Shown here piece by piece: positions 1 to 64,000 of a DNA stretch of 64,000 bases. Source of the stretch: Candidatus Omnitrophota bacterium (GTDB lineage: Bacteria > Omnitrophota > Gorgyraeia > Duberdicusellales > 4484-171); NCBI GenBank assembly GCA_021735655.1, contig JAIPGM010000007.1, positions 1 to 64,000 on the forward strand. The letters are read 5' to 3'. Position numbers and translations under genes: made by a program. Under the pieces are notes generated by a model. The model had not been told where the DNA came from and did no database searches. It worked only from the letters and a program-made list of their open reading frames with translations. The stretch's first letter is position 1. Each line of letters opens with the position of its first letter.

Positions 1-117
1 TCCTTTACGGGGTCAATTAAGCCCCAGAAAAACAATACAACCTATAACCTATCTACTCTGTGACTATCTATTTATTCTACTGATAATCCAGAGTTTTCAC
101 CAACTATCATTGAACAA

Positions 118-1110
118 TTATCGTATCATCTCCTTATTTTGTTTCTTTTTTAGAATTTGCTGTTCGATCCACGGATAAGTCTTTTTTAAACCCTCTTCTA
201 ATCTAGTTGAGGGAGCCCAACCCAGTATTTTTTTAATTAAGGTGTTGTCGGAATTACGCCCTCTAACACCTTGAGGTTTTGAAATGTCATATTCTTTCAT
301 AATCTTCTTACCAGAAATTCTAATAACCATATCAGTTAACTCATCAATGGTAACCAATTCATCAGAACCAACATTCAAAGGGTGTATATAATCTGATTCC
401 ATTAGTCGGCAAACACCTTCTAAACAATCATCAATATAGCAAAAAGACCGCGTTTGCTTACCATCGCCCCAAATATCAATGGTGCCCAAATTTTCAGCCA
501 TGATGATTTTTCGACACAAAGCAGCCGGTGCCTTCTCTCTGCCACCATCCCAAGTTCCATAAGGGCCAAATATATTGTGGAATCGTACAACCCGCGTATC
601 CAGTTTATAATCTTTACGATAAGCTTCGCAAAGTATCTCGGAAAATAACTTCTCCCAGCCATAAAATTGATCAGGTTGAGCCGGGTAGGCGTCTTCTTCC
701 TTTAAAGCGGTAACTTTTGAATCGAGTTGTTTGTATTCCGGATAAATACAAGCTGAAGAACTAAACATGAAGCGTTCAATCTTATTCTCTACAGAAGCCT
801 GAAGCATATTTATATTAATTAAACCACTATTATGCATAATATCAGCACCAACAGTCCCGATATAGCCAATACCACCCATGTCAGCCGCAAAATTAAAAAC
901 ATACTCAATATCCTTAGTGGCCTTAAGGCAACTATCGAGATCCCTTAGATCCAAAGTTAATTTTTCTGAATAATACCTATCGGGCATATAATCATCCCAC
1001 TTAATATCAACTACTCTTACAAAGACACCTTCTTCGTAGAGACGCTTAGCTAGATGAGATCCAATAAACCCCCCAGCTCCGGTTACTAAGACTTTTTTAT
1101 TTTGCACCAC
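118..1110 (-). CDS. GDP-mannose 3,5-epimerase-like NAD-dependent sugar epimerase (SDR family)
   Basis: 330 aa with N-terminal Rossmann motif VLVTGAGGFIGSH. Several blocks match my recollection of GDP-mannose 3,5-epimerase: FNFAADMGG, SSACIYPEYKQL, RFHNIFGPYGTWDGGREKAPAALCRK, GDGKQTRSF, GVRGRNSDN. The start overlaps the upstream regulator gene by 14 nt. Confidence 0.7.
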   Translation of the reverse strand: MVQNKKVLVTGAGGFIGSHLAKRLYEEGVFVRVVDIKWDDYMPDRYYSEKLTLDLRDLDSCLKATKDIEYVFNFAADMGGIGYIGTVGADIMHNSGLININMLQASVENKIERFMFSSSACIYPEYKQLDSKVTALKEEDAYPAQPDQFYGWEKLFSEILCEAYRKDYKLDTRVVRFHNIFGPYGTWDGGREKAPAALCRKIIMAENLGTIDIWGDGKQTRSFCYIDDCLEGVCRLMESDYIHPLNVGSDELVTIDELTDMVIRISGKKIMKEYDISKPQGVRGRNSDNTLIKKILGWAPSTRLEEGLKKTYPWIEQQILKKKQNKEMIR

Positions 1111-1519
1111 TTTTTTCTCCTTTTACTTGATAGAATAACTCATTTTTATTTTCTAAATTAACTTCTGTTTTTTCGCCATTGTTTTTTAGTTGGTCTTGAA
1201 GTTCAACCCACTCATTTCGGATATGGTTATATTCAATTTCTTTTTTCTTTAGAAAATGATACATAAGGTGCACTTTTTCCTCTAGGCCTTTTTTAGTGAG
1301 GATATACCTTACCTTTCCTAACTTTCCGGGATTTTTGGAAAAGTTCATCGCTTTTATCAGATTTTTTTTGATCAGGGATTTTAAAAGATAATTGGTTTTA
1401 CCCAAAGAAATATCTAAATAAGAAGATACATCTCTCTGAGTCAAATTATCTCCTGAGGATAGAAGACGAAGGACATTGAAAATGTCCTCTTTCAAGGTGT
1501 GTTTATCTATCTTTTCCAT
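1097..1519 (-). CDS. MarR-family winged-helix transcriptional regulator, EPS-associated subtype
   Basis: 140 aa. HTH segment LTQRDVSSYLDISLGKTNYLLKSLIKKNLIK followed by wing KVRYILTKKGLEEK. The SLGKxNY signature matches the EPS-associated MarR subfamily. Its own promoter-operator module lies immediately upstream. Confidence 0.6.
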   Translation of the reverse strand: MEKIDKHTLKEDIFNVLRLLSSGDNLTQRDVSSYLDISLGKTNYLLKSLIKKNLIKAMNFSKNPGKLGKVRYILTKKGLEEKVHLMYHFLKKKEIEYNHIRNEWVELQDQLKNNGEKTEVNLENKNELFYQVKGEKSGAK

Positions 1520-1578
1520 TAATTATATAACCCGTTAAGAAAACTGAATAAGTATAAGTAAAACAGGACTTATTCTAT

Positions 1579-1623
1579 GTTCATCAATTGAACATATTAT
1601 AAACCTTGGCCTATATATGTCAA
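1579..1623 (-). promoter_or_regulatory. sigma70-like promoter (TTGACA-N16-TATAAT) with overlapping palindromic operator GTTCA-N5-TGAAC (copy 1)
   Basis: Minus-strand reading: GTTGACATATATAGGCCAAGGTTTATAATATGTTCAATTGATGAAC. The -35 is at 1623..1618, the -10 at 1601..1596 and the palindrome at 1593..1579. It is near-identical to a second copy at 5946..5991. Confidence 0.6.
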
Positions 1624-1743
1624 CAGCTTTTATGGGAATTGAATGACTAAAGATATCTGGGGCTTAGATGCATAAACCCTTGTCAATAAACTAGTTAGAT
1701 ATTTAAATTTAAATTAGCAAAATTACACTTGTCTATTTAAGGC

Positions 1744-3321
1744 TTAATTAGTCGTGTTGCTCTTAGCTTTTTTTCGATAAAGATAGCCTAAAGGACCACG
1801 GTCATGAAAGCGACTTTTAAAATGAAGGGCTGAAATAATCTTCGGTATTATTGTTTTTTCCAAATCAGAATTAAACTCATAAACTAACCGTGAAATCTTA
1901 GACAAAGCATATATCATCGTTCTTTTGATTCGCCCCGGAGAGGTAGATAGTAAATTACGCTTTCCAATTAGAAAAGCCATAGTACCTACTTTTTTCTTGT
2001 ACGCTCTAGTATAAGGGAAAAAAACTTCTTCCCAAATTAAGGTATCATCATAAAGCATACGTTGATAAAAAGTGCTATGTTTATAAGGATTATCGGCGTT
2101 CTGATGAATCTGTAAACCGTAGTTTTGATAGTCTTCTTTTAGCCACCAATCTTTAAAACCATATTGCTCTTTATAGGTCTCATAAATTATAGTGCCAGGA
2201 TAAGGTACGATAGCACCGGAAACCTGATAAATATGAACTTGATCAAAATGCCTTTTAATATATTTAATATTATTAACAACTGCCAATTCATCTTCCCAAG
2301 GAAAGCCAGTCATCAGATTGACATAAATACGAAATCCTAATTCAGCTGAACAATCAACTGCCTTATGGGCTTGCCCCAAAGTAATACCTTTACGAATTCT
2401 TTTTAAAGTTTCAGAATCTCCACTTTCAATCCCATAGCTAACCATATAACAACCAGCTTCCTTCATCGTTGATAACATTTCAGAATCAACGATATTGGCT
2501 CGAGTTGAACAACACCAAGCTATATCCAACTTGTTATCCTTTAAGGACTGGCAGAAATCTCGGACATATTTTTTATTAAAAGTAAAGGTATCATCAGCAA
2601 TAACAAAAGACTTAATATTATGAGCGTCTTTTCGATGTTTAATCTCTCTAATTACCTCATCGACCGGATGATACCTAATTTTTTGACCAAAGATAGCCCG
2701 ATCACAAAAAGTACAGCCGGCCGGACAACCCCTTGAACAATAAATACGATGAAAACCTTTTAGCAATCCCATGGAAGTACGAAAACGCTCTTGATCAAAA
2801 CAACTAAAATCCAATTTTGGTAAGTCGTTGAGATTAGCTATATACTCGCGTGAAGGATTATGCACTACACATCCTTTAGGATCTTTAAAACTAATTCCTT
2901 TTATTGATTCTAAAGATAGGCCTCTAGCCCCGCTCCAAAAATCACATAATTCTGAAAGGGTTATCTCGCCTTCGTTACGGACTACAATATCTACTCCATT
3001 ATCGAGTGCCTCATCAGGGCATGAAGTAGCATGCGGACCACCAGCAATTACAGTTAACCCTGGTTTCTTAATTCGTTTAATAGTTTTATAAACATCTGGG
3101 ACGCGATAAGTAGAAAGGTGAAAACCGACAAAGGTTGGTTGATAAACCTCAGTTGCCTCTGCCAAATCGTCCCATCCCAAAAAATTATTAAAAGAATTAA
3201 CAATAGCTTTGACCTCATAACCTTTTTCTTTCAGAACTGATGATAGGTAGGCAAAACCAGTTGGCATTTCCGAAATCGGATTGGGAAAAATTAAAATGAA
3301 CTTCTTAGCTTTAGTTAACAT
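1744..3321 (-). CDS. B12-binding domain radical SAM protein (class B radical SAM, methyltransferase-like)
   Basis: 525 aa. The N-terminal cobalamin-binding fold is glycine-rich (TVIAGGPHATSCPDEAL). The radical SAM cluster motif CPAGCTFC (CxxxCxxC) lies in RIYCSRGCPAGCTFCDRA. Confidence 0.75.
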   Translation of the reverse strand: MLTKAKKFILIFPNPISEMPTGFAYLSSVLKEKGYEVKAIVNSFNNFLGWDDLAEATEVYQPTFVGFHLSTYRVPDVYKTIKRIKKPGLTVIAGGPHATSCPDEALDNGVDIVVRNEGEITLSELCDFWSGARGLSLESIKGISFKDPKGCVVHNPSREYIANLNDLPKLDFSCFDQERFRTSMGLLKGFHRIYCSRGCPAGCTFCDRAIFGQKIRYHPVDEVIREIKHRKDAHNIKSFVIADDTFTFNKKYVRDFCQSLKDNKLDIAWCCSTRANIVDSEMLSTMKEAGCYMVSYGIESGDSETLKRIRKGITLGQAHKAVDCSAELGFRIYVNLMTGFPWEDELAVVNNIKYIKRHFDQVHIYQVSGAIVPYPGTIIYETYKEQYGFKDWWLKEDYQNYGLQIHQNADNPYKHSTFYQRMLYDDTLIWEEVFFPYTRAYKKKVGTMAFLIGKRNLLSTSPGRIKRTMIYALSKISRLVYEFNSDLEKTIIPKIISALHFKSRFHDRGPLGYLYRKKAKSNTTN

Positions 3322-3357
3322 ATATCTTTTCTCTCATTTAAAAGTTTATATTTTAAA

Positions 3358-3386
3358 ATCATAACAGGGCTGGTTCCAAAAGTCAA
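3358..3386 (-). promoter_or_regulatory. putative sigma70 promoter for the radical SAM gene (TTGACT-N17-TATGAT)
   Basis: Minus-strand reading: TTGACTTTTGGAACCAGCCCTGTTATGAT, about 40 nt upstream of the ATG at 3321. It carries no GTTCA-N5-TGAAC operator. Confidence 0.3.
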
Positions 3387-3518
3387 TTAGCTTTCTTAAG
3401 CGAAAGACTCACCCTCATCATTAATAAGTTTAAATATTTTTTGCCCTTAACTAAAATTGACCCTCATCTCAAAGTAGGATGCTTTTTACTTAATTGAGGC
3501 TGAAAAAATTATCCATAG

Positions 3519-3677
3519 GTTAAAACAAGGTATAAATAAAGGGCGTCACGGCTGAACTTTCAGTAAAAACAACTAAAACCCCTAATAATAGTAAGATAAT
3601 AACTATTGGCAGAAGCCACCACTTCTTACGAAGTCTTATAAAACTCCAAAACTCCTTTAAAATTGTCAACTTACTCA
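3519..3677 (-). CDS. SxtK-like / DUF5989-family small membrane protein (52 aa); not in ORF track
   Basis: Translation: MSKLTILKEFWSFIRLRKKWWLLPIVIILLLLGVLVVFTESSAVTPFIYTLF. The RBS AAGGAG lies 7 nt upstream of the ATG. The RKKWWLLPI and PFIYTLF signatures match the family that recurrently follows SxtJ and carbamoyltransferase genes. Confidence 0.65.
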
Positions 3678-3689
3678 TGTTTGTCTCCT

Positions 3690-4103
3690 TTAAAACTGAT
3701 TCTCATAGTATTTTTTATCTAAATCAGCCTCAGGCTTAAGAATCCAATAGCTATCTCTTTTTTGGTTAAATTCTGAATCCAAAAACTTTTTACCGAATAA
3801 TCGAGAAAAAACCGCAATCGGAGTAACCACCAAATAAAATAAAATAGATAAAATTAATCCGGTCAAAGCCCAACTGACAATAATGAATAGAGCTCTTAAA
3901 ATCTTATGTAATGGTTTCAAAGCTAAAGGAAAAATAAACGAGAATCCAAAAAGAAAAAACGAAACTACAAAAAACTGAGGGTAAAAAATTCCTTTGCGCC
4001 ATAAAAATAATAAACCCCACAAAATAAAAACTACGCTTAAAGTTAAGCCAAACCTAGCGAGTTCCCTTTTGTCGCTTTTTATGCCTTTTATTTCTTCAAT
4101 CAT
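3690..4103 (-). CDS. SxtJ-like small membrane protein
   Basis: 137 aa with several TM helices. The pattern RFGLTLSVVFILWGL...YLVVTPIAVFSRLFGKKFLD resembles SxtJ-family proteins. It sits 3 nt downstream of the carbamoyltransferase and upstream of the SxtK-like ORF, the same order as sxtI-J-K. Confidence 0.6.
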   Translation of the reverse strand: MIEEIKGIKSDKRELARFGLTLSVVFILWGLLFLWRKGIFYPQFFVVSFFLFGFSFIFPLALKPLHKILRALFIIVSWALTGLILSILFYLVVTPIAVFSRLFGKKFLDSEFNQKRDSYWILKPEADLDKKYYENQF

Positions 4104-4105
4104 AA

Positions 4106-5923
4106 TTAGTCCAACCCAAACTCTCTAAGCCAAGTAATATCTTTATCTAAAGGCTTTTGTTCTTTTTTCTCCAACAAATAGTTTCCGACAATAAGATAGT
4201 CCATATTAGTACACATAAAACACAAATAGGCATCTTCGGGGGTGCAAACTATCGGCTCACCACGCACATTAAAGGAAGTATTAATGATAACTGGACAACC
4301 ATACTTTTGATCCATTTTCCTTAATAACCGGTAATACAAAGGATTATCCTCCTCTTCCACGGTCTGAACCCTTGCTGAATAATCCACATGAGTAACTGCC
4401 GGAATTTCTGAACGCTCAATTTGCAATTGATCCAAACCAGAAAGACTCTCTTGCTCTTTAGTTATTGATTTTCGAACTCTCTGGCTAACCGGAGCAACCA
4501 AAAGCATATAGGGACTTTCGACTTCCAGCTCAAAGTAATCAGAAGCCTTCTCTTTAGTTACTGAAGGCGCAAAAGACCTAAAAGGCTCCCGAAACTTTAT
4601 TTTAAGGTTTATTATCTCCTGCATCTTGGCTGAACGAGCATCGCCAAGAATAGAGCGGTTGCCCAAAGCCCGGGGTCCAAACTCCATTCTCCCTTGAAAC
4701 CAACCGATTACTTTACCAGCGGCAATTAAATCAGCTACTTTTTCGGGAATTTCATCATCATTCAAAAAAGTGTAAGGGACATTATTGCTCTTTAAATACT
4801 CTTCAATACAATCCCTATCAAAGCTAGGCCCCAAATAAGAACCTTGCTGAAAGTCTTTTTTCCGATCAACTTCTCTTTTATTTCCTAGACATTGATACCA
4901 GGCAAACAAGGCTGCCCCCAAGGCGCCTCCGGCGTCTCCGGCAGCCGGCTGGATCCAAATATTTTTAAAGTTGCTTTCGCGTAAAATTCGACCGTTAGCA
5001 ACACAATTTAAAGCTACACCTCCGGCTAAACAAAGATTTTCCTGATTAGTCTGTTGATATAGATGATTGACCATGCGTAACATTACCTCTTCAGTTACCG
5101 CCTGAATAGATGCTGCTAAATCCATATGTTCTTGACTAAATTTAGACTCTGGTTTACGAGGCTCTTGGCCAAATAACCTATGAAAACGGCGGTTAGTCAT
5201 AGTCAAACCAAAGCAATAGTTAAAATAGTTCATATTTAATTTAAAGGAACCATCTTCCTTTAAATCGATCAATTCACGAAATATCAACTCCTTATATTTA
5301 GGCTCACCATAGGGAGCTAAGCCCATAAGTTTATACTCTCCGGAATTAACTTTAAACCCAAGATAGTAAGTAAAAGCTGAATAAAGTAATCCTAAAGAAT
5401 GCGGGAAATGAATTTCAGCTAAAATCTTTATCTGGTTATCTTTACCAACTCCATAACTAGCCGTAGCCCACTCACCTACCCCATCAATGGTTAAAAAAGC
5501 AGCTTTCGAAAAAGGTGAAGCGAAAAATGCCGAAGCAGCATGTGACTGATGATGTTCAGTAAAAATAATTTTTCCTTTATATTTAAGTTGACTACCGATA
5601 AAGTCCTTTATCCAAAGCTTTTGTTTTATCCATAAAGGCATTGCTTTTAAAAAAGAGCTAATCCCTCTCGGAGCATAGGCTAAGTAGGTTTCTAAAATAC
5701 GCTCAAATTTAATAAAAGGTTTATCGTAGAAAGCAACTAAATCTAATTCCTTAGAAGTAAGCCCACTATTCTCTAGGCAGTAATTAATGGCATTTTTAGG
5801 AAAGGAAGAATCATGTTTTTTGCGGCTGAATCTTTCTTCTTGGACAGCTGAAACTATTTGCCCGTCTTGGATGAGACAGGCGGCACTATCATGATAAAAG
5901 GCAGAAATTCCTAGAATATTCAT
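4106..5923 (-). CDS. NodU/CmcH-family carbamoyltransferase
   Basis: 605 aa. The N-terminal ILGISAFYHDSAACLIQDGQIVSAVQEERFSRKKHD is typical of the NodU/CmcH/SxtI family, and the protein has a C-terminal carbamoyltransferase domain. Confidence 0.85.
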   Translation of the reverse strand: MNILGISAFYHDSAACLIQDGQIVSAVQEERFSRKKHDSSFPKNAINYCLENSGLTSKELDLVAFYDKPFIKFERILETYLAYAPRGISSFLKAMPLWIKQKLWIKDFIGSQLKYKGKIIFTEHHQSHAASAFFASPFSKAAFLTIDGVGEWATASYGVGKDNQIKILAEIHFPHSLGLLYSAFTYYLGFKVNSGEYKLMGLAPYGEPKYKELIFRELIDLKEDGSFKLNMNYFNYCFGLTMTNRRFHRLFGQEPRKPESKFSQEHMDLAASIQAVTEEVMLRMVNHLYQQTNQENLCLAGGVALNCVANGRILRESNFKNIWIQPAAGDAGGALGAALFAWYQCLGNKREVDRKKDFQQGSYLGPSFDRDCIEEYLKSNNVPYTFLNDDEIPEKVADLIAAGKVIGWFQGRMEFGPRALGNRSILGDARSAKMQEIINLKIKFREPFRSFAPSVTKEKASDYFELEVESPYMLLVAPVSQRVRKSITKEQESLSGLDQLQIERSEIPAVTHVDYSARVQTVEEEDNPLYYRLLRKMDQKYGCPVIINTSFNVRGEPIVCTPEDAYLCFMCTNMDYLIVGNYLLEKKEQKPLDKDITWLREFGLD

Positions 5924-5945
5924 AAATAATTCATCTAGCGACTCT

Positions 5946-5991
5946 GTTCAATTGATGAACAATATTATAGATTCTTACCTATATATGTCAA
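5946..5991 (-). promoter_or_regulatory. sigma70-like promoter (TTGACA-N16-TATAAT) with overlapping palindromic operator GTTCA-N5-TGAAC (copy 2)
   Basis: Minus-strand reading: GGTTGACATATATAGGTAAGAATCTATAATATTGTTCATCAATTGAAC. The -35 is at 5991..5986, the -10 at 5969..5964 and the palindrome at 5960..5946. The carbamoyltransferase ATG is about 25 nt downstream. Confidence 0.6.
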
Positions 5992-6014
5992 CCCTTTTAA
6001 TAGCAGTTATAGAA

Positions 6015-6905
6015 TCAAAAACGAAGGGTTATTCCTGAGCCGAAATAGAGGTCTTGATGAGTTTTCTTGATTTGAATAAAATACTCTAACTCGTTTTCAG
6101 TAAACAGCTTATGATTAAAAGTAAGGGCTAAGCCCAATGATTTATCCTGAACGTCACGGAGACTAAAAACTAAATCCTTATTTTTAGCTATTTTAACCTT
6201 TGCTCCAAGATAGACTTTTTTTAACTGACCAGACCCATAGTCAACAATGAAGCTTAAACCCAATTTACGGCTAAAGTTCCAGCGGCCGTATAGACTAATA
6301 ATCTTTTCCCTTTTTAAATCACCCACCCCAATCCCTAAACGGTATTTTATGGCTCCCTTTTTAGGATAAATGTTAGGCGATTCAACCTGAACTTTAAAAT
6401 TAAAAACACTCCCTCGGCCTCCCGATAAAATATACTTAAGTCTATTACGTTCGTTAATCTGCCAAAATCCATCAAAAACAATAGACTCTTTTACCCTCTT
6501 TTTTGTCTTAAGTTTTGCCTTCTCATAAGAGTAAACTATTTTCTGCTGCTTGTTTAACTGCCAAATACCACCGAAAGTAAGCGTCTCGGGATTTCGCTTT
6601 CTTTTAACTTCAAAGCTAAGACGATTAAATTTATCAGCCCGCCACAAGCCCTTCAACTTCAAAAAAGAAACTATCTGCTTATTCTTCTCTGACTTGGTTT
6701 TAACTTCAAAGGTTATAAAATCAGCTCCGGCCTCAGTAATCTTTCCCTTTAGAGTTAGCTTATTATCTATGGAACTCTTATCTTCCTCGGCCTTAAAAAC
6801 TAATTCATGGTTTGAAGTTAGCTTCCAACGACCATCAAAAGCAGAATTTCCAATAAACAAAAGATTATCCTTATCTAAAGAAAGTTTTGATTTAGTTTTA
6901 CTCAT
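6015..6905 (-). CDS. hypothetical protein with five Trp-containing beta-type repeats
   Basis: 296 aa, lysine-rich, no obvious signal peptide. The motif G-x-W-x-[LI]-x4-[KR]-[LI]-x-[FY] recurs five times: DGRWKLTSNHELVF, KGLWRADKFNRLSF, GGIWQLNKQQKIVY, DGFWQINERNRLKY, YGRWNFSRKLGLSF. Confidence 0.4.
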   Translation of the reverse strand: MSKTKSKLSLDKDNLLFIGNSAFDGRWKLTSNHELVFKAEEDKSSIDNKLTLKGKITEAGADFITFEVKTKSEKNKQIVSFLKLKGLWRADKFNRLSFEVKRKRNPETLTFGGIWQLNKQQKIVYSYEKAKLKTKKRVKESIVFDGFWQINERNRLKYILSGGRGSVFNFKVQVESPNIYPKKGAIKYRLGIGVGDLKREKIISLYGRWNFSRKLGLSFIVDYGSGQLKKVYLGAKVKIAKNKDLVFSLRDVQDKSLGLALTFNHKLFTENELEYFIQIKKTHQDLYFGSGITLRF

Positions 6906-6961
6906 CTTAGCTAACTAAAATACCTTAATCTAACTAAATTTGGTTTGATTTAATTAATTGA

Positions 6962-7768
6962 CTATAACTTACTATTTTCCAATAGGTTATGTAAAAGGGT
7001 CCTATTGGAGGCGCAGATAAATCCGGGGTTTTTCAAGCTTTCCTTGTTGTAACTAAAAGGAGTCCCGTCTAGGTTAGCAACAACTGCTCCTGAAGCCTCA
7101 GCTATCGCTTGTCCAGCAGCCGTATCCCACTCCATAGTTGGACCACTACGCAAATATAAATCAGCTTGGCCTTCGGCAACTCGGCAAAATTTTAGTGAAC
7201 TTCCAGCATGAATAACAACAGGATTAGTAAATGAAGAAATCATTCTATCCTCTTCCTTGCTACTATGCGAACGGCTTCTAACCACGGTTATTTTATCAAG
7301 CAAAGGTTTCCTGGTTCTGATTGGTTTAGATTTACCGCCCTTATCTTGCCTAAAAGCTCCTTTGGATTTTAAGCCAAAATATAGTTGATCATAAGCCGGT
7401 AGAACAACTACCCCAAAAACAGGAATGGTTTTTTCAATTAAAGCAATATTAACCGTAAACTCGCCGTTTTTTTGGATAAACTCTTTAGTCCCGTCCAAAG
7501 GATCAACCAACCAAAAACTATCCCAACCGCTTCTTTGAGAAAAAGGTATTTCTTTAGCCTCTTCTGAAATAATCGGAATCTCAGGAAAAGCTTCTTTTAA
7601 ACCAGCGGCGATTACTTCTTGAGCTAGTCGGTCAGCTAAAGTTAAAGGGCTATTATCTTTTTTTAAATTAACTTCGAAATCTGAAGATTTGTATACTTCT
7701 ACTACTCTTTGTGAGGCAAGTGAGGCTATCTCGAGGATTTTTTCAATCTGAGAATCAGAAAAGTTCAT
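6962..7768 (-). CDS. cysQ: 3'(2'),5'-bisphosphate nucleotidase (inositol monophosphatase family)
   Basis: 268 aa with IMPase motifs WLVDPLDGTKEF and WDTAAG. It is adjacent to cysC and sat. Confidence 0.75.
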   Translation of the reverse strand: MNFSDSQIEKILEIASLASQRVVEVYKSSDFEVNLKKDNSPLTLADRLAQEVIAAGLKEAFPEIPIISEEAKEIPFSQRSGWDSFWLVDPLDGTKEFIQKNGEFTVNIALIEKTIPVFGVVVLPAYDQLYFGLKSKGAFRQDKGGKSKPIRTRKPLLDKITVVRSRSHSSKEEDRMISSFTNPVVIHAGSSLKFCRVAEGQADLYLRSGPTMEWDTAAGQAIAEASGAVVANLDGTPFSYNKESLKNPGFICASNRTLLHNLLENSKL

Positions 7769-7772
7769 GCTT

Positions 7773-8384
7773 TTAGATATAACCTTTTTGAGATAAATAA
7801 TTTAAAATGCTCTTTGCTGCTTCTTCCTTGGTTAGCTTACCAGTATCAATAACTATTTCAGCCTGCTCTGGTTCTTCATAGGGAGCAGAAACCCCGGTAA
7901 ACTGCTTAATTTCACCACTGCGAGCCTTTTTATAAAGCCCCTTAGGGTCTCTTTGTTCGCAAATTGCAAGATCAGCCTTAACAAAAACTTCAATAAAATC
8001 ACCTTGCTTCATAAGGCTCCGGGCCTTATCTCTGTCTTTTCTGTAAGGAGAAATAAAAGCAGTTATAGCTAAAGTTCCGGCTTCAGAAAATAATTTTGCC
8101 ACCTCACTAATTCTTCGAATATTTTCTTGGCGATCTTCCGGAGAAAAACCCAAGTTACTATTTAAGCCGTGGCGAACATTGTCACCATCTAGAAGATAAA
8201 CCTGGTGTTCCTTCTCAAAAAGCATTGCCTGAAGCTCAACAGCAACTGTAGATTTACCGCTTGAAGGTAAACCCGTAAACCAAATAACTGCCCCCTTGTG
8301 CTTATTGCGCTTTTCTCTGTCCTGTTTAGATATCCCTGATTCATGCCATGTAATATTTGTGCTCTTTCTTTGTTCTTGATTCAT
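7773..8384 (-). CDS. cysC: adenylyl-sulfate kinase
   Basis: 203 aa. Canonical P-loop [26 protein letters not shown] and FISPY motifs are all present. Confidence 0.85.
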
Positions 8385-8387
8385 TTT

Positions 8388-9665
8388 TTACCTCTTACTA
8401 TAATATTTAGCTAATATTTCAGAAACTGGTTTACGCATTACTCGCTCGTCAACTACTTCTTGATTTTGTAATTTTTTTCTTAATTCTTTTCCGGAAATTA
8501 AAATCTGTTTATATCCTTTACCTTTAGACTCTTCAACTAAACCAACTCGACCTAACTCTTGAAAGTAAGCAGCAAATCCAACCTTAATCGGCTCTATTAT
8601 CAGTGCTCCGTTTAGGTTGGAGAATTTCTCTTGGGCGTCGAAATCACCCCAAGCCGGAGCTCCATCATCGAAAGGAGCGTCAGCGTGCTTGCGACCAATA
8701 ATAATATTACTAAAGCCATAGTTCTGACGATAGATAGCATGCATTATTGCTTCTTTTGGTCCGGCATAAAACATCTTCATATCCAGACCAATCAGCATAA
8801 GTTGCTGACCTAAATCATAACCCTTGCTCTTCCAAAGTTCTGAATCCTTATCACCCTGGCCTAGAAGTTTATTCTCGATTAAAACCTCATAAGTTTTCAT
8901 TCTTATGTCCGCTGGAACATCATCAGATTTAGTAGCGCCAACCAAAGGATTCAAAACAACTCCGGTAAAAAACCCTTCTCGAGTAAGTTCCTCAGCTCCG
9001 TGGACCAAGGCATATTCGTGAGCCCGGTGTAAAGCATTCCTGGTTTGAAAAGCAACTATTTTTTGCCAGCCCTTCTTTTTAAATATTTCTCTGGTTTCAG
9101 AAGGAGTAAGCATGTATTTTCCATATTCAGGATGTAATTTCTGAGGTAAGGCTAAAATCTTGCCGCCTAAAAGATAATCACGCTGATCATCGCTAAATAT
9201 ACGCGGACCAGGATGATCAATGCGTTCAGTTCCATATACTGACTTATTGTAAGCGGTTTTGTCAAAAGGATAAATATCAGATATCTCTAGAGACCCAATT
9301 ATTTCCTGAGACTCATTCCTAACTACTACTGTCTCACCAACTTCTAAATTATCAGCCTCGGACTTAGATATTGCAAAAGCTAAAGGTATAGTCCAGGCAT
9401 AAGGCTTACCATTTCTTTCTATATATTCATCAGCTAAAACTTTATTGAACTCAAGCCTAGCCATCGGACCTTCAAGCGGAGATAGACCACCGTCAGCAAT
9501 TCGATAAAATATTGATAAATCAGCATTAGAAATATTATAAACTTTTAATCTAGATATCTTATCGAGAAAAACTTCTCTCTCTAATTTAGGAATAAATCGA
9601 TCAATTAAGCCGCAACCACCATGAGCTAAAATACTATTGCCATCCATTATTTTCTTCCCCCTCAA
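8388..9665 (-). CDS. sat: sulfate adenylyltransferase (ATP sulfurylase)
   Basis: 425 aa with QTRNALHRAHE and GRKHADAPFDDG motifs. The true start may be the internal Met at about 9647. Confidence 0.8.
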   Translation of the reverse strand: MRGKKIMDGNSILAHGGCGLIDRFIPKLEREVFLDKISRLKVYNISNADLSIFYRIADGGLSPLEGPMARLEFNKVLADEYIERNGKPYAWTIPLAFAISKSEADNLEVGETVVVRNESQEIIGSLEISDIYPFDKTAYNKSVYGTERIDHPGPRIFSDDQRDYLLGGKILALPQKLHPEYGKYMLTPSETREIFKKKGWQKIVAFQTRNALHRAHEYALVHGAEELTREGFFTGVVLNPLVGATKSDDVPADIRMKTYEVLIENKLLGQGDKDSELWKSKGYDLGQQLMLIGLDMKMFYAGPKEAIMHAIYRQNYGFSNIIIGRKHADAPFDDGAPAWGDFDAQEKFSNLNGALIIEPIKVGFAAYFQELGRVGLVEESKGKGYKQILISGKELRKKLQNQEVVDERVMRKPVSEILAKYYSKR

Positions 9666-9708
9666 TTCGCCTATTCTTTCTTAAGATATAGTCAAATTGG
9701 TTGTTCTT

Positions 9709-10437
9709 TTAACTTAAAAATTTATTAACTTCTAAATATTTTATTATTTTCTTTGCTGCTTCCTCAGGTGAAATATCTTTGGTGCTAAGAGTAATTTCGG
9801 GGTTTTGAGGCGGCTCATAAGGATCATCAATACCAGTAAAAAGTTTCAATAATCCCTGCCTTGCTTTTTTATAAAGACCGCGAGGATCTCTCTTTTCACA
9901 CTCCTCAAGCGGTGTATCAACATATACTTCAATAAAATTATTACACATTTTCCTCACAAAACTTCTTGATTCTTGATAAGGTGAAATAAAAGAAGCTATA
10001 ACAATAACTTTATTTTTCTCAAGCAAGCTAGCTAATAACCCTACTCGCTTGATATGTCTATCTCTCTCAGACTTAGTAAAACCGATCTTAGGAAATATTG
10101 CTCTGATTTTTTCACCGTCTAAGCGTTCAACATTAAAAGACTTAGCCGTAAGTATCCGATAAAGATTCTCAGCAATGGCTTTTTTCCCTGCGGCAGAAAG
10201 TCCGGTTAACCAAATCACACAAGGAATCGCCTCTCTACGACCAAAAGAAATTTTATCCCAAATTCGTTCATGAAAAAAATAAATCGCCATCTTGCTAACA
10301 AATTCCAAAAAACCAACCGTAAAGGCTAAACTTATTTTTCTTGTAAAAATAAATACAATGATTGATGTGGCTATAGTGCCGGCTGATCTCCAAGTAATAG
10401 CCTTAAGTATCGAACGTGCCTTTGTCTCTCTAAACAT
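9709..10437 (-). CDS. DUF2061-like N-terminal membrane domain fused to an APS-kinase-like domain with degenerate catalytic motifs
   Basis: 242 aa. Residues 1-65 contain RSILKAITWRSAGTIATS...FFHERIW (DUF2061-like, two TM helices). The C-terminal domain aligns with CysC, but the P-loop is GLSAAGKKA (canonical GLPSSGKST), DGDNVR is replaced by DGEKIR, and ENIRR by RHIKR. The FISPY and RDPRGLYKKAR blocks are retained. Confidence 0.6.
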   Translation of the reverse strand: MFRETKARSILKAITWRSAGTIATSIIVFIFTRKISLAFTVGFLEFVSKMAIYFFHERIWDKISFGRREAIPCVIWLTGLSAAGKKAIAENLYRILTAKSFNVERLDGEKIRAIFPKIGFTKSERDRHIKRVGLLASLLEKNKVIVIASFISPYQESRSFVRKMCNNFIEVYVDTPLEECEKRDPRGLYKKARQGLLKLFTGIDDPYEPPQNPEITLSTKDISPEEAAKKIIKYLEVNKFLS

Positions 10438-10440
10438 AAG

Positions 10441-11583
10441 TTATTTATTAAAAAACCTTCTAGTTGTTGATATTACATAGTTTATTTGCCGGTCAGTTAG
10501 CCAAGGATGGATCGGAAGGCTCAAAATTCTAGTAGCCATACTTTCGGCAACTTTAAGCTTACCACTTATCTTTACCCTCTTAAAAGCCTTCATCTTATGA
10601 AGACAAACCGGATAATAAATTCGTGAATGTATACCCTTGGAATTCAAGTAGTTAAGAAGTTTATCTCTTTTTGCCGAAATTCTCAAGGTATAAAGATGGT
10701 AAACATGTCTACAAGCCTTAGATTCACTGGGAATTTTAAGCTCTTTAATATCTTTAAAAGCATTGTTATATTTTTGAGCGACACTTCTTCTTAAATCATT
10801 AAACTTATTAATATGTTTTAACTTAGCTAAAAGTACTGCTGCCTGCATTGAATCAAGGCGCGAGTTATAGCCGATATAAGCAGCTCTATACTGGCTAGTT
10901 TGACCGTGATTGCGCAAGATAGTTAAAAAAGAAAACAACTTGCTATCATTAGTTGCAATCAAGCCACCGTCACCAAAAGCACCGAGATTTTTAGAAGGAA
11001 AAAAACTAAAAGCTCCACAATCGCCCAGAGAACCTGCTTGTTTGCCATTAAACTTTGCACCAAAACTTTGAGCCGTATCTTCAACCACAAATAAGCCACG
11101 GCTTTTCGCTAATTTTGTAATTTCGCTCATATTAGCTGCCAAACCATATAAATGCACCGGGATAATACCTACTGTATTCTTATTAATCGCTTTTTTTATT
11201 TTTAAAGGATCAATATTGTAACTTTCCGAATCAATATCAACAAATACCGGCGTGGCCCCTGAGTGTACAATACTTTCAGCAGTAGCAATAAATGTAAAAG
11301 GCGTAGTGATAATCTCGTCTTTCTTATCGAAATGCTCCTTACCTTTTATCTTTAAAGCCAAAGCCTTTAAAGATAAAATTAAAGCATCGGTTCCTGAAGC
11401 AACACCAAGGGCATGCTTTGTTCCTAAATAGTCTTCGGCCTTAGCTTCAAAATCCGAAACTGCCTTGCCTAAAATCCATTGCTGAGACTTAAGGCACTGT
11501 TTAATATTCTGATCAATCTCTTTTTTTAAAAAAGAATACTCTTTCTTTAAGTCTAGGAGTGGTATATTAAAATTTTTCTTCAT
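10441..11583 (-). CDS. DegT/DnrJ/EryC1/StrS-family PLP-dependent sugar aminotransferase
   Basis: 380 aa with typical family blocks GTDALILSLKAL, FSFFPSKNLGAFGDGG and the catalytic Lys region. Confidence 0.8.
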   Translation of the reverse strand: MKKNFNIPLLDLKKEYSFLKKEIDQNIKQCLKSQQWILGKAVSDFEAKAEDYLGTKHALGVASGTDALILSLKALALKIKGKEHFDKKDEIITTPFTFIATAESIVHSGATPVFVDIDSESYNIDPLKIKKAINKNTVGIIPVHLYGLAANMSEITKLAKSRGLFVVEDTAQSFGAKFNGKQAGSLGDCGAFSFFPSKNLGAFGDGGLIATNDSKLFSFLTILRNHGQTSQYRAAYIGYNSRLDSMQAAVLLAKLKHINKFNDLRRSVAQKYNNAFKDIKELKIPSESKACRHVYHLYTLRISAKRDKLLNYLNSKGIHSRIYYPVCLHKMKAFKRVKISGKLKVAESMATRILSLPIHPWLTDRQINYVISTTRRFFNK

Positions 11584-11591
11584 TTGCTATC

Positions 11592-14518
<2,927 letters not shown>

Positions 14519-14522
<4 letters not shown>

Positions 14523-15475
14523 TTATAAGCCTCCCTAAACCAATCTACTGTCTTCTTTAGACCTTGGGCAAAATCGACCTTTGGAGAAAACCCTAATAAT
14601 TCTTTTGCCTTTTGTATATCAGCATGGGTCTTCCTCACATCTCCAAGTCGAATAGGACAATAGTTAGGCTCTAACTTGCTTCCGATAATCTCCTTTAAAT
14701 TATTAAATAAATTATTCACCGAATTAGGTATTCCTAAGCCAACGTTAAATGCTTCCGAACCAACGTTATCCTTCTCAAGACACCGAATATTCATATCAAC
14801 CACATCGCTAATAAAAGTAAAGTCCCTCTCCTGATTTCCGTCTCCATATATCGGAGGACTCTTCCCTTCGAATAAACAATTTATGAACTTCGGAATAACA
14901 ACTGCGTATTCATCCTCTAGAGATTGACGCGGACCATATACATTAAAATACCTTAAATTTAAAATTTTCATATTATAAATTTTACTAAAAACATAGGAAT
15001 ATTGTTCAACGATCAACTTTGTGGCAGCGTAAGGTGAAATTGGTTTTGCAATCTCATTTTCTTTCTCTGGAAAATCATCCCTCTCTCCGTATATAGAGCT
15101 TGAAGAAGCACAAACTATCCTTTTTATACCAGCTTCTTTAGCCGCTAAAAAAAGATTTAAAGTTCCGCTAACATTAACTTTATGATAATCAAGTGGAGCC
15201 TCTACTGACTTCGGAACACTGCGTAAGGCTGCCTGGTGAGAAATAAGCTCTACTCCCGGTAAAACCTGATCCAATATTTTTTGATCGGCAAAGTCACTTT
15301 TAATAAACTTTATTTTACTAAAACTTTGTTCCAAATTGTCAAGATTACCAGTTATAAGGTTATCTACTACAGTGACCTCAGCGCCTAATTTTACAAGTTT
15401 ATCAACTATATGTGAACCAATAAAGCCAGCACCACCAGTAACTAAAACTTTTCTATCCTTAAGGCTATTAGACAT
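14519..15475 (-). CDS. NAD-dependent nucleotide-sugar 4-epimerase (WbpP/UDP-GlcNAc or UDP-GlcA 4-epimerase-like)
   Basis: 318 aa SDR enzyme with [13 protein letters not shown], catalytic YAATK and [11 protein letters not shown]. It is paired with a UDP-HexNAc dehydrogenase, as in WbpO/WbpP. Confidence 0.7.
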
Positions 15476-15477
15476 AT

Positions 15478-16779
15478 TTAAAGCACCTCCAAATTAAGAT
15501 ATTTTCTTTTATATACGTTGCGAGTATCAAAAACAAACTTTGAGTTCTTTCTAATAAGTTCATAGTCTAGATAAGAGTGATCAGTAACAATAACCACACA
15601 ATTATATTTTTGCAAATTACTCTTACTAAGAGCTACCGCTTTTAAATTAATTCCGTTTATCTTTAAGTATGGTATCAACGGATCATAAAAGCTCACCTTG
15701 GATTTTTTGCTTAGCTTTTCAATAATATCTAAAGCCGGAGACTCTCTTAAATCTTTAACATCTTTTTTATAAGTAACCCCAACAATCAAAATCTTAGCTT
15801 TTCTTAAAGAAACGCCCCTAATTTTAAGTGATTTCTCAAGCCGCTCAACTACATATCTAGGCATAAAGTGATCAATGTAAGCAGCTGAATCAATCATCTT
15901 GGTCTTAAAACCCATCTTTTTTGCCTTCCAGGAAAGATACATTGGATCAGCCGGAATGCAATGGCCGCCAACGCCTGGCCCAGGATAAAAAGGCATAAAA
16001 CCAAAAGGCTTTGTCTTTGCAGCCTCAATTACCTCCCAAATACTTATCCCTAGCTTATGAGCTACAATAGCAAACTCATTAACCAGGGCAATATTTACCA
16101 AACGAAAGGTATTTTCGAGAAGTTTTGCGCTTTCAGCTACCTCAGGACTAGATACTGAAAATACCTGTTTAATAATCTTAGAGTACAAAGCTTTGGCTAG
16201 ACTGGTCGATTTAGGGGATAACCCACCAACGACTTTTGGTATTTTTGCCAAAGTATGTTTTTTATCTCCCGGGTTTATTCTTTCAGGAGAAAAACAAAGA
16301 AAAAAATCTTTTTCGCTCTCCAAACCAGACTTCTCAAGAATTGGTAAAACTACCTCTCGAGTAGTTGTCGGATAAGAGGTGCTCTCCAAAACGATTAGCT
16401 GAGACTTCCGTAAATACTTCTTAATTAACTTACTAGCTGCAACTACATAAGAAATATCCGGTATCTTTACCTTACGCAAAGGCGTTGGCACGCAAATAAT
16501 TAAAATATCAGAATCAGCCAAAACTCGCCTTTCAGTGGTCGGTAAAAACTTCTTAGCTTTAATCAACGCTTTAATCGTCTTTGGGTCAATATCAACGATA
16601 TACTGCTTTGCCTCTTTCAATTTGTTTACCCGTAAAAGATTATTATCGAAACCGTAAACAAAAAAACCTCGCTTTGCAAAATCTACCGCCAAAGGTAAGC
16701 CAACATAGCCCAGGCCGATAATACAAATTTTAGCCTTTTTTTTAATTATTTTTTCTTTAAGTACCTGGTAGTTACTCAT
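15478..16779 (-). CDS. UDP-N-acetyl-D-glucosamine/mannosamine 6-dehydrogenase family (WbpO/Cap5O/TviB-like)
   Basis: Nucleotide-sugar dehydrogenase with IGLGYVGLPLAV, the catalytic Cys in GGHCIP and a C-terminal UDP-binding domain. The start is probably the ATG at 16779 (MSNYQVLKEK); the track's longer ORF begins at a TTG. Confidence 0.75.
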   Translation of the reverse strand: MSNYQVLKEKIIKKKAKICIIGLGYVGLPLAVDFAKRGFFVYGFDNNLLRVNKLKEAKQYIVDIDPKTIKALIKAKKFLPTTERRVLADSDILIICVPTPLRKVKIPDISYVVAASKLIKKYLRKSQLIVLESTSYPTTTREVVLPILEKSGLESEKDFFLCFSPERINPGDKKHTLAKIPKVVGGLSPKSTSLAKALYSKIIKQVFSVSSPEVAESAKLLENTFRLVNIALVNEFAIVAHKLGISIWEVIEAAKTKPFGFMPFYPGPGVGGHCIPADPMYLSWKAKKMGFKTKMIDSAAYIDHFMPRYVVERLEKSLKIRGVSLRKAKILIVGVTYKKDVKDLRESPALDIIEKLSKKSKVSFYDPLIPYLKINGINLKAVALSKSNLQKYNCVVIVTDHSYLDYELIRKNSKFVFDTRNVYKRKYLNLEVL

Positions 16780-16798
16780 CTTGATTTTAAAAAGCAAT

Positions 16799-18139
16799 CT
16801 ATCTTCCGATTCCGATATATTCAAATCCTAGGTCACGAACCTTATCGCGATCAAACATATTTCTTCCGTCAACGATCAACGGATAACGCATCAACTTCTT
16901 AATCTTTTTTAAATCTAGCTTCTTAAACTCTTCCCATTCGGTCAACAAGCAAAGACAATCACTGCCCTTTACGGCCGCATAAGGATCTTTAGCAAACTTT
17001 AACTTAGCTGTTTTAAAGATATCCTTTGCCTCAGAATAGGCTTGGGGATCATAGGCTGAAATTATTGCTCCTTGTTTTAAGAATGAATTTACGATATCAA
17101 CCGAGGGAGCAAAACGCATATCATCGGTATCGGGTTTAAACGATAAGCCTAAAATTGCAATTTTCTTATTTTTTATAATCCAAAGCCGATCTTTTACCTT
17201 CTCGATGAAATTATGACGTTGACCTTGATTAATATTTTTAATCTCTTTCAATAAATTAAATTCATAACCTAACTTCTTAGAAATATAAAAAAATGCTTCG
17301 ATATCCTTAGGGAAACAAAAACCACCATAGCCTAAGCCAGCATCCAGAAAGTCTCTACCAATTCTCTTATCCATACCCATGGCTTGGGCTATTTTTTCAA
17401 TATCGGCTCCGGCTAAATCGCAAACTCGCGAAACCGCATTAATAAACGATACCTTGGTAGCTAAAAATGAATTGCAGGCATGCTTTATTAGCTCAGCCGT
17501 ATTAATATCAGTAACTATAATCGGGACCTTAATTTTGGCATAGATATCTTTTAATATATTTTCAGCCTTCGTTGACTCAACCCCGATAACTATTCTGTCC
17601 GGAGAGAAAAAATCATAGATTGCCTTACCTTCCCTTAAAAATTCAGGGTTAGAGGCAATATCAAAGTCTCGGCTATTTTTTTTGTAGCGAGAAATAATAT
17701 CCTTTATCTTCTTTCCGGTCTGAACCGGAACAGTTGATTTTCCAACAATTAACTTATAAGAATTAAGATTATTAGCAACTACCCGAGCAACATTCTCTAT
17801 GGCGCTAAGATCAGCTGAACCATCTTTCTGCGGTGGAGTACCGACAGCAATAAAAATCACTTGGCTCTTTCTAATTGCCTCAGTTAACGAGGCTGAAAAA
17901 ACCAAGCCACCACTCTTAATACCTTTTTTAACCAAAGGCTCTAGATCCGGCTCAAAGAACGGTACTTTTTTGGCTTTTAAACTCTGGATTTTTTTCTTAT
18001 CTTTATCAACACAAATTACCTTATGCCCTAATTCACAAAAACAAGCTGCAGCGACTAAGCCAACGTGACCAGCCCCAACCACACAAAGATTATACTTTTT
18101 AACTGTTTTATTCTTTTGCTTGTTTGACTTTACTTTCAT
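16799..18139 (-). CDS. ugd: UDP-glucose 6-dehydrogenase
   Basis: Blocks VVGAGHVGLV, GGFCFPKD and GLSFKPDTDDMR are present. The likely start is MKVKSNKQ at about 18139; the track ORF extends to 18202. Confidence 0.8.
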   Translation of the reverse strand: MKVKSNKQKNKTVKKYNLCVVGAGHVGLVAAACFCELGHKVICVDKDKKKIQSLKAKKVPFFEPDLEPLVKKGIKSGGLVFSASLTEAIRKSQVIFIAVGTPPQKDGSADLSAIENVARVVANNLNSYKLIVGKSTVPVQTGKKIKDIISRYKKNSRDFDIASNPEFLREGKAIYDFFSPDRIVIGVESTKAENILKDIYAKIKVPIIVTDINTAELIKHACNSFLATKVSFINAVSRVCDLAGADIEKIAQAMGMDKRIGRDFLDAGLGYGGFCFPKDIEAFFYISKKLGYEFNLLKEIKNINQGQRHNFIEKVKDRLWIIKNKKIAILGLSFKPDTDDMRFAPSVDIVNSFLKQGAIISAYDPQAYSEAKDIFKTAKLKFAKDPYAAVKGSDCLCLLTEWEEFKKLDLKKIKKLMRYPLIVDGRNMFDRDKVRDLGFEYIGIGR

Positions 18140-18152
18140 TAATACCTTTCTT

Positions 18153-20561
18153 TTAATAAGTAGTATAATATTGAGATTTAGCCCCCTCATGCGTCTTATC
18201 AAAAGTTATGCTCAAACTGGGAAAGGCCTTTAAAACAAATTCAAACCAAACAGTATAGTTTTTTCCGCCAACTGAGGCCCTCTTAACATCTAAACCGAGG
18301 TCAAGCCACCAACAATGCAAATCAGTTCTTACTTTATATTGCTGTTCAAATAAGTCGCCACGATTATATTCATAACGCAAATAACTTCCTAACTTTACCT
18401 TCGGGGTTAACTGATAGGAAAAATCAAAAGTTCCCTGAGTGTCAGTTACCCGGGTATAGCGATGGCCATAGGTAAAAGAGTACCTTTCCTTCTCTACTTC
18501 TTCACCAGCTTCAAACACCTTATATTTACCTTTGGTAGTAAAATCAAGATTAAAAGAAGTTATTCTTCCTAGCTTGTTACCGTCTGAATTAGCATCATAA
18601 GTAACGTTAGAGGTAAGTGATAAGCCCTCCTTAGGATAGATCTCTAAATCAGCGGTTATAGTAGTAATTCGACTATTAGCACCTTCAGGATTAATCGTAT
18701 AGTTAAGAGCCGGGCTAAAATAAACAAAGTCCCACTTCTCATTTTCCTTATTTTTAACCTGCAACTTATTGCTTAGAACAAAACTAACTGTCTCGGACCG
18801 ACTTAAGCTATCAATTCCATCAAATTGAAAAACATTAGCGTTAGCTACAGTTGGCTCATGAGCGTAACTATAAGTTATCTCAGGAGTTATAAGGTGGCGC
18901 ACCTTATCTATCTCCTCGCCAAAAATATCCCAATCCACATCAAAAACCTTATAAAGTCTGCTACTTAAAGATGTTCCGCTGGTAAAGCCAATTCGCCAAA
19001 TATCCTCATCGCCAAAAGCATTCTTAGAGTAATATATTGAATTTAAACCAATGTTAGGTGAAATACTAAGCCACTTTATCTTATCCGAGTAGCTTAAGGT
19101 ATTTTTACCGTAAAATCTAAAAGCATCATCATCCAAATCAGAATTAGCATTCTTTTTAGCTAGATTAGATATCTTTTCACTAGAGTTAAAGTAAAGCTTA
19201 CTGTTTCCTAACTGTTGACTGAAAAAATCATAGCTAAGCTCTGGAAGGTACTCACTCATGCTTTCGTAACGATTAAACCTTTTCTGAGTTAATAAAGATA
19301 AAGAAGAATTCTGAAAAGGATAACGCATGAGAAGGTAACTCTTGGGGTTAGGGTTAAGCTCATACTCTTCCTCAAAGAAATCTTTAACAAAAAACTCATC
19401 GGAAAATTTATGAAACTCAGCAATTATCGATAAGTTCTTTATCGGTTCACCGTCATAAGATAATTCTGCCTTGTAGCGATCGTCTTCTAAATATTTATCA
19501 GCCTTTCCTGAGCGATCACCGTGAACTTTAAAAAGACTATTTCGCTTGCCGATTTGATAAAGCTTATCTTGAATCATATAGTAACGAGCCAAGGCTTTAC
19601 CCATTTTTTTGCTCTCCATCTTATGGGTTAAACCAAACCCCCAGCCTCTTTCCTCATACCAATCAATATTAAACCAATCCGTATGCTCTTCATTGAGTTG
19701 ATAGCGCCAGCGAGTCAGTAAAAAGTAACCCAGCTCATCATTGTGCCCCGGAACTATCTCAGCCGGAAAAGAGGTATCCTTTAAAGACTGGGAAAAATAA
19801 GGAATATAGAATACCGGAACTTTCCCCACCTTTAAAGTTACTTTTCTGGCTACTACTTTATCGCCGGGATAAATGGTTACCTCTTTTGACACCATCCGGT
19901 AGTGCGGCTCAGCTAAATCACAAGTTGTCATGTAGCCGTTTCTCATTACCAATTTGTTTTTACCTATTTTTTCTCCTTCCGGAGCCTCTCCATAAAAAGG
20001 AGTACTCTCAAAACGAATATTATTTATATCAGCATTATAAGTATTAAAATCATAAACTGCTGTTTCACCATAGAGAACTGTTCCCTCTCTGATTACTTTA
20101 ATATTTCCAGTAATATTAGCGATATTAGTATTAACGTCAAAGATTCCCTCGTCACAGTAAAGCTCAACATCTTTCTGGACCATCTTCACATTGCCTTTAG
20201 CATAAATTTTACCCACACCGCGCTGAAAATCTATTTCATCAGCATCAACAATTACCGGTATTTTTTCACTACCAGAAGTGGCTTTTTGATCAGGCTTAGA
20301 GCTATCATCGGTCTTTTTGTCAGTTTTAGCTTCTTTAGCTTTTTCATCTTGTTTAACTTCTTGAACTAGAGCCTTATCTTCTAAAGGAGATACCTTTTCC
20401 TCTCTAGTTAAAGAAACCGCATCAAGAGTAGACTTAACTGTAGTCAATTTACTAACCAATATCCCTTTGTTTTTGGAAGCAGAAGATAGCGGCGTGGTTT
20501 CACTATTAGAAAAAGCAACCAGCGGTAAGAAAAAAACAACCAGTACAATCAGTTTTTTCAT
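18153..20561 (-). CDS. lptD: LPS-assembly outer-membrane protein LptD (OstA family)
   Basis: About 800 aa. Signal peptide MKKLIVLVVFFLPLVAFS. The OstA-like N-domain is PVIVDADEIDFQRGVGKIYAKGNVKMVQKDVELYCDEG...GNIKVIREGTVLYGE. The large beta-rich C-terminal region ends in an aromatic residue. Confidence 0.6.
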   Translation of the reverse strand: MKKLIVLVVFFLPLVAFSNSETTPLSSASKNKGILVSKLTTVKSTLDAVSLTREEKVSPLEDKALVQEVKQDEKAKEAKTDKKTDDSSKPDQKATSGSEKIPVIVDADEIDFQRGVGKIYAKGNVKMVQKDVELYCDEGIFDVNTNIANITGNIKVIREGTVLYGETAVYDFNTYNADINNIRFESTPFYGEAPEGEKIGKNKLVMRNGYMTTCDLAEPHYRMVSKEVTIYPGDKVVARKVTLKVGKVPVFYIPYFSQSLKDTSFPAEIVPGHNDELGYFLLTRWRYQLNEEHTDWFNIDWYEERGWGFGLTHKMESKKMGKALARYYMIQDKLYQIGKRNSLFKVHGDRSGKADKYLEDDRYKAELSYDGEPIKNLSIIAEFHKFSDEFFVKDFFEEEYELNPNPKSYLLMRYPFQNSSLSLLTQKRFNRYESMSEYLPELSYDFFSQQLGNSKLYFNSSEKISNLAKKNANSDLDDDAFRFYGKNTLSYSDKIKWLSISPNIGLNSIYYSKNAFGDEDIWRIGFTSGTSLSSRLYKVFDVDWDIFGEEIDKVRHLITPEITYSYAHEPTVANANVFQFDGIDSLSRSETVSFVLSNKLQVKNKENEKWDFVYFSPALNYTINPEGANSRITTITADLEIYPKEGLSLTSNVTYDANSDGNKLGRITSFNLDFTTKGKYKVFEAGEEVEKERYSFTYGHRYTRVTDTQGTFDFSYQLTPKVKLGSYLRYEYNRGDLFEQQYKVRTDLHCWWLDLGLDVKRASVGGKNYTVWFEFVLKAFPSLSITFDKTHEGAKSQYYTTY

Positions 20562-20562
20562 A

Positions 20563-21471
20563 TTACTGTTTCTCAAGCTGCTCCTTAACCAGCAAGGCGG
20601 CTCCGACTATCCCCGGCTGTTTTAACTGAGCCTTGAGAACTTTTAAATTCTTCACTTGAGGCCACATGGCCTGTTGTCTTATCACCTGTAAAAGATATGG
20701 TCTAAACAAACCTAAGGCTCCAGACACCCCTCCACCTAGGATAATCGCCTCGGGGTTAAATACATTAACCATGCCCGATAAAAACTTACCTAAATTATAT
20801 GAAAATTCCTTCCAAAGCATAATAGCCTGTTTTTCACCTTTTAGGCCCCTTTGAAATATCTCACTTACTTCCTTAATCTTAGTTTTATTTCCTTTGAGTT
20901 GCCTATAGCGCTTTAAGAGATAACCATTACCAGTATAAGTCTCAATACAGCCTCTGGCTCCACAGCCACAAAGGTTTCCCTTTAAAGTTAAAGGTACATG
21001 ACCTAACTCAGCAGCGCTGGTTCTCCCAGTTAGAAGCTTGCCATCAATTAATACTGCTCCGCCTAAGCCAGTGCCGAGAGTTAAAAAAATAGCTTGTTTA
21101 AACCCCCGACCAGCACCACAGCGAGCCTCAGCAAGACCAAAAAGATTAGCATCATTACCTATAGCTACCGGAAGCTTGAGCTGTTTGATAAGCACCTCTT
21201 TTAAGGGAAAGTTCTTCCAACCAGGAATGTTGGGAAGATAATAGATGAATCCTTTTTTTGTATCGATTATGCCGGGGGCACCAATACCAAGGCCTTTAAT
21301 TGAAAAACCTTTAAAATCCTTTAATAAAGATTTAAGGTTCTGGATAAAAACGGTTTTTTTTCTTAAGTCAGCCGATTGGTAAATTCTTTCTTTAACTACT
21401 ACCCCCTTGGGGCTTACCAACCCAGCTTTTATATAAGTACCACCCCAATCAATGCCTAAAAAGACTGCCAC
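20563..21471 (-). CDS. ROK-family sugar kinase (glucokinase-like)
   Basis: 302 aa with LGIDWGGTYIKAGLV, the ROK signature region LGTGLGGAVLIDGKLLTG and the Cys motif CGCGARGC. Confidence 0.75.
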   Translation of the reverse strand: MAVFLGIDWGGTYIKAGLVSPKGVVVKERIYQSADLRKKTVFIQNLKSLLKDFKGFSIKGLGIGAPGIIDTKKGFIYYLPNIPGWKNFPLKEVLIKQLKLPVAIGNDANLFGLAEARCGAGRGFKQAIFLTLGTGLGGAVLIDGKLLTGRTSAAELGHVPLTLKGNLCGCGARGCIETYTGNGYLLKRYRQLKGNKTKIKEVSEIFQRGLKGEKQAIMLWKEFSYNLGKFLSGMVNVFNPEAIILGGGVSGALGLFRPYLLQVIRQQAMWPQVKNLKVLKAQLKQPGIVGAALLVKEQLEKQ

Positions 21472-21623
21472 TCCTACCTCTGATTTTTACTGATTTTATA
21501 TATAAATATTATTAAATTATTTATATACCTAGTATATACTATAGCTGTTATTTTTCAATCAAAAAATGCCTAATTAACAAGGAATTTAAGGGTTAGATTA
21601 ATTTTGAATGGGATTATTAAATA

Positions 21624-21701
21624 TGGTCGGGAGAGTGGGATTTGAACCCACGGCCTCAACGTCCCGAACGTTGCGCGCTAGCCAAGCTGCGCTACCTCCC
21701 G
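21624..21701 (-). tRNA. tRNA-Pro (anticodon CGG)
   Basis: The minus-strand sequence CGGGAGGTAGCGC...CAACG-TTCGGGA-CGTTG...GTGGGTTCAAATCCCAC-TCTCCCG-A-CCA folds as a cloverleaf with anticodon loop TTCGGGA. The T-loop is GTTCAAATC and the CCA end is encoded. Confidence 0.8.
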
Positions 21702-21705
21702 AATC

Positions 21706-22281
21706 TTAATTCTTATTTTGCTTAAGTAAATAATCAAACTCTACATTAAGTTGGGCTCCCGGTTTCTTATCCTGTAGAGTCGTATCACGATAAGTAAAAG
21801 GAATAATATCTAAAGTAAAATACTTTGGGTAGATCTTCTTTACAGTTAAAGAAATTCCCTCAACAGCAATAGAGCCATTTTCTAAAACTTTTGACTTAAA
21901 CCGGGATGGCAAATCTATCTCTACCTGCCAATAATCACCTTTTTTAATTATTCGTCTTAATTTTAGTTCGGTGTCGACATGACCTAAAACAAAATGACCA
22001 CCAAGTTTGTCTCCGGCTTTTAATGCTGGCTCCAAATTAACTAGATCACCTACTTTGAGACGCTTAAGATTAGTATTAGCCAAGGTTGAGGCAACAGCCT
22101 CAAAAAAAAGATCATTCTTAGATTTCTTAGTCAAAGTAAGACAAACTCCGTTAATTGCCATACTGTCAGAAACCTCAGCTTCCGAGGCTAATTTTTTTGA
22201 ACTAACCGCAATTACACTTAGCGAACTCTTTTTGCTAAATGCAGTAACCTTAACAACTTCTTTTATTATTCCAGTAAACAT
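21706..22281 (-). CDS. ribE: riboflavin synthase alpha subunit
   Basis: 191 aa. It shows duplicated lumazine-binding halves: MFTGII...INGVCLTL and GGHFVLGHVD...VEGISLTV. Confidence 0.85.
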   Translation of the reverse strand: MFTGIIKEVVKVTAFSKKSSLSVIAVSSKKLASEAEVSDSMAINGVCLTLTKKSKNDLFFEAVASTLANTNLKRLKVGDLVNLEPALKAGDKLGGHFVLGHVDTELKLRRIIKKGDYWQVEIDLPSRFKSKVLENGSIAVEGISLTVKKIYPKYFTLDIIPFTYRDTTLQDKKPGAQLNVEFDYLLKQNKN

Positions 22282-22443
22282 AATATTTTAGTTTAAATAT
22301 TTTTAAGTTAAAGCGATTATATCACATATTTTTAAGTTACCCAAAAGAGAAAATAACTTAGTCGGGCTTTAAAAAATAGCTTCTCTAACTACCTGCTATA
22401 TAGGCATTTATGAGTACAATCTTTGCAAAAAAATAACCCCGCG

Positions 22444-22478
22444 CCTATTGAAGCGCGGGGTCGAAATTTCATCGATGT
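22444..22478 (-). terminator. intrinsic terminator downstream of the lysine-rich micro-ORF
   Basis: The minus strand reads CCCCGCGC-TTCAATAG-GCGCGGGG followed by TTATTTTTTT: an 8-bp GC stem, an 8-nt loop and a T-run. Confidence 0.6.
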
Positions 22479-22527
22479 TTTTATTCGTAAGAAGTTAAAC
22501 AAAGGTTCTATTACCTTCGTCTATCAC

Positions 22528-22599
22528 TTATTTCTTTTTTTTCTTTGCTGCTTTTTTCTTTGCAGGTTTTTTCTTCTTTGCTGCTTTCTTCTTTGCCAT
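22528..22599 (-). CDS. 23-aa lysine/alanine-rich micro-ORF (MAKKKAAKKKKPAKKKAAKKKKK); not in ORF track
   Basis: ATG at 22599..22597 and TAA at 22530..22528. A strong RBS (GGGGGGTGA) lies 7-8 nt upstream. A putative promoter TTGACA-N17-TAAATT sits at 22684..22656 and an intrinsic terminator about 50 nt downstream. The plus-strand 71-aa track ORF over this region is its antisense artefact. Confidence 0.45.
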   Translation of the reverse strand: MAKKKAAKKKKPAKKKAAKKKKK

Positions 22600-22800
22600 G
22601 AAAATCACCCCCCTTTTTTATTCTCAACACTTTGTTAAGAAATACCTTATAATTCAATTTAACAAACTTATCACTCAATGTCAACACATTTTCGTGTTTT
22701 TTTTGATTTTTTAATGCGACTTAAATTTTTTGAAATTGCTATTCCGAAAAATTATTAGTTGAATTATTTTTCAAAGTCATTAAAAATGACTAAAAAAATA

Positions 22801-23190
22801 TTAGTGGGGTTTTTTAGGCTGGGCTTTTATCTTTCGAGGAATTTTAACGGTAACTTTTTTTGCTTTATCCCATAACCGTTCAAGATTGTAATATTCTCTA
22901 GCTTCATCGGTAAATATATGCAAGATGATATCGAAAAAATCAACCAAAACCCAATACGATGACTCATTAGCTTCAGAATGCTGAGCTCTCATATCACCTT
23001 CTTTGCAACTCCTGATAGTTTCTTCATGTATTGCCTTTACTTGCCGGGTTGAATCTCCGGAACAGATAATAAAATAATCACAAAGACCGCTAAAATTGTG
23101 CACATCTAGAATAACTATATCTTTAGCCTTTTTTTCACTAATAATTTCAACGATTCTAGCAAGCTTTTCTTTAATTTTTAAAGTAGTCAT
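22801..23190 (-). CDS. rsfS: ribosomal silencing factor RsfS (Iojap family)
   Basis: 129 aa. The sequence DIVILDVHNFSGLCDYFIICSGDSTRQVKAI is typical of RsfS. It has a basic C-terminal tail. Confidence 0.8.
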   Translation of the reverse strand: MTTLKIKEKLARIVEIISEKKAKDIVILDVHNFSGLCDYFIICSGDSTRQVKAIHEETIRSCKEGDMRAQHSEANESSYWVLVDFFDIILHIFTDEAREYYNLERLWDKAKKVTVKIPRKIKAQPKKPH

Positions 23191-23192
23191 AA

Positions 23193-24452
23193 CTAACTAA
23201 TCAGCCTCCTTATTTGACTATCTAAGCCTTCTTTGATATTGCCGACGCAAGAAACACAAACCCGATCAAAGCTAAATAAATCTTTAACTAGCTGCCTTAT
23301 TTGACTGGCACTAACAGCTTCAATCTTCTTTTTTAAAGCTAGAAAACTATCAATTTCTCCAAGATTAATATAACTCTGAGCAGCGTAGCCCATCCGCCCT
23401 TGCGACGTCTCAAGAGCCATGGCAATCTGGCCCAACAAATAATCTTTAGCTCGTGACAACTCTTTAGCCGGCACCTCTTTTTGCTTTAAACGATTAAGCT
23501 GGGCTAAAATCACTTTAATTGCTAACTCTACCTTACTGGCGTCTAGACCTAGATGAATTAAAAAACCACCACTATCCTTATAAGACCTAGCTTCAGTAGA
23601 AATATCGTAGCAAAGTGATCTTTTTTCACGTAATTCTTCAAACAAGCGACTACTCATGTTGGCACCTAAAATAACATTAAGCAAACGCAAAACCATCCGC
23701 TCCCGACTCATATAAGGAACCCCTCTAAAGCCCAAATAAAGATGAGCTTGCTCATAAGGTTTTTTCTCAATAGCAATGCGTACACCGCTTAAAGGCTTAG
23801 GTTTAGGGCTGGCTAAATTAACCTTAGCCTTTGAGCCCTTAGCTCTTGCCTTAATGATGTCTAAAACTTCCCGCCGGGGAAAAGCCCCAGAAAGCGATAT
23901 AACTGTATTACTCGGAGCATAGTATTTATTTCTAAAAGCCTTCAGATCGCTCTCTAGAACATTGTTAACTGTCTGGGTAGTACCAATAACATCTTCACCT
24001 AAAGCATGCCCCTTCCAAAGTAAACTTTCAACAAGCATCCCTGCTCGAGCCGAAGGAAGATCGTTATACATCTTTATCTCTTGTAAAATTACTTTTCGTT
24101 CTTTCTGAATATCAAAAGGCCTAAATAGTGGGTTTTGCACCATATCTAAAAGAATATCTAAGGTCTGAGTAAAGTTTTTCTTAAGAAAATTAGCATGATA
24201 AGCAGTTAACTCTTGGGAAGTAAAAGCATTCAGCAACCCGCCGCGACCCTCGATTTCCTGTTTTATCTTACGATGAGTATAGTTTTTAGTCCCCTTAAAA
24301 ACCATATGTTCTAGAAAGTGGGCAATACCTTTAAGCCTCTTTTCTTCAAAACGCGAACCAATACGTAAAAAAATCCCCAAAGATGCTGTCTCCATATTGT
24401 CTAAAGGGGAAAATACAAAGGTTAGGTTATTGACTGGAATTATTTCATACAT
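23193..24452 (-). CDS. M16-family zinc metallopeptidase (insulinase-like)
   Basis: 419 aa with an inverted zincin motif HFLEHMVFKGT (HxxEH) near the N-terminus. Confidence 0.8.
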   Translation of the reverse strand: MYEIIPVNNLTFVFSPLDNMETASLGIFLRIGSRFEEKRLKGIAHFLEHMVFKGTKNYTHRKIKQEIEGRGGLLNAFTSQELTAYHANFLKKNFTQTLDILLDMVQNPLFRPFDIQKERKVILQEIKMYNDLPSARAGMLVESLLWKGHALGEDVIGTTQTVNNVLESDLKAFRNKYYAPSNTVISLSGAFPRREVLDIIKARAKGSKAKVNLASPKPKPLSGVRIAIEKKPYEQAHLYLGFRGVPYMSRERMVLRLLNVILGANMSSRLFEELREKRSLCYDISTEARSYKDSGGFLIHLGLDASKVELAIKVILAQLNRLKQKEVPAKELSRAKDYLLGQIAMALETSQGRMGYAAQSYINLGEIDSFLALKKKIEAVSASQIRQLVKDLFSFDRVCVSCVGNIKEGLDSQIRRLIS

Positions 24453-25225
24453 AGGCTTGCTGTGTAACGCTCAAGACGCCTCAAAAAGTCTTTCTTGTCA
24501 TAGTTTCCTTCGATAAACTTAACTATACTACTGCCAACAATTGCTCCGTCTGAAAACTTATTAACTTCGGCAACCTGTTTTGCTGAATGTATCCCAAAAC
24601 CAACACAAACCGGCAAGTTTGACAATTTCTTTATGCCCTTTATCTGTTTAGTAATTGCACCATAAGCGATATCCTTAGGCCCGGTTATTCCAGTTATTGA
24701 AATATAATAAATAAATCCTTTAGTTGAACGAACTATTCTTTTTATCCGTTCTTTATCGGTCGTCGGGGTAATAAAAAAGATCGTATCGATATCATACTTC
24801 CTGGCTTGCTTTAGGTATTCATCCGACTCTTCAAGCGGTAAATCTACAACCAATACCGCTGAAACCTTATATTTTTTTAGTTGTTTAAAAAACTGACTTA
24901 TTCCGAACTTAAAAATAGGATTATAATAAGTCATAACCGCAACCGGTATGGTCAAAACCTTATCTAGACTTCCTAGGCAGCTAAAAAACTTATCGATATT
25001 TGCACCGTTAGCTAAAGCCTTAGTAGTTGCAGCCTGAATTATTGGGCCATCAGCCAAAGGATCAGAAAAAGGAATACCTAGCTCAATTACATCAGCACCA
25101 CCACGCTCCAAGCTAAGACAGATATTCTTGGTTGCCGAAGGATTAGGAAAACCGAAAGGGACATAAGCAATGAAAGCTCCCCGGTTTTCTTTTTTTAGTT
25201 GTTTAAATTTATCTTTTAGTCGCAT
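24440..25225 (-). CDS. trpA: tryptophan synthase alpha subunit
   Basis: 261 aa TIM-barrel with the blocks ELGIPFSDPLADGPIIQ and GFGI. Confidence 0.85.
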   Translation of the reverse strand: MRLKDKFKQLKKENRGAFIAYVPFGFPNPSATKNICLSLERGGADVIELGIPFSDPLADGPIIQAATTKALANGANIDKFFSCLGSLDKVLTIPVAVMTYYNPIFKFGISQFFKQLKKYKVSAVLVVDLPLEESDEYLKQARKYDIDTIFFITPTTDKERIKRIVRSTKGFIYYISITGITGPKDIAYGAITKQIKGIKKLSNLPVCVGFGIHSAKQVAEVNKFSDGAIVGSSIVKFIEGNYDKKDFLRRLERYTASLCMK

Positions 25226-26412
25226 TACTTGCGCTGCTTTTTTTGATTATATTCTTTAATAATATCTAAATCCTTATCGCCGCGGCCAGAAAGGCAAACA
25301 ATCACTGTTTTTCCCTTATTTTTTTTAGCCAAAGGCTTTAAGTAATAAATAGCATGTGCGCTTTCAAGAGCTGGGATTATCCCCTCTAGTTCAGAAAGAA
25401 ACCTAAAGCCCTCAACGGCCTGATCATCAGAAACAGCTTCATACTTAGCACGCTTACTTACCTTATAGTAAGAGTGCTCTGGGCCAACCCCGGGATAATC
25501 TAAACCAGGGGCTACTGAATGAGCATTTTTAATCTGGCCAAACTCATCTTGCAAGACATAAGAAAGTGACCCTTGAAAAACTCCCGGTTCACCTTTAACT
25601 AGTGATGCTGAATGATACCCCCCCAAGCCAAAGCCAGCAGCTTCAACGCCAATAAACTTAACCTGTTTATCAGCAAAAAAAGGATAGAAAAGTCCGATTG
25701 AGTTGCTACCGCCGCCAACACAGGCAAGCAGATAATCAGGAAGCCTACCCTCTTTTTTCAATATCTGGCTTCTAGCTTCAATACCAATCGGAGCCTGGAA
25801 ATCTCTAACCATCATCGGATAGGGATGTGGACCAACTGCTGAACCTAAGAGATAATAAGTTGTTCGCACATTAGTTACCCAATCACGAAAAGCTTCATTG
25901 CAGGCATCTTTTAAGGTCTTTGAGCCGCTTTCAACCGGAATAACATTTGCTCCCAAAACCTTCATCCTCAAAACATTCATCTGCTGTCGCTTAACATCCT
26001 CAGCGCCCATATAAATATCACAATCCAAAGATAAAAGCGAACAAACTGTAGCTACGGCAACGCCATGTTGACCAGCGCCAGTTTCAGCAATTACCCGATG
26101 CTTACCCATATGTTTTGCTAATAAAGCCTGACCGAGAGCATTATTAATCTTATGCGCTCCAGTATGTAAAAGATCCTCTCGTTTCAAATATACCTTAAGG
26201 CCCAGCTGTTTACTGATCCGCTGAGCAAAATATAAAGGCGTTGGTCTTCCGGCATATTCATTCAAGTAAAAGCTTAAGCTCTGCTTAAATTTGCTATCTC
26301 GCTTATAGCTATTGTAGGCATTCTCAAGTTCCTTTAAACAAACCGAAAGCGTCTCGGGAATATATTTTCCACCAAAAGCTCCAAAATATCCTTTCTTGTT
26401 CGGTAAGCTCAT
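25225..26412 (-). CDS. trpB: tryptophan synthase beta subunit
   Basis: 395 aa with the PLP-Lys region [18 protein letters not shown] and the block [10 protein letters not shown]. Confidence 0.9.
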
Positions 26413-27041
26413 CTTTTAACCTTCTCAATAAATTCTTTAATTAGCTGTTCATCCTTTTTACCAACCAACTTCTCAATGCCGCTAGCAACATCTATAGCAT
26501 AAGGTTTAAGTTTTTTTATTTTAATAACATTATTAACATTAAGGCCGCCGGAAATTATCACCGGTTCACCCCTTTTAATAAGCTTTGAAATGCCGGCTAA
26601 AATGCTTTCTGAAAGAAAGTTGACCCCACTCTTTTTTTGTTCATATTTTACATCAAACATATTAGCATCTACCTTATAGCCTGATATTTTCTTCAAGTCA
26701 GCTGAATTTTGCGGAAAAAATACCTTTACCAATTTAAACTTTTTAGCGAAAAAACGACAGTAACTGGCTGATTCTGAACCATGGAACTGTAAAACATCCA
26801 GATTAAGCTTAGTGGCAATATCAAAAACTGCTTTTGGTTCCTGATCAAGAAATACCCCAACCTTGGTTAAGAAAGGATCAAGTCGAGTTATAATCTTCTT
26901 TGCTGCTGACTCACTTATATAGCGTGGGCTTTTCTTAGAAAAAATAAACCCCAAAGCATCAGCTCCTAAACTTGAAGCCAACAGCGCATCTTCTAAATTA
27001 GTAATTCCGCAAATTTTTACTTTAACCATCTTCGGCGTCAA
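26409..27041 (-). CDS. trpF: phosphoribosylanthranilate isomerase
   Basis: 210 aa with VKICGIT and QFHGSE, typical of TrpF. Confidence 0.8.
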
Positions 27042-27810
27042 TATGCAGTTCTTTTAACTTCTCTTGGATATTTTCAGCACGCATTAAAGCTTCCCCAACC
27101 AAAACAGCATTAACCCCTAAGCCCTTAAGCACCAACATATCTTTTAAGGTTTTTATGCCGCTTTCACTAACCTTTACGATCCCTTCAGGAACAAACGGTA
27201 TGAGTTTTTTAGGCCGCTCAATATTAACTTCAAAAGTATGTAAGTTTCGACTATTTATTCCGATAATATCCACCCCTAGATTAAGGGCCTTCTTTAATTC
27301 TTTCTCGCTATGGACCTCAACTATAACATCCATATTCAGCTCTTTGGCTAAATCATACAGCTCTTTTACTTTCACCTCATCGAGAATCGCCATAATTAAT
27401 AAAATAGCGTCTGCACCGACTGTTCGTGACTCTAAAATCTGTACCTCTTCAATTATAAAATCTTTGCGCAAAATCGGCAGGCTAATTTGCTTTCTGATTT
27501 CTTCGATATAGTTGATCTTTCCCAAAAAGAAATCCTCTTCAGTAACTACTGAAAGCGCATTAGCACCCCCATCCTTAAATATCTTGGCTAGTTCTAAAGC
27601 TGAAAAGTCTTTACGCAATATTCCGGCTGAAGGAGAAGCTTGTTTGATTTCAGCAATAAACGAAACCTTATCTTTACGATTTATTGCATCTTTGAACGAT
27701 AGCGGCTGAGGAGCTTTTTTAATTAAAGACTCAAAAACCTCACGGTTTTTGCGTAAAACTTGGACCCTTCTTTTTTTGGCCTCTAAGATAAGTGATAATG
27801 TCTTATGCAT
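27022..27810 (-). CDS. trpC: indole-3-glycerol phosphate synthase
   Basis: 262 aa with FIAEIKQASPSAG, LSVVTEEDFF, IINEV-equivalent and GINSRNL blocks. Confidence 0.85.
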   Translation of the reverse strand: MHKTLSLILEAKKRRVQVLRKNREVFESLIKKAPQPLSFKDAINRKDKVSFIAEIKQASPSAGILRKDFSALELAKIFKDGGANALSVVTEEDFFLGKINYIEEIRKQISLPILRKDFIIEEVQILESRTVGADAILLIMAILDEVKVKELYDLAKELNMDVIVEVHSEKELKKALNLGVDIIGINSRNLHTFEVNIERPKKLIPFVPEGIVKVSESGIKTLKDMLVLKGLGVNAVLVGEALMRAENIQEKLKELHIDAEDG

Positions 27811-28846
27811 TGGTTTCTAAAAAATTCTTAAATTCAAGATATTTAGCCTTAGCTTTACCTTGATCTATCAATTGAGCAGCCTGGGCTACGCCCTGCTTAA
27901 AGTTATCTACCTTAGCTAAGATATAAAGACAAGCTGAAGCATTAGCTAAAACAATATCCCGAGAAGCCCCCTTTTTTCCAGCCAAAACATCCCTAATCAT
28001 TTGGGCTGAGATGTCAGGCCGATCAGCTAGAATATCAGAAACTCTGATCTTCTTTAAGCCAAAGCTAGCCGGTGATAAGGTTAATTTAGTTATTTTTTTA
28101 TTATTCAAAAAAGCACTTTCAGTTTTTCCGGTAAGCGATATCTCATCTTTTAAATCTTTACCATAAACTACCATTGCTCTTTTTGAACCCAACTGTCTCA
28201 ACACTTTAGCCAAAGGTACAACTAAATCCGGGCTGTAAACTCCGAGCAATTGATGGTTAGCTTGAGCCGGATTACAAAGCGGACCCAAAATGTTAAAAAT
28301 CGTCCGAATCCCCATTTCTCTTCTTATCTTAGCTACCTCACCTAGGGCCGGATGATATAAAGGTGCATACAAAAATGCAATTCCACATTTTTTTAAAGCC
28401 TGCTCCATCACTTCCGCTTTAGCAGAAATATTGATACCTAAGGCCTCTAGAACATCGGCACTGCCGCAAGATGAAGACATTGCCCTATTACCATGTTTAG
28501 CCACGATTGTGCCCGATGAAGCTATCACAAAGCTAACCGCAGTCGAAATATTAAACTTATTAAGGCCAGAGCCTCCAGTTCCACAAGTATCGATTATCGG
28601 CTGGCTATTTATGTCTTGGCCAATGAGATCTTTTCCGATATTTATCTTATTGGCATGACTTCGGACAACAGTCGCAGCTGCTGATATCTCCGATTCTTTC
28701 TCACCCTTTATCTTTAAGGCTGTTAAAAAAGCCGCTATCTGTGAGCTCTCAGCCTTATGGTTAAATATCTGCTCAAAAACAGCCTTGGTTTGATCAAAAC
28801 TTAAATCTTGGCCATTAACTAAAGCATTGATTGCTTCTTTAATCAT
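27803..28846 (-). CDS. trpD: anthranilate phosphoribosyltransferase
   Basis: 347 aa with IIDTCGTGGSG and AKHGNRA blocks. Confidence 0.85.
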   Translation of the reverse strand: MIKEAINALVNGQDLSFDQTKAVFEQIFNHKAESSQIAAFLTALKIKGEKESEISAAATVVRSHANKINIGKDLIGQDINSQPIIDTCGTGGSGLNKFNISTAVSFVIASSGTIVAKHGNRAMSSSCGSADVLEALGINISAKAEVMEQALKKCGIAFLYAPLYHPALGEVAKIRREMGIRTIFNILGPLCNPAQANHQLLGVYSPDLVVPLAKVLRQLGSKRAMVVYGKDLKDEISLTGKTESAFLNNKKITKLTLSPASFGLKKIRVSDILADRPDISAQMIRDVLAGKKGASRDIVLANASACLYILAKVDNFKQGVAQAAQLIDQGKAKAKYLEFKNFLETNA

Positions 28847-29409
28847 AGCTTTAAGAAGTTTTTAAGTATTTTTTTACCTTCTTTAGTTAAAATAGACTCA
28901 GGATGAAACTGAACTCCATAAAGAGGAAAATCATCCATCTTAACTCCCATTATTATACCATCTTTAGTTTGAGCGGTAATAGTTAAATTTTCTGGCAAAG
29001 TCTTTTTATCAATCAAAAGCGAATGATAACGAGTAGCTAAAAAGGGATTCTTAACTGCCTTAAAAATCCCCTTTTTGTTGTGATAAACTAATGAGGTTTT
29101 ACCATGCATTATTTTTCTAGCTCTGACTATCTTAGCACCAAAACAAGAACCAATACATTGATGCCCCAAGCAAACTCCTAAAATTGGCACTTTTTTATAA
29201 AAATAGCTAATTAATTCACAACTTATTCCGGCATCTTTGGGCTGGCCCGGACCGGGAGAAATAACTATTCGGTCGAATTTCAACCTTTTTAACTTTGACA
29301 AGCTAACAGCATCATTTCGAAACACCTGGGTATCAGCGCCAAGTTCTTGTAAATATTGAACCAAGTTATAGGTAAAAGAATCATAATTATCTATGATCAG
29401 CACTTTCAT
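28843..29409 (-). CDS. trpG: anthranilate synthase component II / class I glutamine amidotransferase (TrpG/PabA)
   Basis: 188 aa. Blocks IIDNYDSFTYNL, catalytic GVCLGHQ and the C-terminal HPES are present. Confidence 0.8.
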   Translation of the reverse strand: MKVLIIDNYDSFTYNLVQYLQELGADTQVFRNDAVSLSKLKRLKFDRIVISPGPGQPKDAGISCELISYFYKKVPILGVCLGHQCIGSCFGAKIVRARKIMHGKTSLVYHNKKGIFKAVKNPFLATRYHSLLIDKKTLPENLTITAQTKDGIIMGVKMDDFPLYGVQFHPESILTKEGKKILKNFLKL

Positions 29410-30668
29410 TGTTTTTCTCGCTTTATCTTTGCTCCAGCCTTTCTTAATTTATGCTCTATCTGCTCATAACCGCGATCAATATGATAAACTCTTGAAACTT
29501 CGGTCTTACCTTTGGCTGCTAAACCAGCAATTACCAAGGCTGCCGAAGCCCTTAAATCAGAAGCCATAATTTCTGCCCCGTAAAGGCTGCCTTTGCCTTC
29601 AATAATGGCATAAGGTCCACTCCGCTGGATCGCCGCACCCATCCGATTTAATTCAGCCACGTGCATAAATCGATCAGGATAAATCTTCTCATTGATTAAG
29701 GATGTTCCCTTGGCTAAGCAAAGACAAGCCATAAACTGAGCCTGAAGATCAGTGGGGAATCCCGGGTAAGCAAGGGTTGTTATATTTACCGGCTCTAGCC
29801 TTGCCTTAGGTTTAACCACTAGCGAAGAACCATCACAAATTGTAATCTGAGACCCAATACTTCTAGCTGTATCAATAACCGAAGTCAAATGAGTTGGGTT
29901 TACTCCCTCTATTTTAAGCTCAGAACCAGTTGCTAAGCTCGCAGCAATAAAAGTTCCAGCTTCAATTCTATCCGGAATAACTCTAAATTTACAGCCACCA
30001 AGCTCCTTAACTCCTTTTATTCTTATTAAAGGCGATCCTTCTCCTTTAATCTCTGCTCCCATTTTCCTTAAAAATGAAGCTAAGCACTCTATCTCTGGCT
30101 CGCAAGCCGCATACTCAATTATGGTTTCACCATCGGCCAAGGTAGCGGCCATTAATACATTTGCGGTAGCTAAAACTGAAGATCCAAAAGCTCCACCCAA
30201 ATAAATATGCTCACCGTTTAACTTCTTAGCCTTAGCCTGACAATAGCCCTGTTCAATAAAAATATCAGCCCCGAGCTGTTTTAATCCTTTTATATGTAAA
30301 TCTACCGGTCTTGGTCCAATAACGCAACCACCGGGCAAGGCTACTTTTGCCTTTTTGCGTTTAGCTAAAAGCGGCCCTAGACAACAAAAAGAAGCCCGCA
30401 TTGTCCGAACCAAACGATAAGGAGCCACAAAAGACTTATTCGGCTTAGCCTTAATAACTAAATTACTATTTTCAAAGCTTATTTTTTTGCCCAAGCCTTC
30501 AAGAATTCCAATCATGGTTCGAATATCCCGAAGCTCGGGCACATTCTCGATTAGGCAATCTTGATCGGTAAGAATAGTTGCGGCCATTATCGGCAAAGCT
30601 GCATTCTTGGAACCGCTCACCTTTATACTTCCTGAAAGTTGGGATTGATGAATTACAAACTTATCCAT
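29406..30668 (-). CDS. murA: UDP-N-acetylglucosamine 1-carboxyvinyltransferase
   Basis: 420 aa with SGSKNAALPIMAA and the active-site Cys region PGGCVIGPRPVDLH. Confidence 0.9.
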   Translation of the reverse strand: MDKFVIHQSQLSGSIKVSGSKNAALPIMAATILTDQDCLIENVPELRDIRTMIGILEGLGKKISFENSNLVIKAKPNKSFVAPYRLVRTMRASFCCLGPLLAKRKKAKVALPGGCVIGPRPVDLHIKGLKQLGADIFIEQGYCQAKAKKLNGEHIYLGGAFGSSVLATANVLMAATLADGETIIEYAACEPEIECLASFLRKMGAEIKGEGSPLIRIKGVKELGGCKFRVIPDRIEAGTFIAASLATGSELKIEGVNPTHLTSVIDTARSIGSQITICDGSSLVVKPKARLEPVNITTLAYPGFPTDLQAQFMACLCLAKGTSLINEKIYPDRFMHVAELNRMGAAIQRSGPYAIIEGKGSLYGAEIMASDLRASAALVIAGLAAKGKTEVSRVYHIDRGYEQIEHKLRKAGAKIKREKQ

Positions 30669-30682
30669 CGGTTATATTTTGA

Positions 30683-31471
30683 CTACCTATTCTTTAAAAC
30701 GATCCCTCGAAAATGACCAGAATAATCTTTGATTGATTCAACTATTTCGTATGAGTTAAGCCGGTTAATATACTCATCAAGAATATTCTTATGTTTATAA
30801 CCAATCTCAATGATCAGATAACCTTCATTCCTTAGGCAACCTTTAGCTTGCTTGAGAATCTTTTTAATAACCCCTAATCCGTCACTGCCGCCGGATAAAG
30901 CCGCACGAGGCTCATAGTTAAGTGTACCTCCTATGGCTTCATCTTCAACATAGGGAGGGTTGCTGACGATTAAATCAAAACTGTTTCGCTCAAAACCAGT
31001 TAATAAGTCTGTCTGAATGAAATTAATATTAACCTTATGCTTCTTAGCATTTAACTCGGCTACTTTAAGGGCCTCAAGGCTACAATCAGAAGCAACGATT
31101 GATAAATCCCTAGAAAGTGAATTCTTGATAGCTATTGCAATATTTCCCGAACCACAGCATAAATCTAGCACTGAGCTTAAATCTTGAGTATTAACTAATT
31201 CTATTGCCTTCTCAACAATTAGCTCAGTTTCCGGCCGAGGAATTAAAACATCCGGCGATATATCAAACTCATAGCCAAAAAACTCTTCTTTACCTAAAAT
31301 ATAAGCCAAGGGCATGCCTTGGGCGTAAGCCTTACATATTCTTTCCAATTCGGAATCATCTTTCCCCAAGCTATGCTTTAGGAGAAAGCGTAAGTCCCGA
31401 TCATTGAAATCAGCCCGATACTCTTTAAGCCAATCCTTTAGCTTCATAAATTTTTTTTCTTTCCTCAGCAA
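30683..31471 (-). CDS. prmC: release factor glutamine N5-methyltransferase PrmC (HemK)
   Basis: 262 aa with [12 protein letters not shown] and the NPPY motif (VSNPPYV). It lies downstream of prfA. Confidence 0.8.
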
Positions 31472-32495
31472 TTAAGCGATCAGTAACTTCATCGAGATTT
31501 CCCTCTAAGACAGCTTCAAGTTTATAAAGAGTAAAATTTATCCGATGATCAGTGACTCTTCTCTCAGGAAAATTATAAGTACGTATTTTTTCACTACGAT
31601 CACCAGTGCCAACTTGGGTACGACGAGCCTCGGTCATCTTATTAGTTTCATCACGCATCATCTTTTCCATTATTCGAGCCTTAATAACTCGCAAAGCTTT
31701 GGCTCGGTTTTTAATTTGCGATCGTTCATCCTGACAAGTTACTATAACTCCACTCGGAATATGGGTCATACGTACTGCTGAGTCAGTAACGTTTACGTGC
31801 TGACCGCCGGCACCAGAAGCCCGATAAGTATCTACTTTTAAATCTTCAGGGTTTATCTTCAACTCAACCTCTTTTGGCTCAACTAAAACTGCTACCGTAG
31901 CGGTTGAAGTATGGATTCTACCTCCGCTTTCAGTAGTTGGGACTCGCTGAACCCGATGTACGCCGCTTTCAAATTTAAGATGCTGCCAAGCTCCTTTTCC
32001 TTTTAGCGAAAAGTAAATTTCTTTAAGCCCGCCGATTCCGGTAAGATGCGAACTTAGAATCTCTTGTTTCCATCCTTTAGACTCAGCATACCTAGAATAC
32101 ATATTAAACAAAGTTGCGCCAAAAAGAGCAGCTTCATCTCCTCCAGCAGCCGAGCGTATCTCAATAATTACGTCACGGTCGGGCTGATCGGCTTCAAAAA
32201 TCTTATCTTCAATTTCCCGATCAAGCTCAACTAGCTTTTGCTTTAACTCTTTTAACTCTTCACTAGCCATAGCTCTCATCTCTTCAGATTCCGAACTATC
32301 AGAAGAAATCTGGGAAAGATGTTCCTTCTCTTTAAGATGCTTGTCTCGAGTTTCCGAAAGCTTGATGATTTTTTCTAGGTAGGAAAATCTCTTAGCCAAT
32401 TTAGTGTACTCTTCTCTCTTTTTCAGCAAATCCTGAGAAGAAAGTTCTTTAGCAATTTTCTTATGCTCTTCTTTTAATTTATCAAAGTTAATCAT
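31425..32495 (-). CDS. prfA: peptide chain release factor 1
   Basis: 356 aa. It has a PxT tripeptide region (VPTTES) and the GGQ motif in [23 protein letters not shown]. Confidence 0.9.
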
Positions 32496-32511
32496 TCGAA
32501 ATTTCGACGCC

Positions 32512-32715
32512 TTATTTCTTTTTACCGTATTTCTTCAAAAACTTATCGACTCTTCCTTCAGAATCAACAAACTTTTGCTTTCCGGTGAAAAAAGGATGGC
32601 AATTTGAACAAATCTCCACATTGATTGATTTCCTGGTCGAACGAGTATGCACCACATTGCCACAAGCGCACATTACCGTTGCCTGCTCATACTTAGGATG
32701 TGTCTTTTCCTTCAT
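32512..32715 (-). CDS. rpmE: 50S ribosomal protein L31
   Basis: 67 aa: [22 protein letters not shown]...[13 protein letters not shown], with the zinc-ribbon Cys. Confidence 0.9.
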
Positions 32716-32816
32716 TGCTTACCTCCGTTTTACTTAGATTTTACTTAAAATAATCACCATTTCAACCTCTCCTGGCCCCCTAAGGTCTTTGGGCTAAAAA
32801 GAGCTGTATTATATCA

Positions 32817-34118
32817 TTATTTATTAAGAGTCAACAGAAATTCCACGTTGTTCTGAGTTTTGGCTAATCTCTGAAGCAAAAGCTCAAGAGCCTCTACTGA
32901 GCTTAGCTCATTTAAGGCCTTTCTCAGTATCCATATCCTTGGCAACTCATCAGGATGTATCAAAAGCTCCTCTCTACGAGTATTGGAACGCTTAATGTCA
33001 ATTGCCGGATAAATTCTCTTCTGAAAGATGCTACGATCAAGGGTAATTTCCATATTACCAGTTCCCTTAAACTCTTCAAAAATTACATCATCCATTCGCG
33101 ATCCAGTATCAATAAGCGCTGTTGCAATTATAGTCAAAGAACCGCCCTCTTCCTGAGCCCGAGCTGCACCAAAAAATCTTTTCGGCTTATGCAAAGCTCC
33201 CGAATCAATACCTCCCGAAAGAATCCTTCCCGAATGAGGCTCAACAAGGTTATAAGCCCGAGCTAAACGAGTGATACTGTCTAGAAGTATAACCACGTCT
33301 TTCTTGTGCTCAACTAACTTCTTCGCCTTCTCGATAACCATCTCGGCGACTTGAACATGGCGCTGAGCCGGCTCATCAAAGGTCGAGCTAATAACCTCAC
33401 CCCTAACCATCTTTTTCATTTCAGTTACTTCTTCCGGTCGTTCATCAATAAGCAGAACCATCAAAATAACCTCTGGATAGTTCTTAGCAATAGAATTCGC
33501 TACCTTCTGAAGCAGGACTGTTTTTCCGCTGTAAGGCGGAGCAACAATCAAACCGCGCTGGCCCTTACCAATCGGACAAAGAATATCCAATATCCGAGTC
33601 GAAGGTTCCTTAGGTTCAGTCTCTAAAATAAATCTGTCCTTAGGGTAAATCGGGGTAAGGTTGTCAAAAAGAATTCTATTTCGTGACTCATCAGGATGCT
33701 CAAGATTAACTGCTTCAACCTTAAGCAAAGCAAAATACTTTTCATTATCCTTGGGCGGCCTAATTTGACCGCTAACCGTATCTCCGGTCCGAAGAGAAAA
33801 TTTTCTAATCTGAGAAGGAGAAACATAGATATCATCAGGTGAAGGTAAATAATTATAGTTTGTTGCCCTCAAGAACCCAAACCCTTCCGGCAGAACTTCT
33901 AATACTCCATCCCCAAACATTAACCCTTGTTTTTCAGCCTGAGCTTGCAGTATCTTAAAAATCAAATCCTGCTTTTTTACTCCACTCATGCCATTAACAT
34001 TAAGCTTTTTGGAAATTTTATTCAATTCAGAGACCTTCATCTCCTTAAGCGTGCCGATGTCAATGGTGCCATCTGTTTGAGCTTCTTTAGCCTTTACTTT
34101 TGTTTTAGGTTTTTCCAC
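32817..34118 (-). CDS. rho: transcription termination factor Rho
   Basis: 433 aa. It shows the N-terminal RNA-binding domain ([12 protein letters not shown]...QDLIFKIL), Walker [13 protein letters not shown] and ERPEEV. Confidence 0.95.
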
Positions 34119-34690
34119 AGTAAATCAACCTCCTTGGTTAATTCTTTAATCTTACCACTATTATCAATAACAAAATCTGCCCGTTTTATTTTTTCTCTCA
34201 AGGGGCAATAAAAAGACAACCGCTTGAGAGCTAACCCTTTAGAAAATCCATATATTTCATTAAGCCGCTTAAGACTGACTTTTAGTTTCAGTTTAACCAA
34301 AACAACTAAATCAAACCTGGCGGTTAGTTTTTTCTCGAAAAGAAGTGGGACTTCGGCGATGGCGATTTTCGACCTAGCCTGCCTACGACATTTCTTAATC
34401 CAATTAGTCAAATCTTTAATGACTAACGGATGAACCACTCTTTCAAGTTTTTTCAACTTAACAGGATCGGAAAAAACAATCTCAGAAAGCAACTTCCGAT
34501 TAATCCGGCCACGGCTTAAAACTTCCGGAAACAAAGCTACTAACTTTTTATAAACTAAACCTTTACGATTACGATAATACTTATGAATCTGTTGATCACA
34601 ATTAAAAGTAGGGGCTCCTTTAGCCTTGAGCAACTTAAGAACCGTTGTTTTTCCGCTTCCAATATTTCCGGTTAAACCAACAACTAGCAT
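34094..34690 (-). CDS. coaE: dephospho-CoA kinase
   Basis: 198 aa with the P-loop [14 protein letters not shown]. Confidence 0.85.
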
Positions 34691-34698
34691 AAACTTAA

Positions 34699-36078
34699 TT
34701 ATTGAGTCAATAAAGACTCATAAACCTCATAATAATGCTTAGCGGCTACTTCCCAGGAAAAATTATAGGTAACTATCTCATCTAAAATTTTCTGCCATTG
34801 ATCTTTATGATCAAATACCTTCTTAGCTCGATCTAAGGTTAAAAGTAAGTCCTCGGCAGCATAATTTTTAAAAACAAATCCGCCACCGCCGCAAGAAGCA
34901 TCGACAACCGTATCAACCAAGCCTCCAGTATGATTAACTATTGGTACAGTTGCATACTTATAACTGATCATCTGGGAAAGCCCGCAAGGCTCAAAACGTG
35001 AAGGCAATAAAAAAGCATCACAACCAGCATAAATTTTATGAGCTAAACTCTCATTAAAAGTTAAATTAAGCGAAAAAGAATTTTTGAATTGTTCACTCTT
35101 AGCCTTAAGCATCTGATGATACTGCTCATCACCTAAACCAAGAATAACCAGCTGATATTTACCAAGCATTTCATCTAAAGCCTGATGAAGAATATCAACT
35201 CCCTTTTGTTCGGCTAAACGGCTAACCATCCCAAGCAAAAAAATATCTTCATCAACCTTAAAACCAAGCTCTTTTTGGAGACCCTTCTTATTTATTTTCT
35301 TATCCGAAAGGGACTTTGGACTATATTTCTTATCGATAAGGTTATCTATTGCCGGGTCCCAAATATGATAATCAATAGCATTAAGAATACCAATTACCTT
35401 ATCGCCTCTTTCGGCTAGCACGCCCTCTAGGCCACAGCCAAATTCAGGAGTTTTAATCTGTTTAGCATAGGTAGGGCTTACCGTATTCACTAGGTCGGAA
35501 AAAATAATCCCCCCTTTAAGTAAATTGATCTTATCGTAAAACTCCAAGTATTCAGGACGAAAATATTTTTCAGCTATCCCTAAAAGAGAAAATTTATCCT
35601 TATCAAAAATACCCTGATAAGCAACATTATGAATTGTTAAAACCGTCTTGGTTTTAGCATAAAAAGGATCGTCGCCGTGTTTTAGCTTAAGCGCAATATT
35701 AACCCAAGAAGTCTGCCAATCATTGCAATTAATTATATCGGGCTGGAAATCTATTTCCTTTAGAACTTTCAATACTTGATTACTAAAAAAAGTAAACCGT
35801 TCTAAATTATCAGGATAGTCTCCAGAAGGAGTGCCATAGATTCCGGAACGAAGGTAAAATTCGTCATTCTTGATAAAGAAAAACTCTAACTTACCCTTTC
35901 GGCTAATCCCAAAACCATCACCCATTTGCTCAGGTTTTATGTTTTTATAAAGCGGTAGGAAAACTTTTACTTCACACCCAGACTCAACTAAGGCCGCCGG
36001 TAAAGCTGCAACGACATCAGCCAATCCACCAGTCTTAGCAAAAGGGAAAACCTCAGATGAACAAAAAGCTATTTTCAT
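34699..36078 (-). CDS. glgA: glycogen/starch synthase, ADP-glucose type (GT5)
   Basis: 459 aa. The N-terminal SSEVFPFAKTGGLADVVAALP is the KTGGL motif of bacterial GlgA. Confidence 0.8.
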   Translation of the reverse strand: MKIAFCSSEVFPFAKTGGLADVVAALPAALVESGCEVKVFLPLYKNIKPEQMGDGFGISRKGKLEFFFIKNDEFYLRSGIYGTPSGDYPDNLERFTFFSNQVLKVLKEIDFQPDIINCNDWQTSWVNIALKLKHGDDPFYAKTKTVLTIHNVAYQGIFDKDKFSLLGIAEKYFRPEYLEFYDKINLLKGGIIFSDLVNTVSPTYAKQIKTPEFGCGLEGVLAERGDKVIGILNAIDYHIWDPAIDNLIDKKYSPKSLSDKKINKKGLQKELGFKVDEDIFLLGMVSRLAEQKGVDILHQALDEMLGKYQLVILGLGDEQYHQMLKAKSEQFKNSFSLNLTFNESLAHKIYAGCDAFLLPSRFEPCGLSQMISYKYATVPIVNHTGGLVDTVVDASCGGGGFVFKNYAAEDLLLTLDRAKKVFDHKDQWQKILDEIVTYNFSWEVAAKHYYEVYESLLTQ

Positions 36079-38588
36079 TGAATATTCTCCAAATCACCCC
36101 AATTATTACCAGCCTTTAAGTTAACTTTAACCGGAATTTCTAAATCAACCGCTCCCTCCATCTGCTTTCGGACTAAAGCCGAAACCCGACTTAGTTCACT
36201 CTTAGGAAGATCAAAGATTAATTCATCATGAATTTGAATAGTAAGTTTTGCCTGTAATTTTTCCTGCTTTAATTGATTGTAAATTTTAATCATCGCGACC
36301 TTAATAATATCAGCGCAAGAGCCTTGAATCGGAGCATTAACTGCTTGACGAAGGGCAAACTCTCGTAACTTAAGATTAGGACTCTTTACCTCTGGTATCC
36401 TTCTTTGGCGACCCAAAATTGTCGTAACAAAGCCTTGTTTGTTGGCTTGAGCTTTAACCTCTTCTGAATAAGCCTTAACTCCGGGGTAACGCTTGAAATA
36501 ATCATCAATAAAATTTTGAGCTTCAATATTGCTAATTTTTAATTCACGAACTAGGCCGTATGAGCTCATACCATAAATAATCCCAAAATTTACTGTCTTG
36601 GCAACATTGCGTTCTAACTCCGAAACCTTATCATTCTTCTTACCAAAAAGTAATGACGCAGTATAAGTATGAATATCTAAGTTATCTCTAAAAGCCTTAA
36701 TTAGCTCTTTATCTTTAGAAAGATGAGCCAAAATCCGCAACTCAATTTGTGAATAGTCTCCAGAAAGAATACAACCATCAGGGCTCTTTGGAACAAAGGC
36801 TCTTCTCAAGGCATTTGAAAACTCGCCCTTAACCGGAATGCTTTGCAAGTTAGGTCCTGAGCTTGAAAGTCGGCCAGTTTGAGCCTTGGTTTGATGAAAT
36901 TGAGTATGTAACATTCCTTTATTGGCCTTAACTTCTTGAATCAACGGCATAATATAGGTATTTTTAAGCTTATTTAAATGCCGGTGCTCAATAATGTCCT
37001 TGGCTATTGAATGATCTAAAGAAAGTTTTTCTAAAACTTCTTCATTGGTTGAATACCCGGTCTTAGTTTTTTTTACTGGCGGTATGCCCAACTCCTGAAA
37101 AAGGACTAAACTCAGCTGTTTAGGAGAGTTTAAGTTAAACTCATGCCCAGCTGCTTTAAAAACCGCTGCCTGATGGGACATGACTTTTGCTTCAACCTCC
37201 TCTAATAACTTAGTTAACACCTTAGCCTGGACCTTAACTCCTTGAGCTTGCATCTGGCTTAAAACTTCAATTAGCGGCACTTCTACTTCAAAAAAAAGTT
37301 TATCCAAAGACTGTTTTTTTAATGTCTCTAAGAATAACTGATAAAGTTTATAGATAAAATAAGGTTTAAGCTCATCAGGTATTTGATTAGTATGCTCTCC
37401 TAAATAGTGATTAACAACTGCCTCTAGCTCATAATCAATGAGACTTGAATCTAAGAGATAAGCGGCTATTTTGGTATCAAACCAGACCCCTTGAAGTTTA
37501 CTGATCGCCGACGCAGAATCAGCCATCTTTTCCCTAAAACCATGAGATAACTTCTTAATTTTCTGATCAGTAAGAATATCTTCCGCTTCACTTAAAGCCA
37601 GTTTATAAATACAGTTTTTAAATTGATCAAAAATAAAAATATCATTACCGCTAACCACTAAAGGCAACGGCTCTTTAACCAAATTTTCTTTTGCCTTTTT
37701 ATCTAAACTAGTTTTTACCGCTAAATCTATTTCCAGCTTTGGCGCCGGAAGATCTTTTAAAAATGCCTTAAATTCAAATTCGCTAAACATATCATACAAA
37801 CCTTTAGTATCAATCTGATCTATTTTCAAATCATCACAACTCAATTCAAGCGCCGGCGTCTCTAGGGTCACCAACTCTTTGCTTAAGAAAACAGTTTCTT
37901 TACTTTCTTTCAATATAGTTTGCATTTTTGGTGAAACTTTATCTAAATTATTAAAAATATTCTCAACGGTTTTAAATTCTTTTACTAATTTGCTAGCGCC
38001 GACTTTTCCAATGCCTCTAGCCCCAGGAATATTGTCGCTGGCATCTCCGGCCAAAGCGAGATAGTCAATAATTTCTTCTGGCTTAAAACCATTTTCTTTA
38101 ATAAAATCGCTACGGTTAGTAAACTTGTCTTTGTGGTAACTATAAATACTTACCTCATCGTTCTCAAGAAGTTGATAAAGATCCTTATCAGAAGAAACAA
38201 TTACAACTTGTTTTTTACGACTGGTTGCCTGTTTACAAAGAGTAGCAATAACATCGTCGGCTTCAAAATTTTTCTTTTCGACTATTTTAATACCCAAATA
38301 AGAAATTAGTTTTTTCACCAAAGGGATTTGAGTCCCTAGGTCATCGGGCATCGGCGGACGCTGAATCTTATATTCTTTAAACTTATCCTGCCGAAAGGTT
38401 TTTCGGGAAACATCAAAACAAACTCCCAAATATGACGGATTATACTTTGAGATTATCTTTTTTAAAGTTTGATACACTCCGTATACTGAACCGGTAGGCA
38501 CTCCTTGTGAGTTTGAAAGTTTAATTGCAAAGAAAGAACGATAACATAAGGACGTCCCATCAACGAGATAAACTGTTTCCTTGGGCAT
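36075..38588 (-). CDS. polA: DNA polymerase I
   Basis: 837 aa. It has the 5'-3' exonuclease N-domain (VYLVDGTSLCYRSFFA) and a family A polymerase C-domain (RRAFVP, DYSQIELR, QIHDELIFD). The central 3'-5' exonuclease region appears reduced. Confidence 0.9.
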   Translation of the reverse strand: MPKETVYLVDGTSLCYRSFFAIKLSNSQGVPTGSVYGVYQTLKKIISKYNPSYLGVCFDVSRKTFRQDKFKEYKIQRPPMPDDLGTQIPLVKKLISYLGIKIVEKKNFEADDVIATLCKQATSRKKQVVIVSSDKDLYQLLENDEVSIYSYHKDKFTNRSDFIKENGFKPEEIIDYLALAGDASDNIPGARGIGKVGASKLVKEFKTVENIFNNLDKVSPKMQTILKESKETVFLSKELVTLETPALELSCDDLKIDQIDTKGLYDMFSEFEFKAFLKDLPAPKLEIDLAVKTSLDKKAKENLVKEPLPLVVSGNDIFIFDQFKNCIYKLALSEAEDILTDQKIKKLSHGFREKMADSASAISKLQGVWFDTKIAAYLLDSSLIDYELEAVVNHYLGEHTNQIPDELKPYFIYKLYQLFLETLKKQSLDKLFFEVEVPLIEVLSQMQAQGVKVQAKVLTKLLEEVEAKVMSHQAAVFKAAGHEFNLNSPKQLSLVLFQELGIPPVKKTKTGYSTNEEVLEKLSLDHSIAKDIIEHRHLNKLKNTYIMPLIQEVKANKGMLHTQFHQTKAQTGRLSSSGPNLQSIPVKGEFSNALRRAFVPKSPDGCILSGDYSQIELRILAHLSKDKELIKAFRDNLDIHTYTASLLFGKKNDKVSELERNVAKTVNFGIIYGMSSYGLVRELKISNIEAQNFIDDYFKRYPGVKAYSEEVKAQANKQGFVTTILGRQRRIPEVKSPNLKLREFALRQAVNAPIQGSCADIIKVAMIKIYNQLKQEKLQAKLTIQIHDELIFDLPKSELSRVSALVRKQMEGAVDLEIPVKVNLKAGNNWGDLENIQ

Positions 38589-38651
38589 TGAAGTTAGTTT
38601 CTTTTAATCGCTAAAGAGGTTAAACGGCTGGTACAATGAGCTTCTTATTCG

Positions 38652-39497
38652 TTACCGGGAAACACGAAAAACAGCGTCGAGAGCATCTTTGAGCCTCTCA
38701 CCTGCAGACAAATAATCATTATTCTTTATATACTCTAAAGCACTCTTGGTGTTATTTAAAGCTTCCTGTTCTAAATAAAGCCTCTCTGCTTGTTGATAAA
38801 GCTTACGAGCGTGCTCTTTTAACTCTTGATCAGGAGGATTCAAGGCAAGAACTGTCTTAAATTCTCCTAGGGCCACTTCGGCATTGCCTTCTTTTAAAGC
38901 TCGATTACCAATATCAAAGTGAAGTTTTGCTTCCTCAGTAAGCATCAAGCGTTCCTGCTCACGCTTATAGATAAACTCTCTCGATAGACGGGCAGCTTTT
39001 TCTTCTAATAGCTCCTTACGTACCTCAGGATAAGTTCCTAACTTAAGTAAGTGCTGTCGGGAAACTTCCCACCAATAGTCGCCTTGCTGACCTAAGGTAT
39101 ATCTTTTCTTCCAATAAGTAGTAGCATTCCTTATATCGCCTTTTTTCTCATAAAGAAATGCTAAATTAGTATAAGCCGCTAAGTAGCTCGGATCAATCTT
39201 CAATACTTCCTTATAAGCTAGTAGAGCCTGATCTTCTTCGCCGATAGCCTCATAAATTACACCCAGGTCATTTTGAACCTCAGCATAATGAGGATCCATC
39301 TGAGCAGCCTTCTGATAATACATAAGCGCCGACTTTAAATCCCCCATCGACTGTAACCGATAGCCCTCTTCTCGATAATTACGGGCCTCTTGGTTAAGCG
39401 CACCAATTTTATCAAGATTCTCGGCCTGGGAAGTAAATAAAGGGAAGAGTAATAAAAGAGTGACTAGAAAAATCTTCATCAGTTTTAACTTTAACAT
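38652..39497 (-). CDS. secreted tetratricopeptide-repeat protein
   Basis: 281 aa with a signal peptide. It carries multiple TPR-like AxxxYxxA motifs (ALMYYQKAAQMDP, ALLAYKEVLKIDP). Confidence 0.6.
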   Translation of the reverse strand: MLKLKLMKIFLVTLLLLFPLFTSQAENLDKIGALNQEARNYREEGYRLQSMGDLKSALMYYQKAAQMDPHYAEVQNDLGVIYEAIGEEDQALLAYKEVLKIDPSYLAAYTNLAFLYEKKGDIRNATTYWKKRYTLGQQGDYWWEVSRQHLLKLGTYPEVRKELLEEKAARLSREFIYKREQERLMLTEEAKLHFDIGNRALKEGNAEVALGEFKTVLALNPPDQELKEHARKLYQQAERLYLEQEALNNTKSALEYIKNNDYLSAGERLKDALDAVFRVSR

Positions 39498-39545
39498 AAA
39501 TAGATATATCTGTCAAGAAAATTCATACTCGGCTTTGTATTTTAG

Positions 39546-39896
39546 CTATTCCTTAGAAGCCAAAGGATCGGGAATTTCCTTAGAAGATGACTTAACAGGT
39601 TGATCTAGCTTCTCTTTATCCACGTCACCACCGCCTGCATTTTCTGTACTCTCTTGGGAAAATAAAGATTTCCCCTGCTGCTTGGAAATATAGGCTAAAG
39701 AAATTGAAGTAACAAAGAAAAGAATTGCTAAAACAACCGTCAGTTTAACAAAGAATGAACTGGTTTTTGTACCAAAAATAGACTCAACCCCACCTAAAGC
39801 CTCAACTAATCCGCCGCTTCTTCCCCGCTGGATAAGAATAGCTCCAATTAAACCAATCGCGATAATTACATGTAAAACTAATACTAAATTATACAT
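39546..39896 (-). CDS. secG: preprotein translocase subunit SecG
   Basis: 116 aa. The sequence MYNLVLVLHVIIAIGLIGAILIQRGRSGG is typical of SecG, and there is a second TM helix. Confidence 0.8.
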   Translation of the reverse strand: MYNLVLVLHVIIAIGLIGAILIQRGRSGGLVEALGGVESIFGTKTSSFFVKLTVVLAILFFVTSISLAYISKQQGKSLFSQESTENAGGGDVDKEKLDQPVKSSSKEIPDPLASKE

Positions 39897-39915
39897 TTTA
39901 CCTCACTCCGTTTAT

Positions 39916-40671
39916 TTATAGAGAATTCTTAACTATTTGGGCAAATGAACTACTATCTAAAGATGCTCCTCCGACCAAAGCTCCATCAATATCAGCTTCT
40001 TGCATCAGCTCTTTAATGTTTGATGGCTTAACGCTTCCTCCGTAAATAATTCTCAAATTAGCCGCTAGCTGATCAGAGTACTGTTTAGCTAACCAGTTCC
40101 GAATAAACTTATGGACTTCTTCAGCCTGTTGAGGGGTCGCTGTCTTTCCAGTGCCAATAGCCCATACTGGCTCATAAGCAAGAACTAACCTTTCGACACT
40201 TTCAGCTTCTAAGCCTTTAAGGCCTCCAGAAAGCTGCTCCTCGATCACCGAGATAGTCTTATTTGCTTCACGCTCCTCTAAGGTCTCACCAACACAAACA
40301 ATTGGAATTAGATTTTCAGCTTGTGTGGCCTTTATTCGTTTATTAACCATCTCATCGGTCTCAAAAAAATATTTCCTTCGCTCTGAGTGACCAATGATAG
40401 CATAAAAACAACCAGCATCTTTAAGCATTGCTGCTGAAATTTCGCCGGTGAAAGCTCCGGAATTTTCCCAATATACGTTTTGGGCCCCTAACTTAATATT
40501 AGAATTTTGCAAAATATCAGAAACTTCTGAAAGGGCTACGTAAGTCGGACATACTGCTACATCAATTGTGTCCACATCAACCAACTCCCGTTTTAAACTA
40601 TTAACTAATTCTAAAGCTTCGGGAATGGTTTTCTGCATTTTCCAGTTTCCGGCTATAAATGGCTTTCTCAT
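39916..40671 (-). CDS. tpiA: triosephosphate isomerase
   Basis: 251 aa with AGNWKM, IGHSERR and AYEPVWAIGTGKTAT. Confidence 0.95.
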   Translation of the reverse strand: MRKPFIAGNWKMQKTIPEALELVNSLKRELVDVDTIDVAVCPTYVALSEVSDILQNSNIKLGAQNVYWENSGAFTGEISAAMLKDAGCFYAIIGHSERRKYFFETDEMVNKRIKATQAENLIPIVCVGETLEEREANKTISVIEEQLSGGLKGLEAESVERLVLAYEPVWAIGTGKTATPQQAEEVHKFIRNWLAKQYSDQLAANLRIIYGGSVKPSNIKELMQEADIDGALVGGASLDSSSFAQIVKNSL

Positions 40672-40736
40672 AATTAAATCTCCTTAATGAAACTTAGCTT
40701 TTTTGAAACCAAAGGCTCAAAAAAGCATTAGTTGAA

Positions 40737-41933
40737 TTATTTATCACTTAAGGCGGCTATTCCCGGCAAAACCTTTCCTTCTAAATACTCTAAGGATGCT
40801 CCGCCTCCGGTTGAAATGTGAGACATCTTATCACTTAAATTAAATTTAGCCACAGCTGCAGCAGTATCTCCACCGCCAATAACTGAGGTAACTTGGCTCT
40901 CGGCCGTTGCCTTAGCTACTGCTAAAGCTAATTCTTTTGTGCCTTGAGCAAACTTTTCATTTTCAAAGATTCCTGCTGGACCATTCCAAACAACTGTTTT
41001 ACTTTGAGCTATTTTATCACAAAATAATTTAATTGTCTTTGGGCCGATATCAACACCGATCCAGCCTTCAGCTATTGTTTGATCAGCAGTAACCTTTACA
41101 TTTAAAGACTCTTTAATGTTGTCAGTAATTACGTGATCTAAGGGCAAGACTAATTCGACTTTACTTTCTTTTGCCTTAGCCAGTATCTTCTCAACAATCG
41201 GGATACTATCAAGCTCAACCCTTGAAGAACCAATTTCAACACCCTTTACCTTCATAAAGGTATAGGCCATGGCTCCGCCGATTATAATACAGTCAGCGCG
41301 TTCAAGCATATTCTCAATAACCGGGATCTTATCAGCAACCTTAGCCCCACCAAGAATGAACAAGAAAGGCTTCTCAGCTTGAGTTAAAACTTTCTGAAAA
41401 TACTCTATCTCTTTTTGCACTAAAAAGCCTGAAACTGATTCAAGGTAATGAGTTACCCCTTCCGTTGAGGCGTGAGCCCGATGACAAGTTCCAAAAGCAT
41501 CATTAACAAATACATCACCCAAAGAGGCTAACTGCTTAGCAAAATCAGGATCATTCAGTGTTTCTTGCTCATAGAATCTTAAATTTTCAAGCAAGACAAC
41601 TTCGCCGACAGCTAAACTTTTAACCTTGGCTTTTACATCCTCACCAATACAATCTGAAAGCATCTCAACTGGCTTAGCTAACAATTCACTAAGACGTTCA
41701 GCTACTGGTTTAAGGCTATACTCTGGTTTTTTCTGACCCTTTGGTCTTCCCAAGTGGCTCATTAAGACTAATTTTGCCTGCTTGGATAAACAATAGTTTA
41801 TTGTCTCAAGAGCTGCCTTAATTCTTGAATCGTCAGTGATCTTCTGATGCTCATCTAGCGGCACATTAAAGTCTACTCGCATCAAAACAGTCTTGCCCTC
41901 TAGATTAATATCGGTTACTGATTTCTTATTCAT
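40737..41933 (-). CDS. pgk: phosphoglycerate kinase
   Basis: 398 aa with RVDFNVP, SHLGRP and GGGASLE-like C-terminal blocks. Confidence 0.95.
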   Translation of the reverse strand: MNKKSVTDINLEGKTVLMRVDFNVPLDEHQKITDDSRIKAALETINYCLSKQAKLVLMSHLGRPKGQKKPEYSLKPVAERLSELLAKPVEMLSDCIGEDVKAKVKSLAVGEVVLLENLRFYEQETLNDPDFAKQLASLGDVFVNDAFGTCHRAHASTEGVTHYLESVSGFLVQKEIEYFQKVLTQAEKPFLFILGGAKVADKIPVIENMLERADCIIIGGAMAYTFMKVKGVEIGSSRVELDSIPIVEKILAKAKESKVELVLPLDHVITDNIKESLNVKVTADQTIAEGWIGVDIGPKTIKLFCDKIAQSKTVVWNGPAGIFENEKFAQGTKELALAVAKATAESQVTSVIGGGDTAAAVAKFNLSDKMSHISTGGGASLEYLEGKVLPGIAALSDK

Positions 41934-41955
41934 ATTTTCCTTTTAAGTTAACTTC

Positions 41956-42951
41956 TTACTTAATCATATAGGGAATTAGATCAACCACTCGACATGAATA
42001 TCCCCATTCATTGTCATACCAAGAAAGAAGCTTAAAAAATCCCTGACCTAACTTAATTATACTCAAAGAATCATAAACTGAAGAATGAGTATTCCCGATT
42101 ACGTCTGCTGAAACTATTGGATCTTGGCAATACTCTAAAATTCCCTTCATCGGGCCATCAGCGGCTTTTTTCATGGCACTGTTAACCTCTTCTATCGAAG
42201 GATCTTTAACTAGCTTTACAGTTAAATCAACAATCGAACCGGTTGGAACCGGAACTCGCATAGCCAGCCCATTAAGCTTTCCGTCTAATTCAGGAATTAC
42301 TAAGCCAACTGCCTTAGCTGCCCCGGTAGTAGTCGGAATAATTGAAAGACCGGCTGAACGAGCTCGTCTTAAATCCGAATGCGGAAAATCAAGAATTCTT
42401 TGATCATTAGTATAAGCATGTACGGTTGTCATCAAACCTTCGACGATTCCAAAATTATCCTGCAAAACTTTCGCTATTGGTGCAAGGCAATTAGTAGTAC
42501 AAGATGCATTAGAAACGATCAAATCTTCATCTTTTAAGCTTTCGGTATTAACACCCAAAACGATTGTGTTGTCAACTTTATCTTTAGCCGGCACCGTGAG
42601 GATAGCCTTTTTCGCTCCGGCTTCAATATGCATAGCAACCTGATCACGCTTTCTGAAAACTCCAGTTGATTCAACAACTAAATCTACCCCTAATTCTTTC
42701 CAAGGAAGATTCTTAGGATCTCTTTCAGAAAGTATCTTTATTTCCTTGCCATCAACTACAATTGCCCCTTCTTTTGCGCTCACTGATTTAGAAAACTTTC
42801 CATATACTGAGTCATACTTTAAAAGATGGGCTAAAGTTTTCGCATCAGTTAAATCATTGATAGCGACTACTTCAATATCTTTTCTTTCACTAATTACCTT
42901 AAAAACATTTCTACCAATTCTGCCAAAACCATTAATTGCTACTTTTACCAT
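41956..42951 (-). CDS. gap: glyceraldehyde-3-phosphate dehydrogenase
   Basis: 331 aa with INGFGRIGR and the catalytic ASCTTNCLAP. Confidence 0.95.
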   Translation of the reverse strand: MVKVAINGFGRIGRNVFKVISERKDIEVVAINDLTDAKTLAHLLKYDSVYGKFSKSVSAKEGAIVVDGKEIKILSERDPKNLPWKELGVDLVVESTGVFRKRDQVAMHIEAGAKKAILTVPAKDKVDNTIVLGVNTESLKDEDLIVSNASCTTNCLAPIAKVLQDNFGIVEGLMTTVHAYTNDQRILDFPHSDLRRARSAGLSIIPTTTGAAKAVGLVIPELDGKLNGLAMRVPVPTGSIVDLTVKLVKDPSIEEVNSAMKKAADGPMKGILEYCQDPIVSADVIGNTHSSVYDSLSIIKLGQGFFKLLSWYDNEWGYSCRVVDLIPYMIK

Positions 42952-43005
42952 CTCAAAACCTCCTTTAATGAGACTGCCCCTTTAGGGGTCTAGTCAAATT
43001 ACAAC

Positions 43006-44010
43006 TTATTTTATCTCTACTTTCTTCAAATAACTACTGGCTACCTCTGGCGAGGTAGGATTTATATAGAAACCAGTTCCCCATTCAAAACCAGCAATCT
43101 TACTCAATTTAGGCATAACTTCAACATGCCAATGATACCATTCTTGACTTTCAGCTTTGTCAACGGGGTTGGTATGAATAATAAAGTTATAGGGTGGATT
43201 CCCTAAAACTAGTTTAATTCTAGTAAGCACCTCTTTCAAAATACGGGCAAAATTATCTATGGCTGCTTCGGAAATATCGGTAAAATCAGCCTGATGCTGT
43301 TTAGGCATAATAACTATCTCAAAAGGAGAACGCGAGGCAAAAGGACAAAAAGCAATAAAATCTTTGTTCTCACAAACCTCCCGATGTCGATGTTCAATTT
43401 CCTGTAAGATCATATCGCAGAATATACAGCGCTCCTTATAGTCAAAGTGACGATGAGAGCATTTAAGTTCTTCATCTACCCTCCGGGGAACAATTGGCAA
43501 TGAAATAAGCTGAGTGTGGCTATGCTCAAGTGATGCTCCGGCGACTAGACCGTAATTTTTAAAAATAAGAACATATTTAAATCGCTCATCTTTACTTAGA
43601 GCAATGCTTCGACGCTTATAAACTCCGATTACTTTTTTAATCTGCTCAATAGTTAGGTCAGCTAACTGCTTAGAGTGATCAGTTCCCTCAATAATAACTT
43701 CATGCTTTCCTACGCCGTTCATCATATCAAAAATGCCTACGCCAGTTTTACCTAGGTTGTCTTCATCAGCTAAGGCCGGATATTTATTAGGTACGGTGCG
43801 TGTCTGCCAACCAGTAGTGTCGGGCTTGCTACCTTTCGGACGATCAGCGTCAACCTCAGGCGGAGTCATTTTTTCCTTTCCTTCACAAAAAGGACACATC
43901 CCTTCTTTAATATCAAGCTTCTCTACCTCATAATTATCAGGGCCAAAGTTCTTTTCGGTGCTGATAATAACCCAACGAGCCGTAATCGGATCTAATCTTA
44001 ATTCACCCAT
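43006..44010 (-). CDS. GalT-like HIT-superfamily nucleotidyltransferase/phosphorylase, catalytically intact paralog
   Basis: The probable start is MGELRLDPITARWVII at about 44010. Zn ligands are CPFCEG and HEVIIE. The active-site motif HSHTQ aligns with E. coli GalT HPHGQ. Confidence 0.6.
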   Translation of the reverse strand: MGELRLDPITARWVIISTEKNFGPDNYEVEKLDIKEGMCPFCEGKEKMTPPEVDADRPKGSKPDTTGWQTRTVPNKYPALADEDNLGKTGVGIFDMMNGVGKHEVIIEGTDHSKQLADLTIEQIKKVIGVYKRRSIALSKDERFKYVLIFKNYGLVAGASLEHSHTQLISLPIVPRRVDEELKCSHRHFDYKERCIFCDMILQEIEHRHREVCENKDFIAFCPFASRSPFEIVIMPKQHQADFTDISEAAIDNFARILKEVLTRIKLVLGNPPYNFIIHTNPVDKAESQEWYHWHVEVMPKLSKIAGFEWGTGFYINPTSPEVASSYLKKVEIK

Positions 44011-44011
44011 T

Positions 44012-45037
44012 TTAGAGTTTAACCTCGCGTAAAAATTTAGCAGCCTCCTCCGGAGAGGTAGGATTAATATAAAAACCGGTTCCCCATTCAAAGCCAGCGA
44101 CTTGAGTCAAACGAGGAATAATTTCAATGTGCCAATGGTAATCTTGTTCTATTGTACCCCAATAACCTACCTTAGCCCGTCGATAGGGTGCTATATGCAA
44201 CATATAGTTATAGGGCGGATCTGAAAGGGCAACCTTAATTCTATGTAAAACTTCCTTAAGTGTTTTCGCTAGGCTAGAAATATCTTTATCGCTTATTTTG
44301 CTAAAATCAGCACAATGCTCTTTAGGTAAAACCCAAGTCTCAAAAGGAAACCGTGAAGCATAGGGAGCAATTGCTACAAATCCGTCTTTATCTAAAATTA
44401 ACCTTTGTTTATCGTTAACTTCCTGAGCAATAATGTCACAATAAACGCACCGATCTTTGTAGTCAAAATAACGTTTAGCTCCTTCTAGCTCCCCCTTTAC
44501 GCTCTTGGGACAAGCCGGAAGAGCAATCAACTGACTGCGAGAATGTCCCGAGCCAATAGCACCAGCAGCAAGTTTATGATTTTTGAATATTAATACATAT
44601 TTAAAACGAGGATCTTTTTCAAGATCTAAAATCCTGGCCCGGTACATCTGTAAACTCTCAGCGATTTCATCCGGACTTAATTCATCTAAAGAACTTACAT
44701 GTCTTGGGCTCTCGACAATAACCTCATGAGCCCCAACTCCATTCATCATATCGTAAATGCCGTGTGGCCGCTTGTCTAGCTCTTCGGCACTGTGCAAAAG
44801 CGGTACAATACTTGGGATAACTCTTGACTGCCAACCAGGTTTATTTGGTTTACTATTTTTTTCTCTGCTAGCAGCTACTTCTTCAGGAGTATATTCTTCA
44901 TGGCCTTCACAAAAAGGACAACTCTCAGAAAAAGCATCAACTTGATCGTTAACCTTAAACTCTTTGGGACGTTTGGCTCGCTCGGTAGCAATAATAACCC
45001 AACGGCCGATGATCGGATCTTTTCTTAATTGAGGCAT
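44012..45037 (-). CDS. GalT-like HIT-superfamily paralog with the nucleophilic His replaced by Arg (HSRSQ)
   Basis: 341 aa and collinear with the downstream paralog. Blocks CPFCEG, HEVIVE, RFKYVLIFKN and GFEWGTGFYINPTSPE are conserved. The HxHxQ motif reads GHSRSQ. Confidence 0.6.
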   Translation of the reverse strand: MPQLRKDPIIGRWVIIATERAKRPKEFKVNDQVDAFSESCPFCEGHEEYTPEEVAASREKNSKPNKPGWQSRVIPSIVPLLHSAEELDKRPHGIYDMMNGVGAHEVIVESPRHVSSLDELSPDEIAESLQMYRARILDLEKDPRFKYVLIFKNHKLAAGAIGSGHSRSQLIALPACPKSVKGELEGAKRYFDYKDRCVYCDIIAQEVNDKQRLILDKDGFVAIAPYASRFPFETWVLPKEHCADFSKISDKDISSLAKTLKEVLHRIKVALSDPPYNYMLHIAPYRRAKVGYWGTIEQDYHWHIEIIPRLTQVAGFEWGTGFYINPTSPEEAAKFLREVKL

Positions 45038-45062
45038 AATTTTTAAACTTTACTTAATCTAA

Positions 45063-46262
45063 TTATAAAACAACCTTAAGAAACTTTTTCTTACCAACTT
45101 TTAAAATAAGCTCTGGAGAAGACATCTCTAAAATTTGCTCACTCAAAACATGGTGTTTTTTAGAATCAGCGCCATCAACAACAGAGATAGCTCCTTGCTG
45201 CAATAGACGACGAACTTCATTCTTAGAAACAATCAACCCACTTTTCTGTAAAACTTCGGCAATATCAATCTTTGAATCTTTAACTCTGTAGGTCGGTATC
45301 TCCTCCGGTAAGCCGCCTTTTGAAAAAACTTTTTCAAACCCTAAGCGGGCCTTCTTAGCCAAAGACTCTGAATGATAAAACGAAACAATCGACTCAGCCA
45401 GAGTTAACTTTGCTTCCTTGGGATGCATTACTTTTAAAGCCTCCCGATCACCATCATAAAGTAACTTTACATATTCAGCCATCAGCTCATCAGAGATGCT
45501 CATTACTTTTCCGAATATTGAATCAGGACTCTCGGTTATACCTATATAGTTACCTAAAGACTTAGACATCTTATTCTTACCGTCAGTACCAACTAAAAGC
45601 GGCATAGTTACTAAGCATTGAGGCGCCTGATTAAAATTTTCCTGAAGGTGCCGTCCAACGATTAAATTAAACTTCTGGTCAGTACCGCCAAATTCAATAT
45701 CAGCCTCTAGTTTATAAGAATCATAGCCTTGAATCAAGGGGTAGATTATCTCTAAAAGAGTTAGTGGCTTTCCTTGGCTCATTCTTTTTGAAAAATCATC
45801 CCGCTCAAGGACTCTAGCAATCGTATAGGACCCCAACAGTTCTAGAAACTTCGAAAGATCCATCTTCTTGTACCAAATACTATTATAAATTATAGTAGTT
45901 TTCTTCTTATCAAGAATCTTGAAAGCTTGCTTAGTATAAGTTAAAGCATTAATCTTAATCTGTTTATCAGTTAAAACTGGACGAGTGGTTGTTTTTCCAG
46001 AAGGATCGCCGATTTTTGCCGTAAAATCACCGATAATAAAATAAACCTGATGTCCTAAATCTTGTAATTTGCGAAGTTTTTTAAGTAAAACTGTGTGTCC
46101 TAGATGAATATCGCAAGCCGTAGGATCGAAACCAATTTTTAGTTTAAGCGGTTTATTTTCTTTGAGCGAATTTTTCAGCTTAGTAATCAGTTCACTTTCA
46201 GCAATTAGTTCAGCTGCGTTTTCCTTAATAATCTTGAGATGGTCTGATATGGTAGGATCCAC
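45063..46262 (-). CDS. tyrS: tyrosyl-tRNA synthetase
   Basis: 399 aa with HLGH (DIHLGH), KMSKS and a C-terminal S4 domain. Confidence 0.9.
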   Translation of the reverse strand: MDPTISDHLKIIKENAAELIAESELITKLKNSLKENKPLKLKIGFDPTACDIHLGHTVLLKKLRKLQDLGHQVYFIIGDFTAKIGDPSGKTTTRPVLTDKQIKINALTYTKQAFKILDKKKTTIIYNSIWYKKMDLSKFLELLGSYTIARVLERDDFSKRMSQGKPLTLLEIIYPLIQGYDSYKLEADIEFGGTDQKFNLIVGRHLQENFNQAPQCLVTMPLLVGTDGKNKMSKSLGNYIGITESPDSIFGKVMSISDELMAEYVKLLYDGDREALKVMHPKEAKLTLAESIVSFYHSESLAKKARLGFEKVFSKGGLPEEIPTYRVKDSKIDIAEVLQKSGLIVSKNEVRRLLQQGAISVVDGADSKKHHVLSEQILEMSSPELILKVGKKKFLKVVL

Positions 46263-46350
46263 TTAATTTATCCTCACTAATTAAACCTTCTGCTGCGCTC
46301 TCTGAGTTATCCACAAAGACAATCCTCCTGATACCCTTAAAGGAGGGGTC

Positions 46351-47910
46351 TTATTCCGCGGAGGGTTCTTCGGTATTAGCTGACAAACCAATCTTAGCTG
46401 CCCCGGGGTCAATCTTTATTATTTTAACTTTAAGCTTATCCCCAGCCTTTAGATTCGTCATCAAATCCTTGTCTACTTCGCCTGAAAAAACCAAACCTTC
46501 TAACTCTTCGTCTATCTTGACGAATACGCCAAAATTGGTCACTTTGACAACTTGGCCTTCAACTACCGTATCTACTGGAAACTTCTCAAGAATCTGAGGC
46601 CAAGGATCTTGCTCTAACTGCTTTAGACCCAAAATAACCTTTTTATTGCCGCGATCAATTCCTAAAATTTTCCACTCATAACCGTGTGAACGTTTTAGTA
46701 TTTCTTGAGCTCGAGATATCCTCTTAGTCCAAGAGATATCTTCGTTGTAAATCACCCCTTCTAGACCGTTCTCAAGCTCAACAAAGGCACAACCTTCGCC
46801 AAACCCGGAAACCTTACCTTTAATTGTATTATCAATTGTAATTAAGGTCTCAATATCTTCCCAAGGATCTTTCTCTAGCTGTTTAATACTCAAAGATATC
46901 TTTCTTTCGGCAGGATCAACACTTATTACCTTTATTTCTATTGCATCGCCATGAGCAAAAGTATCCTGTAGGTTAATGAAACGTCTAGTCCAAGAAACCT
47001 CACTTATGTGCACTAACCCCTCAATACCTTTCTCCAACTCAACAAATATTCCGTAGTTCTGGATATTGGTAATTCTTCCCTTAATTACCGAACCAGGAGG
47101 AAATTTTTTACCAATTTCCATCCAAGGGTCAGGTGTAGTCTGCTTTAACCCTAGAGAAATCTTACCTTTTTCTTTATCAAAACCGACAACCATAACTTGG
47201 ATATCGTCACCAACCGCCACAATCTCCGAAGGATGAGTAATCTTTTTCCAGCTCATATCAGCGATATGCAGCAATCCGTCAACTCCGCCAAGATCAATAA
47301 AAGCTCCGAAGTTAGTTATACTCTTAACTCTCCCCTTCATCATCGTGTTCTTTTTTATTGTTTCCCAAACTTTCTTTCGAGAAACTTCTCTCTCAGCTCT
47401 AAGTGCATCCCGACGCGAGATGATAAAGCTACTTTTAATCTTGTTCATCTTAACTATCTGGAATTTAAAAGTACCAGACATAACCTCATCTTCACTCGAA
47501 TTCCTAAAAGAAGATAAACTTTGAGGTAAAAATCCTTCGACGCCAAAAACATTCACTATGTAACCACCCTTTACCTTACGGATAACTCTACCTTCGACTA
47601 AATCGCCCTCTTTGTAACTATTAGCTAAGGTTAGCCAACCTCTGGCTTCACGAGCCCGCCGGTAAGAAAGTACAATCTTTCCATCTTCATCTTCTACGGT
47701 CTCAACATAGACATCAATCTCATCCTGTTCTTTGACATCCGAACCCTTAAACTCATCACTCAAAATTATCCCTTCAGACTTATAGCCAACATCAATGATT
47801 ACCTCACTAGGATTGATGCTGATAATCTTACCCTTGATAATCTCGCCTTCGGCTATCTCCTTAATAGAAGCATAATAGGCATTCGCCAATTCTGTTGTAT
47901 CAATAGTCAT
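46351..47910 (-). CDS. rpsA: 30S ribosomal protein S1
   Basis: It contains multiple S1 domains. The probable start is MTIDTTELANAYY at 47910, with RBS GGAGGA. The track ORF extends upstream to 48075, probably via a non-ATG start. Confidence 0.85.
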   Translation of the reverse strand: MTIDTTELANAYYASIKEIAEGEIIKGKIISINPSEVIIDVGYKSEGIILSDEFKGSDVKEQDEIDVYVETVEDEDGKIVLSYRRAREARGWLTLANSYKEGDLVEGRVIRKVKGGYIVNVFGVEGFLPQSLSSFRNSSEDEVMSGTFKFQIVKMNKIKSSFIISRRDALRAEREVSRKKVWETIKKNTMMKGRVKSITNFGAFIDLGGVDGLLHIADMSWKKITHPSEIVAVGDDIQVMVVGFDKEKGKISLGLKQTTPDPWMEIGKKFPPGSVIKGRITNIQNYGIFVELEKGIEGLVHISEVSWTRRFINLQDTFAHGDAIEIKVISVDPAERKISLSIKQLEKDPWEDIETLITIDNTIKGKVSGFGEGCAFVELENGLEGVIYNEDISWTKRISRAQEILKRSHGYEWKILGIDRGNKKVILGLKQLEQDPWPQILEKFPVDTVVEGQVVKVTNFGVFVKIDEELEGLVFSGEVDKDLMTNLKAGDKLKVKIIKIDPGAAKIGLSANTEEPSAE

Positions 47911-48101
47911 TTTTCTGGATCCTCCTTGAAAAAGCAGGCAATTTACGGCCTCCAAAAAGGCTATAAACTGTGTTCTGATATTCAGAACGTCTACAAATTT
48001 CTCGCAATTATCTCCTAAATCCCTATTTTTGTCAACAAAAAACAGACTAATTATCGAACGATAATAAACCGTCAATTAGCCCTAATCTCGACTATCTCAA
48101 T

Positions 48102-48671
48102 CTATAAACTTTCTATCGTAGCCATAACTTTTTGAGTAATGGCCTGATAGTCATCGCCTTCTTTTACGGTATTGACCTTTGCAAAAATAACCTTTATTTT
48201 GCCCCGACGAAAAAACTTTGCCCGCTTAGGAAGGACTTTGTCAGTTCCATAAATTCTTGCCGCAATTACCGGAACCTTTGCTTTTCTAGAAAGAAAACCA
48301 ACCCCTGAATTAGCTTCATTAAAACTGCGCCCTCGAGTTCCTTGAGGAAAAATAAGTAAGGCCTTAGTTTTAAGCGTCTTTAAGGCCAACCGCATAATCC
48401 TTATATCAGATTTTCCCCGTTTTATTGGAATTGCCCCTACGTCTTTTAAATACAAAGAAAGCAATTTATTAGTAAACAACTCCTCTTTAGCCATAAAAGC
48501 TATTCGCTTAGGACAAGAAACAGCCAAAACCGGCGGGTCTAAATTACTTAAATGGTTAGCAGCTAGAATGAAAGGTTGAGCGGCCGGGAAAACATCTTTT
48601 CCTTTTATCTCTAAAGCAAAAAATGTTTTAAAAAAACAACCAGCTAAAATAACTGAAACTCTATAGAGCAT
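48102..48671 (-). CDS. plsC: 1-acyl-sn-glycerol-3-phosphate acyltransferase
   Basis: 189 aa with the acyltransferase motif NHLSNLDPP (HxxxxD) and FPQGTR. Confidence 0.75.
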   Translation of the reverse strand: MLYRVSVILAGCFFKTFFALEIKGKDVFPAAQPFILAANHLSNLDPPVLAVSCPKRIAFMAKEELFTNKLLSLYLKDVGAIPIKRGKSDIRIMRLALKTLKTKALLIFPQGTRGRSFNEANSGVGFLSRKAKVPVIAARIYGTDKVLPKRAKFFRRGKIKVIFAKVNTVKEGDDYQAITQKVMATIESL

Positions 48672-50052
48672 AGATCATTTTTGTACCAAAACTCATCAGC
48701 TTGTCAGATTGTTTTTTACTTTTACTTTCAGCGTAAACTCTCACAATTGGTTCAGTACCTGACTTCCTGAACATAAGCCAACAGTCGCCGGCGATAAGTT
48801 TTATACCATCAAGAGTATTTACCCGTTCCACCTTCTTACCACAAATAGCCGTTGGCAACTTCATGTCGCTTAAACTTTTTTTAACGCTCTTTAAAGGAAT
48901 TGATGCTCGACTATAGTAATAATGTCCGTATTGAGCGTAGAACTTAGACAGAAGCGTGTTAAATTTTTTCTTTTCAACAGCGAGCATCTCTAAAAGTAAT
49001 AAAAAAGCTGCGGAGCCATCTCGCTCCGGGACGTATCCCTTGACGCCGATTCCACCGGCTTCCTCTCCGCCAATAGCAATAAGGTTCTGCTCGAATAAAC
49101 TAGATATATATTTAAATCCAACTGGAGTCTCATAGCAAGCTACCCCTAAAGAAACAGCTACTTTATCGATGACATTACTGCCAACAACAGTTTTCCCAAT
49201 TGCCCCTTGAGCTTTTCGGTTCTTGACCATATGTATCGCCAAAAGCGGTAAGATAACTTGAGCATTAATGTAATTACCGTGGCCGTCAAACATGGCAATT
49301 CTGTCAGCATCACCGTCAAGGACTAAACCCAAATCATACTTCCCTTTTTTCATTATCTTAGTCATTTCAACCAAATTACTCTCAATCGGCTCAGGGTTAA
49401 TTACGCCGAAAGAAGGATTATATTCATTATGTAAATAGTCTATCTTTATTTTACTCGGATCTAACACTTGTTCAGCGAAGGTACCGGCGGAACCATACAT
49501 ATTGTCGACTAAAACTTTTAGTTTGAGATTCCTGATCTTATTTAAACCTACAAATTTTTTCAAAAAAGCTATGCAGTCTTTAGTTAAGTCTTTTATCTCT
49601 AACAACTTATTTTTTCTAGCTATCGCTTCATCAAGAAAGCGTACCTTTTTCTTAAACATCAATCGCTCAACGCTATCGGTTAAAGACTTATCGGCTGAAC
49701 CGCCACGAGGTGTCTTTATTTTTAAACCATTAAACTTAGCCGGATTATGAGATGCCGTAATCATTATTCCTAAATCATATTTCTTATGTAGACAATGAAA
49801 ACTTACTACTGGAGTGGGCACATCTTTATCGGAAAGTACAACTTTTATCTTATTTGCCCCTAAAACTAAACCTACTGTTTTGGCAAATTCGGCTGAAAGA
49901 AATCTACGATCATAACCGATTACAACCTTTTTCTTGCCTTTTTTAGTTTTATTTAAATAGTCAGCTATTGCCTGTGAGACAACTTTTAGATTTTCAAAAG
50001 TAAAATCTTGGGCAATAACTGCTCTCCATCCATCGGTACCGAATTTAATCAT
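48661..50052 (-). CDS. phosphoglucomutase/phosphomannomutase family protein
   Basis: 463 aa. It shows the active-site Ser loop TASHNPAKFNG, the Mg loop DGDADR and the sugar-binding GGEEAGG. Confidence 0.85.
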   Translation of the reverse strand: MIKFGTDGWRAVIAQDFTFENLKVVSQAIADYLNKTKKGKKKVVIGYDRRFLSAEFAKTVGLVLGANKIKVVLSDKDVPTPVVSFHCLHKKYDLGIMITASHNPAKFNGLKIKTPRGGSADKSLTDSVERLMFKKKVRFLDEAIARKNKLLEIKDLTKDCIAFLKKFVGLNKIRNLKLKVLVDNMYGSAGTFAEQVLDPSKIKIDYLHNEYNPSFGVINPEPIESNLVEMTKIMKKGKYDLGLVLDGDADRIAMFDGHGNYINAQVILPLLAIHMVKNRKAQGAIGKTVVGSNVIDKVAVSLGVACYETPVGFKYISSLFEQNLIAIGGEEAGGIGVKGYVPERDGSAAFLLLLEMLAVEKKKFNTLLSKFYAQYGHYYYSRASIPLKSVKKSLSDMKLPTAICGKKVERVNTLDGIKLIAGDCWLMFRKSGTEPIVRVYAESKSKKQSDKLMSFGTKMIYAL

Positions 50053-50102
50053 TAGTTACTCCTTTTTCCTGAGACTTCCTCTAACATCTAAGATGTCTTA
50101 GG

Positions 50103-50669
50103 TCAGTCAAGTTGATATAAATTATGTTTTTTTATGTACTCAAACACTCTGTCTTTGACTAAATGCTCTATGCAGTGCCCCTCTTTAAATAGCTGTCTTA
50201 TCTGTGAAGAAGATATGTACAATTGAGCAATATCTAAAAGAATAAAATCGTCTTTTTCCTTTAAAGGATAGTTATTACGACAAGCAACCGCTATCTTTAT
50301 CAACTTTTTAACTTCTTGATAATCCTTCCAGCTGGAAAAATCATTAGCCAGGTCTGAGCCAATAATAAGATAAAACTGATCATCAGGATATTTATCTTTC
50401 AACTCTTTAATCGTATCTATGGTGTAGGAAGTGCCACCTCTTTTGATTTCACAATCTTCGATTTTAAAACGCTTATCTTGTGAGAAGGCTAAGCTTATCA
50501 TATCCAGACGCCTTGCAACTTCAACCTTATCGTTTTGTTTATGAGGAGCTATATTAGTTGGAACCAAAAGAACCTTGTCGAGCTTAAGCTGTTCCATAGC
50601 TTCGATAGCTAAAACACTATGCCCTAGATGCGGAGGATTAAATGTACCGCCAAGAATTCCTATTTTCAT
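50103..50669 (-). CDS. nadD: nicotinate-nucleotide adenylyltransferase
   Basis: 188 aa with GGTFNPPHLGH. Confidence 0.85.
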   Translation of the reverse strand: MKIGILGGTFNPPHLGHSVLAIEAMEQLKLDKVLLVPTNIAPHKQNDKVEVARRLDMISLAFSQDKRFKIEDCEIKRGGTSYTIDTIKELKDKYPDDQFYLIIGSDLANDFSSWKDYQEVKKLIKIAVACRNNYPLKEKDDFILLDIAQLYISSSQIRQLFKEGHCIEHLVKDRVFEYIKKHNLYQLD

Positions 50670-51916
50670 GTACGTATTTGCCCTGTACCTTTAACTATCC
50701 ATTTGTAGGTCGTTAGTTCCTCTAACCCCATTGGTCCGCGAGCATGTAACTTATCAGTCGAAATACCGATCTCAGCACCAAGACCAAACTGATAGCCATC
50801 GCTGAAACGGGTTGAGATATTTAAAAAACAACAAGCAGAATCAACTTCTTTCAGAAACTTATTAGCATTTACCTTATTTCTAGTAAGAATACTCTCAGTA
50901 TGTCGAGAACCATAGGTATTTATATGCTCAATCGCCTGGTCAACGCTCTTAACAACTTTTATTGCTACGATTAAATCTAGGTATTCAGCACTCCAGTCAC
51001 TCTTATTGGCCAGTTTTGAATTCTTAAGTAACTTATGCGTTTTATTATCTCCCCGAATCTGAACACCGTAGATATCGAATACTTTTTCAAGCAAAGGTAA
51101 GAATTTTGAAGCAACCTCTTCATGAACCAGAATAGTCTCAACAGCATTGCAAACTGAAGGCCGCTGGACTTTAGCATTAATACATATCTTTAATGCTTTT
51201 TTTAAATCTGCCGTGCTATCAACAAAAATATGGCATACCCCTTTATAATGTTTTATTACCGGAATAGTTGAGCTTTTTACTACCTTTCTGATTAAGGATT
51301 CTCCGCCACGCGGAATTACAATATCAATATAGGCATCTTGCTTTAGAAGTTCAGCTACTGTACGGTGGTCTAACTTGTCAACTAGAAAGAAAGGCTTAAA
51401 ATCAATACCACTGTCTCTTAAGGCCCGATAAAGAACAGTAGTAATTGCGCTATTTGAATTATAGGCGTCTCTGCCGCCACGTAAAATACCCAAGTTAGAA
51501 GTTTTAAACAGTAGGGCAATGCAATCACTGGTAACATTCGGCCGAGCCTCATAAACTATTAAAACAACCCCCAAAGGAACCCTTACCTTCTGGACCTTAG
51601 CTCCATTGGCCATAGTATTCTCATAAAAAACTCCACCAACTGGGTCAACTAATTGGGCTACCTGTTTTAAAGAGACACTCATTTCTTTAATCCGGGCGTC
51701 ATTAAGAGTAAGTCGATCAATAAAACTTTGCTTTTTGTTATTCTTTCTAGCTAAAAGAATATCTTTCTGATTCTCTTTCAAGATAAACTCACGTCCATCT
51801 AATAAAGCTTTGGCCATGGCTTTAAGTACCTTATTCTTTTGAACCGTGCTCAAATTAGCCAGCTTAAAACTGTTCTCTTTTGCCTGGGCTACTAGCTTTT
51901 TTACATAAACACTCAT
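50666..51916 (-). CDS. proA: gamma-glutamyl phosphate reductase
   Basis: 416 aa aldehyde dehydrogenase-like with catalytic Cys; it is paired with proB. Confidence 0.85.
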   Translation of the reverse strand: MSVYVKKLVAQAKENSFKLANLSTVQKNKVLKAMAKALLDGREFILKENQKDILLARKNNKKQSFIDRLTLNDARIKEMSVSLKQVAQLVDPVGGVFYENTMANGAKVQKVRVPLGVVLIVYEARPNVTSDCIALLFKTSNLGILRGGRDAYNSNSAITTVLYRALRDSGIDFKPFFLVDKLDHRTVAELLKQDAYIDIVIPRGGESLIRKVVKSSTIPVIKHYKGVCHIFVDSTADLKKALKICINAKVQRPSVCNAVETILVHEEVASKFLPLLEKVFDIYGVQIRGDNKTHKLLKNSKLANKSDWSAEYLDLIVAIKVVKSVDQAIEHINTYGSRHTESILTRNKVNANKFLKEVDSACCFLNISTRFSDGYQFGLGAEIGISTDKLHARGPMGLEELTTYKWIVKGTGQIRT

Positions 51917-51926
51917 AATTTATACT

Positions 51927-53015
51927 TTATTTATTAGGCTCAGAAGATATCGTACAGGAATGATAAGAAAAACCCTTAAGACTTTTAGTAAAATTGTCCC
52001 GATGAATTACTGCTTTGGCTAATTTCTTTTTTGTTTTATTCTTTAACTCCTCAATAGGATAATGAGTTAAACCGAAACCCAAAAGTTTGCCTTGTTCATC
52101 AACCACAGCTACCGCATCGTCCTTTTTAAAGCAACCCTCAACAGAAGCTATCCCTACATTTAAAAGACTCTTTCCTTTATTAAGCAAAGCATCTTTTGCT
52201 CCCTGATCAATAAAAATCTTGCCCCTTATTTTCTTGCTCACAATCCATTTCTTGCGTTCTCGCTCTGTGCTTTGAGAAGGACAAAATAGAGTGCCCAGAG
52301 TTTCACCGTTAATAATCTTTGAAATAACACTTTTAATCGAACCTTTAGCAATAATTGTCCTGATCCCCGAAGATGTTGCCATTTCGGCTGCCTGAAGCTT
52401 AGTAATCATTCCGCCGGAAGTATGAGTTTTATCCTCTTTCTTAGCCAAAGATGTAATATCAGAAGTAACCTGAGAAACTTCTTTTATAAGTTTAGTTTTA
52501 TCAAACAAGCCTTCGACATCTGAAAGCATAATTAACTTTTGAGCCCCAACCAATACTGCTACCCGAGCCGAAAGACTATCATTATCGCCAAACCTAATCT
52601 CCTCACAGGAAACTGCATCATTTTCATTAATTATCGGAACTATATCCATGGCTAGTAACTTATCAATAGTAGTTCGGATATTTACAAAGCGGGAACGTAT
52701 ATCAAAATCATCCCAACTAAGAAGAATCTGAGCACAACGTCGCTTATATTTTTTAAACTTACTGTTGAAAGTATCCATCAACACAATCTGGCCATATGAA
52801 GCTATGGCCATAAGCGAATGGATATCGGCAGGCTTGCGCTTCAAACCCAAAGCATTCACCCCAGAGGCAATTGCCCCTGAACTAACTAAGACAACCTTAT
52901 AGCCTAAACTTTCAGACTCAAGGATATCTCTAACAATTTGGTTGACTAAAGCTGGGTTCAACTTACCCTTGGGAGCTATGACGCTGCTTCCTATTTTTAC
53001 AACTATCTTTTTCAT
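51927..53015 (-). CDS. proB: glutamate 5-kinase with C-terminal PUA domain
   Basis: 362 aa with VVKIGSS, VLVSSGAIA and a PUA domain. Confidence 0.85.
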   Translation of the reverse strand: MKKIVVKIGSSVIAPKGKLNPALVNQIVRDILESESLGYKVVLVSSGAIASGVNALGLKRKPADIHSLMAIASYGQIVLMDTFNSKFKKYKRRCAQILLSWDDFDIRSRFVNIRTTIDKLLAMDIVPIINENDAVSCEEIRFGDNDSLSARVAVLVGAQKLIMLSDVEGLFDKTKLIKEVSQVTSDITSLAKKEDKTHTSGGMITKLQAAEMATSSGIRTIIAKGSIKSVISKIINGETLGTLFCPSQSTERERKKWIVSKKIRGKIFIDQGAKDALLNKGKSLLNVGIASVEGCFKKDDAVAVVDEQGKLLGFGLTHYPIEELKNKTKKKLAKAVIHRDNFTKSLKGFSYHSCTISSEPNK

Positions 53016-53044
53016 GATCGTTAAATTACTCTAATCTGTCTCAC

Positions 53045-53956
53045 TTAGAGGCTTTTTAGGATTATTTTCTTCAAAGCTTGGAGCTTTAACTTTTCTTTTG
53101 TTCCGATTAATAAGAATTCATCGTTGCCTGCTTTCTTATCTATTGTATCAATTTTAGCCAACAAGTAAAAAATTTTTTTTCCTTTTAATAATAACGAATC
53201 GTAACGCTCAACCTCTCGACGAATATCCTGAAAGTCGTTCTCATAATCACTTTGATTATCGCTTAAAAAAATAACTACCTTGCTACGCAGAATTTGTCCG
53301 AGGAAGTTATTTTTCGCCTCCTGACTAGGTTTCTCAATCCTAGTAAGCGGCGGCGTATCTAATACCGTAAAATAATCAAACTCATAATCGCAGGGCGCCC
53401 AAACGCAAGAAGTGGTAGTAAAAGGATAATCGGCAACTTTTTGATTTTGGCCGCACAAACTATTAAAAAGACTAGTTTTTCCGCAATTAGGAAATCCAAG
53501 GATTGCTACATCATGAGGAATTCGGTAGTCAAGGACCACCTCACGAACCTGACCTTCCTTGGCTTGAGTTATATAATTTCGTTTATGATTACCTAAGCCA
53601 CCGCTTCCTCCCCGGCATAATAAAATCTGATCATCTTCCTTAATCAAATCAAATACTACCTTGCCTTGCTCGATGACTCTCGTGCCAAGAGGTACTCCAA
53701 CTATTAAGTCTTCAGCATCCGGGCCTTTTTTATTTTTTTTTGATCCGGGTTCACCATTAAGAGCGCGAAACTTTTTATTGCCTTTAAAAGTTTTTAGATC
53801 ATAAAGATGGAGGTTAACCTTTAGGATAACACTTCCGCCTTTTCCACCATCGCCGCCAATGCCAACACTTTTGCCTGAAGAAAGTTTAATAACTCCTCGG
53901 CTTCCTTGGCCACCGGAACCTGATTGAAAAACTACTCTTGCTTTTGAAAAAATCAC
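53045..53956 (-). CDS. obg: GTPase Obg/CgtA
   Basis: 303 aa. The glycine-rich Obg fold is GSGGQGSRG...GGDGGKGGS. The G-domain has GFPNCGKTSLFNSL and DTPP. It is short and lacks the C-terminal OCT domain. Confidence 0.8.
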   Translation of the reverse strand: MIFSKARVVFQSGSGGQGSRGVIKLSSGKSVGIGGDGGKGGSVILKVNLHLYDLKTFKGNKKFRALNGEPGSKKNKKGPDAEDLIVGVPLGTRVIEQGKVVFDLIKEDDQILLCRGGSGGLGNHKRNYITQAKEGQVREVVLDYRIPHDVAILGFPNCGKTSLFNSLCGQNQKVADYPFTTTSCVWAPCDYEFDYFTVLDTPPLTRIEKPSQEAKNNFLGQILRSKVVIFLSDNQSDYENDFQDIRREVERYDSLLLKGKKIFYLLAKIDTIDKKAGNDEFLLIGTKEKLKLQALKKIILKSL

Positions 53957-54291
53957 TTTGCTGAGCTTTGGCTCTGTGAAGAAGTTGCAACAATGCGGGT
54001 AATAGTAAGATTGGTAAGGATTTGACGATGCCCTTGTTTTTTACGATATTTCTTTCGGCGTTTGCTCTTGTAAATGATAACCTTTTTGCTCTTTACTTCA
54101 GCATCAATCTGAGCCTCAACCTTTGCCTTATCTACATAGGGAGTGCCTACTTTAATCTTTTTATCATCAGCCAAAAGCAATATCTTATCAAAAACAATCT
54201 TGCCCTCTTTTTCCTTAAGGCGCTGGACCTTTATCCGATCCCCTTTTTTGACCAAATACTGCTTTTTGCTTATTTCTACTACTGCTAACAT
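53953..54291 (-). CDS. rplU: 50S ribosomal protein L21
   Basis: 112 aa: MLAVVEISKKQYLVKKGDRIKVQRL, with a basic C-terminus. Confidence 0.85.
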   Translation of the reverse strand: MLAVVEISKKQYLVKKGDRIKVQRLKEKEGKIVFDKILLLADDKKIKVGTPYVDKAKVEAQIDAEVKSKKVIIYKSKRRKKYRKKQGHRQILTNLTITRIVATSSQSQSSAK

Positions 54292-54346
54292 AGGCTAAAT
54301 ATTAACATAGGCCCTAAATTACGTCAAGCGAAAAAGAAATTACCCC

Positions 54347-54817
54347 TCAAATGGCTGATTTTTTTAAATGTGACGGGGTCAAGTCAATTACTTCGCCAAC
54401 CTTCATCTCAATAAGGTATTTAAACTTAGGAAAACGCGACTCAGGATGCAATGAAGAACCTTTATCTTTCTGAATATTCTTAACTACCCGCTTGGACATC
54501 CGATCAATTAATCGCTTCTCCCATTTCTTGATAACCGCTTCTTTTACATTTTTGCGTTCTACCATATAAGCAAGGCCTTTTAAAGCAAAACCAATAAATT
54601 GATGTTCGTCTATAGCGGTTATGGTTATGGTCGGGTTTTTTTCTAAATTAGAAAAAGTTTTCGCTTCGTATAGGTCAATCAAATATACCCTACTATGATC
54701 AACCCCGACGATTCCCTTGGCTGAAGAATGTATCTTATTATTTTGATCAAGAGTAGAGACAATAACAAAATCTTGATTATGGAAAAAATTAATTATCGAA
54801 TCTGATAGCTTTTCCAT
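54347..54817 (-). CDS. pyridoxamine 5'-phosphate oxidase-like FMN-binding split-barrel protein
   Basis: 156 aa. The pattern FVIVSTLDQNNKIHSSAKG...VYLIDL is consistent with the PNPOx-like fold. The specific function is unknown. Confidence 0.45.
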   Translation of the reverse strand: MEKLSDSIINFFHNQDFVIVSTLDQNNKIHSSAKGIVGVDHSRVYLIDLYEAKTFSNLEKNPTITITAIDEHQFIGFALKGLAYMVERKNVKEAVIKKWEKRLIDRMSKRVVKNIQKDKGSSLHPESRFPKFKYLIEMKVGEVIDLTPSHLKKSAI

Positions 54818-54819
54818 AG

Positions 54820-55728
54820 TTAATGAGTAGAAATATATTTAAAGGCCGAAAGACAAGCTTTTGAGCCCTCGCCACAAGCAATAATAATCTGCTTCTCAGG
54901 AACATCAGTTACATCTCCAGCAGCAAACACACCTTCGATATTAGTCTTATTATTCTGATCAACAATAATCTCACCTTTCTGATTTTTTTTCAAAATTCCG
55001 GCAAAGCCAACATTAGGCGCTAGCCCAACTTCAATGAATACTCCCTCTAACTCTAGATTAACTACCCTTCCCTGCTGCTCAAATTCGATCCCCTTAACAA
55101 AGGTTTCACCATATATTTTTTTCATCTGAGCATTATTATGAATCTCGACCAATTGAGACTGATCTAGCTTCTCAATCATTATTGGATCACCGGTAAGCTT
55201 TGGCCCAATATTAACTATGTGCACTTTTGGTGAAATTTTAATCATTTGTAAAGCTGCCTCTAGTGCTGAATTGCCACCACCGATTATGGCAACCGATTTA
55301 TCCTTAAAAACTGGGCCATCGCAAGTCGCACAATAGGTAACACCCTTATTCTTATACTCCTCTTCACCAGGAACATTAAGCATCCGTGGTTTTTTCCCGG
55401 TTGCAACAATGATCATTCTTGAGATATACTCCGCTTTATCAGTAATTACCCTTAGCCGATCTCCCTCTTTCTTTAAATCCTTTACCGTTTCAGGTATATT
55501 TGTCTTAGTACCGAATGATTCCATATGTTTTTGAAATTTTAAAGTGAGCTCCGGACCAGTAATAAATTGATAACCGGTGTAATTTTCGATATCCCCGCTC
55601 CAAGCAGTTTGGCCGCCAATATCAAAACTAATTATTAAAAAATTTAGGCGCTTTCTCACTGCGTAAACCGCTGCAGTTATCCCTGCTGGACCAGCACCAA
55701 GAATTATTAAATCGTAAATTTTACTCAC
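54820..55728 (-). CDS. trxB: thioredoxin reductase-like FAD/NAD(P)-dependent disulfide oxidoreductase
   Basis: 302 aa. It has FAD-binding ILGAGPAGITAA, the redox-active CATCDG, NAD(P)-binding IIGGGNSALE and AAGDVTD. Confidence 0.8.
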   Translation of the reverse strand: MSKIYDLIILGAGPAGITAAVYAVRKRLNFLIISFDIGGQTAWSGDIENYTGYQFITGPELTLKFQKHMESFGTKTNIPETVKDLKKEGDRLRVITDKAEYISRMIIVATGKKPRMLNVPGEEEYKNKGVTYCATCDGPVFKDKSVAIIGGGNSALEAALQMIKISPKVHIVNIGPKLTGDPIMIEKLDQSQLVEIHNNAQMKKIYGETFVKGIEFEQQGRVVNLELEGVFIEVGLAPNVGFAGILKKNQKGEIIVDQNNKTNIEGVFAAGDVTDVPEKQIIIACGEGSKACLSAFKYISTH

Positions 55729-55759
55729 TTTTTATCCAAAAAGGTATATTTAGGTATGT

Positions 55760-55984
55760 TTATAGGAAAGAATCAATCTTATCTTTATCAAAACCAATAA
55801 TAATTTTACCGTCGATAGAGATAACCGGAACTCCCATTTGCCCTGAAATCTTTACCATTTCTTCACGAGCAGCAGCATCTTGAGAAACATCAAAATTTTG
55901 GTAAGCTATGCTCTTGGAAGTCAGGTAATCTTTCACCATCACGCAATAGGGACAAGTTTTGGTAGAGTATACTTTTACTTCCAT
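55760..55984 (-). CDS. glutaredoxin-like protein (NrdH/YruB-type)
   Basis: 74 aa: VKVYSTKTCPYCVMVKDYL, with the CPYC active site. Confidence 0.8.
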   Translation of the reverse strand: MEVKVYSTKTCPYCVMVKDYLTSKSIAYQNFDVSQDAAAREEMVKISGQMGVPVISIDGKIIIGFDKDKIDSFL

Positions 55985-55990
55985 TGTAAT

Positions 55991-56473
55991 TCACTCCATC
56001 AGTTTCTTTTTAACAAGATTGAGTTTGGAAAGATGTTTCTTCTCATCGCCGACAATCTTATTAAAAATATCCAACTTTAAAGGTGTGATCTGATCTTTTA
56101 AAGTTGAATAGACCAGTATTACTTTAATCGTTATATATATCGCGAACTCAACCGCATCGAGATCCTTCTCAAATAACTCTCTGGTTTTTTTCTCAATCAT
56201 CTCCTGGGCATAAAGAAAACTTGGAATAATGTCTTTCAAGTAAGGATCATACTCTCCCGAAACAAGTTCATAAACCACATAACCCTCAGGGTCATCCCGC
56301 ATCTCACTAAGTACCTTGCTGTACATTAAATTGTCCTGTTCAAGATCAGCCCAAAGATCTCGTAATTCGCTATTTATTGTTTTCTGACCCAAAGCCTCAT
56401 AAAGTTTTGCTAAATTATATTTAACCTTAAAAGCTATTTCTAAAATTTTTTGAGGATTAAACTGTTCGGACAT
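55991..56473 (-). CDS. ferritin-like/rubrerythrin-like four-helix diiron-fold protein (paralog 1)
   Basis: 160 aa. Diiron-ligand spacing is degenerate (helix 2 has no H: LRDLWADLEQDNLMY). Helix 4 has EKKH. It is collinear with its neighbour paralog. Confidence 0.45.
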   Translation of the reverse strand: MSEQFNPQKILEIAFKVKYNLAKLYEALGQKTINSELRDLWADLEQDNLMYSKVLSEMRDDPEGYVVYELVSGEYDPYLKDIIPSFLYAQEMIEKKTRELFEKDLDAVEFAIYITIKVILVYSTLKDQITPLKLDIFNKIVGDEKKHLSKLNLVKKKLME

Positions 56474-56486
56474 GGAATTCTTAGTT

Positions 56487-56966
56487 CTAAGTAAGTATGT
56501 GTTTTAGGTTTTTCAACTGTACAAGATGCTTCTCTTCTTCCTTAATGATCTTATCTAAAACAGCCAGCTTATCTTTTTTTATATATTCTCTTAAGGCAGT
56601 ATAAGTAAGAATTGATATTTTTTCAACTGAGATGCCGAAGTCTATAGCCTGATTGCTGTTTTCAAAGCGCTGGCTAATAAACTTTTTAATTAAACCCTGG
56701 GTAAAAATATACTCAGAAGCAATCGCGCCAAGATAGGCTTGATGTTCTCCAGGAGAAAACTCAAATATTAAATAATCTTTCTGATTATCAAGCATCTTCT
56801 GAAATAGCTCTCGGTGAATCTCTTCCTGTTCTTTTAGATAAGACCAAAGCTGTTCAGTTTTTTCATCCTGGCTTTCTGAAGCCAAGGCTTCATACAAATC
56901 TTTACCGTTTTTTTCAACTTCAACGGCTATTTTTAAAATTTCACCAGGGCTATACTGCTGCAACAT
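56487..56966 (-). CDS. ferritin-like/rubrerythrin-like diiron protein (paralog 2)
   Basis: 159 aa. Helix 1 is EVEKNGKDLYEALA and helix 2 is EQEEIHREL (ExxH). Helix 3 is VEKISILTYTALREY and helix 4 is EEEKHL (ExxH). Confidence 0.55.
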   Translation of the reverse strand: MLQQYSPGEILKIAVEVEKNGKDLYEALASESQDEKTEQLWSYLKEQEEIHRELFQKMLDNQKDYLIFEFSPGEHQAYLGAIASEYIFTQGLIKKFISQRFENSNQAIDFGISVEKISILTYTALREYIKKDKLAVLDKIIKEEEKHLVQLKNLKHILT

Positions 56967-56969
56967 AGA

Positions 56970-58151
56970 TTAATCATCCTTTATTTTATCCAGTATTTTT
57001 GGAATTATTTCTGAAAGCGAAGCTAATTCTTTCTCATCAGGAATATATTGAAAATACTTACCTTCGGCTATTAATTCTATGCCCGAAGCCTTTAAGCCTT
57101 CTTCTAAATCCTTAAAGCCAGCCTTAGACCATCCGTAAGAACCGAAGCTAAAGCCAAACTTGGCTTTCGGCTTTAGCCCTTTTAAATAGGTAAATAAAGC
57201 CCCTAGCGAGGGAAGGATTCCATTGTTCAGTATCGGACTACCGACGATAACCGCCCTAGCAGAAAGAATATCGGCTACGACATCAGAAGTATCCTTTGTC
57301 TGCAAATTAACTAGATCCACCGGAACATTTTCTTTATCAATCAACTCATAAATTCTTCTCGCCATCTTCTCGGTAGAATGCCACATACTATCATAAATGA
57401 TAACTGCCCGTTCTTCGCTCTTGGCATTAGCCCACTTATCATAAAGATCTATAATCGTTTCGATATTCTGCTTTTGTCGCCAAATTAAACCATGAGAGGG
57501 GCAAATTGCCTCTAAATTTAAAGACTGTAAAGTCTCTAAGGCTTTTACCACTTGAACTCCATAAGGCATAACAATGTTGGCGTAATATTTAGCTGCTTCA
57601 CGAAAAATAATATCAGCACCTATCTCGTCGACAAACCGCTCACTGCTGGCATAATGTTGCCCAAAAGCATCGTTAGAAAACAATATCTGTTGATCTTTAA
57701 GGTAAGTGACCATAGAATCCGGCCAATGAACCATCGGAGTTAAGTGAAATTGCAAAGTCCGTTTGCCTATTGAAAGTTTATCCTGTGAGTCAACAACTTT
57801 GAATTTCCAATCTTTCTTATAATGCCGTCCAAGAGCCTCTTTTCCTTTAGGAGAACAAACTACTTCAGCTTGAGGACAAAAATCAAGCAGCTTATCGATT
57901 GAGCCTGAATGATCCATCTCAGCATGGTTTGAAATAATATACTGAATCTTAGACGGATGGATAATCTCCTTAATCCGGTTTAGCATGTCGTCCGATCCAT
58001 AATGTTTCACAGTATCGATTAAGGTTGGCTTTTCATCCACGATAAGATAAGCATTATAGGTAGATCCTTTTGGCGTTGAATAACCATGGAAATTCTTTAA
58101 ATCCCAATCAACATGACCAACCCAATAGATATCATCATTTATTTTAATCAT
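56970..58151 (-). CDS. flavodiiron protein (rubredoxin:oxygen/NO oxidoreductase, FprA/ROO family)
   Basis: 393 aa. The metallo-beta-lactamase-like diiron domain carries NHAEMDHSGS (HxExDH). A C-terminal flavodoxin-like domain follows. It is adjacent to rubredoxin. Confidence 0.85.
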   Translation of the reverse strand: MIKINDDIYWVGHVDWDLKNFHGYSTPKGSTYNAYLIVDEKPTLIDTVKHYGSDDMLNRIKEIIHPSKIQYIISNHAEMDHSGSIDKLLDFCPQAEVVCSPKGKEALGRHYKKDWKFKVVDSQDKLSIGKRTLQFHLTPMVHWPDSMVTYLKDQQILFSNDAFGQHYASSERFVDEIGADIIFREAAKYYANIVMPYGVQVVKALETLQSLNLEAICPSHGLIWRQKQNIETIIDLYDKWANAKSEERAVIIYDSMWHSTEKMARRIYELIDKENVPVDLVNLQTKDTSDVVADILSARAVIVGSPILNNGILPSLGALFTYLKGLKPKAKFGFSFGSYGWSKAGFKDLEEGLKASGIELIAEGKYFQYIPDEKELASLSEIIPKILDKIKDD

Positions 58152-58175
58152 AATTTAATTTATTAACCTCTCTTT

Positions 58176-58340
58176 TTAATCAGCAGCCTTCTCAAACTGA
58201 TCTTTACCTACACCACATTCAGGACACACCCAAGAATCAGGAAGTTGTTCAAAAGCAGTCCCCGGCTCTATCCCCGAACTAGGATCGCCGACTGCCGGAT
58301 CATAAATATAACCACAAACTACACATCGATATTTACTCAT
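58176..58340 (-). CDS. rubredoxin
   Basis: [15 protein letters not shown]...WVCPECG. The two CxxC pairs are present. The start is set at MSKY (RBS AAAGGAG); the track ORF is extended to 58394. Confidence 0.9.
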
Positions 58341-58591
58341 AGTTTCTCCTTTAGCTTCGATTTTACCACATTCATTACTCTTGTAAACCCTCAAAAACTA
58401 AGCCTTTAATATAATTAATCCACCCGTTAATTACAATCTAAAACAAACCAGCGAATATGAGAAAACAGGCACCAACAAGCAATAGAAGAGCCACTAAGCC
58501 TGATATTGATTCAAAACAAATCGGGCAAACGCTTTTAGTTAAAGCATGCACCTTACAGTGAAAAAGTCCTATTGTCTTCTCAATCTAAACC

Positions 58592-59014
58592 TTAGCACAC
58601 CGTTTGATTTTGTGAAAAATCAAAAATTAAACCCTTGAGCCTGTCACGCACCGTCCGAAAAGCCTCTAATTTTTCTTGATCGCCAACTACTGCAGCCGGG
58701 TCCTCTAACGACCAATGTATTTTTTTATAAACTCCCGGAAATACTGGACATTCTTTAGCAACATTATCACAAACCGTAATCAAATAGTCAAACTCCTGAC
58801 CAATGAATTCAGTTAAACTCTTTGAACGCTGGCTAGAGATATCAATGCCGATTTCGGCCAATACTTTAATTGCATAAGGATTTACCAATGATGGCTTAGA
58901 GCCGGCACTTTCTACTTTAAACCGTTCTTGAGCCATATGCCTAAAAAGACCCTCAGCCATTTGGCTACGAGCAGAATTCTGAGTGCACAAAACTAAAACT
59001 CTCTTTTTTTTCAT
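58592..59014 (-). CDS. arsC: arsenate reductase, thioredoxin-coupled LMW-PTP family (ArsC)
   Basis: It has the P-loop LCTQNSARSQMAEG and a second Cys pair in TVCDNVAKECP, as in ArsC Cys82/Cys89. The probable start is MKKKRVLVL. Confidence 0.7.
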   Translation of the reverse strand: MKKKRVLVLCTQNSARSQMAEGLFRHMAQERFKVESAGSKPSLVNPYAIKVLAEIGIDISSQRSKSLTEFIGQEFDYLITVCDNVAKECPVFPGVYKKIHWSLEDPAAVVGDQEKLEAFRTVRDRLKGLIFDFSQNQTVC

Positions 59015-59058
59015 TAAAAAATTAATTTTTAGCAGCAACCGCCACCTAAAGACTCCTT

Positions 59059-60189
59059 TTATTTTCTACACAACTCTTTTTCCTTAATGTCTATTGTTTG
59101 AAGCAACGAATCAAAAGAACCCTGAAAAGCAATAACTCCTTTTTCCAACAACTCTTGGCAAACCTGGTTTAAATCAATACCTAAACTTCCAAGACTGTCA
59201 ACGATAGACTTAGCTCCTAAGATATCACCGTCCAAAGAAATATTAGCTACCCCGTGGTCAAGAAAGGCTTGAAAGGTAGCCTCAGGCAAAGTGTTAACCG
59301 TATTTTTTCCAATCAATTCAGTAACATATTTGATGTCGCTGTAGGCTGGACTTTTTGTCGAGGTTGAAGCCCAAAGAACCCTTTGTAAATTTGCCCCTCT
59401 TTGCTTTAACGATTTAAACTGATTGGATGAAAAAATATCTAAATATTCCTTATAAATTAACTTTGAGTTTGAAACGGCGGCTTTCCCTTTTAATAATTCT
59501 AAATTAACTTTTTCTTGATCGGAACTATCAATTATCATCTCATCTAGAAACCGGTCAATTACGCTATCAATCCTACTTACGAAAACGCTGGCTACCGAAT
59601 GTAGATTTTTTAACTGACCGCCGATCTCTAGGAATCGCTTTAAACCATTCATATAAGAAGCAGCCGTTTTCTTATACTGCTCTAAAGAAAAAATTAGAGT
59701 CGCGTTAACATTCATGCCTTGAGCCAATATCTCCTCAATTGCCCTAAAGCCTTCTTCAGTCGCCGGAATCTTTAGCATTAAATTTGGCCGCTTAACCTTA
59801 GTCCAAAGCCGTTTAGCTTCTTCAATAGTCTCTTCTGTGTTATAAGCAAGCTGAGGATTAACCTCTAGACTAACATAGCCATCCTTACGGTTACTTTCAT
59901 TGTAGACTACGCTTAAAAGATCAGCGGCTTCCTGAATATCCTTTACCGTTAAATTATCATATATCTCAAATGTAGATAACCCTTGTGCTGCCGATTCTTT
60001 AATTTTCTGATCATAATCAGAACCTTTTGAAATAGCCTTATCAAATATTGTAGGATTGGAAGTAATTCCCTTTAATCCTAAGGCGATCATTTCCTCGAGC
60101 CCACCCTTTTCAATTAAAGGACGGCTGATCTGATCCAACCAGGCACTTTGGCCTGCATCATACAACTCAACAATTCTTGTCTTATCCAC
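59059..60189 (-). CDS. tal: transaldolase
   Basis: 376 aa with GQSAWLDQISR and ITSNPTIF, and a Lys Schiff-base region. Confidence 0.8.
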   Translation of the reverse strand: MDKTRIVELYDAGQSAWLDQISRPLIEKGGLEEMIALGLKGITSNPTIFDKAISKGSDYDQKIKESAAQGLSTFEIYDNLTVKDIQEAADLLSVVYNESNRKDGYVSLEVNPQLAYNTEETIEEAKRLWTKVKRPNLMLKIPATEEGFRAIEEILAQGMNVNATLIFSLEQYKKTAASYMNGLKRFLEIGGQLKNLHSVASVFVSRIDSVIDRFLDEMIIDSSDQEKVNLELLKGKAAVSNSKLIYKEYLDIFSSNQFKSLKQRGANLQRVLWASTSTKSPAYSDIKYVTELIGKNTVNTLPEATFQAFLDHGVANISLDGDILGAKSIVDSLGSLGIDLNQVCQELLEKGVIAFQGSFDSLLQTIDIKEKELCRK

Positions 60190-60344
60190 CGCTTACTCCT
60201 TTTTAGTTAGATAACTTACCTATCTAATATCATAATACATTCTTCCCAAACGCTCTGTAAATGACCCAAATATAAAACCCAAAGTTAACAACCAATTTAA
60301 GTATAATTACTGAAATCGTTTAGTCTATTAATCCCTAAAACCGA

Positions 60345-60884
60345 TTAATTAGAAATCCTGATCTTTAATGGTCCCTTATAAATTGATATCTTGGGCTTAA
60401 TTAACTCTTGATCTTCGGAAGTCCCTTTTTTCCCAGACAAAAATTCTTCAATGTCAACAAGGAAAACCGTTGTCAAATTATCTTCATCCATATTTTCGGC
60501 ATCCGAATCTTCATGAATAACTATTTTAATCGTATGCCAACTTCCTAATTTATGAGCTTCAACTCCCCCGACATAAGTTCCTTGCCCCAAATTATCAGCA
60601 AAAAAACTATAAGGAGACTTTCCAACTCCAGCCATTGCTGAACCCTTTAATAACCAAACAGTATACAAGCCACGAGGCTCTAAACCCTTTGCCTTGAACT
60701 CAATCCTATTCTTTCCACCGTAATAAATATTTTCGTTTAAAAAAACTTTCAACTCTGCTTTATGATGAACGCCCTGCCCCTTAGCTGTAATTTTAGACTC
60801 AGCAAAAACTCCAATCGATAAACCAAAAACAAAAATTAAGAATGCTACGATTTTAACCCAATGGCCATAAATTTTCATCTTCAA
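60345..60884 (-). CDS. exported hypothetical protein
   Basis: 179 aa. Signal peptide WVKIVAFLIFVFGLSIGVFA. The mature part is beta-rich and His-rich with an acidic stretch DSDAENMDEDN. I recognise no family. Confidence 0.4.
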   Translation of the reverse strand: MKMKIYGHWVKIVAFLIFVFGLSIGVFAESKITAKGQGVHHKAELKVFLNENIYYGGKNRIEFKAKGLEPRGLYTVWLLKGSAMAGVGKSPYSFFADNLGQGTYVGGVEAHKLGSWHTIKIVIHEDSDAENMDEDNLTTVFLVDIEEFLSGKKGTSEDQELIKPKISIYKGPLKIRISN

Positions 60885-60898
60885 ATCTCCTTTGACTA

Positions 60899-62065
60899 TT
60901 AAAATATTAGATTAGCAATAAATCCTAAAACAATTACCTGGGGAACAGTTACGATCGGAAGCCAAATAGCAACTCTCCGACCAACGTTATGCCAAAGAAG
61001 CCCAATCTCAGTATAGTCAATAACTACCCCGGCCATAAGAAAAACAAAACTGTTTCCCAAAGCTCCGGTTTGTTTAAATATTTCAAAGGCTAAGGGAGCT
61101 GACCCCTCAGAACATACCTCAATTACGGTGGCAACAGCCAAAGTGACTAAAAGCCCCAAAACCGTTGGGCCCATATAGTTACTAAAAATACTTGAAGGAA
61201 TATAGGCTCCGGCTAAGCTAGCTAATCCAGTACCGATTAGAATCCACCAAAGAACCATATTGCTTAGAGAAATGGCTCCTTTGTATATACCTTTTAAATC
61301 CGACTTGAAAATAGCAAAAGAAAATTTTCGTCGCTTAATCCGCAGCTTTAAATCTTTAATTACCGAAAAATCTTCTGCAACATTTACAGTATTAGTATTA
61401 CTCTCAATCAACCCCTGATTTTCTAGAAATTGAAAAATAAATCCGGTGATTATCGCAATGATAATCGCTGAAATAATTATAAATAGGGCTTTTAAACCAA
61501 AAAGCCCTATTAACATTATGGTTAAAACCATATTCGCCCAGGGACTCGCCAAGAGAAAAGCTACAACCGCTGGGTTTGAAGCTCCTTTTTTATGTAACTG
61601 GATTGAAATAGCAAGGATTCCGTGCGAACAAACACTCATTAAAAAACCGAGAAAAACCGAATAAAAAATTGTTCGCTTTCTAGGACGGGAAAGAAGCAAT
61701 GAAATATAGTGACGAGGTATATAGTGCTCGATAACTCCTCCAACTAAAAGACCTAAAGCTATGGCCCACCAGAGGATTTTAAAATAATTAAATAAAGTTT
61801 TTCTAAATGGTTCAAGCAGAGGAATAAAATAGGAAGCTAAACTCAAAATAGCCATGGCCAAGGCAACAATGAATGTTTTATTTTTATAAAAAGGGTTTTT
61901 TGCTACCGTTAGGCAACTCTTAAGTTTTAATTGAGGTATTTTATTGTCTTGAGCGAACTTTTCTAAACAGCTCTGGCTACAAAAAAAGAAAGTCTCACTC
62001 TCGTGATCAATCTGTAAGCTCTTTTTTTCGTTAACCTTCATTCCGCAAATAGGATCTTGAGCCAC
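60899..62065 (-). CDS. DUF318/COG0701-family permease with N-terminal YHS (TRASH-like) metal-binding domain
   Basis: 388 aa. The N-terminal DPICGMKVNEKKSLQIDHESETFFFCSQSCLEKF matches the YHS pattern (CGM...FCSxxC). The body has 8 or more TM helices. The CS-type repeats SVCSHGILA and EVCSEGSAPLA resemble the CSCSxxPL signature of DUF318/ArsP-type permeases. Confidence 0.5.
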   Translation of the reverse strand: MAQDPICGMKVNEKKSLQIDHESETFFFCSQSCLEKFAQDNKIPQLKLKSCLTVAKNPFYKNKTFIVALAMAILSLASYFIPLLEPFRKTLFNYFKILWWAIALGLLVGGVIEHYIPRHYISLLLSRPRKRTIFYSVFLGFLMSVCSHGILAISIQLHKKGASNPAVVAFLLASPWANMVLTIMLIGLFGLKALFIIISAIIIAIITGFIFQFLENQGLIESNTNTVNVAEDFSVIKDLKLRIKRRKFSFAIFKSDLKGIYKGAISLSNMVLWWILIGTGLASLAGAYIPSSIFSNYMGPTVLGLLVTLAVATVIEVCSEGSAPLAFEIFKQTGALGNSFVFLMAGVVIDYTEIGLLWHNVGRRVAIWLPIVTVPQVIVLGFIANLIF

Positions 62066-62075
62066 TGGGAGTCTC

Positions 62076-62513
62076 CTACTTTAAAAAATCAATATAAACA
62101 GCCAGTAATAATGCTAACCCGGAAAAAATAAAGATAAAAAAATAATTAATTTTATCCTTTTTTGAACTCAATTGACAAAGTAATGTTCCCAAAAGTTCAT
62201 AGTCATGATCGGACAGTTCTTGCTTTGAAAGCAGCTTAGGAGTAAGCTGAGAATCCTTTAACTGACGATGCATCAAATTATGACGTCTGAATTTATAGAT
62301 AAAAAATAAGGTAAACCCGCTTATTCCAACATACCAAAATATCTTTGCCAGCATCGGATTAAAATCCAAAACTAAATTAACCGCCCTGACTGATATTGTT
62401 GCGATCAAAGCTATAGTAAAAAACACCCAAGCAATCGGTGATTCTTTGCAAGTTTTTAATCTGATACAGTCCTGGCAGATGAACTTTTTATCTTTCTTAA
62501 GTGATTTCGACAT
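62076..62513 (-). CDS. hypothetical membrane protein with N-terminal Cys cluster (CQDCIRLKTC)
   Basis: 145 aa. It has a cytoplasmic Cys-x2-C-x6-C segment followed by 3-4 TM helices. I recognise no family. Confidence 0.4.
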   Translation of the reverse strand: MSKSLKKDKKFICQDCIRLKTCKESPIAWVFFTIALIATISVRAVNLVLDFNPMLAKIFWYVGISGFTLFFIYKFRRHNLMHRQLKDSQLTPKLLSKQELSDHDYELLGTLLCQLSSKKDKINYFFIFIFSGLALLLAVYIDFLK

Positions 62514-62515
62514 TA

Positions 62516-63016
62516 CTACCTAATAGACTTTAATAAATCTTGAAGCAAGCCCCTATGATTTTTCTCTTCACTGATAATTCTATCTAATTCTTTTTTAACT
62601 TTCTCAGCAGAAACTGAATTTTTGCAAAATTCATAGAAGGCAACTGTCTTACTCTCAATGACAACAGCTAACTCTATTGCTTTTTTGGTATCAGTAATAA
62701 TCTTTTCTAGTTCTTCTTGTCTTTTAAGACCCTGGAAAATTCCAAAATCAATACTGCTTAATAAATCATTATCTTCGGAAATATCTTCGCCGTTCTTTCT
62801 TACTTCGCTTAGAAGATATTCAAAAATTCTCAAGTGTCGAACTTCCTCAGAAACTAAAAGCTCCAAGGTACTTTTAACCTGCAGCTCAACTACTTTGGCA
62901 GCTAATCTTTTATAAAAATCCACGCCATCTTTCTCAATTTTTTCAGCTATTCGATAAGCTTCAAATTCTGTAAAATCGGTAATTACCAGTTTATCATTTT
63001 TTTCTTCTATTTTCAT
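62516..63016 (-). CDS. ferritin-like/rubrerythrin-like diiron protein (paralog 3)
   Basis: 166 aa: FEAYRIAEKIEKDGVDFYKRLA, SEEVRHLRIF (ExxH), AIELAVVIESKTVAFY, SEEKNHRGLL (ExxH). The RBS is GGAGGG. Confidence 0.55.
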   Translation of the reverse strand: MKIEEKNDKLVITDFTEFEAYRIAEKIEKDGVDFYKRLAAKVVELQVKSTLELLVSEEVRHLRIFEYLLSEVRKNGEDISEDNDLLSSIDFGIFQGLKRQEELEKIITDTKKAIELAVVIESKTVAFYEFCKNSVSAEKVKKELDRIISEEKNHRGLLQDLLKSIR

Positions 63017-63135
63017 AACCAGCCCTCCATTTGATCAATTATTCTAGCTATTATAAAATCATTATCAGTAAACCCCACGGAAACTAACAACTCTAAAAAA
63101 GGAAAAGGGCTTTCCTGAAATACCACCTTTCGCAT
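63013..63135 (-). CDS. possible 40-aa micro-ORF (MRKVVFQESPFPFLELLVSVGFTDNDFIIARIIDQMEGWL); not in ORF track
   Basis: The RBS GAAGGAG lies 7 nt upstream of the ATG at 63135. Its TGA stop overlaps the ATG of the downstream ferritin-like gene (ATGA). Support is weak: coupling and RBS only. Confidence 0.25.
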   Translation of the reverse strand: MRKVVFQESPFPFLELLVSVGFTDNDFIIARIIDQMEGWL

Positions 63136-63154
63136 AGCAATGCTCCTTCAGAAA

Positions 63155-63289
63155 TTAAAGATTCCAACTTCCTTTTTCTTTAGTCGTCATCGTCTTATTA
63201 CAACATTTTATCTTTTTGGTTGATTTTTTACCCTTGCCACAAATAACACAAAGGTAAGCTTTTTTTTTATTAGTCTTTCTTTTCGCCAT
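63155..63289 (-). CDS. 44-aa Lys/Cys-rich zinc-ribbon-like micro-protein (MAKRKTNKKKAYLCVICGKGKKSTKKIKCCNKTMTTKEKGSWNL); not in ORF track
   Basis: Its ATG overlaps the stop of the upstream CxxCP membrane protein (TAATG). The RBS AGGAGA lies 5 nt upstream. CxxC plus CC could form a 4-Cys metal site. Confidence 0.4.
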   Translation of the reverse strand: MAKRKTNKKKAYLCVICGKGKKSTKKIKCCNKTMTTKEKGSWNL

Positions 63290-63729
63290 TATTTTCTCCT
63301 ATTCAATAATCTAATTTTCGTCTGTAATGTCCCCATCGGACAAACCGCACACCAAGTGCGAGCCTGAAAAGGAATCCCGATGAAAATTGCAATCAAGGTA
63401 GTTACTAGGCACATTCTTACAAAAACAAAACCTAGCGAATAAACATTTCTCTCGACCACAAAAAGTTGACTAGCAAAAAAAATCATAAAGATCGCAAATA
63501 CCCCCCAACGAAACTTCTGGCTAGCAAAAATTCTTGGAAGCTGAGCTTTACGACTAACTCTGCTTAAAGCCAAATCCAAAAATGCTCCCCGCGGGCAAAG
63601 ATGTGAGCACCAAAACCTCCCCTTAAAATAGGATAAACTTAAAAGAAAAATCATCATCAATAACACCAAGTAGCCTAAAAGAGGAAAAAATAACCCACCG
63701 ACGATGATTAAAGGTAAAAACCAAACCAT
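63289..63729 (-). CDS. membrane protein with two CxxCP motifs (NapH/polyferredoxin-like Fe-S-binding family)
   Basis: It has four TM helices, with FWCSHLCPRGAF and TWCAVCPMGTLQ on loops. The track ORF begins at a TTG at 63762 that would overlap the upstream gene. The ATG at about 63729 (IMVWF) is more plausible. Confidence 0.5.
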   Translation of the reverse strand: MVWFLPLIIVGGLFFPLLGYLVLLMMIFLLSLSYFKGRFWCSHLCPRGAFLDLALSRVSRKAQLPRIFASQKFRWGVFAIFMIFFASQLFVVERNVYSLGFVFVRMCLVTTLIAIFIGIPFQARTWCAVCPMGTLQTKIRLLNRRK

Positions 63730-63746
63730 TATCAACTGACTAAGTT

Positions 63747-64000
63747 TTACTTTTTTTCCCAAAACTCTTCAGCCTCCTCTTCCATTTTTTCTAGCCGATC
63801 ATAATAATCAGGAAATTCATTAAGATGGGCCAAGGCAATTTTTCCGGTAGTTAAGGGATCATCGTTGCTAACATTGGTCTTTGAGTCTACCAAACCATGC
63901 TCTAACTCTACATCCATACCTGTCCTAAACTGATCAAGATCAAATTTATCCCATTTAATTCCTAATTGCTTGCCGATAGCTTTTGCTTCATCTGAGGTAA
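63747..64000 (-). CDS. partial CDS (C-terminal 84 aa; N-terminus beyond window end), hypothetical
   Basis: An open frame runs from the window edge to TAA at 63749..63747. It translates as ...KAIGKQLGIKWDKFDLDQFRTGMDVELEHGLVDSKTNVSNDDPLTTGKIALAHLNEFPDYYDRLEKMEEEAEEFWEKK. The family is not recognised. Confidence 0.4.
   Translation of the reverse strand, partial: TSDEAKAIGKQLGIKWDKFDLDQFRTGMDVELEHGLVDSKTNVSNDDPLTTGKIALAHLNEFPDYYDRLEKMEEEAEEFWEKK

Follow-up and report, generated by a model that had tools for sequence, protein, structure and literature searches.

Small lysine-rich polycations that bind nucleic acids are a known kind of molecule, and it is to this kind that we tentatively assign the product of the micro-gene described here. 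The tails of histone H1 and the chlamydial protein Hc2 are rich in lysine, alanine and proline. Judged by composition, the nearest described systems are chlamydial Hc2 (HctB) and Hc1 (HctA), together with H1 tails and the tails of bacterial nucleoid proteins such as mycobacterial HupB and AlgP. These resemble the peptides discussed below in that lysine and alanine are interspersed with proline, threonine or valine spacers, arginine is almost absent, and the low-complexity repeats, of the AKK, AAKK or PAKK type, change the length by whole repeat units; for Hc2, lysine-rich pentamer repeats are described in a protein of 165-237 aa (PMC2848022). The 23 distinct peptides that we have collected show the Lys/Ala-rich repeat composition with few Arg residues that marks Hc1 and Hc2, their carriers likewise lie in or near the PVC group, and by analogy one would expect electrostatic binding and condensation of DNA. 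The difference is one of architecture: Hc1, Hc2, HupB and AlgP are proteins, or have tails, of ~125-240 aa that include, or are attached to, a conserved domain, whereas here the polycation is a free, domainless peptide of 16-26 aa. Protamines, the C-terminal domain of H1 and the tail-only H1 of kinetoplastids offer another parallel, as very small or tail-only polycations that neutralise the charge of DNA. However, protamines are Arg-rich and eukaryotic, with no evolutionary link to the peptide, which is in turn far shorter than any H1.

By size, the nearest systems are bTHX, bL37 and eL41. These three, together with bS22 and bL36, are 24-38 aa long; like the peptide, they are highly basic and come from short genes that stand alone and often escape gene callers, and they are highly expressed, as we would expect of the micro-gene; but they have a mixed Arg/Lys composition with His and aromatic residues, and their length is fixed. 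The thrL, hisL and pheL leaders of transcription attenuators are, like the micro-gene, short ORFs in which one amino acid predominates and past which an intrinsic terminator lies. In contrast to these leaders, no antiterminator is visible here, the downstream gene is unrelated to lysine, is served by a promoter of its own and is not the same in the two phyla, and the peptide sequence itself is conserved.

The locus lies in a 64,000-nucleotide stretch of Omnitrophota DNA (hereafter the window), between the genes for RsfS (PF02410) and riboflavin synthase, ribE (PF00677) (Table 1). A sequence-only reading had placed there a stand-alone micro-gene for a 23-aa lysine/alanine peptide with a promoter, a G-rich ribosome-binding site and a terminator of its own. 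All of these elements are present where it had located them, and their independence from the flanking genes is strongly supported by the sequence and by the relatives; only the terminator needs amending, as its hairpin does have 8 G-C pairs and a T-run, but in a stem of 12 bp rather than 8. The promoter, TTGACA-N17-TAAATT, scores 10/12 with a TG extension in addition and is the top sigma-70-like site within the 1.7 kb scanned, where the terminator is also the sole one found. Transcription probably starts near 22649, and a leader of ~50 nt separates the promoter from the Shine-Dalgarno sequence, whose counterpart in relatives is presumably complementary to the 3' tail of 16S rRNA. The 520-nt gap between rsfS and ribE has no called gene in the public contig (Logan run SRR12088349), and the micro-gene has been missed by the annotation sources checked. 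The micro-ORF is the sole short Lys/Arg-rich ORF of the 64-kb window, the expected count for such an ORF with a Shine-Dalgarno sequence being 0.01 in a first-order Markov simulation of the window. Because the unit recurs in the same slot in relatives, the comparison of sequences indicates that it is not a product of chance.

Past the micro-gene terminator, ribE has an extended -10 element of its own, which recurs in five relatives (L002, L003, L004, L010 and L012); an Rfam scan revealed no FMN riboswitch upstream of ribE. A tRNA-Pro(CGG) gene directly follows ribE in the window, and a tRNA occupies the matching position in L005, L034 and L035.

Table 1. Features of the micro-gene and its surroundings in the window, and the peptides encoded by relatives that were reached through neighbouring genes
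Feature	Position	Strand	Basis
Coding sequence, 23 codons and TAA, product MAKKKAAKKKKPAKKKAAKKKKK (ATG begins at 22599; TAA at 22530..22528)	22528..22599	minus	sequence; frame kept in relatives
-35 hexamer TTGACA	22679..22684	minus	promoter scan; recurs in relatives
Extended -10 TGtTAAATT, 17-nt spacer from the -35 (hexamer TAAATT at 22661..22656)	22656..22664	minus	promoter scan; relatives
5'UTR hairpin UUCUUAACA / UGUUGAGAA, then unpaired A-rich linker	22621..22641	minus	folding
Extended Shine-Dalgarno AAGGGGGGTGAT, ATG 4 nt downstream; AAGGAGGTGAT in relatives	22604..22615	minus	sequence and relatives
3'UTR hairpin UAGACGAAGGU ... ACCUUUGUUUA	22496..22523	minus	folding
Conserved 3'UTR motif CTTCTTACGAATAAAAA	22478..22494	minus	comparison of relatives
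Intrinsic terminator, 12-bp stem (8 G-C), 4-nt loop, T-run (stem-loop 22462..22435)	22425..22462	minus	terminator scan
Extended -10 of ribE, TGTGATATAAT	22316-22326	minus	
tRNA-Pro(CGG) gene	21624-21701	minus	
L002 peptide MAKRRKAKKRKTAKKKKK			
L003 peptide MAKKKKAAKKKKTAKKKKK			
L004 peptide MAKKKKATKKKAAKKKKK			
L005 peptide MAKKKAAAKKKTATKKAAKKKKK			
L034 peptide MAKKKPVKKAAKKKVAKKKVAKKKKK, rsfS-ribE slot, RsfS 58% identity			
L035 peptide MAVKKKKAAKKKTTKKKAAKKKKK, rsfS-ribE slot, RsfS 56% identity			
L036 peptide MAKKKAPAKKPAKKKKK, ParA 77% identity			
L037 peptide MAKKKAAAKKKTAKKKK, ParA 71% identity			
L038 peptide MAKKAAAKKPAKKTAKKKK, ParA 67% identity			

The micro-ORF is conserved in related genomes in position, frame and sequence. 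A search of the GTDB species genomes with the RsfS protein yielded four Omnitrophota-type MAGs with RsfS 50-64% identical (two of them labelled 'uncultured Planctomycetia'), and all four (L002-L005) have an intact Lys-rich micro-ORF, of the form MAKKK...KKKK, 100-200 nt past rsfS and before ribE. No Lys-rich micro-ORF of this family is present in four Firmicutes loci that the search also returned. A short Lys/Arg-rich ORF flagged in the Firmicutes loci L006, L007 and L009 (MRKREAYEKPSVKRKKKSEAARKRK..) resembles a segment, internal or C-terminal, of the ribosomal protein bS21 and was rejected as a relative of the micro-gene. Among four more contigs picked by RsfS similarity alone (L032-L035), L034 and L035 have an intact ORF of the same form between rsfS and ribE; the other two (RsfS 49-52%) have no Lys-rich micro-ORF within 10 kb, and their rsfS-ribE slot is filled by an 85-aa HypA-like gene (PF01155; 10428-10685 in L032 and 10461-10718 in L033). 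The rsfS-ribE micro-ORF is therefore present in six of the eight Omnitrophota relatives reached via RsfS, that is, selected without reference to the ORF. The carriers keep the whole unit: -35 and -10, 5' hairpin, A-rich linker, Shine-Dalgarno sequence, 3' hairpin and terminator. TTGACA is found upstream in nine more Omnitrophota-type loci (L002-L005, L010, L012, L028, L034 and L035), and TTTG(T/A/G)TAAATTA is common to all Omnitrophota relatives at the -10, the carriers sharing a TTTGnTAAATTA -10.

A broader view came from a scan of metagenome DNA with the pattern GGTGAT, 2-5 nt, ATGGCNAARARRARA, 24-51 nt, AARAARAARTAA, in which the reading frame was not enforced. It returned 22 loci, three of which proved to be the N-termini of ordinary proteins of 89-191 aa and were set aside. 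The other 19 are in-frame micro-ORFs of 16-24 aa composed of K, A, R, P, T, V and G alone, except for L021, which has D and E too. The M16-rsfS-[ORF]-ribE synteny is repeated in 5 of the 19, and the remaining loci come from genomes of 29-67% GC and have other gene contexts. In a high-GC group, which we assign to the Phycisphaerae (Planctomycetota) from the NCBI names of close ParA homologues, the micro-ORF lies after a DUF58 gene and/or directly before a gene for a ParA-like ATPase. When four contigs were sampled by ParA similarity alone (L036-L039), the micro-ORF was found between DUF58 and ParA in three (L036-L038, ParA 67-77% identical), including one, L038, that would have escaped the DNA pattern. 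These three also have GGAGGTGAT, a TAA stop and a terminator-like hairpin past the ORF, and TTGACA stands upstream in them as well as in the Phycisphaerae loci L011, L014 and L017. The fourth contig, L039 (ParA 62% identity, in a different neighbourhood), has no such micro-ORF. As the micro-gene is absent from the syntenic slot in L032, L033 and L039, it is not universal even inside these lineages.

Several single loci from this collection deserve a brief description. Just past the micro-ORF TAA of L015 (~496-535), the +1 frame contains a stretch, ATKRKAAKKKQP*, that has the appearance of a leftover from a Lys-rich ORF once longer, or duplicated. The acidic-spiked variant of L021 (2849-2920; MAKKKDEKKKKDKKKKKKDKKKK) stands just after a gene for polyphosphate kinase 2 (PPK2, 1891-2730) whose product has the N-terminus MAKKKSKTKKK. 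Similar micro-ORFs occur in AT-rich contigs of unassigned taxonomy (L013/L016/L027, L023 and L025), one example being MAKKKVAKKKVAKKKK, which adjoins a UvrD helicase gene; in L025, an NMD3-family neighbour hints at an archaeal or candidate-phylum origin. Since low-complexity sequence cannot prove homology, the likeness between the Omnitrophota and Phycisphaerae peptides could be partly convergent.

The pattern of variation in these sequences indicates that the micro-ORF is very probably a real protein-coding gene. In an alignment of 18 peptides Met1, Ala2 and Lys3 are invariant, and the ORF closes with a run of Lys. Indels in the family are of whole codons, and TAA serves as the stop codon in each of the nine loci reached via neighbour genes, including those of 55-61% GC. 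Variable columns at codon positions 1, 2 and 3 number 6, 9 and 15 of 23 in the Omnitrophota alignment and 6, 5 and 13 of 21 in the Phycisphaerae alignment, and Ala codons switch among GCA, GCC, GCG and GCT with the amino acid constant. There is no excess of AAG over AAA (AAG makes up 7 of the 15 Lys codons in the window ORF, vs. 0.46 in the window's long ORFs); it is only the arrangement of the two codons, breaking up the A-runs, that is non-random. The A-runs are at most 8 nt long in 20 of 20 distinct coding sequences (P ~5e-5 on shuffling each gene's AAA and AAG codons, a value to be taken as indicative because the sequences are related). We read this cap as probable selection against transcriptional or translational slippage, which fits a product whose frame matters and argues against regulatory sliding; the suggestion of the sequence-only reading that ribosomes sliding on consecutive Lys codons could be regulatory is thus contradicted. 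The same reading had dismissed a 71-aa plus-strand ORF as low-complexity antisense, and rightly so: the antisense frames in relatives vary from 17 to 74 codons, with no common start, and the ORF is a compositional artefact, open because of composition alone.

The untranslated regions are conserved to differing degrees. The 5'UTR hairpin is found in all seven relatives folded, with sequences that differ (e.g. CCCGAC/GUUGGG, CCGAU/GUCGG); RNAalifold gave no consensus structure for a MAFFT alignment of the 5'UTRs, because MAFFT misaligned the hairpins, and the covariation is one seen by eye only. The 3'UTR extends ~65 nt from the stop codon to the terminator. The AAGGU/ACCUU stem of its hairpin (AAGGT/ACCTT in the DNA of carriers) recurs in L002, L003, L004 and L012, and in L028 it is visible in the sequence but absent from the predicted fold. 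The motif CTTCTTACGAATAAAAA is identical in L002, L003, L020 and L031 and similar in L004 and L010, and CCCCGCG...CGCGGGG, or a close variant of it, forms the terminator in Omnitrophota-type relatives and in L036. The whole micro-gene transcript folds better than shuffles (z = -4.35), with the 5' hairpin, the 3' hairpin and the terminator all independent in both the MFE and the centroid folds. With Rfam 15, tRNAs alone reach threshold in the window region and six relatives; the window's matches to anti-hemB, Thr_leader and ClpQY_promoter are sub-threshold noise that arises from the terminator hairpin.

Two further observations concern the 3'UTRs. CTTCTT/CTTCCT motifs recur in them, in the window within the conserved motif and in Phycisphaerae loci in the first 10-20 nt past the stop. 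Their sequence complements that of AAGAAG Lys codons and, in part, that of the Shine-Dalgarno element; pairing with either is unproven (mean z ~-0.5 vs. shuffles, p = 0.04-0.09, from non-independent sequences). L037 (4614-4810) and L038 (4720-4910) have in common a 3'UTR of ~190 nt in which the terminator is preceded by a conserved block, GGGGGCCAnCAGGTGAnAnGCCTGTACGGAATTCACAAGACTCGCCG; this shared region has no match in Rfam and may be an undescribed RNA element.

Lysine makes up 61% of the residues in the 23 distinct peptides and alanine 24%, followed by T/V/P (8%) and R (1%); acidic and aromatic residues, His, Leu/Ile, Ser and Cys are absent, and the Lys+Arg count ranges from 9 to 17. Arg is nearly absent even in carriers of ~60% GC, and K/(K+R) is 0.98 in the peptides vs. 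0.34-0.50 in neighbouring Phycisphaerae proteins, implying that lysine itself, and not merely positive charge, has been selected. For the tiny ribosomal proteins this ratio is 0.31-0.58 (three of the sequences used were validated by NCBIfam matches). Searches of the libraries gave no assignment: five family members matched no NCBIfam family at E up to 1-10; Pfam gave none at E up to 10, with the HMMER bias filter penalising low-complexity queries and the Hc1 model lacking a positive control; and a PDB sequence search gave nothing at E up to 10. Ten exact family peptides are absent from a collection of 15 billion proteins, and literature searches, with literal peptide strings included, found no description of such a peptide. 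As far as the libraries checked show, the family is undescribed.

The organization predicted for the transcription unit is supported both by the sequence and by comparison, and it suggests how the gene might operate. A near-consensus promoter would drive an mRNA of ~220 nt, transcribed on its own and translated efficiently, with the order protective 5' hairpin, unpaired A-rich leader, maximal Shine-Dalgarno sequence, 23 codons, TAA, 3' hairpin and strong terminator. Given the invariant Ala2, Met1 would be removed, to leave a presumably abundant, disordered peptide of ~2.4 kDa with a charge of ~+15. The window peptide has no hydrophobic, aromatic or acidic residues and no signal sequence; it would act in the cytoplasm through non-sequence-specific, electrostatic binding to polyanionic nucleic acid. 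Its probable role would be that of a counter-ion comparable to a histone H1 tail, chlamydial Hc2 or a protamine, neutralising and compacting the nucleoid, and it may coat RNA as well. We give about an even chance to this proposal, namely that the product of a highly expressed stand-alone gene is a des-Met oligolysine, which attaches to nucleic acid through its charge in the manner of an H1 tail; it draws on composition and analogy. The cationic, H1/Hc-like binder of the sequence-only reading thus stands as the best fit to the composition, with the binding itself expected by analogy. We favour a nucleoid role because of the Lys/Ala/Pro composition, the variation of length by repeat units and the ParA neighbourhood, and the two unrelated neighbourhoods, together with the gene's own terminator, argue for a function that stands alone.

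A peptide this short and of such low complexity could bind any polyanion, be it rRNA, polyphosphate or membranes, and the conserved Omnitrophota neighbour, rsfS, which encodes a ribosome factor, points to the ribosome and away from the nucleoid. The main rival reading is a ribosome-bound peptide that would fill an rRNA groove as bTHX, bL37, bS22 or eL41 do, whether as a tiny ribosomal protein not yet described or as a cofactor for ribosome stabilisation or hibernation. In size, in charge and in having a gene that stands alone, the peptide is similar to tiny basic ribosomal proteins already known; the micro-gene comes directly after rsfS in every Omnitrophota carrier locus, and its expression signals are as strong as is typical for ribosomal protein genes. 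Such proteins have repeatedly been revealed only by cryo-EM (PMC10618245, PMC10085706), and our literature search found no ribosome structure from a carrier organism. We nevertheless consider this option, also raised by the sequence-only reading, to be unlikely. The oligolysine peptides match none of the models for bL37, bS22 and THX (NF047428, NF047429 for the planctomycete bL37, NF047430 and TIGR04560), whereas control bL37, bS22 and THX sequences match their own models at E 1e-14 to 1e-19; variation between 16 and 26 aa by Lys/Ala units, with next to no Arg and no aromatic or His residues, is unlike peptides fixed in an rRNA pocket; the rsfS neighbourhood does not extend to the Phycisphaerae; and the micro-gene owns its promoter and terminator. 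With respect to the Phycisphaerae, one might also imagine a free basic peptide that partners the adjacent orphan ParA/MinD-type ATPase, stimulating it or modulating its binding to the nucleoid. Basic N-terminal peptides of ParB, MinE and PomX activate ATPases of this type, the micro-ORF is directly upstream of the ParA-like gene in L014, L015, L017/L022, L019 and L036-L038, ParA identity among those loci falls to 51%, and no ParB-like gene follows ParA in L036-L038. Such a partnership seems to us very improbable: the known activators use specific Arg/Lys residues in a defined motif and not a homopolymer-like stretch, a terminator-like hairpin lies between the micro-ORF and parA in L017, L036, L037 and L038, and the gene has other contexts too, adjoining rsfS and ribE in the Omnitrophota, with no ParA nearby, and elsewhere UvrD, PPK2 or a MutY-like gene (the last recognised by eye). 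Another reading is a polycation whose target is some other polyanion or surface, such as granules of polyphosphate or an anionic membrane, or else a peptide exported for antimicrobial or predatory ends. Both polyphosphate and membranes are bound by oligolysines, and the Omnitrophota have been proposed to be host-dependent; the PPK2 neighbour of the L021 variant would accord with a role at polyphosphate. We rate this group of functions as rather improbable, given that the L021 peptide, with its Asp and Glu residues, may not belong to the main family, that the pattern has no match in viral contigs and that there are no export or immunity genes nearby; the peptides have neither a signal peptide nor a hydrophobic face, which makes a membrane-active or exported role unlikely.

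The remaining alternatives place the function in the transcript. The sequence-only reading had allowed for a regulatory leader. In a leader of this type, the terminator, and hence ribE, would respond to how the Lys codons are translated, whether by way of tRNA-Lys supply, of pausing or of sliding on poly(A). The arrangement does resemble a classical attenuator, with a terminator between a biosynthetic gene and a short ORF in which a single amino acid prevails, and the Rfam Thr_leader model gives a weak match, but its 16.2 bits are far below the 55-bit threshold. Such a leader is disfavoured, because the downstream gene varies by phylum, being ParA in the Phycisphaerae, and because ribE, which is unrelated to lysine, has its own conserved promoter past the terminator in the window and in those relatives whose intergenic region was read. 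No conserved antiterminator pairing was seen by eye, the short A-runs are the opposite of a sliding device, and conservation goes beyond the Lys codons to the Met-Ala start, the Ala/Pro/Thr spacers and the terminal Lys run; we accordingly lend the leader very little credence. It is just as hard to believe that the RNA is the functional product, an A/G-rich sRNA acting, for example, as a sponge of the (ARN)n Hfq type or for another protein, with an ORF that is incidental or weakly translated. The Lys codons are indeed ARN triplets, the UTRs contain conserved elements (the two hairpins and the 3' motif) and the transcript folds better than expected, as noted above. Yet no Rfam family is found in the window unit or its relatives, the ORF is common to both phyla whereas the UTR motifs are not, and the Shine-Dalgarno sequence, ATG, frame and TAA have been kept in genomes of 29-67% GC, among which indels comprise entire codons and third positions drift.

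If the micro-gene is translated, its product would be among the shortest and most extreme of conserved bacterial proteins. A family of this sort would be invisible to annotation, because its members fall below the length limits of gene callers and would be destroyed by trypsin in proteomics. The locus illustrates how consecutive Lys residues can be specified while slippery poly(A) is avoided, and it shows that genes with fewer than 30 codons can be found by comparing intergenic regions; the peptide itself is a concrete, readily synthesised object for testing. Some planctomycete nucleoids, such as those of Gemmata, are strongly condensed (PMC3440768). A widespread hidden family is a possibility, and we would put forward, tentatively and with some doubt, that the Omnitrophota, the Phycisphaerae and probably other lineages encode an oligolysine 'protamine', or protein polyamine, as a major polycation, which, in cells that are small or densely packed, may condense the nucleoid, keep ribosomes together, or both. 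Such a peptide would be a novel kind of component in the chromatin or ribosome biology of bacteria from the PVC-related phyla.

Follow-up and report, generated by a model that had tools for sequence, protein, structure and literature searches.

Two adjacent genes on the minus strand of the window (the whole 64,000-nucleotide stretch of Candidatus Omnitrophota DNA analysed here) encode paralogous GalT-like proteins, termed copy A (upstream) and copy B (downstream). On the evidence of their sequences, the two are rather likely to be the subunits of an obligate heterodimeric nucleotidyltransferase of the class I GalT type, similar to ADP-glucose phosphorylase and with a single working active site. 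The mixed dimer would be obligate because each gene has lost the complementary half of an active site that is shared between chains. What is observed directly is the pattern of residues and how well it is conserved, together with the joint inheritance of the genes and a natural fusion of them; from this we infer that A and B associate physically.

44012..45037, minus strand: copy A, GalT-like/ADP-glucose-phosphorylase-like paralogue without the nucleophile (341 aa)
43006..44010, minus strand: copy B, canonical paralogue (334 aa)
44005..44020, minus strand: A/B junction, AAACTC TAA A ATG GGT, with 1 base between the A stop and the B start
44531..44545, minus strand: A motif H165-S-R167-S-Q169, with the Arg codon CGC (44537-44539) at the nucleophile position
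43510..43524, minus strand: B motif H163-S-H165-T-Q167, with the nucleophilic His codon CAC (43516-43518)

The paralogues and their family

Along their entire length, the copies share 49% identity (BLASTP E = 2e-125). The mechanical reading frame of B reaches a TTG at 44091, and the ATG at 44010 fits the N-terminus of the homologues. CPFCEG and AGFEWGTGFYINPTSPE are common to both proteins, and HEVIVE in A corresponds to HEVIIE in B; all the motifs quoted for the pair in the earlier note (CPFCEG, HEVI[IV]E, the C-terminus, HSRSQ and HSHTQ) are present on the minus strand within the coordinates given above. The Zn site, formed by CxxC, a His and the first His of the motif, consists of C40, C43, H113 and H165 in A and of C39, C42, H112 and H163 in B. 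In the alignment, these ligands are kept in at least 41 of 42 A-clade and in all 47 B-clade sequences.

Both copies score above the cut-offs for Pfam PF01087 and PF02744 (IPR001937; HIT superfamily, GalT branch, class I). The fold of B was judged by sequence alone, and a structure was predicted for A as a monomer (AF2, pTM 0.79), with the trans elements, including the C-terminal loop, at low pLDDT. This model matches 1Z84 and then class I GalTs, indicating the two-domain GalT fold of N- and C-terminal half-barrels (Foldseek best match 1Z84, TM 0.85). The best PDB matches by sequence are the Arabidopsis ADP-glucose phosphorylase entries 1Z84/2H39 (E = 1.7e-70 for A and 2.3e-63 for B). The closest characterised relative of A and B by sequence, and of A by fold, is the At5g18200-type ADP-glucose phosphorylase, in keeping with an earlier suggestion that the pair may be of this type.

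The family motif H-x-H-x-Q, whose second His is the nucleophile, is found in B (H-S-H-T-Q) and not in A (H-S-R-S-Q). Arg167 of A lies opposite His166 of E. coli GalT in a MAFFT alignment. In the alignment to solved structures it pairs with His186 of At5g18200 (1Z84) and also with a Gly of 2H39, which differs there from 1Z84 and which we take to be the H186G nucleophile mutant. The earlier reading of a His to Arg exchange in the upstream copy stands, since Arg167 occupies the nucleophile column in these alignments and no other His of A falls there. The Zn ligand His165 and Gln169 are retained beside it. Judged by its sequence, copy A is a homologue of the class I GalT family that cannot be filed as an enzyme of that family. 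The homologues are named "galactose-1-phosphate uridylyltransferase" or DUF4931 at source; for A these names are incorrect, and for B they probably are as well.

Complementary halves of a proposed shared active site

In human GALT, the Glc-1-P site combines Lys334-Gln346 of one chain with Gln188/Asn173 of the other, the C-terminal sugar-loop residues of GalT act in trans, and Arg48 (equivalent to Arg20 of A) is contributed by the chain across from the one with the HxHxQ motif (PMC5081055). In class I GalTs and At5g18200, the pocket is complete only with the adjoining subunit (bioRxiv 10.64898/2026.09.13.751320). With roles taken from these two papers, H-x-H-x-Q and the nucleotide pocket would form the cis half of each site, and the N-terminal arginine arm and C-terminal sugar-binding loop of the other chain would form the trans half. 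For Arg23 (E. coli Arg31), a trans role is presumed by extension from its neighbour, Arg20 (E. coli Arg28).

44969..44980, minus strand: A N-terminal arm R20-A-K-R23, equivalent to E. coli Arg28/Arg31 and human Arg48/Arg51
43942..43953, minus strand: B N-terminal arm K20-N-F-G23, both trans-type arginines lost
44804..44812, minus strand: A triplet S76-I77-V78, degenerated nucleotide-binding residues (N-K-Y/F in B and single-copy relatives)
43780..43788, minus strand: B triplet N75-K76-Y77, intact nucleotide-binding residues
44060..44098, minus strand: A C-terminal loop AGFEWGTGFYINP, with F316, E317 and Y323 equivalent to E. coli Tyr316, Glu317 and Gln323

Across 47 pairs, cis and trans residues are lost reciprocally, and single-copy relatives carry the full set of both. 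Measured by a consensus built from 29 single-copy relatives, agreement at seven cis positions is 14% in A copies and 99% in B copies, and at two trans positions 98% and 11%, respectively; background columns agree at 86% (A) and 79% (B). Some of the cis positions were picked once the differences had been seen, and the counts come from related sequences and are not independent events, so that Fisher P values for these rates overstate significance. Arg is present at positions 20 and 23 in 41 of 42 A-clade sequences each, where the B clade has K/N/E/H and G/K/R/A, respectively. The nucleotide-binding triplet is kept in the B clade (N in 47/47, K in 46/47, F/Y in 47/47). In the A clade, Asn76 is replaced by Ser, Lys77 varies (I/K/E/V), the aromatic residue 78 becomes S/A/V and Ser161 is variable. 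Residues F316, E317 and Y323 of the GFEWGTGFY loop are invariant in the A clade; B also keeps its own trans-type sugar loop (F308, E309 and Y315, invariant), and A retains Asn153, Gly159, Gln169 and both metal sites. Owing to these retained residues, the "dead" site may yet have a ligand, and loss alone does not account for an Arg167 so strictly conserved.

A single MAG contig carries, within the same synteny, a natural A-B fusion of 599 aa (P0121). In the A-derived half, Arg20/Arg23, the second metal site and the AGFEWGTG loop persist, but the HxRxQ motif and the CxxC/His Zn site have gone. The B-derived half begins at CPFC, hence without the N-arm, and has all cis residues. The degraded or deleted parts are exactly those that would be dispensable in a heterodimer.

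The arrangement is stable among relatives. A is followed by B, in fixed order, at 46 genome loci, almost all of them carrying an Omnitrophota label. The upstream copy has Arg at the nucleophile position in 41 of the 46 complete tandem loci (exceptions: His in L031, L033 and L044; Cys in L034 and L069), and the downstream copy has the nucleophile His in all 46. Among the 120 closest homologues of A, down to 57% identity, every one has H-x-R. The reading frame of A is intact in all loci. Orthologues of A and B share on average 60% and 58% identity with the respective window copy, with column entropies of 1.22 and 1.29, which indicates equally strong selection on both. In an NJ tree, A and B form two monophyletic clades whose topologies mirror each other. 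A scan of 38.5-50.5 kb predicted no promoter or terminator site between A and B, but such sites are no more numerous there than in shuffles, which makes the scan uninformative.

Motifs were also counted in 150 family representatives on an HMM-anchored alignment. The idea that every nucleophile-less family member adjoins a canonical copy was rejected: three such relatives that were checked (P0139, P0143 and P0131) are solitary, in unrelated contexts and without an adjacent canonical copy. An inactive copy thus does not always need an adjacent partner, and the tandem rule, as far as these sequences extend, is limited to the Omnitrophota clade.

Proposed heterodimer and alternative readings

In the proposed heterodimer, B would be the catalytic subunit and supply the cis half (Zn-ligand His163, nucleophile His165, Gln167, Asn75/Lys76/Tyr77 and Ser160), and A would be a non-catalytic, trans-acting subunit that supplies the trans half (Arg20, Arg23, Phe316, Glu317 and Tyr323). 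The Arg20/Arg23 arm of A would reach into the active site of B, and the F316/E317/Y323 loop would donate sugar-binding residues to it. The mirror site, with A in cis and B in trans, would be catalytically dead, having Arg at the nucleophile position, a drifted nucleotide pocket and no arginines from B. The pair would probably catalyse ping-pong nucleotidyl transfer between NDP-glucose (probably ADP-glucose) and phosphate or a hexose-1-phosphate, within alpha-glucan/central sugar-phosphate metabolism. The active/inactive heterodimer that the earlier note had raised is supported by the reciprocal loss in 47 pairs, the mirrored phylogenies, the tight gene coupling and the natural fusion.

Alternatively, A and B could form separate homodimers, with B as the enzyme and A as a mere operon neighbour without catalytic activity, which would bind a sugar phosphate, a nucleotide sugar or phosphate or serve in regulation. 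The solitary nucleophile-less relatives fit such an arrangement, as do the retention by A of Asn153, Gly159, Gln169 and both metal sites and its gain of an invariant Arg. However, a B homodimer would be without the conserved trans arginines and an A homodimer would keep them to no purpose; the complementary losses, mirrored trees and covalent fusion also make this arrangement unlikely. The same retained residues (Zn-ligand His165, Gln169 and the sugar-contact Asn153/Gly159) and the strictly conserved Arg167 could belong to an active enzyme with changed chemistry, in which Arg167 would stabilize the transition state of a one-step transfer or phosphorolysis with no covalent His intermediate. To our knowledge, all characterised HIT-superfamily enzymes use a His nucleophile; moreover, the nucleotide-binding Asn76, Lys77 and Tyr/Phe78, together with Ser161, are lost or variable in A, and the partner arm in B has no arginines. 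Altered chemistry, which the earlier note had also entertained, thus becomes highly improbable.

A true Leloir-pathway galactose-1-phosphate uridylyltransferase (UDP-Glc + Gal-1-P) is what the database names imply, and both copies narrowly exceed the TIGR00209 galT_1 cut-off of 102.1 bits (A 109.5, B 116.6). Both lie far under the NF008724 cut-off of 448, however (A 126, B 140 bits), the GalTs of E. coli, human and Pyrobaculum are far more distant from them than ADP-glucose phosphorylase is, and the position of E. coli Asp78, on the uracil side, is Lys in B. The neighbours identified here and in 80 related loci (where galK and galE were outside the search) comprise gap, pgk, tpi, glgA, GH57, glgC and glgP genes and no galactose-pathway gene, and a Leloir function is very unlikely. 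That A is a duplicate drifting towards loss, its Arg incidental, would account for the missing catalytic residue but is scarcely credible: its reading frame is intact in all loci, H-x-R is kept in all 120 closest homologues, and it is conserved at least as well as B. Decay of A was rejected on these data.

The proposed heterodimer can be set beside several known systems. At5g18200 (PDB 1Z84, 1ZWJ and 2H39) shares with the pair the CxxC + His + His Zn site, the second CxxC metal site and the GFE.GTG.YINP loop, and shares H-x-H-x-Q with B only. By contrast, it is a homodimer with two equivalent sites (bioRxiv 10.64898/2026.09.13.751320), whereas the bacterial proteins, as read from sequence, split cis and trans over two paralogues and have Arg at the nucleophile position in one. 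Class I GalTs (E. coli 1HXP/1HXQ/1GUP; human GALT 5IN3) have the same fold and dimeric active-site logic, with counterparts of the Zn ligands, nucleophile His, Gln, Asn153, Gly159, Ser161, Arg28/Arg31 and Tyr316/Glu317, but only ~25% identity.

GlgC/GlgD of Firmicutes and the small and large subunits of plant ADP-glucose pyrophosphorylase are pairs of a catalytic and a non-catalytic paralogue. The likeness, by analogy only, is that of a duplicated sugar-nucleotide enzyme in which one paralogue is catalytic and the other a partner subunit; these pairs are unrelated in fold and chemistry, having a nucleotidyltransferase fold and no covalent intermediate, and do not build their site likewise across chains. 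[quoted passage not shown] In human GALT Gln188Arg, an Arg in the HxHxQ motif faces Arg48 of the opposite chain, the proposed cause of partial dominant negativity (PMC5081055). By analogy, this suggests how Arg167 of A could interact with the N-arm of a partner, but Gln188Arg is a disease mutation two residues off the nucleophile in a homodimer and not a fixed, selected state. Speculatively, Arg167 may hold phosphate or a sugar-phosphate in the dead site, or may disfavour A:A dimers by facing the partner's Arg20/Arg23.

Genomic context and probable role in sugar-nucleotide metabolism

The gene order is tyrS-A-B-gap-pgk-tpi-secG-TPR-polA-glgA, with a pgm/PMM gene upstream.

48661..50052, minus strand: phosphoglucomutase/phosphomannomutase-family gene, upstream (from its translation)
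41956-42951, minus strand: gap, directly downstream of the pair
40737-41933, minus strand: pgk
39916-40671, minus strand: tpi
34699..36078, minus strand: glgA (GT5 starch/glycogen synthase)

In one related locus (L083), the syntenic gene carries annotated PGM_PMM domains, and the gene is syntenic in three others (L002, L011 and L051). In most tandem loci the pair is followed by gap, often with pgk and tpi (usual order gap-(glgA)-pgk-tpi), and glgA lies directly after gap in six related loci. No match to E. coli GlgC, GlgP or GlgB or to a GH57 domain was found among window ORFs of at least 120 aa. Gene order and ORF search thus agree with the context first described for the pair: upstream of gap-pgk-tpi, near pgm and glgA, with glgC absent from the window. 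The hint in the earlier note that the pair replaces a missing GlgC fared less well: ~10 of 14 Omnitrophota genomes have a GlgC annotation (PMC8542988, Table S5), and the single-copy relatives L041 and L055 adjoin glgC. With GlgC listed in most Omnitrophota MAGs, the pair is probably not a GlgC stand-in, and this was dropped as the main explanation.

Relatives are fused to GlgA (P0157) or GH57 (P0191 and P0205) and adjoin GH57, glgA, glgC and glgP genes, which fits the proposed link to alpha-glucan metabolism and makes a role on NDP-glucose in glycogen metabolism probable. The fusions and neighbourhoods with GlgA and GH57 also lend indirect support to a candidate activity of the At5g18200 type, ADP-glucose + Pi = glucose-1-P + ADP by way of an adenylyl-His intermediate. 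A further reading, decidedly unlikely as it stands, is that the dead site has been rebuilt into a sensor that sets the activity of the live site, and that the pair and GlgC together close an ATP + Pi -> ADP + PPi cycle. Arg167, Asn153/Gly159 of A and Phe308/Glu309/Tyr315 of B would bind sugar phosphate or phosphate; GlgC would form ADP-glucose and PPi, and the A:B phosphorylase would convert ADP-glucose to glucose-1-P and ADP. If true, this would amount to the "glycogen cycling" discussed for C. thermocellum (PMC8863071) but without glycogen, would provide pyrophosphate for a fermentative cell and would explain why the pair is locked to gap-pgk-tpi and not to glycogen genes.

In the literature searched, no description was found of an HxR GalT-like paralogue, a heterodimeric GalT or a GH57/GlgA-GalT-like link, nor any paper combining "pseudoenzyme" and "histidine triad". 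The wider GalT-like family is unmentioned in the first 300,000 of the 445,374 characters of a 2024 review of prokaryotic alpha-glucan enzymes. This silence, within that part of the review, together with the GlgA and GH57 fusions and neighbourhoods, suggests that an overlooked step in bacterial NDP-glucose turnover may exist. Under the heterodimer model, each dimer should be nucleotidylated at one site only, and mutating Arg20/Arg23 in A should cost it its activity. If true, the pair would be the first of the GalT-branch HIT enzymes, among those found described, to form an obligate heterodimer in which one subunit is a pseudoenzyme, and an unusually clean case of a dimer-spanning active site in which the half kept by each paralogue can be read directly from the genes.

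The tandem pair and its relatives

The two GalT-like genes are separated by a single base between the stop codon of the upstream copy, A, and the ATG of the downstream copy, B.

44012-45037, minus strand: A, GalT-like ORF of 341 aa, with Arg at the nucleophile position
43006-44010, minus strand: B, ORF of 334 aa from the ATG, with His at that position; product starts MGELRLDP

The mechanical ORF of B (43006-44091) reaches a TTG within A, 81 nt upstream of the ATG at 44010, and homologue N-termini support this ATG as the true start. The proteins share 49% identity along their whole length (E = 2e-125), and the Pfam GalT N-terminal and C-terminal domains are present in both. The motifs quoted in the earlier note (CPFCEG, HEVI[VI]E and AGFEWGTGFYINPTSPE) were found in both copies, with HSRSQ in A and HSHTQ in B, the Arg codon CGC and the His codon CAC differing by one transition. 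A six-residue loop at A residues 289-299 (window about 44141-44173), with conserved W293, T295, I296 and D299, is kept in A and most single-copy relatives and deleted from all B copies.

The best match of both proteins, well ahead of every GalT, is Arabidopsis At5g18200, an ADP-glucose phosphorylase (1Z84), with E-values of 1.7e-70 (A) and 2.3e-63 (B), compared with about 1e-22 against E. coli GalT. A was also modelled with AlphaFold2 (pLDDT 73, pTM 0.79); the model matches 1Z84/2H39 best (TM 0.85), followed by class I GalTs. The reported Arg at the nucleophile position was borne out, since Arg167 of A pairs with His186 of At5g18200 in 1Z84 and shares a column with E. coli GalT His166 in a MAFFT alignment. 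It also pairs with Gly in 2H39, the H186G nucleophile mutant, whose sequence departs from 1Z84 at that residue.

Going by the source names of the closest homologues, the genome is one of Omnitrophota. An H-x-R motif occurs in 120/120 best homologues of A (82-57% identity). Both copies are complete in 46 of 80 related genome loci, where A always precedes B on the same strand; in these the downstream nucleophile column is always His (46/46), and 41 upstream copies have Arg at position 167, three have His and two have Cys. The Arg copy stands alone in L017, L023 and L065 because a contig end removes its neighbour, and one more lone Arg copy, that of L076 (motif HPRWH, 38% identity), is mid-contig, distant and outside the A clade. 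Related single-copy genes of Anaerolineae, Acidobacteriota, Desulfobulbaceae, Sumerlaeota and others keep the His. A neighbour-joining tree without support values recovers A and B as two monophyletic clades that mirror each other in internal branching, indicating that the pair was inherited together. A is not under relaxed constraint: on average its orthologues share 60% identity with the window copy and those of B 58%, and mean column entropy is 1.22 for A against 1.29. The His-bearing upstream copies (L031, L033, L044; motif HQHLQ/HEHLQ) are nested within the Arg clade and carry S76, I77, S78 and F80 despite the His, and their active site is degenerate as well. The Cys-bearing copies (L034, L069; motifs HSCSQ, HTCSH) are nested there too, with a pocket that is otherwise degenerate. 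Toggling of CGY, CAY and TGY codons at position 167 of the upstream copies seems likely.

The minus strand carries all 56 ORFs of 150 aa or more in the window (1-64000), an unusually long co-directional stretch, and every 2-kb bin has a negative GC skew (-0.14 to -0.26). A tandem pair of the UDP-glucose/GDP-mannose dehydrogenase family, overlapping by 26 nt, lies in an apparent surface-polysaccharide cluster with an aminotransferase, a carbamoyltransferase and an epimerase. An 807-aa ORF at 18153-20576 (minus strand) gave zero matches in a Pfam search at E <= 1e-5.

15478-16824, minus strand: dehydrogenase-family member
16799-18202, minus strand: dehydrogenase-family member

Complementary losses across the dimer-spanning site

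In neither class I GalTs nor At5g18200 is an active site complete without the neighbouring chain (bioRxiv 10.64898/2026.09.13.751320). [quoted passage not shown] In an alignment, single-copy relatives have the full residue set, comprising residues of the chain bearing HxHxQ (cis) and residues donated by the other chain (trans).

Active-site residues (A numbering)
Trans arm: R20, R23
Cis residues: N76, K77, Y/F78, A80, A160, S161, H165, H167, Q169
Trans loop: F316, E317, Y323

In the A clade (n=42), R20 and R23 are kept in 41/42 each and F316/E317 in 42/42. Position 167 is Arg in 42/42 and position 76 is Ser in 34 and Asn in 8; K77 becomes I/K/E/V, the aromatic residue at 78 becomes S/A/V, A80 becomes L/V/I/F and S161 becomes G/S/A/T. 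In the B clade (n=47), all cis residues are kept (46-47/47), with K/N/E/H at position 20 and G/K/R/A at position 23.

Agreement with the single-copy consensus (the percentages are descriptive and not a formal test, since some cis positions were chosen after the differences were seen and the sequences are related)
A copies: 7 cis positions 14%; 2 trans positions 98%; 162 background columns 86%
B copies: 7 cis positions 99%; 2 trans positions 11%; 162 background columns 79%

With these complementary losses, A:A and B:B would each be without something essential, and one complete active site would form in A:B only. The active/inactive heterodimer proposed in the earlier note gains support from several independent lines of sequence evidence, and we regard the A:B model as fairly probable; altered chemistry in A, proposed as the other option, is not supported. 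The observation in the note holds up, and the case for it is now stronger than in the original description.

A natural fusion and possible roles of Arg167

The related protein P0121 (599 aa; NCBI MAG GCA_003558915.1) consists of an A-like and a B-like half connected by a Ser/Lys-rich linker, and shares its synteny with the pair (pgm-plsC-rpsA-tyrS-[gene]-gap-pgk-tpi-secG). In its A half, Arg20/Arg23, the second metal site and AGFEWGTGIYINP survive, the CxxC/His Zn site is gone and the motif reads GGPYSN. The B half, which opens at CPFC and so is without the N-arm (degenerate in B in any case), keeps N-K-F...H-x-H-x-Q. The missing parts are exactly those that would be dispensable under the heterodimer model. 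Known from one contig, the fusion may be an assembly error, but a genuine gene is favoured by an A half that is just 36% identical to A of the window, with numerous specific changes.

Arg167 is the sole strictly conserved A-specific residue, and is therefore selected rather than merely tolerated. It may bind a phosphate group in the dead site, where the sugar-contact residues (Asn153/Gly159 of A, Phe308/Glu309/Tyr315 of B) are still there and all invariant. It may also act as negative design, clashing with Arg20/Arg23 in A:A and not with the arginine-less arm of B, by analogy with human GALT Gln188Arg, which faces Arg48 of the opposite chain (PMC5081055).

Reaction, pathway and the wider family

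Most tandem loci have gap after the pair, frequently together with pgk and tpi, and in six loci glgA lies directly after gap (between gap and pgk). In the window, about 7 kb separate the pair from glgA downstream and about 4 kb from a pgm/PMM gene upstream; this glgA (34699-36078) shares 4 nt (36075-36078) with the end of polA (36075-38588) and appears to be translationally linked to this DNA polymerase I gene. Single-copy relatives adjoin GH57, glgA, glgC or glgP (L041, L046, L049, L055, L068, L070-L073, L075). Canonical GalT-like domains are fused to a GT5 glycogen synthase in P0157 (L089 2361-4805, 814 aa) and to a GH57 domain in P0191 (L090 1279-3906, 875 aa) and P0205 (858 aa), the latter two falling in separate 50%-identity clusters. 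Such fusions tie the family to alpha-glucan metabolism. Neighbours, fusions and best match point to NDP-glucose, probably ADP-glucose, as a substrate in alpha-glucan metabolism; as to the specific reaction of the pair, our confidence is lower than in the heterodimer model, at about even.

They do not point to the Leloir pathway: no galactose-pathway gene was identified among the neighbours (galK/galE were not searched for in related loci), and the pair falls outside the strict GalT equivalog model. GlgA and ADP-glucose phosphorylase in sum catalyse the glycogen phosphorylase reaction, so that net synthesis from ADP and Glc-1-P would need an unusually high Glc-1-P/Pi ratio. The suggestion that the pair replaces GlgC is weak and unsupported; GlgC was not found within the window, but about 10/14 Omnitrophota MAGs from Ace Lake have it annotated (PMC8542988 Table S5). 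More speculatively, GlgC and the phosphorylase may instead make an ATP + Pi -> ADP + PPi cycle, equal in net stoichiometry to the 'glycogen cycling' discussed for C. thermocellum (PMC8863071). The PPi-driven pump HppA is encoded in Ace Lake Omnitrophota MAGs.

Across the family, the nucleophile column is His in 137/150 representatives (50% clustering) and R, Y, I, V, C, S or L in the rest, and the nucleophile-less representatives have lost further cis residues too. P0126 (871 aa) consists of two fused GalT-like units, each with HxHxQ, the first having Arg20 but Gln at 23, and is possibly a single-chain dimer. The three nucleophile-less relatives examined are solitary, in unrelated contexts.

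Solitary nucleophile-less GalT-like proteins
L084 1626-2672: HSYSH, by a baeRF-family/DUF123 pair
L085 369-1409: HSISE, beside acetate kinase
L087 5001-6026: HPVSY, between pantothenate kinase and a Usp gene

Nucleophile loss is therefore recurrent in the GalT-like family. The enzyme family of the pair is known, but the arrangement is new for it, and the proposed tandem heterodimer solution is specific to the Omnitrophota clade.
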